A DNA stretch of 64,000 nucleotides from the NCBI RefSeq assembly GCF_006345805.1, contig NW_021835997.1:186001-250000 (forward strand). The letters run 5' to 3'. How positions within the stretch are numbered: position 1 is the first letter of the stretch; the number at the start of each line of letters is the position of its first letter. The translations under genes and the position numbers were made by a program. The notes under the pieces were generated by a model, which saw nothing but the letters and a program-made list of their open reading frames with translations, did no database searches and was not told the origin of the DNA. This document shows, one piece after another, positions 1 through 64,000 of this stretch. This stretch comes from Octopus sinensis (taxonomy: Eukaryota).

Positions 1-289
1 TTGAGACAATTTTGTGAAGTGATCCCCACCTCGATAAGAGTAATTGTGTTTCTCGATTTTCCTTAACTTAATATATAAACCACTTTTAAAAAGAAGAAAC
101 AGTTTTCAGGATACTTTTATAAGATAAGATGAGCATTCATTGAAAGAATAACGACTAAAAACAATATAATGTGATGTACAATAGAGAATCATTAATGGTA
201 TGATTACAAAATTGAATTTAGTCAACTTGTTCAAAGCAATCAATGAATATGCCGAGTCGTTATATAATTATTTTGGGGTTTTCCGTTTT

Positions 290-520
290 TAATGTAGAAA
301 TCCCAGGCGTTGAAGAATACAATGACTAATAGTATAATTTGGAGTCATTTTCTTAACTTTTGGTATAACTCCAGAAAAATTTCCGATCATACATTTTTCT
401 CCATCAGTACGGACATCCTCACATTTATTCCAATTTATGTTTTGTGTAATAAAATAAATGTTAATAGTGTTAAAAATATTTTTCCCTGTATAACTCGCAT
501 ATTAAAAGTAACTATCGATA
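290..520 (-). mobile_element. hAT (Charlie/ZBED-like) transposase remnant
   Basis: Minus-strand translation gives YTGKNIFNTINIYFITQNINWNKCEDVRTDG, then after a frameshift FSGVIPKVKKMTPNYTISHCILQR. These match the hAT TGxxIF..W..C...TDG and HCxxHR motifs. Confidence 0.7.
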
Positions 521-680
521 ATTAACATTCAGATATTAATTAAGCTTCTCTTTCTGGTCGCTACATCGTCTATTCGCAAAGTGATTTAGGTATTCCTTCC
601 CTTTGAGGTACTGGCGATGTTGAAAACTCACTTATTTGGTGATAAATCTCGTTTATTCTTTTGTTCAATTCAAGCGTTCT

Positions 681-1339
681 TTACCACATTTCAACTCTGT
701 TTCTATATGAAACAATCTTGTTTTCAAAAGTTTTCTTTACATTGAGTGATTGAATGTATGCGTGCGTTCTCTCACTGATGTTAGACCAACGTGCATATCG
801 TAGGAATTTTTGAGTAACCAGCCCATTCCATGTTAATATAATAGGTACTATTTTCACTTTCGCATGATAGATTAATTCCACCTCTTTGGATAAAAGGTCA
901 TATTTTCTCATTTTTAGATTGCCACTTGTTGTAAGTTTTGAAAAGATGTTATCCCAACTTCCACCAACAAAATTTGATTCCTTATCTTATCGAAAACAAA
1001 CAAATCGGGTTTGTTGTGTTCCACGATTATGTCTGTATTTAGAAGTGTCTTCAGTCTGATTTCAACCTTCACATTCGCCGGTACAGATTCTACCGATTGT
1101 GTTTTGAGTTTTTTATCGTTCTTGAGTCCAAATTCTCGACAAAAATGAAAGTGGATGTATCTCACTACTTCATCATGGCTCCTGACATAATCTCCATTTA
1201 ACATCTTCTCACATCTAATGGCACAGTGATCGACGGTCTTCTTCCATCTCATGCAGTGAGAACACATTGAGTTATGTTCTGCAAAAATAAATTTCCATCT
1301 TGCACGAGACAGACCGTGGGATTTATTTCCTTTGGCCAC
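681..1339 (-). mobile_element. 3' end of an RLE-type (R2/NeSL-like) non-LTR retrotransposon, disrupted
   Basis: CCHC knuckle CSHC..TVDHCAIRC, RHD-like RSHDEVVRYIH, restriction-like endonuclease KPDLFVFDK..LLVEVGIT, then KYDLLSKE..VPIILTWNGLV after an in-frame stop. Confidence 0.85.
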
Positions 1340-2329
1340 TCAGTGACTAGAGTTTTTGACATTCACAAAATCCTCCGAATGAAAACATTCTGAAAAAATC
1401 TGGTCTAGTAGGTACTTGTTCTGGGCACCGACCAATAGTTCTTTGTTAAATAAAACTGATTCTTCAAGAAGATATTTATGCTTCAAATATTCTTCAATAG
1501 TCTCCAGATGAGTTTTTGAGCATTTCAGAATGAAGAATCGAAAAGCTTCTTTTTCACACACCACTTTGGTTTTTTAAGTCCGTAGGAAATCAAAAAAGCA
1601 TGAGTACACTTAGAAGAGAAATTGAGCTCAATCCTCCTCCAAAATTGTTCCGGGGGAGGTATAATCTCTGTTTTCTTCCCGTAGAAAATGTATCTTGTGT
1701 TCTATTAACTTTGTCCAAATCGTATCGTCTATTTCATATTTAAATGATCCAATATCGACTAATCCAATGTAATAGTTGTACGGTGAGAGAGTGTGTTCAT
1801 TAATTGCTTTGAACAGGTGCACTCCATTAGTTTTATATTTGTTAATCTTTGAATTCTCGTGATTATTTCTCCACGAATTATTTTAATCATGTCCGGTTTA
1901 AAAATTTTTCTAGCTCAACTCTCAAGTAGTCACAAATACTTGTATCCATCAATTTCGTCAAAGACTTTTGCTTTCGCTGATAACAATGGGATATTTGTGG
2001 CTGACTTTTATAACTCTCATATTAACATATTTTCTTCAATAATATCGTCAAAAGGGTATCGAACATAAAACAAGTAAAACTGCCAGTCCTTCAACATGAC
2101 TAGATTTGTCAATCTGAATAAAAAAAAACCATTAGAATTATTTAATCCAATCAGTAACTGGGCTTCAATATTTTGTGAAAGTTCCTGAATTCCTATTGAA
2201 ATGGTATTATTGGACAAAGAAACAAGATCTAGTTTCTTAGACTTTTCTTTGCAGTAAATACACTAAATTAGATTAATTATATACTTCATAAGATGCTGTG
2301 GTAGACTTTGCTCTCAACTGAATTTCCTG

Positions 2330-3140
2330 AAAAATATTAATGCTTGTTTATATGAGAGTTAGGTCTACAACCAAAAGTATCTTTCTTTGTTTTCTTTGAG
2401 AGTTTTGTTTCAATTATACAACCATTCATTAAATATTTCCACCTTCATCTAAGCCTTTGAAGAATTGTGGTATTGTAAATACTCATCAACGTTCAAGTTT
2501 TTGAAACACCTTGGTTTCTTAAACTTTCCAATCATCAAAGGGGTTCTTTTATCAGATCCAGTCATATTTGCGCAATGCATTAATAAAAATCTGAAAATTG
2601 GCTAAAAAATGTCAACCCTATCTTTAAGTAATTTTTGTCCTGGTTGGTGTTTCCTGCAGACACTTTTTGATGGAATGATCTTGTAAAATACGCCTGTTAC
2701 GTCGGCATTATAGACATTTTCGAAACCATATTCATTTATTTTTGAAGAGATAATTTTTAAAAGTTTTCGATTTCGTCTTTGAACTCATCCGTAGTATATC
2801 CCAATTCACCATGAAAAATTCTTAGCTTTATATTGTGCCTTTTTTGAACTTTTCAAGCCATCCTTTACTGGATTTAAATTCGGAGAGACCGTTTAACGCA
2901 GCAAATTTAGCTGCTTCAGATAAAATTATCTCCTCATTGAGGCAAACTCCAATAAATTCCATGTAATCTATCCAGATAATGATTTCAGAATCAATTGATG
3001 AATATCTGAGTTTCGAAAAACGAGAACTTCTTCCATAATTTGGATTAATTCCAAGAATCTTCTGTTTGTTAAATTTAAGATCGTTAATTGCACGTTTGTG
3101 AATTGATTTTGTGAAACGCTACAAAAAAATTTCTGAAACA
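2330..3140 (-). mobile_element. Tigger/pogo-like DDE transposase, decayed
   Basis: CENP-B HTH signature FKSSKGWLEKFKK, then VYNADVTGVFYK, CANMTGSDK and IGKFKKPRCFKN (DDE_1 family). Contains stops and frameshifts. Confidence 0.85.
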
Positions 3141-3782
3141 CGCCTTAAACTCAGAGACAAGACTTCAGGATTTTATAAACGATCATATCAAAAAGCAAAA
3201 GAGTTATTACTTAGAAAAAAGCAAACGTATTGCCCGTATTCAAAAAGTGAAAAGGTTTATCATGAAAGCGATCAAGCCTATGAAATTACCATGCATTTTG
3301 ACCTTAAAAATGGTGAGCATATTTTCAAAATCGCTAAACAGTTACCTCATTATTGATTCTGATACAAGAAAAACATATACCCTTTTTTGGAAGCTGCAGA
3401 ATGCGATCCAGAAAACAAACAAATTCGGAGTACCTGGCTGAATCGAGCCAGCATAGTGAGGTTCCTGACTGGTGTGTTGACGGTTGAGCTTCGGGTTTAT
3501 ATATTTTGCTGATTGAAGGTTGGTGGAGGAAGCGTTAGAGTCACTCCTTGGCTAGAACCTCAGCCCGAGCACTCCACCAAATGTACTAAAGTCTTCCTTA
3601 TATTCTATCTTTGTGGATTATAGCCTGTGCACTCCACCAAATGCATCTTGGAAGGGAGGAGCTGAAGGGGATAATATTGTGAATACATGTAAGTAAAAGA
3701 AAGTGTATAAAAATCAGACATATTAAAATAACGTTCAAAGCCGCGTTGTCTTCCCCTCCATGAAGCTTTCAACACTTGACCG

Positions 3783-3870
3783 AATTCTTTTTTGTAATAA
3801 ACTAATCACTTTTAAAAAAATAAAAATTCTTTTTGTAATAAACTAATCACTTTTAAAAAAATAAAAATTC
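3783..3870. repeat. Tandem duplication of a ~42-bp AT-rich unit
   Basis: aattc-ttttt(t)gtaataaactaatcacttttaaaaaaataaa occurs twice, downstream of the minus-strand LINE. Confidence 0.85.
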
Positions 3871-4232
3871 CCAAAAGGGAATGCGCCCAACCCGAAAGTA
3901 ATGCAATACCGGGAGGACGCGTGGAATGGAGTTAGGAAGCTTCGCAGGACACACAAAGGCACAAAAATAAGCATTATATCTTGCCGCGTGTAAGGGCGTC
4001 CCAGATATAAAGCTGGAAAGAACAGATACTACACTTTGATCAAAGCCAAAAGGCCGAGAAGCGACAAAACAAGACAAGTTTTATTTTCCAACAAACCCAT
4101 AAATTAATGTTAGGAAAAAAGCCAAAAGCAGAACAAGAGGCTAATTAATGTGGGTTTGATTTCATTGTATAGGGTCATTTTATGAGACACCACATGTCTC
4201 TTCTTCGCATATACCCAAAAGAAAAAATTACA

Positions 4233-6673
4233 TCATAATTTCCACAAGTGATGTAACAAATCTTCTATCCTTCTGACTTTAACGTCATAAGCATTTTCGA
4301 TTTTTGAATTTAAGTCCGATCCAAATGCCAATTTAATAGCAAATCTTCTGGTCTTTTCCAATTTTTTTACAAAAATGCTACTTTCTTCGGATCTATACCA
4401 TCCTTGATAGCCATATATCAAGAATGGCTCAATACATGTAGAATACACAAAAAGGAAAGTTTCAGGCTCCAAATGAAATCGAGTTAAAAATTTCAACATT
4501 CCTGTAGCTTTCTCTCTTCGTGTTTTGATATGATCCTTAAAAGATCCTCTTCGATCTATCGATACTCAGAGATACTTCAATTTTCCAGAGTTTTTTATAT
4601 CTCCTGTATTTACATATTCATCAATATTTTTTCTTTACTTGCAATCCATGTGACTGTTGATTTTTCTCTTGACAGAGTCAACCCATTGTTTTGGCACCAC
4701 CTCCCAATGTTTTTTATATGGGTTTCTACCCTTTTCCATGAAATTTGTTTACTTATGCTTGAATCAAGCACAAGAATGTCATCAGCATAAATAATCATAC
4801 GACTATTTATGCTCTCAGTTTTTGGTAACTCACTCATTACACAATTGAAGAGTAGCGGGCTGAGAATTGATCCCTGCGGAACCCCTCTTCGTAATTCAAT
4901 TTTCTTAGAAATTAAATTTCCAAAACGTATATACGACCTCCTTCTTGAAAGAAAGTTTTCTATCCATAATAATGCGGTTCTCCCAATTCCTGCTTTTGAT
5001 AACGTATCAAGAAGTCCGTAGTGCCAAACACTGTCAAAGGCCTTCGTTATATCCAAGCACGCTATTGTAAGAAATTCCTTTTTTCTCCTCGAACTATCAA
5101 TTGCAGATCTTAGCTCTCTGAGACAATCTCCAGTCCCTTTTTTATGTCGAAAACCCAATTGATTGTCAGAGAGAAAATTATTAACCTCAACAAGCCTTGA
5201 GAGACGATTGAAAACAATTTTCTCCATAATTTTCGAAATTGAGCAGATTAAGCTAATTGGCCTATAGCTATCTGCTTTTGACTTAGGCTTTCCTTTTTTC
5301 ACGACCATACGTACAATTGTTCGTTTCCAGGTCGACGGAACATGTCCAAAACTCCACGAGGAATTGTATAATATATTTAGTAATCCAACTAAAATCTGGT
5401 CCGCATTCTTGAAGATACTCATTGGAATAAAATCCCATCCTGGTGCTTTATTTTTGCAACTTTTTATCGCAGTATTTATTTCTTCTTGTGTTATAGGTTG
5501 GCACAAGGGACTATTCAGTTTCGACGTTTCTTTATAATTACTTCTTGTATTTTGCACTTCTTGTGGAATAAAGGTGGCTGGATCAGTCTCTTGAATTCTG
5601 GACAATTATTTACGTAATATATCCGGTATTTCTTCCTTCGGAATAGTGAAACCATCATCTGATTTCAGAGAAATTTCTTCTTTTTCATTACTTGGCGAAA
5701 CCATTCTTGCAAATAGTTTCCAAAATTTTGGATTCTGTCGATGTAGCTTTGAACATTCCCTTTTCCATATTTTTTCTTCATTCTTCTTTACAACATCTAT
5801 TATCTTCCTCTTTATTAACTTGATCTGAACTTTAAGTTCTTGGGAGTCAAAGAAATCCCAACACCTCCTTAACTTATTTTCTAATTTATTCTTCTCCTGA
5901 CGTAGAGAACGTTCTTCTACTCCTATTATCATATTCTCCTGCTGTAGGAGATTTTTTCTTTTTCCATAATTTTCCAGATAACTCAGTAATAAGCATCTTA
6001 ATTTGTTATCCAGGTTATCGATATCTTTCGGTTTCGAAATCCTCAAAGAATCTATACCACCAAGTTTCATTCTGATGAAAAAATTGAAGTGATTCCAATC
6101 AATTCTACTGATATCATATCTAACGAATATGTGCTGTGTGTGAACCGGGCCAGTTCTTAATTCAATCGTTTGTGGAATGTGATCACTTCCTACGTCATTT
6201 TCAATATATGGAGGATTGCACATTTCACTCATCTTTTGAGGCATTATGAACAGTCCAAGTCTATCACCACTATAAGTTGCATAGTGATTTATTTCTGCCG
6301 ACGTCAATATTTTCAGTTCTCCTGATTTCATCTACTTTACAAGACATTTTCCATCTTGGTTTGTTGTAACACATCCGTAATCAACATACTTCGAGTTCAA
6401 ATCTCCAACCAAAATCGGATTCACGTTTTTGTTAAATAATTCGTCAATAACCCATGGGTATTCACGTAATTTTTTCGAATAAATACCTCCAATTGTTATC
6501 CATCCAATATTTGTTTGTATTTGAACGCTGACTAGTTCACATACATCTTCTTCAATAATTCTAGCCCTCTTTGTCTTCAAATTAGTTCTATAATAAATTG
6601 AAGTTTCAGTTCCAGAAATAGAACCATCCTTCCATGGAATATCAATTGATGAAAATCCATTGAGTTTGAAAAA
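4233..6673 (-). mobile_element. AT-rich Jockey/I-like LINE ORF2 (APE endonuclease + RT), 5'-truncated, with stops
   Basis: APE motifs LVGDLNSK and GSDHIP. RT motifs YRPISLICSISKIMEK, QLGFR, LDITKAFDSVWH, GVPQGSILSPLLF and YADD. Confidence 0.92.
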
Positions 6674-8543
6674 GCTTCCCTGAGGGACCCCGCGAAGGAC
6701 TGTTGCGACTTTAGAAAAGACCCCCTGGTGTCGCACGACCTGACCGCGAGATTCGAGGAACCCCGACAGCCAGCGCCTTAGACACGGAGAAACCCCACAC
6801 GTGGCGAGGGAACTCCGCAGGCCATCGTGCCACACCGAGTCGAAGGCCTTTTCTATGTCAAGACTAACTAACATACCACACTCCCTTTTCTGGAGGGCGT
6901 TCTTCATTTCGGAAGACACCTTCCACAAGCAGTCTCCACATGAACGACCCTCCCTGAAGCCCCATTGGAACTCCGGGAGGGCGTCAACCACCGTCAGCTC
7001 CTCCAGGAGCCTTCGGTGCATGATCCTTTCTAGGATTTTAGATATAGCGGGAAGCAAGGAAATGGGCCTATATCCCCCGGGGACTTCATGAGGCTTCCCA
7101 GGTTTTCCAATGAGGATTACCTCAGCCACTTTCCACCTGGAAGGAATCATCCCAAGTCGCTAAACAAAACCTGTAAGGCCGTGATCAACAACGGCGGGGC
7201 CTTTTTGAAGATGGACATAGGGATCCGATCTAGCCCCGCCGCGGTGTTCTTACTTCGGGAGATCGCTGCCAGGATCTCCCTTTCGGAAACTTCGCCTGCA
7301 TCGACCCTTGATATGTCCAGCTGGCAGCGCTTGTCCCAAGACAATACCTCCTGGATAGTAACAAAAGACGACGTCTCTACGAACTGACTTCCGTCAGTTC
7401 CCGAGATGTTGTTGAGGTGGGCTGAAAATATATCAGCCACCTCAACCGGGTCCGAGGCGAGGGTTCCATCAGAGCGCTTAAGGCGCACTGACTTTGCCTC
7501 CCCTCTCCCCGACAGGCTCTTCAGTTGTTTCCAGAAGTCCGGAAAGCGCGGGTCCACTCTTTGGCAGGCCCGCTCCCACCGTGAACTTTCGTGTTCACGG
7601 ATTTCCCTCCGGATCTCCCTCTGAAGCCGGCTGATCCAGCCGCGAAACCAGACACGGTTCTCCTGGTAGACGCATTTGTCCCGCAGTCTGGACAGCCGGC
7701 GCTTGAATCTAATTTTATTTAGCACCCGGTACGGGAGCGTGGAATGTGCCTGGCCCTGTACTGGGTTCTGTTTGAAATTATCTCGCATATAATCAGACAG
7801 GGCAGCATTGATTCCATTATCTAACGCCTCCAACTCTCGTATGTTGGCGCAGGTATTCCCCACCAGGAGTGAGGGCAACCTGCTGGCCATGAACCTCTCC
7901 AGGTTGGCCCAGGAACCGGACCGGAGGTCAAAGTATCCTGGGGCCCTTTGAGGAACTGGCTCACGGAGTTCGTGCAATAGAGGCAGATGGTCGCTCCCAA
8001 TATCAGGCAATAAGATTGTGTTACTAACCCAATTTAGCATCCCGGGGCTGACCAGAGCAAGGCCTAGCCAGTCTTGTCCTCCCCGCGAATCGATGTGATT
8101 TGGCTCGCTTGAAGATCTGATTTCCAACCCGAGGTCTTCAACCAGCGTCTTTAGAGCCAAACCATGCGCGTTGGTTACCCTGAAACCGAGCTCTTGGTGC
8201 TTGGCATTCAGGTCCCCAACGACCATCGCCTTCGGATGCTTTCCAAAGAACTCCCGTACGTGCCAAGAACACGCCGTAAAGTTCTTCGAATACATCGCCC
8301 TAGGTAAAATGTTAAATTACCTATGCGAATCCTCACTTGGAGGAATTCACATAGGCTACAAGAACATAAACCTGAGCTCCGGAGAGCAAGGTACGGCTTG
8401 TAGAAGAGGCTAGTTCCAGTGCCACATGTTGACCCCTGTTTCCAGGGTATGTGACAGCAGTTGTAGCCATCAACTACGTACCGATCCTGCTTTAACTTTG
8501 TTTCGTTGACCACCAGGATGTCCGCACTAGTGGTGGCCAACAT
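6674..8543 (-). mobile_element. GC-rich Jockey/I-like LINE ORF2 (APE + N-half of RT), 3'-truncated, frameshifted
   Basis: VVNETKL, VVGDLNAKH, GSDHLP, YRPISLLPAISKILER, LDIEKAFDSVWH and GVPQGS. It ends abruptly after GVPQGS and has no YADD. Confidence 0.92.
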
Positions 8544-8779
8544 CCTCCGAAAAATTCAAAATTAGTTTCGTCATTTTGTATTGAATTAGTTTGCTCATAA
8601 TTTGAAAGACAGCCGCGTTTACTGAACAATATGTTCACAAATTCTAAGATTCGTAGAGTTATGCTTCGACTAAATAACAGGGGAAGTCAGATCAATTATT
8701 ATTATTTAACTGACAAGACTTTGCGATTTTTTTCGTTTCGGCATATGCGGAGGCTGAGCCAGGGCGGAAGGCAGAGTCA

Positions 8780-9000
8780 ATGAGGGATTGTTTTTCTAAA
8801 ATAAATCAAAAAAATCATTATTATTTGGTTGTTTTCTTTTTCTGTCGCATCAAGAGAAATTTTTTCAAATTCCAATAAAACATTTTTCACACGGATGAAA
8901 GCTAAATGGTAGCATTTCCTCAATAATTTTCATCTTTGTAGGCTCCCACAAGACCAAGACATTGTATTTTCCGCCATATGATTTGGCCGTCGATAAAATG
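8780..9000 (-). mobile_element. MULE transposase fragment
   Basis: GQIIWRKIQCLGL followed by DNA closely similar to 45300-45440 (CYHLAFI..ENVLLEFEK). Confidence 0.7.
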
Positions 9001-9555
9001 TACAATCTATCACGTCCAAAGTGATTAAGATTGTGTTGAGCCTAAGTTAAATAGACAAATATACTACTTCAATGAATTTTAATTTAAGTTCAGCGTCTTA
9101 GATACAAAAGAAACGCAAATTCCTACAAATTTAAATAGCAGTATCTTCAGTGTACGGATTTAGTCGTGATATGAATGATTGCAACTCCGTGTATAAATTC
9201 GATCCTCTATACGTTGAGGAGTTTCAAGCATTTAAATGTCTGAAAAGTTATTGGACATTGCGAAACGCTACAATAGCATTCGTTTCCTAAAAGTATCAGT
9301 GGTCTCGGATCGATTAGTTAAAGTACACTAATTAACTGTTCACGGACAGTACAATACTTCTGAATATAGTTAACTAACCTTTCTCTATGATGAACTGATG
9401 TTCTTACAAGTAATTAGAACATGTCATTAAATGTCGTATAAACTTAATAACTCATTCTAGTGCGGATTCTGAACAATATACTGAAAAAATGGAACGTCTC
9501 ACAATAATTAATTATTAAAGAGATTTATTATAGAGAGTAAGAAAATTATATAAAG

Positions 9556-9627
9556 GCCTACGTAGTTTAGCGGTTAGAATTCCTCGTTGTGGCCGAGGGG
9601 ATCCGGGTTCGACTCCCTGCGTAGGCA
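9556..9627 (+). tRNA. trnH-GUG: tRNA-His (GTG)
   Basis: Acceptor stem GCCTACG/CGTAGGC plus discriminator A. Anticodon arm CCTCG-TTGTGGC-CGAGG. T-loop TTCGACT, with one C:T mismatch in the T-stem. Confidence 0.93.
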
Positions 9628-10030
9628 TTTGGTATTTATATGTATCAAAATTATTTTTACATTTAAAGACTAAGTAAGGTTGGCAGGCAATGTAATAATA
9701 CCAGTTTTTTTTGGAAAAATTAAATGTTAGCTAGGGTAGGTGGCTGAAAGAGTATTCAAGAGCCTATGGATCAGCTCAACTACGCCCCACTGCGTATTGA
9801 CTGGCAGTCTCGCGAAGCACGAGGAGATTCGATGATAGAACCAATATAAAATAATATTGGTTTTCTTTATAATAAATGATCTATTGTAATCCGAGTCGAT
9901 ACAAACTTCTCGACTGATAATGCTATCGAATGACAAGCCAGACATATTTGTTCATGACAATCGAGCAACACAATTACTCTTCTTGAATTAGTGGAGGTCA
10001 CAAATAAAACACCCAAATGAAATTATTAAT

Positions 10031-11147
10031 TGTCACAGTCCAGACGTGCGTCACGCCGGACGTGAGTCACTTTTTAAAAATTTATAAAAATAAATAAAAA
10101 ATAACTAAATAGATATACCTTACTCCAATTATACCATATTAGTGTTTTTTATGTCTTTTGTTGGATAAAAGTTCATATTATTCCCCCACAAAAAACAAAC
10201 ATAACGCATTTTTGACCCGACATAACGTTTTATCGATTAACTTGAATTTTTTTTATTTAGAAACAATTTTAAAATATTAAAAATTATTTTTTTAATTTCC
10301 TTAGCCGACTAAACTGTACTTTCTCAATAATATCCCCCTCCTCATTTTCTAAGTCTAATGTGCCTCCGTCCTGTTTTATCACTCTGTATGCAGATGTATC
10401 TATCTGGTCATACAGAGGATATTTTCTCGTGTTTTCATTTATATCTTGATCCATCCGTAAAAGTGCGTAATCTCCAACTGATATTTCCTCTTCATCAAAT
10501 CTCCATCTTCTCCTTTTTTTCATTTTTTCGGCCGCACGCCAACCCTAACCCTAACGCCAACCCTAACCCTCACCCTAACCCTAATTCTTACCCTACCCCT
10601 AGATACAATTGATTAACCTCATTGTGTGTTTGAATAGACCTAACATATGTCTGCATAGATTTTTGGACGAGCAATAGTGTATCATTTAATTTAAGTTAGC
10701 CGTGTTCAGCTTACAAAAATAAATTTACATGTTTCAAATCTATTTTAAGAAATGAATCCAATAGTTCGGATATTCAATTTCTTTCGAATCAACTGCACTA
10801 TTCTTCAAATGTTCAAAAGTTTTTAGGTCGCTAATTCTACGTAATTCTTTACGTAATCTAAAACATTCTACGTAATCTAAAACGTTCTCTTCTACTGATT
10901 CCGTCATCAAATGATCCAAATTGTTTAAAAGTTTTTATTTTCAATAAATCATCTTGTGATAGTGTAATTAGAAACATTTGATAACTTGCAAAATTTAAAA
11001 ATAAAACACTATAATATATAATATTAATTAAGAAATTGTGATTTTTGAATGATTTTATTATATAGAAAATATAAAAATATCCAAAAAAATATCCAAAATC
11101 TGACCAAGTGACTCACGTCCGGCGTGACTCACGTCTGGTCTGTGACA
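10031..11147 (-). mobile_element. Non-autonomous Ginger-like element (TG...CA), internally deleted
   Basis: ~42-bp TIRs (TGTCACAGtCCAGACGTGcGTCACGCCGGACGTGAGTCACTT and its reverse complement) and a 5-bp TSD TTAAT. Only the integrase C-terminal domain remains (10284-10523: RKYPLYDQID..SRLRKL), homologous to 30021-30323 and 32416-32853. Confidence 0.88.
10537..10601. repeat. Interstitial degenerate telomeric array (CCCTAA/TTAGGG)
   Basis: About 11 hexamers in register, 5 of them perfect CCCTAA, with variants CGCCAA, CCCTCA and TTCTTA. Confidence 0.85.
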
Positions 11148-11639
11148 TTAATTAATAGTTCTATCTGCTTTTTATTTTGTAAACAGTTTAAATTAGGTGG
11201 AGAAGAATCTAATACAAAATTATTTGATTAAAATTCATCATCCAAGTTTTCTAGCATACTTTATACAAAATTTACCTGAAACATCTGAAAATTTTTTAAA
11301 TATGTATATAAATGCAAACAAGCAAGTTATAAATTACCTAATAGCCTTAGGAGACGCTCGGTCACCCTCACGAATACCAAAGCTATTCCCAAATATTTTC
11401 TGCATTTAAATCCCTAGATAATATGTCTAAAAATCATACAAACTCTCACTTTCTTTAAAATTTAAAAAAATTAAAAAATTTTATACTCATGAATGACTGT
11501 GTTTGTTCAAGAAACTCCTCCCAGTATTTTAAATTGTGTTTCTTTTATTAAAGAATGAATAGTTGTGTTATACATAAAAGTGCTTCGTTTAATAAATTGA
11601 ATCTAGTTTTTAAATTGAGTCTTCATTCATGAGCTCAGA

Positions 11640-12110
11640 AAGCGTCGTCAAGTAAATTGAAGTTGAATTGTTTTCTCTAAACCCATCTTAAAACGCAGAC
11701 ATTGGGATTTCATCTCAATACAATCATCAAGCATCTCTTCCAAAGCTCTTGAAATCGAGCAAAGGATAGAAATCGGTCTGTAAGAAAATGGCTCTTCTGC
11801 TGGCTTTTCCGCCTTCCGAATCGGTATTATGTGAGATCTCTTCAAATTTCAGGGATACAATTCGTGTTTATCGACGCGTTGAAGATCAAGGCTAACGTCT
11901 CCAGCACCAGGGGGCCCAGAAAATATGGAATCTGGTCCTCTGGCTCCCGACTTCCGCATCCTAACTATCGTCAGACGAACGTCTTCAGGAACGAATAAAA
12001 TCCAGTCTGTGGGTAGTACTGGTTTAATTTTCTTTAATAGATCTTTGGAGAAATCTTTGTGAAATTCTCGTATTTTGTATTAACGAGGCTTATAACTTGG
12101 GTGTGGTGTA
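11640..12110 (-). mobile_element. LINE RT fragment (Jockey-like)
   Basis: SGARGPDSI upstream, then KRSHIIPIRKAEKP..SYRPISILCSISRALEE. Confidence 0.8.
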
Positions 12111-12481
12111 CCAAAAGACTGGCCATTTGTTTAAAGAAATAATTTAGTGAGATTAAATTTATGTGTAGTCCGATTTGTTGTGTTGTTCCACATGTCGTTA
12201 TGAGCCTAGTTAAGGATATTCATTTTAAATGTTATATCTCTGTAGCTCTCAAATAAATACGAGACAGCCAACAAAATCGTTAGTGTGTCTCTCTGTCTTT
12301 TTTATATTTTTAAATTAGTGAGTCTCTGCCAGGTGAGGGCGGTCAAATTTATATCTCCTCAAATTATTCCCGAATGGACTCAAATATTCAATTTTACAAA
12401 ATGGAAAATTTATCGACAATTATTTGGCAAGGCTGTGGACCAAAATTTTCATCACGTTTCACAAATCTAAGATCAAAATAT

Positions 12482-14290
12482 TTATATGTTAATCAAAATA
12501 AGCCTGCGGATCGAAAGGCAGTTCCCGCGTGTAATAGACACCGAGACGGGCAACAGTGTCTTGGAAAAAGAATCCATACAGTTCACGTGCCAAACGAGTG
12601 ACCTACCTCTCCTGAAAGGGAACGTAGTCATCCCGTCAGGATGTTTCCCGTCATTTTGAAGTCCAACTAGTTCCAGGATAGATTGGAATCTGACGGAATC
12701 CAAAGCCCTCTTCATGCCATCATTGAGAAGTGCATGGCGCGGAAAACGGCCAGCACTTCTCTTATATGACAACGCGTGTAACCTGTTTTTTGAGATCATC
12801 AAACCACACCGACAACGGTGTGGTTGGCATATGTCTAATCCCAGTGCAAATACACGCCGATACGGACGGCTTCGTTTTCCAAGAGCAGACCATTAGACGC
12901 CAGTGGGAGGGCATTTAACCAATTTTCAGAATAAAGCTGGCAGGCGCAGTTCAAGGACGCCAACTTTATCTAGTCGGCTTGCTAGTAAAAACGTTCCACT
13001 AAATGAGAACACCTGATGACATCCCATCTCCTGTATGAAAGGAATCTCAAGGAGGTCAAGTCCAGCGATTTCAATTTGTGAACAGCAGCTGGATTTCCGA
13101 TAGCTCGCAGAGTTCGAGTGTGTTATTGAAAACAGAGAAAAAAATTTCCAGAAGCATACTTTGAGGGAAGATAGCATGGAAAAACAAGATCTGCACAAAA
13201 ACGAATCCCAATTCCCCCAAAGCGGAGTGAGAGCGCAACACGAGAGCGACCAACTTCAGTGAACAAAGTATTTAGAAGGAGTTGTAACGACACAGAAACA
13301 ACGTCAACCAAAGCCAAAAGTTGCTCATTCGAGCGGAAACACTGTATGTACGGAACAGATCAGTCAGACGTGGGATGTATAAAATAATTTTAGCAAAAAC
13401 ACCTTTAAATGAAACCCAAAATCTTTCCACGTTGCGAGACGATAGCCTTCGCGACTCCCTTGTTACAAATTGGGGAACCCAGAATCACAAAATCATCAAG
13501 AGCGGTTATACATAGATCATAAATCTTCCTCGAAAGGGCCAAAAAAGCAACAATCTGGGGCGTTAGTGGCTCCGAGAGTCCAGCTACTTCACATTTCGCG
13601 CAATTTAGTAAAAGTCCAATTTTAGCGAATTCAAATATTATCCTTAAAGAATCCTTTATTATGGCTTTTAACGACCCTCCAAAAGTGATGTCGTCCAAAT
13701 ACTAAAAATTAATTGGCGAAAAAATGCCACATGGATCCCACATTCTGACCTGATGACTTTACCCGAAAAAGCAGGCTGCTCAGCGTAGAATATGCAAAAG
13801 AAACGATTGGAAATAGCTCGGGTCAGCGTTTTTCGACAATCTTGAGCATTTAGTCCCTCCTGACACTATTAAATGAGTTTTTGACATCAAGCTTTAAGAG
13901 GAGTAGGACATTCTTAGGCTTCGAGATTGACAGCAGCCGAAAAGCGTGTGCCAGAGCTTCACAAGCCCATTTGACACCAAAACCAAATTAGAAAGGTAGG
14001 AACTCTTGGCTCATTTGCGGAATACAGAGATGTGAGATTATTTTTGCAGCCAGTTATCTGAATTCATTGTCAGCTGCAATCGGGCGTAATCCACCATCGC
14101 CCTTGCGGAGAGCTGTTAGATTGGCAGAAGGGATAGAGCCAGAAAAAATCCAAGAACAAACCCAATTTATCAACATAATAAAGCCCGGCCCGAATCGGTC
14201 ATCAGAGAGGATAATAAAAGGCAACTTATATTATTTTTGGACGCTGAATTCAAAAATGTTATCAGATATGAGATCAGACCTTCATACTTC
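12482..14290 (-). mobile_element. CRE-clade non-LTR retrotransposon (RT + RLE), heavily decayed
   Basis: ANLTALRKGDGGLRPIA, LKLDVKNSFNSVRRD, YLDDITFGG, ILGSPI, HALSYKRSAGRFPRH and DGKHPDGMT..LVWHVNC. Many stops. Confidence 0.9.
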
Positions 14291-14942
14291 GAGATCTAGA
14301 AATTGGTCCCTTATCTCCACGTAGAAATGTCTAACATAAAAAAGAACTTGTTTTTTGAGTTTGCCAGAAAATTTTAGCTAATATAGTTATATTTTATTAC
14401 AACTTAATTGTGTAATATTTAAATTTAATTTGACTGATGTAACATGTTTCTAGTGAGAACATGTAATAAAACATATTAATTCTAAACAAATCACAAATAC
14501 ATAATTAAAAAATATATATATTAATCTTGACGTTCTAAATTCATTTCTGTATTCAGAAATCTCATCAGATCTTCCTAGAGAGAGTTATGAATTCTGTCCC
14601 TGATTTCTTTAGGAAGGTCTGAGGAGAAAACCGAGGTGATTCCCGAATTCAGGAGCAATTTTTAGTTAATTTAGTTATAAATTATTATGTTTTAAAGCGA
14701 TTAAAGTTGGTGGTTGTTAATTGTTTCTAGTGGGTGCACCACGTGCGATGGCATTCAGGGTCAACTTCGGATCTATTTGATTCCCCTATTGTAATATATC
14801 AAACCGCAAGTATCTTACTCAATTTGATCAAATGCGTCAACAAAATTTACCTTAGTGGTAAGAAACATAATAAATCACTTCTAAAATAATAGCGTTCTTA
14901 TTTAAATCTAAAAATGCGTTTTATCTTGACCAAAAATAAACG

Positions 14943-15547
14943 CGAGATCTCCACTTGTGTGCAACCAATCGACCTGATTTTTCCAGGACAACTGCCTCCC
15001 TTGATGGTCTGCTATATTAACTTGTTCAACCTCCTCTAAACCTTTTTACTATCTCAAACTAAGGAACCATGTACGATGTAACTTAAGATGTCAGACTTAC
15101 AATGTAAATAAGAAAATAAATAAATTAATAAATTAAAAATATTGTTATATATCAATTTTGATGTTTTATGAACGTTTTTGCATGCAAAACTGGAGTCAGA
15201 CGTTCCTAGACCTTAGTTTCTTTATAGGCTACTACAATGTATGCTAATGGCCTATCCATAAGGGCCCTTCTACAAGAGGCCTGGAATTATGCAGTTTATT
15301 GATAAAATCTCTAGAATACATTAACAAATTCCCTAAACATATTATAAATTAGTTGATTAACAAATTTGAAAAGCTGAACTGTCTGAACTTTACATATTTC
15401 TAACTAAAAATGAGTATTTCCCGACAAAACACCCCCCGAGATCTCCACTTGTGTGCAACCAATCGACCTAATTTTTTCAGGACAACTGCCTCCCTTGATG
15501 GTCTACTATATTAACTTGTTTGACCTCCTCTAAACCTTTTTACTATC
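14943..15547. repeat. Pair of ~111-bp direct repeats (14943-15053 and 15437-15547)
   Basis: cgagatctccacttgtgtgcaaccaatcgacct...aaacctttttactatc occurs twice with a few substitutions. Confidence 0.9.
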
Positions 15548-18500
15548 CCTGGTCGTTATATTTGATATCCCTAATTCATAATCTCTATCTAAAGGACAAC
15601 AATAACCAAAAACACAAATTGGTTATCTGTTTGGACAATGAAATGGAGATATAACACTCTGGGTGTTTAAATGTTTTCTGTCGATACATAAAGACAAACA
15701 ACCATTATGAAATTCATATGCTGCTGAGAACGAGCGGGGAGATCAGTAAGGAGGTAACTGACTGCTTCCGCGGGAAATCTACAAAAAATGTAGCGCAGGG
15801 GATTCCTCAGGTTATCACTTTCCTGGACAATATGCCTATCATAATTAACCCGGATGAATAGCAAATTTTCAAATTTAAATACTATTCGGACTAGAACGTC
15901 AATAACCGAAGGATTGAGAGTATATATTTTCCCAATCATTCTGAACTGTTCAAGGCACCGAGCAAAATTCTTTGAATGTTAAAAAAAGGAACCTCTGTTT
16001 TGAAGGGGTAGAACACCGTACTCCTCTGATTAACAATATAGTCCAACCCCTTTTCTAGAGTTATCTTGGCAGTAAACATTACAATTAAACTATAAAGTGT
16101 TATGAAAGAAGGGAAAAGATGGGCAAGGTTGGTGAAAATTTCAAAGCTGTCGGTATCTGTGGTAAAAACATTACTCATCTTTGAATACTGCTCGTTTATC
16201 ATGTTTTCCACCACTTTATGGTCGTAGTTAAAAAACTCGAGATACTAAAAATGACTGATAAATATACCTTTGAAGTGCAATAAAAGGCGCATTCTCGGAT
16301 CGGCACTTCCTGGTGTACCAAATACATGCAAAGAAGTCCAAAAGTCCTGTGCTTGCAAAACTCGGCATTGCTTAGGGCAGAGAGGAATCCTGTCAACTGT
16401 TACGTAATCACTACTCAAAAGACATTCGATATATTCGTTCATTTCTTTAAATGAGTTCATGGCTGTCAGGCGTTCTTCGGGATCTTCCAAAATGGTAATG
16501 ACCAACTCGACACATTTGCGGTGGCTTTCCAATGAAAAATCATAAGCACACAAATGAGAAATCCTGGGGAGAAAGAAAATAATTCCCTCCTGCAGGATAA
16601 TCAAAACTCAAAACAATCAAGCCGACTCGGACGTAAAAAGTTTCATTAAATATCCACGTGGGGAGAGAATGAAGACAGTGCACTATTGTGTCCTTATTCT
16701 CGACAATTGCATCCATCAAAAGATCAGGCGACTTCAAATAAATATCGGCAAGCAGACTTTGGCTCTGTTTTTGTCAACTTAGCAAATAACCAGTTTGCGG
16801 GAATTCGGGTAAACAGAGAAGGCCTCGTGAATGAGTGTCTTCATCACCAGCATAAAACTATCGAAATATCTTTTATCCTTTATAGCGGCAGCCTGAGCAT
16901 TCTTAATGACAAAATGCAGAATGTTCTGACCAAACATGTCGCTGATGGACGCCTGTAACATTAACTCCGCAAATACAACCACTTCACTTAAATTACCCAA
17001 TACAAAAAGTAGAGCCTTGACGCATTCCAAAGAATAGCGAATAGTAAAGTCAGGAATAAAGTTGAGCATGAGGCGGATTCCCCGACAACTGCAGATGTGA
17101 TTCCGCAAGGACATACCCTCCAAACTTGGAAGGCAACATGTCTCCAAAACACGAATTTTAACTCTTTTCAAAAAAATTAGGCAAAAAAAGACAGTTTAAG
17201 AGCCTACAATACTGCCAAATCAAAACCCTCTCCTTAGAACGACAGACACACGAAGCAGTTTCAATGAGATTAAAAATACAAGACTGCACGGAAGTAAAGA
17301 GGGAGTGATCAGAGCCTCGAGAAACGCATCCATCAGCACAATGGACGTAGTCTCCTTCTTAACGTGAATGTCCGACATTTGAGTCATGCCAGCAGATAGT
17401 AACAAAAACAAAAAACCGAGATCTCTAGTGACAGCAATGATAGTAATGTGACGGACGACCGGCAGGATAATGTTGTGGACTATGGTCTTGTATTCCTCCC
17501 GGTGAATGTTCACTGAGTTCATTAGAATAGTACAAACCAAAAACACCAAGAAATGCATATCTGAACGCATCCCGGTTCGAGTCCTCGGCCTTCGGGTGAA
17601 GATCGTCGTAATTATACACACAGGGATACTACCTCAGCCTGGCATAGCATTTGTTTATTACCAACCACTGCGCGTTCAGTAACTGCGACAGAACATTCGA
17701 CGTCTCAGAAAGGTCGACACAGCAAATATGAGGCAGCAATCTGGAAACACGTAGGAATTTGTTCACAATTCTCTTTCATTATACAGCTTATTAAAGCACG
17801 TTTGCAGTAACTGGGATATTATAAACACATTCACCTCTAGAACGGGGAGTTGTGTAGAGAAATTGTGCTTGTTCCAACAAATTGAGACAGTAGGAGACCG
17901 TTTCATCTTTTCGTCAATATTGGACATTAACTACAGGTCAAGTGAGTGAGGAGTACGGGATATTTGGAGAAAATTGGTTTCCGACTGTAGCCTGAAATTT
18001 TGCCGATTATTCGAGATGCAGTGATGGCTATTTTTTGACCAGGACGGCAAATCACTCGACTCTTTGAACTATTGAGACGAATTCGGCAATCGAGGAATGA
18101 TTCGGGAAGATTTGTCGCCTTTATTTATCACTTTGTCAAAAAATGTAGTTTCCCTTCCTACAGACACACACTGTCACTCCGAAACTCACAACATTCTGTC
18201 TCGGGAAACAGGATTCTCTCGGTTGGACACCAAATTGTTCTCAAAACTAGCAGTTGTGTGGAAATGATCATTTGTAATCAGTGACGTTTTAAACCTAATC
18301 CAGGACATTGATTTGGGGCACAGCCCTGCAGAGAAGGAATTTGGGTTAAATTAGGTGTAGTTGTCACAGCCATTGGCAGACCGGGCCTCCCGACTGAGGG
18401 AATTTGGCTGGCTGTTTGGCAAAGTGCAGGCAATGTCGGGCAATCGAGGGAATCAGGCACTCCATACTTAGTTCTGAAGGTTATTTGTCTGGCTTAGTTA

Positions 18501-18800
18501 CGTAGGCATTCCAATACTCCCTCAAACAAGAGCTTGTGGATTATTATGAACTTATATCGACCATGGCCTGACATATAAACCAACAAATATCACAAAAGAA
18601 TGTCACACAAAGCCTGAGTTTGACTCGAATTGAGGTGTCCTTTTACGATATGAAAAAGACTTTGAAAGCACTGGGAATAATCAGTGAGAGTTGTCTGGGT
18701 GGGGAGTGTGTCTGACTCCACTAGACAAGAAGGGGGAGAACTGATATCGCACATCTACCAATATTGGTTGTGTAGTGGTGATCCCTTCATTAGGGAGTTG
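15440..18800. pseudogene. Unidentified intron-less decayed coding block
   Basis: Four ORFs share one minus-strand frame (17621-17220, 17171-16779, 16604-16245, 16214-15936). Protein-like plus-strand pieces lie at 17900-18800. GC is higher than in host genes, and no TE motif is recognised. Confidence 0.5.
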
Positions 18801-18811
18801 GTGGAGAGATT

Positions 18812-19735
18812 GCTTATTTTTTGTAGTTTAGATAGAAATTGGCCTAATTTTTGTTGTCGATCAGCCAATTCTCCTCTCCCAGAGTAATCAACTCGATACA
18901 ATGCCATAACAGAATCCACAATCTATCCAATTAATCAATCAAACTAATAGTCTGAAAACACCAGGCTCCTCATAAAATTTGGCTGCTACATGATCCATAA
19001 TTTCCATTTGATGTTCGCCTAAGGTCAATAATCTGAATAAACTGGTATAAACACGACTGTAAAGCACATTTTCCAAAGCTTCGTCCAAATTGACTTTAAA
19101 TCGAAGTGCACTTGGACGCAATCTAGAAGGTCTACTACCAAATTTAGATTAATATCCCAAAAATGTGTTTTCTATATCAACATACATCACTTTATGGCCA
19201 TTTAGTTGCCCAGTTGAATTGTCGATTTGTGAACTCACTTATATTGACTGGACAGGACTAACCACACAGAGTATGGGCTAACTGAGTCTTCCCACAACGG
19301 AATTCCCCAAAGAACTCAGTGATTGCCATACTTTCGATTCCTCCACCCAAAATTGAGCTTTTTTCTAACAATATTCAACTTACTCTAATTCAGTGCTTCC
19401 TGTTTGTACTCTGAAACACTGTTCTCTTCTCATTGAAAATTCAGAGGCACTTATAAACGTGCTTTCCTAATAAAGTGGGGATTAGTCAGTCTACGGTTAT
19501 TTTACGGGCGCTTTCTTTGATTTTTTCAACTTTGGTGTCGGAAATTCCTTTAATTCCGAGGAGTTTCTTGGTTGTGGTCATTTGGATTCCCTTAAATTAT
19601 TTCTTGCTATATAAACTCTAATCGTGCATATTCCTGCCGATTTGAGTTTTTTGATGTCGGCGACGTTCTATGTTTATAACAAAAATAAACGATTCCGTAG
19701 TTTTCAAGCAAGTCAATGTCGTGGTAGCCAAAAAA
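18812..19735 (-). pseudogene. DMC1: DMC1 meiotic recombinase, 3'-truncated and probably non-functional copy
   Basis: Spliced product HDIDLLENYGI|NVADIKKLKSAGICTIR|GIQMTT..|..TELD|[31 protein letters not shown]|V..VMYVDIENTF|RP..NVLYSRVYTS|EHQME..FRLL|[37 protein letters not shown]. Introns are 22-28 nt and one donor reads TT. It stops after QKIS. Confidence 0.92.
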
Positions 19736-19750
19736 CTAAACATTATTTTT

Positions 19751-22700
19751 ATGGATAACGATTTCATCCCCATTAATAGATGTTTCAACGAGAATTCATA
19801 TAGTATTTTGAGTATTTAACTTAGTCATACGTCCGATCCATGCTGTTTGTATGATTAGAATAGACTCTCGGCCTGATCTGACCGAGTACCAGCAGCCAAA
19901 GGTATTTGCCGATATCCGTGTTGACGAAGTTGAAATCAATCTTATAAACACGCAGGTTTTGCTTATAAATATATTTTGCAGTATTTGGATTCATGGGGTT
20001 TTGTGATTCCATAATTCTGTCCCAAAGAAGGACCAAGTTCAGAAAATTCAGAAATGACATGGATTTGCACACGAATTGGAGACATATGTACCATTAGTAA
20101 TATTTTGATTCTTTTTAGGTGGCAATATGCTATAAAATGTGTAATGGACACCCAATCTCACAGAAAGATGAGAAATATAGCTCAGATGATGGCACATAGA
20201 CGGTTGTTTAAGCAATATTCGGAAGCATATTTTCATAAATTAAACAAATCGAATAATCCCTCACATGACGAGGATATAAATGTTGATTTTTATTTAAAAT
20301 TGGCAGAAAGGGGAACGGGATTTGGACGTCTTTAATATTTTTCTTGCACGAAAGTTAACTTCTCTCAAAGTGACTGTAAAGTTGTCGGATAAAGCAAATG
20401 ACTCTAAAAAAACCACTTGGGGTAATTACTAGTTGGTTTGATACCAAACTTGAATCTGCCGAGTCGAGAGAATTCACCGCCGAAGAGAAGACAAAGTGAT
20501 GTAAGGCTATTGGATATGTCGGAGAAATGTCAAAATATCCAGATTCTGTATTATTTTAGTTAATTTTGTAATTATGTGATATTTAAATTTGAATTTCTGC
20601 TCAAAAATGTGACTTTATCTCTGTTTGACAATCAACTGATGTTTTACTACTAAAATAATGTTTAGCAGATCGCTGGCAGTGTTTAGAAGCAAAAAACTAA
20701 TGTCGACTTACGAGGCTATTTCAGACGGATTCTGAATTGACATTTCGTTGGAGGATTTGTTTGTTTGCGGCAAAACAAATGCGGGACGTGAGAGAATTTT
20801 GTTGTGCAAAGAATCTACAAACACAAAACAAAATTTGCCTGTACTGGATTTCCAATTTGTATAAAATCCAATCAACCAACCATTTGACAGCATTTTTAAT
20901 GTGTTCTCAAGTCCAATGTCTATGGCATATGATTACGTAAGTCTAAACTTATGATTTTAGAAATCCATCAACAAAATTTATAACTTTTTTATACCCCCAA
21001 AGTCCGTAGCTTTCCAAGAGTTGTTGAATTTGGATATTTTAGATTCAAAACTATGGCATACGAGAAACTAGAAGAACTGAAGGACATTTCAGGGACCACA
21101 CTCACAAAGCTTGCCGATAGTAAAGACCGAATGAATCTCAACCTTGAACTGAATCCTCTCCATATTATAATTCCGGATAACGGAAATTTGGGAGAGTACA
21201 TATTGTTTATGACGCAAGGGGATCTCGTGCACTTATTGTGGATCTCGGGTATTTGAGGATTACTTCTGACCACGAGATTTGTTGTGGTCCAATCAACAAG
21301 TATATTTTGTCGCTTGAAGGGATACAAATATTATATGCTCACAAAGGTTAGGTTTGTTCTTTCTACAATAGAAAGTGATTGGCAGACTGCCCGCGTTTTA
21401 AAAAAATTCTGAATTTCATATTGGACTCATTCATTTTTCGGGTTTTAACTTTTAATTTTAGTTTAGGAAATAAACAAACTCAAATTATAACATCGCCCAG
21501 CAATAAGAAAGAATCTGTCCGGTCGCTTAGAATTTCTTATCAATCCACGGTTATTGCACATTTATTTATTTTTAGAATTGTGGGGTTCTAGACGGTTAGA
21601 ATTGTAGAAGACGTGCGACGTTGATATTTAGACTGTTTTATTGTCGATTCTTCAATTGCTGAAATTGTGAGTAATCTATCAAGTATTTCTTACGAATTTC
21701 CCAAATAAGAAACACGTTTTTATTTTTGATAATATTTTTGTTAGCTCAAGATGACAAAAACGTAGAAAAGTTGTCAAAAGCACCTTATGGTGTGGATCTG
21801 GTTATTGTGGCGGACATCCAGGAGATAATGATGACATTGAAGACTGTGAACTCTGAAGGAATAGATTTTAATGTCCGCGGAATGCCTTCCACCGTAGAAT
21901 TTACAAAAGGTAGAACAGAAATGACATTTTCTCTGTCGAATATTTTATTGTCACAAAAGAGTCAATTTCCTGGACTTTATCGCCACATTATTGCCAATGT
22001 GGAGAATGAGCTAGTTTTTCGTGCAAATTTTGTTTTTTGGACTCGCCGAACATACGACGAAACGTTTCCTGACATTGAAGTGACATCCAACATTTCAAAA
22101 CTCTATATTGTGTACTATCCTCCCGTATTTATGGAAATTATCCAATTTTTCAACAACTACGAATACATCAGGTCTTCATTTGTTTCAAAGTTGACGTCAC
22201 TTGCCAAACGCACTACAGAAATGTTCACCTGTGAACAGTCTAAACTCATTTATTTAAATGTTTTGTTTTATGATGAATTTTAGATTGAACTCGACGCTCC
22301 GGAGATCATTATCCCCCATCCTGTCAAGCTTGGTCAAGCTCTCATTCTCGATTTTGGGAGATTAAGAATTATTAATAGTTTTGAAACAAGTCCTTTGGCT
22401 GAAAATATTAAAATTTTTCTTACTGACTTATCCATTTCCAGGTTATCAATTATTTCTACGAATCGTAGGAGTATTAAAAGTGAAACTGACCAGAACTGTA
22501 TGCTTGTTCTTCCCATAACTACAAATTTGTCAATTAAAAGGCTTCTCAATAATTTGCGTGTTTCGAATTGTCCTCAAATTGAGGTAGATGCGGATCTTCA
22601 GTCGATTAAAGTTTTCAACTTGAATATTATTTTTAAGATTGGACTAAATTTTGATGATTATACCTTTTTACTGAAATATTGGATGGTGTTTCAACTTTTT

Positions 22701-25700
22701 CGGAATTAGGAGATTCACTGGAAAGTACACAAATCGGTAGATATTTTTTTAATGTCTAAACAGATCAAAATATTGAGTTTAATCTAGTGAGGGCATATAT
22801 TAGTTTATTCGCCATCTTAGAAGTTTCTAATATTGAGATTGCGTTGTTTTTTGACGAAAAAATCGTTACAAATATCGTTTTTATATCAATAGGGCAGACT
22901 TACTTCGCACGAAGTTCAGTTCAGTTATACCTGCTTTAAATTATCACAAAATGTCGTAAAATATACAAAATATGACAATTATGAAGCAGAGTATTCAACC
23001 TTCTTTGATGATTTGACTATTCTGGACAACAGAATAAGCAGACATGATAAAATAAACAGGTTTTTTTACCTTAAATTTAATATTTTTTTGTTGACTTAAT
23101 TCGTTTAGATTTTTTAGTCGAAAAATCAATCCAAACTCGATTGATAAGCTCGTGAAAATTCACTGCTTGATTAATCCAAACCAAATTTTTTGTTCAGTAT
23201 TTAATTTCCTATTTTATAGTAAATTTTGAAATTTGTGATATCATTCTTATTTTAATTTTGGAATTCATTTTGCGTCTTTTGAGTATTTTTGAACAAGATG
23301 ACTCGGGAAAGAAGGCTACCACATAAAGCAGTGACAAAAAATGTATATTGGAGATTTATTTCAATATTAGATGTCAGAAAGTCACAGAAATGTGTTATTC
23401 TCAAGACTGCTGCTCGGGCTGATTTTGTTTTAGTCGAGAATGCATCTGTTCTCGATTCTCGTGCTTTTGTCTTACAGGTTAATATTGATTTCAAATTTTT
23501 AGTGTATTTTTAAAATGTATTATACTGCTAATTCAAACCAGACAACTCTAAAAATAGAGTTTGGTGATTTGATAATATATGCTTCCAAATTTGATCGAGA
23601 TTTAAAACTTAAATGCGGATCATATGTTTATTTTATCATTAAATGTGTTAGATTCTGGAACGTACTTTGATTACGTGTTTTTATTCTGTTGGTTTATTGG
23701 ATGAGATACTATTGGTGACAATACCTGAGGTTTATCTTCACTGGTCTCCTGCGATAATTGCAAGTCTGTCTATAGCTTTGAGTTCTTTGTTTTCCCCTGA
23801 GGTGTAATTTCCGAGTGAGCTAAATTTAGGTAATAACGGAAAAACGTGAAAAAGATTTGAATCTTTTATTACACGAAAGGAATATTATTGAATCTGATTT
23901 TCCTTTTTTAAAAAAATTTTAATATTGGGAGCAGTGAGGATTCGATTCGTCCGATACTTTCACCTAAGACTAAAAAAGTGTTTTTCAACTAATTTTATTT
24001 TAAGTTTGAATTTGCGATTTTGTCGATGTCAATATTTTTCTATTCTGGGTTTTGTCCAACTGCAATGTCTTTGGTTTTAATTGAAAGTTCTCTCTACGCG
24101 AAGGGGGAAAATTTGTCAAATAAAGTTTGTGAAAACCTTATTTTGTAGGTGTCTTTAAAAATGGATTTAAAGTTAAGTATTGGATATTACAATAAACAAT
24201 TTCTATGCTGGGAACCGATTTTAGAACCTCTGGAATCAGGGGAGTGTTTTAAACCATGGACTGCTTCAGTTGAAGTTTGTATTTATACTTTGATTAATTA
24301 GGCGGAAATTAGTTTATGTGAACCAAAAAAAATTTTAGTGGATCTTTCGTCGAATGACTGTCTTGAATTTACAGTTACCACACATTTAATCGATTTTCTA
24401 AGAAGTCTGACTAATGTTTGTTTTATGTTGCATATTTTAGGAATTTGATGATTCATCAGAATTGATTAACATTGGTTTCGGAACTCACGAAAATAAACCA
24501 GAATTTGTATTTTCAAACTATTGTGGAATTCCTGTTAAAATTATATTTGACGAAATTCTGATGACGTCGACGGGAGAAAAATCTCGATTTTTGTGTCTAT
24601 CTGGAAGGATTAGGGAAAATGATTGTTTATGCGGGAAAGTCTATATATCTCTCTATTCCTTTTCTTAATATGTGTGATGGAAAGGTTTTATGTTCTCCTA
24701 TTCTGGATAAAGAGTATTTTTTATTTGATGTTTTAGAATAGTTGTTCCATCTAAATCCGTTCAAATTAATAAATCAGATGATTTTAAGGGTCGTCAGAAT
24801 GTGGACTGTTCTGACGTGAATGGGAACATTATTTTTACATATTCGGTTTTTAGGAAAATTTCATGTTTTAGTCATTTTTGGATGAAAATTTCATCTTAAA
24901 TGACGAAACTGGAGTTTTAGACGTATCTACAACAATTGGACTGTTTCCTGTTTTTAGAATCCGTAATCTTCTGCCATATCGAATCGCATATTTGTCTTGT
25001 TATGATTCATACACTTTTGTGGATTCCGATTCTCAGTCTGATATCTATTTGGTCGGTAATTTTATTTTTTTGAAGGTATTTTTAATTCTTTTTGCCAGCT
25101 TTCTGATTATTTGACTGAAGTTTGAGAATGTTGTGTCTCCGTCGCGAATTTTGTTGAATCAAACATTCAATATTTGGAATTCAGATCTCAGAGTGGAAAG
25201 ATTGTGAGAAATAAATTCAGCTAATTTGCTAATTTAATCACTCAGACTGTCCTGTACGGTTAGAGAAGGATTGGTGACGTGGGATGTTTATTCTCCCTAT
25301 TGGATGCTCAATAAGACTGGATTAAATATAACTTATAAAATAGTTACTTTTAATTTTTTTATGATTAAGAACAAGTCGACATATGGACATCCTGATATCT
25401 GCAGCAATTATCTCCTATTTGATACTCGTGCATTCGATTCGTCCAGCGCGGTTTTTTGGTATTAAAATTAATTTTGAACAGCTTTCGATTAAAGTTGGAA
25501 ATTCTTGTTGGTCGGACAAGTTTTCTCTCGACACTGCTGGCAGTTCAGGGTCTCTTTCTTTTAAAGAAGGTAGTCGGAAATTTTAAGTTTTTTTATAAAA
25601 AAATAATTTTAGATTGGAATCAGAATTAAAATGTCAAGTTATCCATTAACAAAAATAATACTATTGACTTTTTTCATGTCTATACACAACCTCTCTTCCA

Positions 25701-25990
25701 TAGATCTCCTAATAAAAAGGGACATTTGGGAATGCTTGTCTATTGGTTTTATTTTTGAATAATGTGATTGCAGATATAGATGAAGATTGAGCTTCAAACA
25801 TGAAATAAACGTTATATGTGAGATGAAATAATATATTTTTAGTTTTCAATCAATCAAATGGAATTATTTGAAGTTCAATGGGACATTAAGGCAAAATCAA
25901 AATATTTTTTGGATAGGATATTTTGAGTTTCTTAAAAATTTTGAGTTTTGTTCGAGGGACAGTTACATATTTAAAATATGTTTTAATGTC
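19751..25990 (+). pseudogene. VPS13: VPS13A/C-like lipid transfer protein, internal fragment with many micro-introns
   Basis: IIRPIHA..PKVFADI, RWQYAIKC..HRRLFKQYSEAYFHKL, LELNPLHIIIP, DAPEIIIP..LILDFGRL, YYNKQFLCWEPILEP, YSPYWMLNKTGL and WSDKFSLDTAGSSG. The N-terminal chorein segment and the C-terminus are not visible. Apparent 1-nt frameshift near 19990. Confidence 0.88.
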
Positions 25991-26006
25991 CGTAGCAGTC
26001 ATAATG

Positions 26007-27677
26007 TGTGACATGGTTTGCGCGATACCTATGGTCGCGCGATACCTGACGTGACCTTGAAATGTGCAATTACGACATTGATGGGATTAAATTATAAATC
26101 TTTTAATTAGACCGCGACTCATTCTTATCATTTAATAATTTACTAAATTAGCTAAAGACTCTCTCATTTTGACAAAAAATTATATTTGTAGGAATTTAAT
26201 TATCAGAAATTAATTTTTTTGGTGGAAAACCTAAATTTCTTGAGTTATTTCTAGCGTGCAAGTATATTTTTCAGCAATGTCCTCGTACAAAGTTTATGTA
26301 AAGAATTGTTTGGAATATCAAATTTTAAAAGATGCTTTACAGGATAAATTTCCTGAACATCTTACAAAGCAAAAAAAATATAGACTAGTTAAGAAAATTG
26401 AAAATTTTACTGTAATTAATGAAAGGTATCATACAAATTGTAAATGTATAGATTGTATCTTAAATGTGCGAATTCAGATCACAAGCTAGTGATTTGTCTA
26501 AACAATGAACCCGAAATGGAGATCGTTGCTAAAAGTTTGCATGACTTCTTGCATGGAGGAGTTAACAAAATTGAATATGAATGTCGACAACGATATTTCA
26601 GTTAAAAATGAGATTATTCGAAAAGTCATTCGAAATTGTGAAATTTGTAAATTTGCGCGACCCTTAAAAGTTTTAACTTTTTAAATCCTAGATTGGAGAT
26701 ATAAATAACCATGTCTTTGCATCTTGCCTAAATGAGAGATTTCAGATAGATCTTATAGATCTGAAAAGTTTTTCTACTATAAATAAAAATTTTAAATGGA
26801 TTTTAACGGTCATTCACGTATATAGCAGGTTAGTTTTTTTAACAATTTTTATAGATTTGCATTTGCGAGGCCGCTCTACACTAAGTCCTCAAATGAAGTT
26901 TGTGAAAACCTTATTTTTCTTAAATGGTCCGTGTCAATTTATTCAGTCCGATAATGGGACTGAATTCAAGAATCGTGAAATGACCAATCTATGTGAGGAA
27001 TTCAATATCAAACGAATTCACGGAAGGCCAAACAATCCCCGCTCACAAGGGATTTTCGAACGCTTCAACCAGTCAATTACAAGAAAAATGGCAAAAATGA
27101 TCGACAATGATAATAAAAAGTGGCTGGAAAAATTAGAAAATGCAGTGTACAGTTATAACATTTCTGTCCACTCATCTTCTAATGAGAGCCCTTTTGAAAG
27201 ATACCGGGGAATAAGTGGAATAAATACAATATTTTATGGTTGTAATTATAAAATTATTCCTTAAATAATTCAAGTAATGATTTGTTGAGTCCTGATCAAG
27301 TCGATGATGCAAACAATTGTCCGAGTCCAATTGAAAATTCATGTAATTTGAATTTCTATATGTAGATGATTGTAATTATTCGTTTACAAGTCCGAAAAGA
27401 TTGCGACTGAATAAGTTTGAATCTTCATATTATCCATCTGCAGAAATTATCAGTATTTTATTAAACAATCGCGTTGAGGTAGTTTAAACATTCAAATTTA
27501 ATAGATAAAAAATTCGATGAGCAAAATTTCGATTGTGCCAATGTCCAGACTTAAAAAATAATTAACAAGTTATTATTCTTTGAAGTTTAATATTAATTAC
27601 AATATTGACATTAAGTTAAGCTTCAAGGTCACGTCAGGTATCGCGCGGCCCATAGGTATCACGCAAACCATGTCACA
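26007..27677 (+). mobile_element. Ginger-like DNA transposon with HHCC-DDE integrase, full ends, decayed ORF
   Basis: ~55-bp TIRs TGTGACATGGTTTGCGCGATACCTATGG.CGCGCGATACCTGACGTGACCTTGAA and a 5-bp TSD TAATG (26002-26006 / 27678-27682). Integrase motifs HDFLHGG, CEIC, FQIDLID, IQSDNGTEF, PRSQGIFERFNQ and YNISVHSS. Confidence 0.92.
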
Positions 27678-27779
27678 TAATGTTTTGTTGTATTAAAAAT
27701 ATTATTTTAATTTATTTATTTAAAAGCATCTTTTAGTATATCATTAAATTGTACTCTAATTAACTTTATATATAATTTG

Positions 27780-28800
27780 AATTTTATGCCTGCGACGATT
27801 AAGAAAATAAAATTTCTGTTCATCTTTACTTGATCTCAGAATTATCTGACCAAAAGGAAAGTGATCAAGTCTACAAAGAACATTTTGATATTTCAATTAG
27901 ATTATTTGACTCTCAATCAGAGTATCAGAAAGCTTGGAATCGTAAATACCACTGCTGCAAGATGTAAACGAGATGTTGATATCTAGCTCAGGCCGCCCAC
28001 ACTTTTTTTATAGAAAGATTAAGACAGAAAGAGAACATGTTACCAAGGAACTAACTAATCTAAACGAAGTCATATGTTTCTTCTGCTCTATCTTCCCTCT
28101 TCTCATTTTTGTTGTGTGGACGATGAAGAAAGCTTGGAATGATTCATTCATTTTGAAATTTATCACAGAAATTCATTTAGATTTCATCCTGTCTAAAGAC
28201 TGGTATAAAACAGGTTTGTTATAACTCATAATCCCCGCAACATGTTTTATCAAGTCACTCCAAGAGGTATTTGGGGATGGAACACTCGCAAGAGCTTTAC
28301 ATTTCGTCAAAAAAGATATAAATTAGACTGGGAACCCACATTTTGGTGGTTTTCACGACGCCACGTTGTCTGAAAGCAATTTTCCTAATAACTTTGATAG
28401 CCTTGAATTTGTTGGTGTGGTGTATCTGAATCGTATGTGCTTTTTCCTATGGAAAGGACAAGGAATCATTTTGGGCTTTGAGTACTACTCGAGTATTTGA
28501 GTCACATTATTACATTATGACTAATCGTTCTGTTTAGTTTCAGAACAGTAGTTGATAGACTGTTCGTAGAGTAAAAGTAACAGCGGGTGTTTTGATGAAC
28601 TCGATGTCAACTCGTATTCTTTCGTAAAGTTGTGTTTCTACTTTACTTTGGACAAATTCTAAGTCGTCCCAGAACGAGTCCCTTGACTACTTCTTTCCAT
28701 ATAGAAACTCTGGGTTTAGATAAATCTCTACAGGCTTATATGCAGTAAACTGTTCTTAAGAGGACCCTGGAGAGTGTCGTTTGATCGCCAATCCAGTCCT
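27780..28800 (-). pseudogene. Unidentified decayed ORF remnant
   Basis: Protein-like frames (DSFWDDLEFVQSKVETQLYERIRVDIEF; HIRFRYTTPTNSRLSKLLGKLL..DLIKHVAGIMSYNKPVLYQ) are broken by stops. No introns and no TE motif. Confidence 0.4.
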
Positions 28801-28884
28801 CCCCCCTGGCTTATAGTAGGTATGGTGCATTTGTGATTAGTTTCTTTCTATTAATAAAGTTATTTTTGAGGAGAATTATTAAAT

Positions 28885-28928
28885 TTAGTTAAAATGTGCA
28901 AGCTTTCCATGACTTTTTGGCCCCACTG
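28885..28928. mobile_element. Solo Tc1-type terminal repeat
   Basis: The reverse complement reads TA|CAGTGGGGCCAAAAAGTCATGG. Confidence 0.65.
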
Positions 28929-29019
28929 TATGGGGAATGATTGGAATAGTCATACTCCGAGGGGCCTTATTTTCGATCCAAGCTTCTTCAATTAAATTAA
29001 AAAAAATAATTAATTGAAT

Positions 29020-29267
29020 CAGCATAACAATCCTTCTATGCTGTTCCATTAAAGATGAAAAGCTAAAACCTTTGGTTATTAAAAAGTATAAATCACCCAG
29101 ATGCCTTAAAAATTCTGCTTTAAAATTAAATTCTAAAAGCCAAAAATAATTTTAAAAATTAAAAAAATAATTCTAATTTTACCAAGAATGATGTAAGAAA
29201 ATTAAATTATAATTTATTTTAAAAAAAGTCGATTTATTACAAATCCAATTTTTTTTGTCAGGCACTG
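29020..29267 (+). mobile_element. Tigger/pogo 3' remnant with terminal repeat
   Basis: ITILLCCSIKDEKLKPLVIKKYKSPRCLKN, ending in ...GGCACTG|TA. Confidence 0.7.
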
Positions 29268-29420
29268 TATTAGAACTGATGATCATGAAGTAATGTTTTT
29301 AAATTATACATGTAGGTTATATACGATGCGTATAAAAATGCATGGATGACTAGTAATATTTCCAACAATTGATTACAAAAAGTAATGATGAAATGTTTTC
29401 ACAAAATTTAATTCTTCTTA

Positions 29421-29830
29421 ATGCTACGTGTCATAGATTTGATTGCAAGGAATCATTTCGTCCATTCTCAGGACATGTCCAAAAAGTCTCCAGCGAGCCT
29501 CGGAGTGAAAATGAGGAGAGACTATTCGGATAAATTTACCACCGGGATTGGTACTCCGCAAGGGAACTCTCTTTCGCTAGTCCTCTTTGTAATCTATTTG
29601 GAATTCGCGTTAAGGGATGTAGAAAGGAATTATTATAGGCACTTTCGCGATGCCATGGATCATGACAAAGCTTGTGCAGCACAGGAAACAATACGAGTAA
29701 TTAGTTTATTCCATTTCCCGCGATCTTGGCCGACATCGAGATCGTCCCCGTTCTACAATTCTTTACCAGCCCTCTTTAGGTCCCTATCCAGCGTACCCGG
29801 GAGAGCATTTTTTGGTTATCTAGGTTTTCC
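29421..29830. mobile_element. RTE-like LINE fragments in opposite orientations
   Basis: Plus strand GIGTPQGNSLSLVLFVIYLEFALRDV (RT). Minus strand 29830-29700 TLDRDLKRAG..QDRGKW resembles an RTE C-terminus. Confidence 0.6.
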
Positions 29831-29879
29831 AATTTTAAAAAATAATAGGTATAATTGATCAAATATATATTTTAGAAAT

Positions 29880-30603
29880 GGTTTTACTCAACCTTACCAA
29901 ACATGAACTTGAAGTAATCAAAAATTTTCAAATAGATGTTTTTTATGAAGGAAATAAAGCGGTCGAATTATGTCAATCGGAGATAATTGATCAGATTATT
30001 TCGAAAACGAGGACGATTCTTTGAATCAAGAAAGTGTATATGAAAGCCATGTTCTCGCTGGAGAAAAAATGAAAGGGAGGCGGAAATGGAAATTTGATGA
30101 GGATTTAGTCGTAGGAAATAATGTTCTACTCAGACAAGATATTGATGCAAATCCGAATAATCGAAAATACCCCTTGTACGATCAGATCGATTCAATTATA
30201 TACGAAATATCCAAAGTTGATAAAGACACGTCCGCACTTAAAGATCTGAATCACGATTCATTCAAACATGTAAACGAAAGTCGTTTAAAAAAATATAACT
30301 CTCATAAAAAAAATTTTAAATAATAAGAATTCACACATTTTTATTATTTGTTTTTTAGATGGTAAACCTAAAAAATTGTATAATTATAATAAAATACGTT
30401 ATTGATTCGGAAAAATTGGAGATGCCGGTTTCTGCCGACTCTTGGTAAAATTCATTAAAACAAAAAATTGATAAAAATTGAATAAATCGACTTAATTCCA
30501 TTATCAAGTTATTTTTAATTAATTATCAGGTTATTTTCGTTTGATTTTAATAAAATTTTTAAGGGGGTATTATCCAACCCGGGGAATTATCCAACCTGTG
30601 ACA
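29880..30603 (+). mobile_element. 3' half of a third Ginger-like element
   Basis: Integrase C-terminal ORF 30021-30323 (EKMKGRRKW..RKYPLYDQID..SRLKKY). Right end ATTATCCAACC..ATTATCCAACCTGTGACA. No left TIR seen. Confidence 0.75.
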
Positions 30604-30749
30604 CTTAATGTCGTATATTATATCGTCCGGGGTGATGATCTACATTAATCATCTTTAATCATTTGTAAAACTTATGATTTTTATTGATTTAACCGAAAAT
30701 CTTACGGAATTAATTAAAAAAATATTTATTTATTTTAATTTATTATCCT

Positions 30750-31677
30750 ATCGTTACCTGCTTACCTCTCTTCCGTCTCCGCGCGCCACACACTTGTCAT
30801 GGAAATTCTACGCTCCTTTTCTGAATTTTCCTTGGACACAAATGTGGCTCATTTCAGCGAAGTCTGGAGAGAACAAGGCCTTGACTTTCCGGAAGATCGA
30901 ATGTCTCAACGAGCCTGGGATCGAATTAGATGCAAGCAAACTTTCAATCTGCTGCTCGAGTCGTCCAACCAGCACCGCCGCGCCTGCCTTCTGTCGGCAG
31001 CATCCCCGGCTAGCGGAGCTTGGCTTTGTGCATTCCCGAACGCCCCATCTGGCACCCTCCTTGACGATGAAACGGTAAGGATCGGAGTCTCTCTGCGACT
31101 CGGACTAAGGCAATGTGTCCCGCACACGTGCCGCTGTGGCTGCACTGTTGACCCTTTCGGTCTGCACCCTTTATCGTGCAGGAGGAGTGTCGGACGTTTC
31201 CCGAGGCACTCTGCCATGAATGACATCATACGGAGGGCCCTCGACTCGGCGGGATTTCCTTCGGTCCTCGAACCACCGGGCCTTAACCGCGGCGACGGGA
31301 AACGTCCTGACGGGATGACCCTTTTCCCTTTCGAAGGCGGAAAAGGCCTCGTTTGGGACGCAACCTGCTGCGACACCTTTTCTGCTTCTCACTTAACTTC
31401 GTGTGCCCTGGAGGCCAAATCTGCTGCTAAGAAGGCTGAAGATTTAAAGCTTTTAAAATATTCTGCCCTCTCGGAGAAGTTTTCCGTGGTGCCGATCGCG
31501 GCTGAGACGTCGGGTGCTCTCGGTCCAAAAACTGAAAAGTTCCTTCGCAAGCTCGGTGCCAAAATCTCAATGCGCACCCATGATCCTCGGGAGGCGAACT
31601 GGCTAATGCAACGGCTCTCAATTGCCATTTTCCGGGGAAACAGTTTGGTAATCCGCCAGGCTACATATCCACCATAA
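30750..31677 (+). mobile_element. CRE-clade retrotransposon 3' part (zinc knuckle + RLE), 5'-truncated, ORF open
   Basis: SGAWLCAFP..RIGVSLRLG..CRCG..HPLSCRRSVGRFPRH..DGKRPDGMTLFPF..LVWDATCCDT..PIAAETSG..QRLSIAIFRGN. Confidence 0.92.
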
Positions 31678-31762
31678 ACATAATTCTATTGTCTCCTTGT
31701 TTCAAAAAATTTCATATTTATTATTATTGTTTTATCATTAAACGTTTCCGTTTTCTTGTCTG

Positions 31763-32853
31763 ATGGTTAGGATACTAAAAATTGAGTCGGAAAATCAATT
31801 GAAAGAAGTAAAAGATTATTTACAATTTAAAAAGTACCCAATAAATGCAGAAGACCACATTAAGAGATCTATTAGAAGAAAATGCGATAAGCTATTTCTT
31901 ATCGAAGATCAATTATATTATAAAAGCAACTCAAACCAAAATCCAAAGAAGTTTTTATGCTCTTTCGAAAAAGAAAAAATTCGAGCGATTTTAAATGATG
32001 AGCATATACAAGGACATCCTGGGATTTTCAAAATGCGACAATTGATTTCGACAAAATACATGGGAATTAAACAGTCCGTAATTAGAGATTTTGTAAATGG
32101 TTGTCAATCGTGTTCTGCATTTAATTCTCTGAAAACCACAGACAGTTTAAATGTAATAGATATTACGGATAAATATGATCGATACATGATGGATTGTATA
32201 GACATGAGAAGATATTCCAATTATAATGATGGAATTAATTGGATATTGAATATTATTGATTGTTTCACTAAATTTGCCTGGTCTTTTGGAATTAAAAAGA
32301 AAAATTCAAAGATCATTTGTCCAATTATTCAAAAACTATTCAGAACTTTTGGTCCTCCGAGAATTAATACAAATACAATACAACCATACATAGAGCGACC
32401 AAAACTTCACCATTTATGCTATTTCATGGATCACCCGGATTTAATTTTGAGAAAGAAAATCAGGAAAAATCAGAAATTGAATCTGATTATGGAGAAGAAA
32501 ATAATATGGAAATTGATTATCAAGAAAATGTATTCCGAGGACTTTATCAAAGAGCCCAAGAAGAAAATAATATAAGAAAGAATTCCGCTAGAAAAAATTT
32601 TAACATATATAAACAAAGAATGATTCTTAACGCGACCAAAAATTTAAATAACAGAACACTCATAATTGGAGATGTCGTTTGTATAAAAATTGATTTCGAC
32701 AATAATACTAAAACTAGGAAATATCCTCTCGATGGTGAATATGGACGTAAAAAATATGTAATTGTTGATGAAGAGTTACATTGCGCTAAAATTAAAGATT
32801 TAGAAACCGGGGAAGAAATTAAAATTAGCAAATCAAGAATAAAAAAATTATAA
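31763..32853 (+). mobile_element. Ginger-like integrase with internal deletion of the catalytic core
   Basis: HIQGHPG..CQSC zinc finger, YMMDCID and IIDCFTKFAW. After FGPPRI it jumps out of frame to YNTTIHRATKTSPF and the C-terminal domain, so the SDNG and E motifs are missing. Confidence 0.85.
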
Positions 32854-33062
32854 AAATAACTTTAATTTTGAATTAATCTGTTTTTTTAATTCTCTTCTTT
32901 CCATATTTCTTCAAGTAATTTAACGGCAGTATGTTGTCCCCCTCATCTATATTTGTTTCTTCATAATAAAATAATTCATAGGTTTATATTTTTAAATCAG
33001 AACTGAATGATCGAAGTTTATTCATAAGAAACGTCTTTAAATCTTAATAATAAAATGGTATG

Positions 33063-33135
33063 GTGTGTGTCTGTCTGTCTGTCTGTCTGTCTGTGTGTCT
33101 GTCTGTGTGTCTGTCTGTCTGTCTGTCTGTGTGTG
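33063..33135. repeat. (CTGT)n/(GT)n microsatellite
   Basis: Direct reading. Confidence 0.95.
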
Positions 33136-33158
33136 CACACCAACTTCAAATTGGCAAT

Positions 33159-33760
33159 ACGATGTCCTCGACTTACATGATGAGGTCCTTAAAACCTTCC
33201 CCCCAAAAAAAATTAAAAAAAATTTTTCTGCGTTTTGGTCAAAATGAACAACTACGATGTCCTCGACTTACATGATGAGGTCCTTAAAACCTTCCCCCCA
33301 AAAAAAATTAAAAAAAAATTTTCTGCATTTTGGTTAAAATGAACAACTACGATGTCCTCGACTTACATGATGAGGTCCTTAAAACCTTCCCCCCCAAAAA
33401 AATTAAAAAAAAATTTTCTGCATTTTGGTTAAAATGAATAACTACGATGTCCTCGACTTACATGATGAGGTCCTTAAAACCTTCCCCCCCAAAAAAATTA
33501 AAAAAAAATTTTCTGCATTTTGGTTAAAATGAACAACTACGATGTCCTCGACTTACATGATGAGGTCCTTAAAACCTTCCCCCCCAAAAAAATTAAAAAA
33601 AAATTTTTCTGCATTTTGGTTAAAATGAACAACTACGATGTCCTCGACTTACATGATGAGGTCCTTAAAACCTCCCGCCAAAAAATCAAAAAATTATTTT
33701 CTGCATTTTGATTAAAATGAACAACGCGGATGTCCTCGACATTCATGATGAGGTCCATTA
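33159..33760. repeat. ~95-bp satellite, 6 full units plus a degenerate seventh
   Basis: Unit starts acgatgtcctcgacttacatgatgaggtcc at 33159, 33254, 33349, 33444, 33539 and 33635. Confidence 0.95.
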
Positions 33761-33943
33761 AAACTTTCCAGGCAAAAATCTCACGTATTAAGAATATCCT
33801 TGATGAAAACGACAGCGAGAATATTAACAATGATGAACTCCCAATTATTCGCGATAAAGAAATTCAATTCATCCTATGTTTTTCTCTTTAAAATTAAATG
33901 CATATATCATTAACGACCATGAATCAAAATTAAAGCTATTATC

Positions 33944-34420
33944 ATAGAGTGTGCAATTAACAGATTTTGAAAAACCACTTTGATAGTTGAAACCACATTA
34001 GCACAATCATTAACACAATTTACCACAAATTGACGCACGACCTTGAATAGAGTGTGCAATTAACAGATTTTGAAAAACACTTTGATAGTTGAAACCACAT
34101 TAGGACAATCATTAACACAATTTACCACCCATTGACAGCGCAATCAGAAGAATTTGCGTAAAAATATTAACTATTTAGTTAAGTTTTTCGTAAAGATTGA
34201 ATTTATTTTCGGTATTCCTCTTTTCCTAAACTTTTTTATTATTCAAAAATAATTTTTTCAATAGATAACCGAAGGAGGGAAGACGACCTTAAGAAAAGAA
34301 GTTTTTCGTAAAGATAGAATTTATTTTCGGTATGCCTCTTATCCTAAACTTTTTTATTATTCAAAAATAATTTTTTTAATAGATAACCGAAGGAGGAAAA
34401 ACGAAGCTGAAGAAAAAACG
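33944..34420. repeat. Two successive two-copy repeats (~103-bp and ~118-bp period)
   Basis: atagagtgtgcaattaacag at 33944 and 34047. aagtttttcgtaaagat at 34181 and 34299. Confidence 0.9.
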
Positions 34421-34451
34421 GTCAGCTTAATAAGGTAATTAATCAAATCTT

Positions 34452-34940
34452 TTTTGTGTGTCGCTTTCTTGCCTGTCGCTTTTTTGTGTGTCGCTTTCTT
34501 GCCTGTCGCTTTTTTGTGTGTCGCTTTCTTGCCTGTTGCTTTTTTATGTGTCGCTTTCTTGCCTGCCGCATCTCTACCTGCCGCATTTCCGCCTGCCGCA
34601 TTTCCGCCTGCCGCATTTCCGCCTGCCGCATCTCTGCCTGCCGCATTTCCGCATTTCCCCCCATCTCACCCAAATAAAAAAAGAAAAAAAAAGGAAATTA
34701 CAAAGAAACACGAAAAAATCAAATATAAAAAGTTAACAAATAAAAAAAAGAAAATAAAGCCCAAAAAAAAGAAAATAAAAAAAAAGAAAAAAAACTTAAA
34801 AAATTAAAAAGAAAATAAACAAAAAAAGAAAAAAAAACTTAATAAATAAAAAAAAGAAACTAAAAGACAAAAAAAGAAAAAAAATTTAAAAATAAAAAAA
34901 AATTTAAAAATAAAAAAAAAATTTAAAAATAAAAAAAATG
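34452..34940. repeat. 30-bp and 15-bp minisatellites followed by an A-rich low-complexity tract
   Basis: (tttttgtgtgtcgctttcttgcctgtcgct)n, then (ttccgcctgccgcat)n, then ~270 bp of A-rich DNA. Confidence 0.9.
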
Positions 34941-34950
34941 AGAGCAGAAG

Positions 34951-37900
34951 CGGAAACTGAGAGCAGAAGAGTATATACATCTAAGAGATGCCATAATGAA
35001 TGACGGTAATGTGTCTAATGTAGGTCAAATGGTTATTTTGCCTTCGTCATTCACGGGAGGACCAAGCTATATGCATGAGCGAACTCAAGATGCTATGACA
35101 TACGTTAGAAATTACGGAACTCCGGATCTGTTTATCACTTTTACGTGTAATCCGAAATGGCCAGAAATTAGTGATAACATATTTGTAGGACAAAAGGTCG
35201 AGTATAGACAAGACATCATAGCACGTGTTTTTAAACAAAAAGTCGATAAGATGATTGATCTTCTATGCAAGGGACAGATTTTTGGGAAGACAAGATGCCA
35301 CATGTATACAGTAGAGTGGCAAAAAAGAGGTTTACCACATATACATATATTAGTATGGTTAGTAACTAAAATTAGGCCTACAGAGATAGACGATTGCATA
35401 CGGGCAGAATTGCCAAATCCAAATGAAGATAGAGAATTATACGAGATCATCAAAAGAAATATGATACATGGTCCGTGTGGCATATATAACAGAACATCAC
35501 CGTGTATGCAAGATGGTAAGTGTTCTAAAGGGTACCCAAAAAACTTAATAATTAACACGCAAACAGGTGAAAATGGATTTCCATTTTACCAGAGAAGGGG
35601 AGCAGCTGAAGGAGGATATACTGCAACCCTCCACGAAGGAAAAGAAAATGAAATAACAGTTGATAACAGATGGATAGTGCCTTATAATCCACTATTAAGT
35701 AAGATTTTTGATGCACATATCAATGTGGAATTTTGTAATTCAATTAGATCAATTAAATATGTATGTAAGTACATTAATAAAGGGTCGGATCAGGCAATCT
35801 TTTCAATAGAGCAACGTGATGAGCCAACTTTTTATCAACATGGACGCTATATCTGCAGTAATGAAGGAGCATGGAGAATTTTTGGATATCCGATTCATGA
35901 AAGATATCCATTGGTTATGCATTTAGGGGTTCACCTGGAAAATGGGCAAAGAATTTATTTCACAGAGCAGAATGCACGCAATCAAGTTACAAATGCAAGA
36001 AATTCAACTCTGATGGCATTCTTCGAATTATGTCGTACAGATCAATTTGCAAAGACTATATATTATGTTGATGTTCCTAGATATTATACATGGGATGTCG
36101 CGGGGAAGAGATTTAAGAGAAGGATAAGAGGAAATCCAGTAAATGGACATTCAGGAATTGTAAGTGCAGATGCATTGGGTAGAGTATATACAGTGCATCC
36201 AAATAATTTTGAATGTTATTGTGTTAGGTTACTTTTGCACACCGTACGAGGGCCAGAATCTTTCACTGATCTACGGACTGTAGATGGAGTACTCTGCGAA
36301 ACATACAGAGAAGCCTGTTTTAAATTAGGTCTTTTAGAGGATGATAATCACTGGAATCAGACTTTAACAGAAGCTGAACTTGCAGATTCCCCATCGCGAC
36401 TAAGGTATTTATTTACTTTGATGCTAGCCCATTGTGGGTTAGCAAATCCACAACAACTGTGGGAAGGTCACCGAGAAAGCATGTGTGAAGATATATTAAG
36501 AGAGAAGAATAGATTGAGTTTCGATGCAGAGATTTTCAACATTGGATTAATCATGATAGATAGATTGCTAATATCTATCGTTGGTAAGAGTGTAGGTGAA
36601 TTTGGTTTTATAATCAGCGATATTCATAATATTAATTCATTTGATGAGCATTATAATTTAGAAGAACTTCGAACAATAGTGGAAGAAAGAGAACAAAGCT
36701 TAACCACTGGCCAGTTGGAGGTATACAGAGAAATTAATCGAGTCATCCAAGAAGAAAACGGTTCTATCATTTTTATTGATGCACCGGGTGGAACAGGTAA
36801 GACCTATCTTCTAAATCTATTATTAGCTAAGGTCAGAAGCGAAAATAAACTAGCTTTAGCAGTTGCATCTTCTGGAATTGCTGCAACTCTTTTAGATGGC
36901 GGTCGAACCGCACATTCGACATTCAACATTCCGTTGAATCTCTCATATACTACTGAATCGGTTTGTAATGTAAAAAAAATTCAACTACGGGTAATAGAAT
37001 TATGCATTCTAGGTTAATTGTTTGGGATGAATGTACGATGGCTCATAAAGGCGCATTCGAAGCAGTTGATCGAACATATAGAGATATCAAGAATTGTAGC
37101 GACCATTTATTTGGGGGAGCAATAGTTGTATTGGCAGGTGATTTTAGACAGACGCTGCCAATTATTCAAAGAGGGACGCCTGCGGATGAATTGAATGCCT
37201 GCCTCAAATCGTCATATTTGTGGACACACGTGAAAAAGGTAAGCTTAGATGTAAATGTACGTGCACATTTACAAGGCGTTAATAGCATATTCCCACAAAT
37301 CCTTCTAGATATTGGAAATGGGGCAATCACTTCAGAAATGCAAGACCAGAAAATTAGGCTACCGGAAGAATTATGTATTTTCGTAGAAACAGCAGAAGAA
37401 TTATTGAATGCCGTCTATTCCGAACTATCTGAACACTACGTGAATTTCGACTGGCTGCGTGAACGAGCTATATTAGCTCCACTTAATGATGAGGTACTTA
37501 ATATAAATTTAGATTTATTAATGAAAATCCCTGGCAGAGAAAGAATATATAAATCGGTCGACGTTATTATGGACCATGAAAGGGCCTGCGAATATCCTGT
37601 AGAATTTTTAAATTCCTTAGATCCATCTGGAATGCCGAATCATCTATTGAAATTAAAAATAGGTGTACCGGTTGTGTTACTCCGCAATCTAGCGCCACCT
37701 AAATTATGCAATGGTACAAGGTTGGTTATCAAGAATTTGATGGCTAACGTAATAGAAGCGACAATATTAACAGGTAATTACAGAGGTGAGGATGTTTATA
37801 TCCCACGAATACCTCTGATTTCGGAAGAATTACCTTTTAGATTTAAGAGACTACAATTTCCGCTGAAGATAAGTTTTGCTATGACAATAAACAAGGCCCA

Positions 37901-38063
37901 GGGACAGTCTTTAAAGGTAGTAGGCTTATTTTTAGAGAACGAGTGCTTTTCACATGGCCAGCTGTATGTGGGGTGCTCAAGGGTAGGTAGAAGAGAAAAT
38001 TTATTTATATTTGCCAAGGATGGACGGACTGCAAACATCGTTTATCCACAGGCCTTAGAATAA
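34951..38063 (+). CDS. Helitron RepHel (HUH endonuclease + Pif1 helicase), N-terminally truncated, one frameshift at A8 36972-36979
   Basis: [88 protein letters not shown] and [10 protein letters not shown]. Confidence 0.95.
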
Positions 38064-38324
38064 GGTTATATCAAAGCAGGTCGCATTTATATATCTACAT
38101 AAATTTATAGTTATTTAAGGAAACTGCGAGCGTAGCGAGCAGGGCCTCCGCAGGAGCTAGCTCGCAGTGAGCGAAGCGAACTGCTGAGCTAGTAATATAT
38201 ATAAAGACTTTAAAAAATTTATTAAATTTATTGTTAATAGAAATTTAATTTTTGAATTTTTAGAAATACAATTCTGCAGCATTTAGAGTAAAGTTAAAAA
38301 TACAATTTTTTTAGAAAATTCTGG

Positions 38325-39658
38325 GTTCACCGATTTCTGATAAGGGAATTGCGAAGGCTATCGTTTCACAACGAGATAAGATTGCTCCTCTCTGCGACCG
38401 ATTACGACTGTTTGGCTCCCATCTGGGGCTGTTTTTGCTGAAAAACTTTCTTTTTATCCCCCGTTTAACATTTTTGCTCCAAACGTCTCCTTGTTTTCGC
38501 TCACGTCAAGAACTTTTGGATTTGGATGACGCGGTTACATCATCATTACAGTTACTACTGAACACTTTGTTCACTGACGTGGGACGTACACGTGCCGCAC
38601 TTCCACTCCGCTTTGGTGGCCTTGGGGTTCGTTCTTGTGCAGATCTTGCTTTGCCTTGTTATCTCTCGTCGATGTCTGCTTCCGGCAATTTCGTTCGCTC
38701 TGTTCTTATCAACTCACTCGAACTTGATGAGCTTACGGAATACCCTGTTGCTGTTCTCGCCTGGAGATCGCTCGGACTTGGCCTTCCGGAGATTCCTTCA
38801 ATACAGAAGAGTTGGGATGTCATCTGGTGCACACACCTGTTGGAGAGTCTTCGCACGCGAGTCGACCAGTTGGAACTGGCTTCTTTGAACTGTGCCTGTC
38901 AGCCTCACTCAGGAGACTGGCTAAACGCACTTCCGTTGGCGTCCAATGGTCTGCTTATGGAAGACGAAACTATACGTATCGGAGTGTGTCTTCGACTTGG
39001 ACTTGAAATCTGCCAACCTCACCGTTGTCGCTGTGGTTTTTTGATTCCTTCGAACGGTTTACACGCATTGTCCTGTAGGAGGAGTGCTGGCCGATTTCCC
39101 CGCCACGTCCTCCTCAATGAAGTGGTGAAAAGGGCTTTGGATTCTGCGGGATTCCCATCGACCCTTGAACCTATTGGGCTCTGCCGCAGTGACGGAAAGC
39201 GTCCTGACGGGATGACTATATTCCCCTTTAGAGGAGGAAGGTCTCTTGTTTGGGATGTAACTTGCGTCGACTCCTTTTCAGATACTGTGCTCACAGGAAC
39301 AGCCAGTACACCAGGCTACGCATGTGCGCTGGCAGAAGAAAGGAAGTTGACGAAGTACGCTGTGCTTCCGAACGTCGTTGAGTTTGTCCCCCTAGCCTTT
39401 GAGACCTCCGGTGTGGTTGGAAAGAAGGTAGAAAATCTGTTACGGGTTGTGGGAGGAAGAATCTCACAGAATACAAATGACCGGAGGGAGACGAGCTGGC
39501 TTTTCCAGCGCATCTCGGTTGCAATTCTTCGCGGGAACTGCCTCTCTATCCGCAGTGCTTCGTCGTCGGACTAACCCTCAAGTTCACGACATTAATTCTC
39601 TATTAATTAATTTGACTGTAAAAAAAGTTTATTAATAAAAAAAAAAAAAAAAAAAAAT
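38325..39658 (+). mobile_element. CRE-clade retrotransposon, 5'-truncated at ILGSPI, open 3' ORF, poly(A) tail
   Basis: ORF 38435-39574 (LPLRFGGLG, HSGDWLNALP, CRCG, DGKRPDG, LVWDVTC, FETSG). A-tail at about 39637-39657. Confidence 0.95.
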
Positions 39659-42219
39659 TGAAAAAATAATTGAACAAGCATGACACATGGGAAAATAAAA
39701 TAAGATTAAATGATGAAGATAAAAAGATTAAATAATACAGATGGAAAAATAAAAAAGTAATGGTGAAGGATTAAATAGTAAAAATGAAAAGATATAAATG
39801 ATGAAGGTGATAAAAAAGATTAAATTATCGTCGAAATAAAACCAATTCAATTACAGATTATCCTATATTATAAGAACTTCTGTAAATCAACAATATATTT
39901 AATCAATTTTAAACAGAAAATAAAAATTCATAAACAAAAATATCCACAACAACCAAATGAATTATGAGTAGCAACGTGGTTTTCCAAAATAAAATTAATT
40001 ATAGTAAAACGAATATTTTATTATAATATAATTAAAATTATTAATTTTTGAATTTATATATTCTGGATCATCTTCACGGACGGCGCTTAGATTGCTTGAG
40101 AGACTTGCATAACTCCAAAGTTTCTTGTTATTTTAAGATAGTTTGACTATCCAAATAGTATGAATATTTCAAAAATATCTATGCAATCAGTCCCTCTGAT
40201 GGGACACGTCCTGAGGTTAGACCCGACATCCTGATTTCTAGAATACATTACAGTCTTGCCAAAACGTCCGGGAAGACTTCTTGCCAAAAGACTGGAATAG
40301 TAATGGCTGTGGAGAAGGACTATTACTTGGAGTGTTTTCTCATATCGTCGGCCAATATTCCACATAGTCCATATTTGTGAGAAACCTCCGCCAACTCACT
40401 CCTTTCTGCTGGTATGAAAGAAGACTTTCCTCAGTATAGGCAAAGTCTCTGCGTTTAAAGACACCCAAAGTGACAGTGGATACATTTTATGGGCAGTATA
40501 TACTCAAGAAGTATTCAACCACTACAGAAATGAGATTTCATGGAGGACACAACTTGTTTCGCTCCTTAAAATGTAGAATGAGAACCATCTCCTCCCATAT
40601 GAATATAATCTACCCCGATGAGAGTCCCCCTCAGTCATCTGTTGATGTGTATTTTCTAATAAATAAACGTTTCTTTGTGCAAAAAAATATAAGTAGACCC
40701 AATAATTTCAGAATTGGAAATCAACATTGCCTGTGATATATTTGCATTTTTTAAAAATAAGATTTCCGTGCTTAAGTATGTTTAGTTCTGTCAGTTTGTA
40801 AAGTTTTCACGTTGATCTTAGAATGTAAAAAATATCATTAAATTTATATATTACTGTTTTTCATAGCGACTTGACCGGGTTGTTCAGATTGTCAAGGAGT
40901 AGTCTCCTTCACTTGTCCTTCACTCCACTCTCTACCGAGTAGGCAGCCTGAAAATGGAATAGTCCGCTCAGTTTTGAGAAGCACTTTTCTCACATGTAAA
41001 ACGTGGTCTCCCAATGAGGACAAGACGGGCAGGATCAGCACTAGCTTTTACATAACCAGGAAGAGAGATTCACAAATATTTGCCAGTTTAGTCACGTGCT
41101 TACGAAATTCGCACTCAACCATCCCCATAAGTAAACAGCAGTCATTAAAAACCTCAAAAAACGAACGAAATAGTTTCCCGCGTATATATGTTTTTGTCAA
41201 AATATTGATAAAAAGTGCACACAAGTGCCGAATCAGACCATCTGTGTGAACAAGGGATTGTTTTAGGAGAGAATATTTTTAGCTGAATTTTTTAAAATAT
41301 TCTTACTGTGCTCTTAAATATTTTTTATTTTTTGTTTTTGTTATCAAAATTTTTTTAATAGTTCAAATAACTATAATAAAATTTTACGTAATATTTTACT
41401 ATTTATTATAACGTGTCGCATGTTTTTGCTTTTAACATTATGTAAATATTAATTCATATTATTATTTATATTATTTCAAATGAATGCATATTAATATTTG
41501 CTCAGGACTTTCAATTGTTTATAATTGTTAGTTCCGAGTTCTGAATTTATCTTATCAATATTATAATATGCAATAATTGTTTATTTCATGATTTAATTTT
41601 GTTTTTTGAATTTTTTCACTAAAATCAGTTGAATAGATACTGGATTTGTCATTTTTGTAGTTTTATTTTTTGAATTGAGTTATTGATTTAATCTGAATAC
41701 TATTACGTGATCAATATTTATTGAATAACCAATCAATGCTATCAAAGGCACAAAATAAAGTGTAAAAGAGGCACTTAAATATTTTATCAAAAACAGCAGT
41801 ATACTGAAAAGCTCAATATGCACCGTAAAGAGTGTGATAAAGAATTGAAAGCTCTTGAGGTTTATATCATTTTAATGCGAACTTTGCATTCCCTAGGTCT
41901 TTGACATTTATTATTTTTTTGCAATTGTTTAATCAGGAATTAAAATTATAATGTTCGTTTTCTTGGGACTTATTCTTTTTTACGTTTTTCTTTCTTTCAA
42001 AATTTTCTTTGAGTTGACTGGACTATAAAAGGAATGTCGCTGAACTGATTATTAATATCTATCAGCAGTTTAGTAAAATCTCGGTGGTTGGGGGGATGAC
42101 CTCTGATATAGTTTACTATTTTCGTGACCAAACTAATGGTATTTTTGATTTTTATTATCTTTTTTTTTCAACCAAAAATTTTTGTTACAAAATGTATTAT
42201 TAATCGTTAATTTTTTTTA

Positions 42220-42940
42220 TCAATTAACACCGAAAATCGTCAAGTCCCAGCGGCAAGGACGCAGTGTGCGTTGCCCGAACAATGGCCAGACCGATGCGCT
42301 GGCGGAACCAGAGACCCTCTCTCGTGTCCTTGAGCCTCCTCCCAATGGACTGCCCGACCTCTTTGAGGAACGAGTCAGTCTCCTTTCCAGCTGCTCCAGC
42401 GGTCTCCAGGGCGATTGCCGTAACGCAGTAGCGGTCCGCAAGCGAAGAATATTTGTGTAGTTTCATCTTTTCGGCGTGGTTTGCAGCTGAACAAGGGTTT
42501 GCGGCGGAAGAATGGATCCTCGATTTTGAAAAGGTATCCACAACGGTAACGTCACATACGAGGGCCTTCCCCGACGATTACGGGAATATTGTCATCCCGT
42601 CAGGCCTTTTGCCGTCTCCCCGATCGAGTCCGACCGGTTCGAGACCGCCCTTCACGATTTCATCGAGGGCCTTGTGTCTGTGTTCTCTGCCTGCGCTCCT
42701 CTTGCAGGAAAGTGGGTGCAGTCCCTTTTCGTCAACGTTCTCACCGCATCTGCAGCGGTGTCTTGCGCAAACATTCAGGCCGAGACGGTGAGCCACTCCG
42801 ATGCGTATGGCAGCATCGTCTAGCCGTGTCCCGATGCTGGAAAGAGGAAGAACATTCAGCCAGCTGCCAGAGTGAGGGGCGGATGCCGCACGAAGGCATG
42901 CCAGGCGGTGTTGGTCAAGGGGTTTTTTATTATCCTTGAG
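42220..42940 (-). mobile_element. CRE-clade 3' fragment
   Basis: HSGSWLNVLP..CRCG..HPLSCKRS..DGKRPDGMTIFP, then ALETAG..QRIGLAIVR after a frameshift. Confidence 0.9.
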
Positions 42941-43039
42941 CACAAATATTGCTGATGAATAATACAATGAAAATGAGCAAATGATGATTATTATTATTTA
43001 AGCCAAACAAAATCACCGTCTTAACCATTAACTAACACG

Positions 43040-43500
43040 TTCAGGTGATTCCGACACTTCTCAACAGTCGAGCCATCTTTTCACGATGTTCAGACCGTGA
43101 CCCCACACACTTTCTGTATGTACGGTGAATGGTTTGTGGTCCATTTCCACGATCCCCCCATTTGCCTCTACGAGAGACTCCAGTGTTCTATGGACAATTT
43201 CCCTATCGGTATGGTCCTTCAGTAGGTTGATAGATCTTTCTTGATTTTTTTCGATTTTTAGCCGGTTCGTTGCCGCCAGGTTACAGCCCCAATCAGCACA
43301 TGCATAGCCTATTGTTGGCTCGATACACTGCTTGTAAAGGGTCTCTACCCCTGGCGGACAAGTTCTCCCACAGTTCCAAAGAAAGGCTTTCACAAAATTA
43401 ATTTTCTTTATACAAGTTGACACGATCGATTCAACATGAGGTGAAAAACAGAGGAAACGGAAAATACAATCAGATTCTACGTGAGGAACATATGACATGG
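43040..43500 (-). mobile_element. LINE ORF2 C-terminal remnant
   Basis: FSPHVESIV..LYKQCIEPTIGYACADW..LKIEKNQ resembles the Jockey/CR1 post-RT region and ORF 4233-4499. Confidence 0.65.
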
Positions 43501-43792
43501 AAAATACAATTAAAAATTTTAAAAATAATCAATACATAAGTTTTGGGATAAATTGTGAATTTTTATGATTAATCTTAGGGAGACGAAGTGCAGTATAAAG
43601 GATATCTGCTACTTAGTCTTCCTACATAATTTTTAGTAGGTGCGACGCTAGGGGTGAGACTTACCTTCGAGATTACATCCTCAACTACCTGTCGGGTTGC
43701 CTCCTTGAACTTAGGGCGAATGGATGCACAAATTTTATTTTACGGTTGATGTGACATCTAGATAAACTTTTTTTAAAGATAAAACTTTTATT

Positions 43793-44110
43793 CTAAAAAC
43801 CAAAATCATAATAAACGAAAGAAAGAAAAAGACTAAGCTGAACTTGCCGCATGATTGATAGACAATTCCCGCGTAAGACGACCAGCGAGATCCTCTGGAT
43901 CAGAAACGTAAATTCCCTAAAATCACTGGAACGACGGATCCATAAACCGCCAATTTTATTAAGGTTAGGAAAAGTTTTGGCGCAAAAAACACAAGACGTC
44001 TCCACGGCAATAGCCCAAAAGCAGAAACAATGAACCAAATGGCTCTACTTCGAAATTTTCAAAGATTCATCCTTCTCTGCCGCCGAACCGTGTCTAAAAG
44101 CAGAAGAAAC
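43793..44110 (-). mobile_element. CRE-clade extreme 3' fragment
   Basis: AIAVETSCVF..FLIQRISLVVLRGNCLSI. Confidence 0.8.
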
Positions 44111-45049
44111 TAAGGTTCTCTTTGAGAGAGAGTCTTTCCCAAGAAAGTTGTTTCCCGGCTTCAAAAGCAAACTTCTAAATAAATAAAATTCAAAGAAATT
44201 GAAATATGACATTTTTAATCTTGTGAAGGCGATATTGTTCAAAAAAATTAATTCCGTTCAAGAGAATATAATACAGGATGTTTTACATTTTCCCAAATTA
44301 CGAAATATGTGGAAGAAATAATTTTTCGAAACTGTCAAAAATTAACTCTTCTTTAAAAGTATTTACCGACCCCTGAATGTTTTTTTCTTGTGTAAGCTTC
44401 TCGTTTTAGACATTGTCAAAATTCTTTCGAAGAAATATTGAAATAAAGACAATTCTTCTAATCAATAATTCGTCTAATATCAAATCTTATTAGACGGGCG
44501 CATAAAGTCTGTGATCAACTAATAATAATTATTATTAATTGCACATCTGCAACAACAAGAAAGAAAGTTACAATCTTCCCGTCGCTTGTGCCACACACTC
44601 CGTAATAGTTGCATCTAACTGTTCTGTTTTGAAAATGGAGTATAAGTCTTGGTTCTAGGAGTATAAGTCTTCATTGGATAGTTACGAATTTAGTCAATTG
44701 GGACCAAGCCAAAATTGGCGACTAAGAGAATTTGGCGAATAAAAGAAATAATCAATATCCTATCTTCTGTCAAAAATAATTTTCTATAACTTTTAACTAC
44801 CTATTTGAATGATTCTAAACATTTAAATAAATATCTGAAACATTTATTAAAAACCAAAATAGCCTGTAGACGAGTTGTCGCCTAACTCGCCTAAATTTAT
44901 TTGGTGACAACTCGTTTACGAAGAAAAATATTTTAAGGGTAAATAAAATAAAATTTTAAAATAATTACTTTTTATTCTGAACTTTTAAAGCAAATCAAAC
45001 CATCAATTAGCTTAAAATAGCAATCTACTTCAAATTCATGAAAATTTTA

Positions 45050-45440
45050 ACATGCTATTCTCAGTTCAAGTTCCTTTTTGCAGTCTGTCGCAGACACTTC
45101 AAGATACCTTCCTGACTTAATTTGTGTCATTATCACAAAAAGTCTGTTCTTCCCTGGCCAAAACATTGACAAAAGCTGCCAAATTTGGGTGCGCTCTGTT
45201 AAAAGAACTGTTCAACAGCTAATGCCAACCTTTTAATGAATTAGTTGTCCTAGGCACTGACTTTAATACCTGATGAAAACAACTCCAAAAACAAGATGGG
45301 TCAGCAATAAAATGTTTTTTAAAATAAATCAGAAAATTCATTATTTTTTGGTTGTTTTCTTTTCCTGTAGCATCAAGAGAAAATTTTTCAAATTCCAATA
45401 AAACATTTTCCACAGGGATGAAAGCCAAATGGTAGCATTT
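45050..45440 (-). mobile_element. MULE transposase fragment
   Basis: CYHLAFIPVENV..FLIYFKKHFI..W..PRTTNSLKGWH matches the MULE RTNNxxEGWH motif. Confidence 0.8.
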
Positions 45441-46660
45441 CCTTTCTGTCATGCTGTTTGTCTCCAAATTATCTGCCCGCTCAACATGGTGTCGGCGTTT
45501 CAAGGTTGCGAGGCTGCGGCCCATTCCTTTCGTGAACTGTCAGAATCTTCCGAGGAGTTTATCATGGTCAAACTGGACGTATATAATGCTTTTAACTCCA
45601 TCAGACGGGATCACTTACTGGAATGCTGCCGCGAAATGGCTCCTTTCGCATACCCAAGCATACTTATGTTTGACGACGTCCCTCTCGGCCATTGGCCTAT
45701 CCATTAATGCAAATAAATCTTTTTTTAATTATTAAAAATTTAAAATAATTAAAGCTTTTAATGAAAAAGCCAATTCACATACTTCATAATTTTCATCTTT
45801 AACAATAATGTATCTTTTTCGTGAATGTCTCCCCCATTCTGTCCAATCCCCTGTAAACATTTGGTACCTAGACGACGCAACTATTTGCGCTCCTCCCGAA
45901 GTTGTTTTTGACGACCTCCGGATTATCCTGCTATCCCTCTCGGCCATTGGCCTTTCTATTAACGCAAATAAATCTGAAATTGTGAATATCCACCTTCAAC
46001 AAAGTTTGTTCTCTGCCGCCGCCTCTGTTTGCCGCAATATTCTTCCAGACGTTCGTATTACCGAAAAGTCTAATTTATCCACGCTAAGATGTGCACCCTG
46101 TTTCCACAGAAGTGACCTCCTATCTGATTTGGATTATATCCTTACGCTCGGTATGAGCTCCCTATGCAATCTTGCTTTTGACGATTCTGGCTGGTCTCAG
46201 GCGACCTTACCTGTGCGCTGAGGCGGCCTTGGTCTAAGATCCTGTTCCGATTTGGCTTTTCCGGCTTATCTGTCCTCTCATTCTGCCTCCCGCACTCTCT
46301 TAGACATCGTTCTCCGAAACCATCTTGACTGCAGATTTTGCCGCGACAGGTCTCTTATGGAAGGCCCGGTTTTACTCGAGGCGGCCTGAGTCTGAGCACT
46401 ACCAGCGCCAGTGGGACGAGATTGTATGTCGTTCTTTGTACGAAGAACTCACCCCGAAACTTCACCAACACAGCCGCCGTTGAGACCTCTGGGGTCTTTG
46501 GCCGAGTGTCGCTTTGTTTCCTACGCTGTTTGGGGAGAAGAATCGCCAAAAGGAGGGACGACCAGAGAGAGTCCTTTTGGCTTCTTCAACGTCTCTCTAT
46601 TGCCGTAATCCGCGGCAACTGTTTCGCAATCCGTGAGGCTGGGAGGGCTCCCTGAACTGC
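45440..46660 (+). mobile_element. CRE-clade element, rearranged and internally deleted
   Basis: GCEAAAH..VKLDVYNAFNSIRRD, NIWYLDDAT..IGLSINANKSE, ATLPVR, AVETSG..QRLSIAVIRGN. An AT-rich insert lies at 45720-45830. Confidence 0.85.
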
Positions 46661-46859
46661 GTAGACTTAATTAAAATTATTTTATTTTTGACGAAATATG
46701 AGATTAATCCCATTAAAAAATGAGTAAACAAAGTTGGGTACGAGTGTCCGAAAAAGATACATTATTGTTAAAGATGACAATCAAAAAATTCATTTAAAAT
46801 TATGAAGTATATGAATTGGCTTTTTCATTAAATGCTTTAATTATTTTAAATTTTAACGT

Positions 46860-47240
46860 ATCTCTGGGGACTTGGTCTTCGTCCTGCTTGCAACCGAGCC
46901 TCGTGAATCAAGCCTGTAAGCTAGCTTCAGAGCATAGCGCCGGGTTTATTTGCATTTTCTGTTAATTTTCCCAAGATCTTTGGAGTAGAACCACGCTTCC
47001 ATCACGCACAGCAAGCAGCTGGGACGGTCAATTTCAGCTAGAGGCCCAGGACTCTGATCTGGTGACTTTTTGGTGTTAATTTGCAGATAAGCGGATTTGT
47101 CTATTGCTAGCGAGAGCCGCTTATTGGTGCACCGCTCCTTTATCACTTCAATGTAGGTGGCAAGTTTTTTTTCTGAAATCTTTGCGCCCTTTGAGGTGTC
47201 TAGGATGAGGACGTCATCTGGTATATTGAACAAGTCATTA
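46860..47240 (-). mobile_element. Jockey-like RT thumb fragment
   Basis: DDVLILDTSKG..RLSLAIDKS, similar to the YADDILVLDSS..GLTLSREKS region of ORF 4610-5605. Confidence 0.65.
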
Positions 47241-47690
47241 AATTTACTTATAAAGAAATAGTAAAAACAGTAAATTAAATATTTTATTAAATAATCTCGA
47301 AAAATCAGCGTTAAAAATAGGTTTAAACTCGTTTATTTTGCAGCAAGATAATGCTTTTTAAGAGTCAGTCGGCCTCTCCCAAACTTAAATTACAGGAAAG
47401 TTTTTGTATCTTAAATATTGTGTAGTTAGTTTTGAATATATTTGGTTTCTGAAACTCGTTTCTGAAATAAATTGTTATAAACTAAAAAAAATATATATTT
47501 GGTTTATATTGTAATATTTTAATTATAATTTATTTCTAAATATATAATAAAATAAATGTCACATGTATTTCGTGCTTAGCTGTACTTTCTTATGTGCCCA
47601 AATTTATTAATTTGGTCAATCCGGAAAGTGACATAGTATCGCTAATTAATGGATCATACCGTACATTTTAATAGTACAAAATTCTCTGAT

Positions 47691-47738
47691 GTGATGAAAT
47701 GATAGGGACAAATGATTAATGATTACCTATTGTTCTGA
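47691..47738 (+). ncRNA. Candidate box C/D snoRNA (SNORD74/snR64-like guide)
   Basis: C box GTGATGA 47691-47697, guide GATAGGGACA 47701-47710, D' ATGA 47712-47715, C' ATGATTA 47719-47725, D CTGA 47735-47738. The guide is complementary to conserved LSU rRNA UGUCCCUAUC. Confidence 0.6.
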
Positions 47739-49128
47739 TCAACTTTAGTCATTTGAGAGACTATTTTTAGCATACTTTATTAATATATTCAAATCTATCG
47801 ATTCGAGAGCCAATTTTACAAAAAATTAATATTCTTAATATTAGTTTAAATTTGGAATAGTATTATTTTTCAATAAATTTGATTATTTTTTGTCGTATAC
47901 CTCTAAGTTGTATTAGATTATCAATTAATGAGAAAATTAGAATTTGTACATGTAATTGTGAATCTAACAAAAAAATAAGTGACTATCTAAATATGACTCA
48001 ATAAGTCAAAATACTTTGTCAATGGAGAAAATCCTGATGTATTGAAAAAATCTCGTGGTGGAGATTATTCTTCTAAATTTAATAATTTACACAAGCAATG
48101 ATTTAATATTGAATATAAGAAAATAATTTTAAAATTGATAAAGACCCTCTCAAATTTACCAAATTGTCGAATTCAAAATTTTCGTAATTCACATGATATT
48201 TGCGTGATCATCTATATCTACATTTTCCTGAGAAGCACAAGTTGTATTCACCTTTAGAGATCTAAAAGCTTCTGAAAGATTTACTCTTTTTTCATTAGAT
48301 TCCTCTTCAAAAATTGTTTCCTATGTCTAATTATAAATAAAATCACCAACCGATTCAACTTTTTTGACTGTAATGTATCAGCTTGTTCAGATTTTTTTGA
48401 ATTGCATTAGCTCTTCATTTCTATTATATACACAATCAACATATTCACTATAAATTATTGGATCGTCAATTTAAAATGTCTTAATTATTTTTTATATAGC
48501 AACCCACTGCTTGATATAAATTTTTCATCATTTTTTCAAAATTCAAGAGGTTTTGAAATTAACATCGAATCTCATAGAATTGATCTACGTAATTCCATTA
48601 AGTCAATCCATATTATCGCTTTAACAGTTTCATTAAATTTGAGTTTTGGAATTGTTGTTATGTTTAAATTTTTTGATATTTGTCACATTTAAACGTTCTA
48701 TTTTATTTAAGATCTTCAGAGAAATTTTCTCTTTACTCGTGAAGAAAAAGAAAAAAATCTTGGAAAATTGAGAAGCAGAAACAAATGGGTCACCTAAATA
48801 TAGCATAGTATAGAAATTTTTTGTTGCTAAAAAGTTTAACACAATCCGTCACAATTACAATGATGCGTGTAATAAATATTTTAAAATTTTGATTAATTTG
48901 AAGAGAGGATTTTGAATAATCCATCGAAATAATTAAAAGAAGCTGAATCGAAAAGCGACGGATTTAAGAAATTGCAGTATATTTGTCTTTTATTTCTAAG
49001 AATAAATAAAACATCGTGTGCGTAATTTAATCATTAGAGTTTGTTTTTTATGATTATTATTTGTACAATCAATTAATGTCCTCTTTTTTTATCTAGATGC
49101 GGATTGATAAATAATTAAAATACCACAT

Positions 49129-50936
49129 TTGTGTCATTTAAACATATCATTTCACAATAATAAGAAATGTGGAATAAAAAGTAAAAATAATTTATTTAAA
49201 TTTAGAAAAAAATGGAGTACGAACGATCTGATCGTAGATAAAAAGCTACACAGAACAAGTATCTTGCAAAATATTTTGTACTTTGCAAAAAACGAAATTT
49301 TTTATGACAAGCTTATCGGTCCACAACAACTGTGGGAAGGTCACCGAGAAAGCATGTGTGAAGATATATTAAGAGAGAAGAATAGATTGAGTTTCGATGC
49401 AGAGATTTTCAACATTGGATTAATCATGATAGATAGATTGCTAATATCTATCGTTGGTAAGAGTGTAGGTGAATTTGGTTTTATAATCAGCGATATTCAT
49501 AATATTAATTCATTTGATGAGCATTATAATTTAGAAGAACTTCGAACAATAGTGGAAGAAAGAGAACAAAGCTTAACCACTGGCCAGTTGGAGGTATACA
49601 GAGAAATTAATCGAGTCATCCAAGAAGAAAACGGTTCTATCATTTTTATTGATGCACCGGGTGGAACAGGTAAGACCTATCTTCTAAATCTATTATTAGC
49701 TAAGGTCAGAAGCGAAAATAAACTAGCTTTAGCAGTTGCATCTTCTGGAATTGCTGCAACTCTTTTAGATGGCGGTCGAACCGCACATTCGACATTCAAC
49801 ATTCCGTTGAATCTCTCATATACTACTGAATCGGTTTGTAATGTAAAAAAAATTCAACTACGGGTAATAGAATTATGCATTCTAGGTTAATTGTTTGGGA
49901 TGAATGTACGATGGCTCATAAAGGCGCATTCGAAGCAGTTGATCGAACATATAGAGATATCAAGAATTGTAGCGACCATTTATTTGGGGGAGCAATAGTT
50001 GTATTGGCAGGTGATTTTAGACAGACGCTGCCAATTATTCAAAGAGGGACGCCTGCGGATGAATTGAATGCCTGCCTCAAATCGTCATATTTGTGGACAC
50101 ACGTGAAAAAGGTAAGCTTAGATGTAAATGTACGTGCACATTTACAAGGCGTTAATAGCATATTCCCACAAATCCTTCTAGATATTGGAAATGGGGCAAT
50201 CACTTCAGAAATGCAAGACCAGAAAATTAGGCTACCGGAAGAATTATGTATTTTCGTAGAAACAGCAGAAGAATTATTGAATGCCGTCTATTCCGAACTA
50301 TCTGAACACTACGTGAATTTCGACTGGCTGCGTGAACGAGCTATATTAGCTCCACTTAATGATGAGGTACTTAATATAAATTTAGATTTATTAATGAAAA
50401 TCCCTGGCAGAGAAAGAATATATAAATCGGTCGACGTTATTATGGACCATGAAAGGGCCTGCGAATATCCTGTAGAATTTTTAAATTCCTTAGATCCATC
50501 TGGAATGCCGAATCATCTATTGAAATTAAAAATAGGTGTACCGGTTGTGTTACTCCGCAATCTAGCGCCACCTAAATTATGCAATGGTACAAGGTTGGTT
50601 ATCAAGAATTTGATGGCTAACGTAATAGAAGCGACAATATTAACAGGTAATTACAGAGGTGAGGATGTTTATATCCCACGAATACCTCTGATTTCGGAAG
50701 AATTACCTTTTAGATTTAAGAGACTACAATTTCCGCTGAAGATAAGTTTTGCTATGACAATAAACAAGGCCCAGGGACAGTCTTTAAAGGTAGTAGGCTT
50801 ATTTTTAGAGAACGAGTGCTTTTCACATGGCCAGCTGTATGTGGGGTGCTCAAGGGTAGGTAGAAGAGAAAATTTATTTATATTTGCCAAGGATGGACGG
50901 ACTGCAAACATCGTTTATCCACAGGCCTTAGAATAA
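49129..50936 (+). CDS. Chimeric kinase-5'/Helitron helicase ORF created by the duplication junction (frameshift at A8 49845-49852)
   Basis: ..[10 protein letters not shown]|[20 protein letters not shown] in one frame, followed by the 353-aa helicase ORF identical to 37002-38063. Confidence 0.75.
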
Positions 50937-53900
50937 GGTTATATCAAAGCAGGTCGCATTTATATATCTACATAAATTTATAGTTATTTAAGGAAACTGC
51001 GAGCGTAGCGAGCAGGGCCTCCGCAGGAGCTAGCTCGCAGTGAGCGAAGCGAACTGCTGAGCTAGTAATATATATAAAGACTTTAAAAAATTTATTAAAT
51101 TTATTGTTAATAGAAATTTAATTTTTGAATTTTTAGAAATACAATTCTGCAGCATTTAGAGTAAAGTTAAAAATACAATTTTTTAGAAAATTCTGGGTTC
51201 ACCGATTTCTGATAAGGGAATTGCGAAGGCTATCGTTTCACAACGAGATAAGATTGCTCCTCTCTGCGACCGATTACGACTGTTTGGCTCCCATCTGGGG
51301 CTGTTTTTGCTGAAAAACTTTCTTTTTATCCCCCGTTTAACATTTTTGCTCCAAACGTCTCCTTGTTTTCGCTCACGTCAAGAACTTTTGGATTTGGATG
51401 ACGCGGTTACATCATCATTACAGTTACTACTGAACACTTTGTTCACTGACGTGGGACGTACACGTGCCGCACTTCCACTCCGCTTTGGTGGCCTTGGGGT
51501 TCGTTCTTGTGCAGATCTTGCTTTGCCTTGTTATCTCTCGTCGATGTCTGCTTCCGGCAATTTCGTTCGCTCTGTTCTTATCAACTCACTCGAACTTGAT
51601 GAGCTTACGGAATACCCTGTTGCTGTTCTCGCCTGGAGATCGCTCGGACTTGGCCTTCCGGAGATTCCTTCAATACAGAAGAGTTGGGATGTCATCTGGT
51701 GCACACACCTGTTGGAGAGTCTTCGCACGCGAGTCGACCAGTTGGAACTGGCTTCTTTGAACTGTGCCTGTCAGCCTCACTCAGGAGACTGGCTAAACGC
51801 ACTTCCGTTGGCGTCCAATGGTCTGCTTATGGAAGACGAAACTATACGTATCGGAGTGTGTCTTCGACTTGGACTTGAAATCTGCCAACCTCACCGTTGT
51901 CGCTGTGGTTTTTTGATTCCTTCGAACGGTTTACACGCATTGTCCTGTAGGAGGAGTGCTGGCCGATTTCCCCGCCACGTCCTCCTCAATGAAGTGGTGA
52001 AAAGGGCTTTGGATTCTGCGGGATTCCCATCGACCCTTGAACCTATTGGGCTCTGCCGCAGTGACGGAAAGCGTCCTGACGGGATGACTATATTCCCCTT
52101 TAGAGGAGGAAGGTCTCTTGTTTGGGATGTAACTTGCGTCGACTCCTTTTCAGATACTGTGCTCACAGGAACAGCCAGTACACCAGGCTACGCATGTGCG
52201 CTGGCAGAAGAAAGGAAGTTGACGAAGTACGCTGTGCTTCCGAACGTCGTTGAGTTTGTCCCCCTAGCCTTTGAGACCTCCGGTGTGGTTGGAAAGAAGG
52301 TAGAAAATCTGTTACGGGTTGTGGGAGGAAGAATCTCACAGAATACAAATGACCGGAGGGAGACGAGCTGGCTTTTCCAGCGCATCTCGGTTGCAATTCT
52401 TCGCGGGAACTGCCTCTCTATCCGCAGTGCTTCGTCGTCGGACTAACCCTCAAGTTCACGACATTAATTCTCTATTAATTAATTTGACTGTAAAAAAAGT
52501 TTATTAATAAAAAAAAAAAAAAAAAAAATTAAAAAAATAATTGAACAAGCATGACACATGGGAAAATAAAATAAGATTAAATGATGAAGATAAAAAGATT
52601 AAATAATACAGATGGAAAAATAAAAAAGTAATGGTGAAGGATTAAATAGTAAAAATGAAAAGATATAAATGATGAAGGTGATAAAAAAGATTAAATTATC
52701 GTCGAAATAAAACCAATTCAATTACAGATTATCCTATATTATAAGAACTTCTGTAAATCAACAATATATTTAATCAATTTTAAACAGAAAATAAAAATTC
52801 ATAAACAAAAATATCCACAACAACCAAATGAATTATGAGTAGCAACGTGGTTTTCCAAAATAAAATTAATTATAGTAAAACGAATATTTTATTATAATAT
52901 AATTAAAATTATTAATTTTTGAATTTATATATTCTGGATCATCTTCACGGACGGCGCTTAGATTGCTTGAGAGACTTGCATAACTCCAAAGTTTCTTGTT
53001 ATTTTAAGATAGTTTGACTATCCAAATAGTATGAATATTTCAAAAATATCTATGCAATCAGTCCCTCTGATGGGACACGTCCTGAGGTTAGACCCGACAT
53101 CCTGATTTCTAGAATACATTACAGTCTTGCCAAAACGTCCGGGAAGACTTCTTGCCAAAAGACTGGAATAGTAATGGCTGTGGAGAAGGACTATTACTTG
53201 GAGTGTTTTCTCATATCGTCGGCCAATATTCCACATAGTCCATATTTGTGAGAAACCTCCGCCAACTCACTCCTTTCTGCTGGTATGAAAGAAGACTTTC
53301 CTCAGTATAGGCAAAGTCTCTGCGTTTAAAGACACCCAAAGTGACAGTGGATACATTTTATGGGCAGTATATACTCAAGAAGTATTCAACCACTACAGAA
53401 ATGAGATTTCATGGAGGACACAACTTGTTTCGCTCCTTAAAATGTAGAATGAGAACCATCTCCTCCCATATGAATATAATCTACCCCGATGAGAGTCCCC
53501 CTCAGTCATCTGTTGATGTGTATTTTCTAATAAATAAACGTTTCTTTGTGCAAAAAAATATAAGTAGACCCAATAATTTCAGAATTGGAAATCAACATTG
53601 CCTGTGATATATTTGCATTTTTTAAAAATAAGATTTCCGTGCTTAAGTATGTTTAGTTCTGTCAGTTTGTAAAGTTTTCACGTTGATCTTAGAATGTAAA
53701 AAATATCATTAAATTTATATATTACTGTTTTTCATAGCGACTTGACCGGGTTGTTCAGATTGTCGAGGAGTAGTCTCCCTCACTTGTCCTTCACTCCACT
53801 CTCTACCGAATAGGCAGCCTGAAAATGGAATAGTCCGCTCAGTTTGGAGAAGCACTTTTCTCACATGTAAAACGTGGTCTCCCAATGAGGACAAGACGGG

Positions 53901-56900
53901 CAGGATCAGCACTAGCTTGTACATAACCAGGAAGAGAGATTCACAAATATTTGCCAGTTTAGTCACGTGCTTACGAAATTTGCACTCAACCACCCCCAGA
54001 AGTAAACAGCAGTCATTAAAAACCTCAAAAAACGAACGAAATAGTTTCCCGCGTATATATGTTTTTGTCAAAATATTGATAAAAAGTGCACACAAGTGCC
54101 GAATCAGACCATCTGTGTGAACAAGGGATTGTTTTAGGAGAGAATATTTTTAGCTGAATTTTCTAAAATATTCTTACTGTGCTCTTAAATATTTTTTATT
54201 TTTGTTTTTGTTATCAAAATTTTTTTAATAGTTCAAATAACTATAATAAAATTTTACGTAATATTTTACTATTTATTATAACGTGGCGCATGTTTTTGCT
54301 TTTAACATTTTGTAAATATTAATTCATATTATTATTTATATTATTTCAAATGAATGCATATTAATATTTGCTCAGGACTTTCAATTGTTTATAATTGTTA
54401 GTTCCGAGTTCTGAATTTATCTTATCAATATTATAATATGCAATAATTGTTTATTTCATGATTTAATTTTGTTTTTTGAATTTTTTCACTAAAATCAGTT
54501 GAATAGATACTGGATTTGTCATTTTTGTAGTTTTATTTTTTGAATTGAGTTATTGATTTAATCTGAATACTATTACGTGATCAATATTTATTGAATAACC
54601 AATCAATGCTATCAAAGGCACAAAATAAAGTGTAAAAGAGGCACTTAAATATTTTATCAAAAACAGCAGTATACTGAAAAGCTCAATATGCACCGTAAAG
54701 AGTGTGATAAAGAATTGAAAGCTCTTGAGGTTTATATCATTTTAATGCGAACTTTGCATTCCCTAGGTCTTTGACATTTATTATTTTTTTGCAATTGTTT
54801 AATCAGGAATTAAAATTATAATGTTCGTTTTCTTGGGACTTATTCTTTTTTACGTTTTTCTTTCTTTCAAAATTTTCTTTGAGTTGACTGGACTATAAAA
54901 GGAATGTCGCTGAACTGATTATTAATATCTATCAGCAGTTTAGTAAAATCTCGGTGGTTGGGGGGATGACCTCTGATATAGTTTACTATTTTCGTGACCA
55001 AACTAATGGTATTTTTGATTTTTATTATCTTTTTTTTTCAACCAAAAATTTTTGTTACAAAATGTATTATTAATCGTTAATTTTTTTTATCAATTAACAC
55101 CGAAAATCGTCAAGTCCCAGCGGCAAGGACGCAGTGTGCGTTGCCCGAACAATGGCCAGACCGATGCGCTGGCGGAACCAGAGACCCTCTCTCGTGTCCT
55201 TGAGCCTCCTCCCAATGGACTGCCCGACCTCTTTGAGGAACGAGTCAGTCTCCTTTCCAGCTGCTCCAGCGGTCTCCAGGGCGATTGCCGTAACGCAGTA
55301 GCGGTCCGCAAGCGAAGAATATTTGTGTAGTTTCATCTTTTCGGCGTGGTTTGCAGCTGAACAAGGGTTTGCGGCGGAAGAATGGATCCTCGATTTTGAA
55401 AAGGTATCCACAACGGTAACGTCACATACGAGGGCCTTCCCCGACGATTACGGGAATATTGTCATCCCGTCAGGCCTTTTGCCGTCTCCCCGATCGAGTC
55501 CGACCGGTTCGAGACCGCCCTTCACGATTTCATCGAGGGCCTTGTGTCTGTGTTCTCTGCCTGCGCTCCTCTTGCAGGAAAGTGGGTGCAGTCCCTTTTC
55601 GTCAACGTTCTCACCGCATCTGCAGCGGTGTCTTGCGCAAACATTCAGGCCGAGACGGTGAGCCACTCCGATGCGTATGGCAGCATCGTCTAGCCGTGTC
55701 CCGATGCTGGAAAGAGGAAGAACATTCAGCCAGCTGCCAGAGTGAGGGGCGGATGCCGCACGAAGGCATGCCAGGCGGTGTTGGTCAAGGGGTTTTTTAT
55801 TATCCTTGAGCACAAATATTGCTGATGAATAATACAATGAAAATGAGCAAATGATGATTATTATTATTTAAGCCAAACAAAATCACCGTCTTAACCATTA
55901 ACTAACACGTTCAGGTGATTCCGACACTTCTCAACAGTCGAGCCATCTTTTCACGATGTTCAGACCGTGACCCCACACACTTTCTGTATGTACGGTGAAT
56001 GGTTTGTGGTCCATTTCCACGATCCCCCCATTTGCCTCTACGAGAGACTCCAGTGTTCTATGGACAATTTCCCTATCGGTATGGTCCTTCAGTAGGTTGA
56101 TAGATCTTTCTTGATTTTTTTCGATTTTTAGCCGGTTCGTTGCCGCCAGGTTACAGCCCCAATCAGCACATGCATAGCCTATTGTTGGCTCGATACACTG
56201 CTTGTAAAGGGTCTCTACCCCTGGCGGACAAGTTCTCCCACAGTTCCAAAGAAAGGCTTTCACAAAATTAATTTTCTTTATACAAGTTGACACGATCGAT
56301 TCAACATGAGGTGAAAAACAGAGGAAACGGAAAATACAATCAGATTCTACGTGAGGAACATATGACATGGAAAATACAATTAAAAATTTTAAAAATAATC
56401 AATACATAAGTTTTGGGATAAATTGTGAATTTTTATGATTAATCTTAGGGAGACGAAGTGCAGTATAAAGGATATCTGCTACTTAGTCTTCCTACATAAT
56501 TTTTAGTAGGTGCGACGCTAGGGGTGAGACTTACCTTCGAGATTACATCCTCAACTACCTGTCGGGTTGCCTCCTTGAACTTAGGGCGAATGGATGCACA
56601 AATTTTATTTTACGGTTGATGTGACATCTAGATAAACTTTTTTTAAAGATAAAACTTTTATTCTAAAAACCAAAATCATAATAAACGAAAGAAAGAAAAA
56701 GACTAAGCTGAACTTGCCGCATGATTGATAGACAATTCCCGCGTAAGACGACCAGCGAGATCCTCTGGATCAGAAACGTAAATTCCCTAAAATCACTGGA
56801 ACGACGGATCCATAAACCGCCAATTTTATTAAGGTTAGGAAAAGTTTTGGCGCAAAAAACACAAGACGTCTCCACGGCAATAGCCCAAAAGCAGAAACAA

Positions 56901-59900
56901 TGAACCAAATGGCTCTACTTCGAAATTTTCAAAGATTCATCCTTCTCTGCCGCCGAACCGTGTCTAAAAGCAGAAGAAACTAAGGTTCTCTTTGAGAGAG
57001 AGTCTTTCCCAAGAAAGTTGTTTCCCGGCTTCAAAAGCAAACTTCTAAATAAATAAAATTCAAAGAAATTGAAATATGACATTTTTAATCTTGTGAAGGC
57101 GATATTGTTCAAAAAAATTAATTCCGTTCAAGAGAATATAATACAGGATGTTTTACATTTTCCCAAATTACGAAATATGTGGAAGAAATAATTTTTCGAA
57201 ACTGTCAAAAATTAACTCTTCTTTAAAAGTATTTACCGACCCCTGAATGTTTTTTTCTTGTGTAAGCTTCTCGTTTTAGACATTGTCAAAATTCTTTCGA
57301 AGAAATATTGAAATAAAGACAATTCTTCTAATCAATAATTCGTCTAATATCAAATCTTATTAGACGGGCGCATAAAGTCTGTGATCAACTAATAATAATT
57401 ATTATTAATTGCACATCTGCAACAACAAGAAAGAAAGTTACAATCTTCCCGTCGCTTGTGCCACACACTCCGTAATAGTTGCATCTAACTGTTCTGTTTT
57501 GAAAATGGAGTATAAGTCTTGGTTCTAGGAGTATAAGTCTTCATTGGATAGTTACGAATTTAGTCAATTGGGACCAAGCCAAAATTGGCGACTAAGAGAA
57601 TTTGGCGAATAAAAGAAATAATCAATATCCTATCTTCTGTCAAAAATAATTTTCTATAACTTTTAACTACCTATTTGAATGATTCTAAACATTTAAATAA
57701 ATATCTGAAACATTTATTAAAAACCAAAATAGCCTGTAGACGAGTTGTCGCCTAACTCGCCTAAATTTATTTGGTGACAACTCGTTTACGAAGAAAAATA
57801 TTTTAAGGGTAAATAAAATAAAATTTTAAAATAATTACTTTTTATTCTGAACTTTTAAAGCAAATCAAACCATCAATTAGCTTAAAATAGCAATCTACTT
57901 CAAATTCATGAAAATTTTAACATGCTATTCTCAGTTCAAGTTCCTTTTTGCAGTCTGTCGCAGACACTTCAAGATACCTTCCTGACTTAATTTGTGTCAT
58001 TATCACAAAAAGTCTGTTCTTCCCTGGCCAAAACATTGACAAAAGCTGCCAAATTTGGGTGCGCTCTGTTAAAAGAACTGTTCAACAGCTAATGCCAACC
58101 TTTTAATGAATTAGTTGTCCTAGGCACTGACTTTAATACCTGATGAAAACAACTCCAAAAACAAGATGGGTCAGCAATAAAATGTTTTTTAAAATAAATC
58201 AGAAAATTCATTATTTTTTGGTTGTTTTCTTTTCCTGTAGCATCAAGAGAAAATTTTTCAAATTCCAATAAAACATTTTCCACAGGGATGAAAGCCAAAT
58301 GGTAGCATTTCCTTTCTGTCATGCTGTTTGTCTCCAAATTATCTGCCCGCTCAACATGGTGTCGGCGTTTCAAGGTTGCGAGGCTGCGGCCCATTCCTTT
58401 CGTGAACTGTCAGAATCTTCCGAGGAGTTTATCATGGTCAAACTGGACGTATATAATGCTTTTAACTCCATCAGACGGGATCACTTACTGGAATGCTGCC
58501 GCGAAATGGCTCCTTTCGCATACCCAAGCATACTTATGTTTGACGACGTCCCTCTCGGCCATTGGCCTATCCATTAATGCAAATAAATCTTTTTTTAATT
58601 ATTAAAAATTTAAAATAATTAAAGCTTTTAATGAAAAAGCCAATTCACATACTTCATAATTTTCATCTTTAACAATAATGTATCTTTTTCGTGAATGTCT
58701 CCCCCATTCTGTCCAATCCCCTGTAAACATTTGGTACCTAGACGACGCAACTATTTGCGCTCCTCCCGAAGTTGTTTTTGACGACCTCCGGATTATCCTG
58801 CTATCCCTCTCGGCCATTGGCCTTTCTATTAACGCAAATAAATCTGAAATTGTGAATATCCACCTTCAACAAAGTTTGTTCTCTGCCGCCGCCTCTGTTT
58901 GCCGCAATATTCTTCCAGACGTTCGTATTACCGAAAAGTCTAATTTATCCACGCTAAGATGTGCACCCTGTTTCCACAGAAGTGACCTCCTATCTGATTT
59001 GGATTATATCCTTACGCTCGGTATGAGCTCCCTATGCAATCTTGCTTTTGACGATTCTGGCTGGTCTCAGGCGACCTTACCTGTGCGCTGAGGCGGCCTT
59101 GGTCTAAGATCCTGTTCCGATTTGGCTTTTCCGGCTTATCTGTCCTCTCATTCTGCCTCCCGCACTCTCTTAGACATCGTTCTCCGAAACCATCTTGACT
59201 GCAGATTTTGCCGCGACAGGTCTCTTATGGAAGGCCCGGTTTTACTCGAGGCGGCCTGAGTCTGAGCACTACCAGCGCCAGTGGGACGAGATTGTATGTC
59301 GTTCTTTGTACGAAGAACTCACCCCGAAACTTCACCAACACAGCCGCCGTTGAGACCTCTGGGGTCTTTGGCCGAGTGTCGCTTTGTTTCCTACGCTGTT
59401 TGGGGAGAAGAATCGCCAAAAGGAGGGACGACCAGAGAGAGTCCTTTTGGCTTCTTCAACGTCTCTCTATTGCCGTAATCCGCGGCAACTGTTTCGCAAT
59501 CCGTGAGGCTGGGAGGGCTCCCTGAACTGCGTAGACTTAATTAAAATTATTTTATTTTTGACGAAATATGAGATTAATCCCATTAAAAAATGAGTAAACA
59601 AAGTTGGGTACGAGTGTCCGAAAAAGATACATTATTGTTAAAGATGACAATCAAAAAATTCATTTAAAATTATGAAGTATATGAATTGGCTTTTTCATTA
59701 AATGCTTTAATTATTTTAAATTTTAACGTATCTCTGGGGACTTGGTCTTCGTCCTGCTTGCAACCGAGCCTCGTGAATCAAGCCTGTAAGCTAGCTTCAG
59801 AGCATAGCGCCGGGTTTATTTGCATTTTCTGTTAATTTTCCCAAGATCTTTGGAGTAGAACCACGCTTCCATCACGCACAGCAAGCAGCTGGGACGGTCA

Positions 59901-62190
59901 ATTTCAGCTAGAGGCCCAGGACTCTGATCTGGTGACTTTTTGGTGTTAATTTGCAGATAAGCGGATTTGTCTATTGCTAGCGAGAGCCGCTTATTGGTGC
60001 ACCGCTCCTTTATCACTTCAATGTAGGTGGCAAGTTTTTTTTCTGAAATCTTTGCGCCCTTTGAGGTGTCTAGGATGAGGACGTCATCTGGTATATTGAA
60101 CAAGTCATTAAATTTACTTATAAAGAAATAGTAAAAACAGTAAATTAAATATTTTATTAAATAATCTCGAAAAATCAGCGTTAAAAATAGGTTTAAACTC
60201 GTTTATTTTGCAGCAAGATAATGCTTTTTAAGAGTCAGTCGGCCTCTCCCAAACTTAAATTACAGGAAAGTTTTTGTATCTTAAATATTGTGTAGTTAGT
60301 TTTGAATATATTTGGTTTCTGAAACTCGTTTCTGAAATAAATTGTTATAAACTAAAAAAAATATATATTTGGTTTATATTGTAATATTTTAATTATAATT
60401 TATTTCTAAATATATAATAAAATAAATGTCACATGTATTTCGTGCTTAGCTGTACTTTCTTATGTGCCCAAATTTATTAATTTGGTCAATCCGGAAAGTG
60501 ACATAGTATCGCTAATTAATGGATCATACCGTACATTTTAATAGTACAAAATTCTCTGATGTGATGAAATGATAGGGACAAATGATTAATGATTACCTAT
60601 TGTTCTGATCAACTTTAGTCATTTGAGAGACTATTTTTAGCATACTTTATTAATATATTCAAATCTATCGATTCGAGAGCCAATTTTACAAAAAATTAAT
60701 ATTCTTAATATTAGTTTAAATTTGGAATAGTATTATTTTTCAATAAATTTGATTATTTTTTGTCGTATACCTCTAAGTTGTATTAGATTATCAATTAATG
60801 AGAAAATTAGAATTTGTACATGTAATTGTGAATCTAACAAAAAAATAAGTGACTATCTAAATATGACTCAATAAGTCAAAATACTTTGTCAATGGAGAAA
60901 ATCCTGATGTATTGAAAAAATCTCGTGGTGGAGATTATTCTTCTAAATTTAATAATTTACACAAGCAATGATTTAATATTGAATATAAGAAAATAATTTT
61001 AAAATTGATAAAGACCCTCTCAAATTTACCAAATTGTCGAATTCAAAATTTTCGTAATTCACATGATATTTGCGTGATCATCTATATCTACATTTTCCTG
61101 AGAAGCACAAGTTGTATTCACCTTTAGAGATCTAAAAGCTTCTGAAAGATTTACTCTTTTTTCATTAGATTCCTCTTCAAAAATTGTTTCCTATGTCTAA
61201 TTATAAATAAAATCACCAACCGATTCAACTTTTTTGACTGTAATGTATCAGCTTGTTCAGATTTTTTTGAATTGCATTAGCTCTTCATTTCTATTATATA
61301 CACAATCAACATATTCACTATAAATTATTGGATCGTCAATTTAAAATGTCTTAATTATTTTTTATATAGCAACCCACTGCTTGATATAAATTTTTCATCA
61401 TTTTTTCAAAATTCAAGAGGTTTTGAAATTAACATCGAATCTCATAGAATTGATCTACGTAATTCCATTAAGTCAATCCATATTATCGCTTTAACAGTTT
61501 CATTAAATTTGAGTTTTGGAATTGTTGTTATGTTTAAATTTTTTGATATTTGTCACATTTAAACGTTCTATTTTATTTAAGATCTTCAGAGAAATTTTCT
61601 CTTTACTCGTGAAGAAAAAGAAAAAAATCTTGGAAAATTGAGAAGCAGAAACAAATGGGTCACCTAAATATAGCATAGTATAGAAATTTTTTGTTGCTAA
61701 AAAGTTTAACACAATCCGTCACAATTACAATGATGCGTGTAATAAATATTTTAAAATTTTGATTAATTTGAAGAGAGGATTTTGAATAATCCATCGAAAT
61801 AATTAAAAGAAGCTGAATCGAAAAGCGACGGATTTAAGAAATTGCAGTATATTTGTCTTTTATTTCTAAGAATAAATAAAACATCGTGTGCGTAATTTAA
61901 TCATTAGAGTTTGTTTTTTATGATTATTATTTGTACAATCAATTAATGTCCTCTTTTTTTATCTAGATGCGGATTGATAAATAATTAAAATACCACATTT
62001 GTGTCATTTAAACATATCATTTCACAATAATAAGAAATGTGGAATAAAAAGTAAAAATAATTTATTTAAATTTAGAAAAAAATGGAGTACGAACGATCTG
62101 ATCGTAGATAAAAAGCTACACAGAACAAGTATCTTGCAAAATATTTTGTACTTTGCAAAAAACGAAATTTTTTATGACAAGCTTATCGGT
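49321..62190. repeat. Copy 2 of the tandem duplication
   Basis: Repeats the Helitron 3' half (CTAG 51062-51065), CRE copies (about 51197-52530, 55090-55810, 56663-56980, 58310-59530) and the LINE and MULE fragments. It then continues into the intact kinase at 62191. Confidence 0.97.
60561..60608 (+). ncRNA. Duplicate of the candidate box C/D snoRNA
   Basis: Identical to 47691-47738. Confidence 0.6.
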
Positions 62191-63071
62191 GAAGGAAAAT
62201 ATGGAAAAGTATATTTGGTTTTTATTAATCGTAATCTTATTTTTATAGGGAAAGATTCTCAAAACAAATGAAATAGTCGCAATCAAAGAAGTAAAATGGC
62301 TGAAAGACGATTTGACTTCTTCATCCATTAAAGAGGTTAAATATTTTAAATAACCCAAAAGGTCTCAATTTGGAATAAATTACGACATCCAAATATTTTG
62401 CTGTTTTTTGGCATAATTAAAGATCTGGAACATATTTCGATGGTGATTGGTTTTCATTTGTTTTTATTCTACAGAATATGCCAGTGGAGGATCGTTGGAA
62501 CAATTGTTACTAAATTCAACTATAAACATTACGTTAAAACGTAAGATCGATATATCAGTCGATATCGCATGTGGAATGGTTTGTACTAATATGTAATCTA
62601 TTCGTTAGAAGTATTTGAACAATCAAAATATTATGCACAGAGATCTGAAATCGGATAATTGTCTGATTAAAAAAGTACAATTAGTACATTAAAATATGTA
62701 AAGAACGGAGTTGTGGTTGTTGCTGATTTTGGACTGTCCAAAACGTTTTATGAAAATATTTACGAATCTTCACAAGGTCGAAATTCAGTCGTGGGAAGTG
62801 TATTCTATATGGCTCCAGAAATACTAAATGGGATGGAATACAATTATAAAGCTGATGTTTATTCATTTGGGATTATTCTATGTGAGGTATCAATAAACCA
62901 TGTTGAAATTTTTTAGCTAATTAATAGAGTTGGCAGCGACCCTGACGTTCTTCCAAGAAATGAAAATTTTTTAGTCAACGTTGATATTTTTAGAAATGTA
63001 TATAAACAAGCATATCCTTCCGTGTTACTTGACCTTGTAGAATTTTGTTGTGCATATGAAAATTCCAAAAA
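62070..63071 (+). CDS. TESK/LIMK-family protein kinase with 29-32-nt introns (start codon and last exon not resolved)
   Basis: IGEGKYGKVYL|GKILKTNEIVAIKE..|..LRHPNILLFFG..EYASGGSLEQLL..ACGM|KYL..MHRDLKSDNCLIKK|NGVVVVADFGLSK..VVGSVFYMAPE..KADVYSFGIILCE|LINRVGSDPDVLPRNENF. The DPDxLPR motif is typical of TESK/LIMK. Confidence 0.9.
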
Positions 63072-63081
63072 GTAGTTTATA

Positions 63082-64000
63082 CAGTACCGCTCAAATGTTT
63101 CGGACCACCCTATTTTTCTCAATTTCCAAGTCAATCCTAAATTATTTTTATACGGTTCTTTAGAGAAACTTATTAGATAAGCTTAAATACATTTATTCTA
63201 TTCTAAAATTTTCTTTAAATATTTTTGTTTGGCGCCAATTGAATATAATTGATTTTGACTCGATCATATGTTCCGGACCAGTTGCAATCATATGTTTCGA
63301 ACCAGTTAAATCTCTTTAAATTTAAATAATTTTTGATTCAATTAAAAACAAAAGACTAATAAATAACAAATGCCGCGTGTTTCACTGGTTGATCGGGTCG
63401 CTATCATCACTTTTTTTAAAGATGGAGCTTCACAAAGAGAAATTGCCGAAAAATTAAAAATATCCAAAACTGCTGTTCAAAGAACAATTTCCAGATATTC
63501 ATCCGTTGGACTATATTCCGACAGACCCAAATCTGGTCGACCGAGATTGTTATCCCCAAGATCTGAACGCAAATTAGTGAGAATTTCGAAAGCAGACCCC
63601 ACAAAAACGGCAAATCAAATTAAATTTGATATGAAATTAAATTCTATTGTAAGCACAAATACAATTAAAAGATGCCTACAAAGAAATAATTTGAATGGGC
63701 GAAAGCAATGCCCAAAACCAAGTCTTTCCATATGCCATAAAAAGGCTAGAAAAAATTGGTGCATTGAGAAATTAACTTGGAGCCAAAATGATTGGGGTAA
63801 AATTATTTTTAGTGATGAATGCAAAATAAATTTGCATTCAAACACAAAAAATTATGTTAGAAGGCCACCAAACTCTAGATTTGACTCAAAATATTGTTTA
63901 AAAACACGAAAATTTTCTCCTAGCATTATGGTCTGGGGAGCTATTGCTGCAAATGGATGGAGAAACATTGTCTTATGCATTAAAAATGTTGATTCCGCAG
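63082..64000 (+). mobile_element. Tc1 transposon with an apparently intact transposase (ATG 63370, runs off the window)
   Basis: TA|CAGTACCGCTCAAATGTTTCGGACCACCC TIR. MPRVSL..SQREIAEKLKISKTAVQR (HTH), SGRPR, IFSDECK (first D) and MVWGAI, with no stop to the window end. Confidence 0.93.

What the first reader, a model, noticed from the sequence alone, without database searches (positions are those of the whole stretch)
49129..51065. Tandem-duplication junction builds an in-frame kinase-5'/Pif1-helicase chimera that lacks the Helitron nuclease
Seen: the 12.87-kb duplication starts inside the Helitron ORF (36448) and ends in the kinase Gly-rich loop (62190). At the junction the kinase coding sequence (..YDKLIG) continues in frame into Helitron PQQLWEGH.., Walker A and the whole helicase. 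HUH motifs 1-3 (about 35120-35790) lie outside the duplicated unit. Known: Helitron helicases are Pif1-family (SF1B). Inference: the duplicated kinase promoter and 5' exons could express a nuclease-free Pif1 helicase, i.e. a newborn TE-derived gene, while the intact kinase survives in copy 2. The A8 frameshift would have to be an assembly error or be bypassed.
Basis: partly seen in the sequence, partly recalled or inferred. Interest (0 to 1): 0.75.

Follow-up and report, generated by a model that had tools for sequence, protein, structure and literature searches.

The report
Tandem duplication fuses kinase start to Helitron helicase
A 12.9-kb stretch of transposon-rich DNA, most likely from a dicyemid parasite of octopus, is assembled twice in a row, and the joint fuses the first 43 codons of a kinase gene in frame to the helicase half of a damaged Helitron transposon; the fused frame is broken by a one-base loss, and nothing shows it is a working gene.

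Summary
Window 36447-49319 and 49320-62190 are a direct tandem repeat (12,873 and 12,871 nt, 99.88% identical) with a 1-nt microhomology. The left breakpoint lies in a Helitron RepHel ORF, downstream of its HUH and tyrosine motifs. The right breakpoint lies in the glycine loop of a LIMK/TESK-like kinase. The joint is in frame.

- The contiguous frame has no ATG before the joint. A start exists only under an inferred model: ATG 49167 plus a 25-nt intron of the same type as the kinase's six other 25-31-nt introns.
- The parent Helitron (33041-38192) is an internal-deletion derivative of a ~10.35-kb element and lacks about 810 N-terminal codons.
- The A8 run breaks the helicase frame in both copies, so the assembled product is 233 aa with only helicase motifs I and Ia. 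Sister copies on Octopus sinensis contigs carry A9 twice (open frame) and A8 once. A9 is therefore ancestral, and A8 is either a real deletion or a homopolymer under-call. I lean towards real (about 0.7).
- No data independent of this assembly confirm the joint, any transcript, or selection.

Verdict: an ordinary, very young or polymorphic chimeric ORF made by tandem duplication, probably non-functional.

The parts
33041..38192 (+). Parent Helitron, an internal-deletion derivative. 5' end A|TCTTAATAATAAAATGG, 3' end ..GAGCTAG|T.
   Evidence: Homology with three other copies (L001-L003) starts and stops exactly at these points, and the flanks differ. Relative to the ~10.35-kb copy L002 4331-14683, about 5.7 kb (L002 ~5748-11438) is missing.
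33158..33769 (+). 95-nt tandem array (6.5 copies) in the Helitron 5' region
   Evidence: The array is also present in L001, L002 and L003.
34942..37017 (+). RepHel ORF, first frame, in the parent copy. It holds the HUH motif (35338-35358), the Y motif (35752-35784) and Walker A (36787-36804).
   Evidence: Pfam Helitron_like_N 8.8e-47, matching profile positions 48-191 only, and PIF1 1.9e-26. Motif coordinates.
36447..49319 (+). Tandem duplication, copy 1 (12,873 nt)
49320..62190 (+). Tandem duplication, copy 2 (12,871 nt)
36972..36979 (+). A8 run that shifts the helicase frame, parent copy
   Evidence: Sister copies carry A9 (L002, L003) or A8 (L001).
49167..49180 (+). Inferred kinase exon 1 (ATGTGGAATAAAAA) in the duplicated kinase 5' end
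   Evidence: This is the only single-intron model whose short AT-rich intron resembles the six kinase introns. Inferred, not shown.
49181..49205 (+). Inferred 25-nt intron (GTAAAAATAATTTATTTAAATTTAG)
   Evidence: The six kinase introns it resembles are also listed.
49206..49890 (+). Rest of the chimeric ORF. Kinase exon 2 runs to ..KLIG (49319/49320), then Helitron PQQLWEGH.., Walker A (49660-49677), and the stop at 49888-49890. Together with exon 1 this gives 233 aa.
49845..49852 (+). A8 run, copy 2. Formally an A_AAA_AAA slippery heptamer.
49842..50936 (+). Helicase remainder in the -1 frame: motif II VWDECTM (49893-49913), motif III, the 2B domain, and motifs V and VI
   Evidence: Pfam PIF1 9.8e-31 and Pif1_2B 6.9e-18. 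Helraiser 7lcc residues 1011-1461, E=7e-86.
50996..51065 (+). Helitron 3' subterminal hairpin and CTAG terminus, copy 2 (copy 1: 38123-38192)
   Evidence: fold z=-1.97, modest
40894..41440 (.). Divergent patch: 11 substitutions and 1 indel against 53765-54310, about 2% in a repeat that is otherwise identical
   Evidence: The minus-strand ORF is open in copy 2 (53715-54149) and has two stops in copy 1.
62037..63075 (+). Complete LIMK/TESK-like kinase gene. Inferred intron 1 at 62051-62075. Further introns at 62218-62248, 62336-62361, 62450-62474, 62579-62608, 62675-62703 and 62887-62916.
   Evidence: best hits TESK2-like, 36-41% identity; LIMK1 3s95, E=1.6e-48
63082..64000 (+). Left end and transposase ORF of a Tc1-like element, starting after a TA that lies 4 nt past the kinase stop
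   Evidence: (HTH_Tnp_Tc3_2)

Best explanation
This is a real and very recent, or still polymorphic, 12.87-kb tandem segmental duplication in transposon-rich DNA of a dicyemid. It arose by non-homologous or microhomology-mediated joining (1 shared base), not by Helitron transposition. One breakpoint fell inside the helicase-linker region of an already defective Helitron. The other fell in exon 2 of a LIMK/TESK-like kinase. Both genes are on the same strand, and the joint happens to be in frame. The duplicated kinase upstream region can plausibly drive a transcript into the Helitron fragment. As assembled, that transcript encodes only 43 kinase residues plus 190 Helitron residues (helicase motifs I and Ia) before a stop. 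The chimera is therefore an incidental by-product, most likely a pseudogene at birth, while the complete kinase persists after copy 2.
For: Shown:
- The repeat, its boundaries, the 1-nt microhomology and the absence of filler bases.
- The in-frame joint and the stop at 49888-49890.
- A8 in both copies.
- Helitron termini at 33041 and 38192, defined from four copies. The breakpoint at 36447 is internal and unrelated to either terminus.
- The parent element lacks about 5.7 kb, including about 810 codons.
- 7 non-synonymous against 2 synonymous differences to sister copy L001.
- The kinase splices cleanly and keeps VAIK, HRD, DFG and APE.

Inferred:
- The start codon at 49167 with a 25-nt intron.
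- That the kinase promoter is included, because about 11 kb upstream is duplicated.
- That the duplication is real. Two stretches 99.88% identical would be merged, not duplicated, by an overlap-based merger. They also differ far less than the 1.24% heterozygosity reported for D. japonicum (PMC6736024), which argues against two haplotypes laid end to end.

Precedent: chimeric genes from tandem duplications that ignore gene boundaries are common, with 76 found in 15 D. yakuba lines, and loss is their usual fate (PMC5460883).
Against: - No reads or second assembly could be consulted, so the joint rests on a single assembly.
- The left breakpoint lies in a multi-copy repeat (other copies are more than 99.6% identical), which is where assemblers tend to err.
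- The 2% patch at 40894-41440 is not explained by a simple young duplication.
- Two of three sister Helitron copies carry A9, and homopolymer lengths disagree between the two tandem copies at 3 of 56 runs of 6 nt or more. The A8 could therefore be an under-call, and the fused ORF could really be open for about 580 codons.
Confidence: 0.55

Rival explanations
1. Assembly artefact. The locus is single-copy, and the second unit was created by assembly merging, gap closure or a chimeric long read.
For: - One breakpoint lies in a young multi-copy Helitron.
- The two units differ only in homopolymer lengths and in one 550-nt patch inside another repeat-like ORF. This is the pattern expected if one read set polished both units.
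- The published D. japonicum assembly merged Platanus and Falcon assemblies of pooled, heterozygous animals (PMC6736024). It is not known whether the window comes from that assembly.
- No independent sequence holds the joint.
Against: - The right breakpoint is in unique kinase sequence.
- The joint is clean, with no N and no filler.
- A 12.9-kb overlap at 99.9% identity would normally be collapsed rather than laid in tandem.
- Haplotypes at 1.24% heterozygosity would differ at about 160 sites, not 12.
Confidence: 0.2
2. The true sequence is A9, or the A8 is bypassed by slippage, and the duplicated kinase promoter expresses a protein of about 580 residues: 43 kinase residues fused to a complete, nuclease-free Helitron Pif1-type helicase. 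That would be a newborn TE-derived gene.
For: - One added A gives ..[26 protein letters not shown].., which aligns without a gap to Helitron helicases.
- L002 and L003 carry A9.
- Apart from the run, the helicase part differs from L002 by one residue, and motifs I to VI are intact.
- The A8 is the only homopolymer of 7 nt or more in the ORF, so it is the likeliest place for an under-call.
- In the zero frame it reads A_AAA_AAA, a formal -1 slippery site whose product is the restored sequence.
Against: - Both tandem copies show A8. Two independent under-calls are unlikely at the roughly 3-5% per-run discordance seen here.
- A 9-nt run is also a mutational hot spot, and this copy has had time to fix 2 private substitutions.
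- The RNA downstream of the run has no significant structure (z=-1.35).
- Splice models that skip the shift need introns of 38-119 nt and delete conserved residues.
- There is no evidence of transcription, and intactness is explained by the youth of the family (99.6-99.9% identity among copies).
- Rep-less Pif1-like ORFs are usually just broken Helitron transposases (PMC8788227).
Confidence: 0.15
3. An older duplication whose copies were homogenised by gene conversion or unequal exchange. The 40894-41440 patch would be the only unconverted remnant. A variant of this: the patch was converted from a paralogous repeat elsewhere in the genome.
For: The substitutions are extremely clustered (P about 4e-9), and the patch lies in a repeat-like ORF that is open in copy 2 and has two stops in copy 1.
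Against: It needs almost complete homogenisation over 12.3 kb. No paralogue of the patch is present in the window or in L001. A mix of haplotypes in the consensus explains the patch equally well.
Confidence: 0.08
4. Helitron-mediated capture or 3' transduction produced the kinase-Helitron arrangement.
For: Helitrons do capture flanking sequence when the 3' terminator hairpin is bypassed (PMC4778049).
Against: Copy 2 begins at an internal ORF position (36447), not at the 5' TC terminus (33041). The repeat also carries 11 kb of non-Helitron DNA downstream of an intact CTAG terminus, and neither breakpoint has a terminal signal.
Confidence: 0.02

Closest known systems
[quoted passage not shown]
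   Same: A direct tandem repeat with its two breakpoints in two different same-strand transcription units. The joint couples the 5' end and promoter of the downstream gene to the 3' part of the upstream one, and one intact parent is retained.
   Different: Here the 3' partner is a defective transposon ORF, not a host gene. The frame is broken 190 codons after the joint. No population, read or expression data exist.
Helitron RepHel transposase, represented by Helraiser (PDB 7lcc, PMC4778049)
   Same: The fragment matches the Pif1-type SF1B helicase domain with its 2B domain (Helraiser residues 1011-1461, E=7e-86). The parent element has HUH and two-tyrosine motifs, 5'-TC and CTAG-3' termini, A|T insertion sites and a subterminal hairpin.
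   Different: The chimera has no Rep domain. The parent lacks about 810 N-terminal codons. The helicase frame is shifted at an A8 run.
Rep-less 'Pif1-like' ORFs derived from broken Helitrons (PMC8788227)
   Same: A helicase-only ORF whose nearest relatives are RepHel proteins.
   Different: Here the loss of Rep comes from a duplication breakpoint that also supplies a foreign 5' end, rather than from simple decay.
LIMK/TESK (LISK) kinases of the TKL group
   Same: The donor of the 5' end has a complete catalytic core. Its best solved relative is LIMK1 (3s95, E=1.6e-48), and its best database hits are TESK2-like (36-41% identity).
   Different: It has no LIM or PDZ domains and only about 30 residues before the kinase domain. 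It ends at Pfam profile position 245 of 258, next to a Tc1-like insertion.

Membership tests
Helitron (rolling-circle transposon) | Rep/HUH nuclease domain with HUH and two-tyrosine motifs | tested here: met
   Met for the parent element only: Helitron_like_N 8.8e-47, HIHILVW and [11 protein letters not shown]. The domain is N-terminally cut (profile positions 48-191). It is absent from the chimera, because it lies upstream of 36447.
Helitron (rolling-circle transposon) | Pif1-family SF1B helicase fused C-terminal to Rep | tested here: met
   PIF1 and Pif1_2B domains, Helraiser E=7e-86, and 52-57% identity over 99-100% of the query to many RepHel proteins. The frame is interrupted at the A8 run.
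Helitron (rolling-circle transposon) | 5'-TC ... CTRR-3' termini, insertion between A and T, no target duplication, 3' subterminal hairpin | tested here: met
   The boundaries of homology among four copies give A|TCTTAAT.. and ..GAGCTAG|T. In L003 the base before TC is T rather than A. A hairpin is predicted, with a modest z of -1.97.
Chimeric gene born by tandem duplication | Direct tandem repeat with breakpoints in two same-strand genes and an in-frame joint | tested here: met
Chimeric gene born by tandem duplication | The 5' parent supplies a start codon and promoter | tested here: inconclusive
   There is no ATG in the contiguous frame. ATG 49167 with a 25-nt intron is a plausible model. 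The promoter was not testable, but about 11 kb upstream is duplicated.
Chimeric gene born by tandem duplication | The reading frame stays open through the acquired domain | tested here: not met
   As assembled, the frame stops at 49888-49890 after motifs I and Ia. It would be met if the run were A9.
Chimeric gene born by tandem duplication | The joint is confirmed by reads, and a transcript crosses it | not testable with these tools
There were no exact or near matches in the protein and contig collections.
Domesticated transposase-derived gene | Purifying selection, and orthologues at the same locus in related species | tested here: not met
   The ORF shows 7 non-synonymous against 2 synonymous differences to a sister copy (small numbers). 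The chimera is at most as old as a 99.88%-identical repeat. No orthologous locus was found.
Programmed -1 frameshift or transcriptional slippage site | Slippery heptamer in the zero frame, a downstream stimulatory structure, and conservation of the shift among relatives | tested here: not met
   The heptamer A_AAA_AAA is present. The downstream fold is not significant. Sister copies (A9) and other Helitrons have one continuous frame.
LIMK/TESK-like TKL protein kinase (5' donor) | Complete catalytic core (Gly loop, VAIK, HRD, DFG, APE) with nearest relatives in this family | tested here: met
   The last ~13 Pfam profile positions are missing.

The most novel reading that the evidence does not exclude
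The genome really carries the duplication and an A9 run, or the A8 is read through by -1 slippage. In that case a dicyemid expresses, from a duplicated kinase promoter, a protein of about 580 residues consisting of a short kinase leader and a complete Helitron Pif1-type helicase without its HUH nuclease. This would be a transposon helicase caught at the moment it became a host-driven gene, in one of the most reduced animal genomes.
Probability: 0.1. Interest if true: 0.55.

Novelty: new member of a known kind. Interest (0 to 1): 0.25.

Why it matters
If the joint is real, this is a cleanly resolved example of how one tandem duplication can put a transposon domain under a host promoter. That is a known route to new genes, and most such products are lost. 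It would matter more only if the helicase frame proves open and transcribed.

The by-products may be more useful in practice:
- A very young Helitron family, apparently recently mobile, with ~10-kb long-ORF copies and deletion derivatives, in a genome with 24-31-nt introns.
- Evidence that several RefSeq 'Octopus sinensis' proteins on unplaced contigs probably belong to its dicyemid parasite.

Tried and rejected
No paralogue census or second view of the locus was therefore possible.
- Exact look-ups found nothing for the junction ORF (three alternative starts), the 178-aa and 353-aa helicase ORFs and the parent ORF.
- A homology search with the junction ORF found no protein above 58% identity and none covering the kinase leader.
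- The junction 30-mer and the A-run context (A6 to A10 allowed) had no match in genome contigs or metagenome contigs.
- Splicing past the frameshift was rejected. The only frame-restoring GT..AG models are 38-119 nt long and delete conserved residues.
- A downstream frameshift-stimulating RNA structure was not found (z=-1.35).
- Helitron transduction as the cause of the repeat was rejected on the breakpoint positions.
- My early reading that the A8 was inherited by descent because L001 shares it was dropped. L002 and L003, which are closer to or as close to the window copy, carry A9.
- Pfam gave no hit for the other ORFs of the repeat unit: 38315-39574, 40875-41249, 53715-54149, 43061-43528, 42578-42997 and 45790-46221.
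Full report
**What is in the sequence**

A self-comparison of the window finds one long direct repeat. Copy 1 is 36447-49319 and copy 2 is 49320-62190, lying head to tail, at 99.88% identity over 12.87 kb. A base-by-base alignment gives units of 12,873 and 12,871 nt. One T is shared at the three boundary positions (36447, 49320, 62190), and nothing is inserted at the joint.

The copies differ by 12 substitutions and by three one-base differences in homopolymer runs (a T7 run, an A21 run and a T6 run in copy 1, each one base shorter in copy 2). All of these lie between 38306 and 41440, and 11 of the 12 substitutions lie in 40894-41440. The chance that all 12 substitutions fall within so short a span (1.78 kb) is about 4e-9. 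The remaining ~11 kb is identical.

**The two genes that were cut**

*Left breakpoint.* It lies in a Helitron RepHel ORF. The first frame (34942-37017) carries Helitron_like_N (8.8e-47) and the start of PIF1. The second frame (36969-38063) carries the rest of PIF1 and the 2B domain.

*Right breakpoint.* It lies in a protein-kinase gene, after ..YDKLIG, the first glycine of the GxGxxG loop. Downstream of 62190 the kinase can be spliced through six GT..AG introns of 25-31 nt into one frame ending at 63073-63075. It scores PK_Tyr_Ser-Thr 3.5e-52 and keeps VAIK, HRD, DFG and APE. Its nearest relatives are TESK2-like proteins (36-41% identity) and LIMK1 among solved structures (E=1.6e-48).

**The joint**

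The stop-to-stop ORF 49111-49890 crosses the joint in frame (..[10 protein letters not shown]|[11 protein letters not shown]..) and runs on through Walker A. Two qualifications apply.

- *No ATG before the joint.* That frame has no ATG upstream of the joint. An enumeration of single-intron models finds one that resembles the kinase's six other introns: ATG at 49167, a 14-nt exon, a 25-nt intron GTAAAAATAATTTATTTAAATTTAG (49181-49205), then exon 2. It gives [43 protein letters not shown] before the joint. This is inferred, not shown.
- *The A8 frameshift.* The run at 49845-49852 shifts the frame, so the assembled product is 233 residues with helicase motifs I and Ia only. Motifs II to VI follow in the -1 frame (49842-50936).

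An in-frame joint has a prior of 1 in 3, so it is not evidence of anything by itself.

**What organism this is**

The six 25-31-nt kinase introns and a 24-nt intron in a VPS13-like gene (22260-22283) are below the usual animal minimum. Among animals such introns are reported only in myxozoans and in Dicyema japonicum (PMC13644364).

The Helitron protein is 98% identical to a RefSeq 'Octopus sinensis' protein on an unplaced 61.6-kb contig. O. sinensis is the host from which D. japonicum was sequenced. That genome has 36.7% GC, 49% repeats and 38-bp mean introns (PMC6736024), which fits this window: 26-48% GC in 2-kb windows, mostly in the 30s, and dense in retroelement and DNA-transposon ORFs.

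I therefore take the window, and those octopus contigs, to be dicyemid DNA. This is an inference. No marker gene was available.

**The Helitron family**

Three further copies were fetched from the O. sinensis assembly GCA_006345805.1: L001, L002 and L003. They are 99.6-99.9% identical to the window copy over 34949-38193.

- *Termini.* Homology ends exactly at ..GAGCTAG|T, and the flanks differ. Upstream it begins at A|TCTTAATAATAAAATGG (in L003 the preceding base is T). These are the classical Helitron termini.
- *Long-ORF copy.* L002 is ~10.35 kb (4331-14683), with a 1846-codon stop-to-stop ORF.
- *Window copy.* The window element (33041-38192) has the same 5' region with its 95-nt tandem array, but lacks L002 ~5748-11438. 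That removes about 810 N-terminal codons, and an A-rich low-complexity stretch sits in their place.
- *Short derivative.* L003 also holds a short derivative that joins the 5' region to the last 220 nt.

The parent of the chimera was therefore already a non-autonomous deletion derivative.

**The frameshift**

Adding one A gives ..[28 protein letters not shown]... This aligns to six Helitron proteins without any gap. The read-through protein matches most full-length RepHel proteins at 52-57% identity over 99-100% of its length. L002 and L003 have A9, while L001 has A8. A9 is therefore ancestral, and the window's A8 is a one-base loss.

*For a real loss:*
- Both tandem copies have A8.
- The copy carries two private substitutions (35067 and 36958), so it has had time to mutate.
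- A 9-nt run is a mutational hot spot.

*For an assembly error:*
- It is the only run of 7 nt or more in the ORF.
- The two tandem copies disagree at 3 of 56 runs of 6 nt or more.
- Each octopus-contig copy has its own small deletions in short runs.

I put a real loss at about 0.7, but only reads can settle it.

Neither bypass route is convincing. Frame-restoring splice models need introns of 38-119 nt and delete conserved residues. The run is formally an A_AAA_AAA slippery site, but the downstream RNA is not unusually structured (z=-1.35), and relatives have one continuous frame.

**Selection**

Against L001 the ORF shows 7 non-synonymous and 2 synonymous differences. This is what neutral decay gives. 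The numbers are small.

**How the repeat arose**

The left breakpoint is internal to the Helitron. The repeat carries 11 kb of non-Helitron DNA beyond an intact 3' terminus, and neither breakpoint has a terminal signal. Rolling-circle transposition or 3' transduction (PMC4778049) therefore does not explain it. One base of microhomology and no filler fit end joining or template switching.

**Is it real?**

I could not test this. Neither the junction ORF nor the junction 30-mer exists in any collection I could query.

- *For reality:* the joint is clean, with unique sequence on its right-breakpoint side. Two stretches 99.9% identical would normally be collapsed, not doubled. They are far more alike than haplotypes at the reported 1.24% heterozygosity.
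- *Against:* one breakpoint is in a multi-copy repeat, and the 2% patch is unexplained.

The patch lies in a minus-strand ORF that resembles a hAT-type transposase (from memory; no Pfam hit). That ORF is open in copy 2 and has two stops in copy 1. This fits conversion from, or consensus contamination by, a paralogous repeat.

**Comparison with what is known**

Tandem duplications that ignore gene boundaries routinely make chimeric genes, with 76 found in 15 D. yakuba lines, and loss is their usual fate (PMC5460883). Rep-less Pif1-like ORFs are usually broken Helitron transposases (PMC8788227). This case is one more instance of both, with a neat anatomy.

**Verdict**

The most likely reading (0.55) is a real, very young duplication whose chimeric ORF is an incidental and probably dead by-product. 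An assembly artefact has about 0.2. The interest score is 0.25.

Noticed in passing
L001, L002, L003 (Octopus sinensis GCA_006345805.1 contigs VCDQ01009840.1, VCDQ01010000.1, VCDQ01012037.1): RefSeq 'Octopus sinensis' proteins XP_029655167.1, XP_029657626.1 and XP_029657486.1 are encoded by Helitron copies 99.6-99.9% identical to the one in this tiny-intron genome. The same 90% cluster also holds XP_029655456.1 and XP_029656728.1. All five lie on 60-290 kb contigs of that assembly. These contigs are probably dicyemid parasite DNA in the octopus assembly.
   Followed up: partly
L002 4331-14683; L003 14644-16702: The Helitron family is very young. L002 is a ~10.35-kb copy with a 1846-codon stop-to-stop ORF and A9, though it has a one-base difference near the C-terminus. 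L003 holds a short non-autonomous derivative that joins the 5' region to the last 220 nt. This suggests recent mobility in a highly reduced animal genome.
   Followed up: partly
window 63076-64000: A Tc1-like element starts only 4 nt after the kinase stop codon (TA|CAGTACCGCTCAAATGTTTCGGACC.., with internal repeats of the ATGTTTCGGACC type and a transposase ORF from 63372). The kinase ends at Pfam profile position 245 of 258, so the insertion may have removed its last helix or landed in a last tiny intron.
   Followed up: partly
window 40894-41440 vs 53765-54310: Eleven substitutions are clustered in 547 nt of an otherwise identical 12.9-kb repeat. A minus-strand ORF with no Pfam hit, which looks like a hAT-type transposase from memory, is open in copy 2 (53715-54149) and has two stops in copy 1.
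   Followed up: partly
window 21675-22709: A fragment of a VPS13-like gene (weak VPS13_M hits, 3e-07) has a 24-nt intron at 22260-22283. This is a second gene with an ultra-short intron.
   Followed up: partly
window 33064-34940: The 5' region of the Helitron is built of repeats: a (TGTC)n array, a 95-nt array of 6.5 copies, 102-nt and 118-nt duplications, and 15- and 30-nt arrays. They are followed by about 300 nt of A-rich low complexity at the deletion scar.
   Followed up: partly
window 914-8555 (-), 12482-12892 (-), 26692-27264 (+), 29412-32853 (+), 38315-39574 (+): Most of the window is transposon debris: reverse-transcriptase- and endonuclease-like ORFs typical of non-LTR elements, integrase-like ORFs, and three copies of a conserved cysteine-rich C-terminal ORF with no Pfam match (..CRCG..GLH.LSCRRS.GRFPRH..). 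These assignments are by eye; only 38315-39574 was scanned against Pfam. L001 1-781 matches window 6678-7451 at 97.7%.
   Followed up: no
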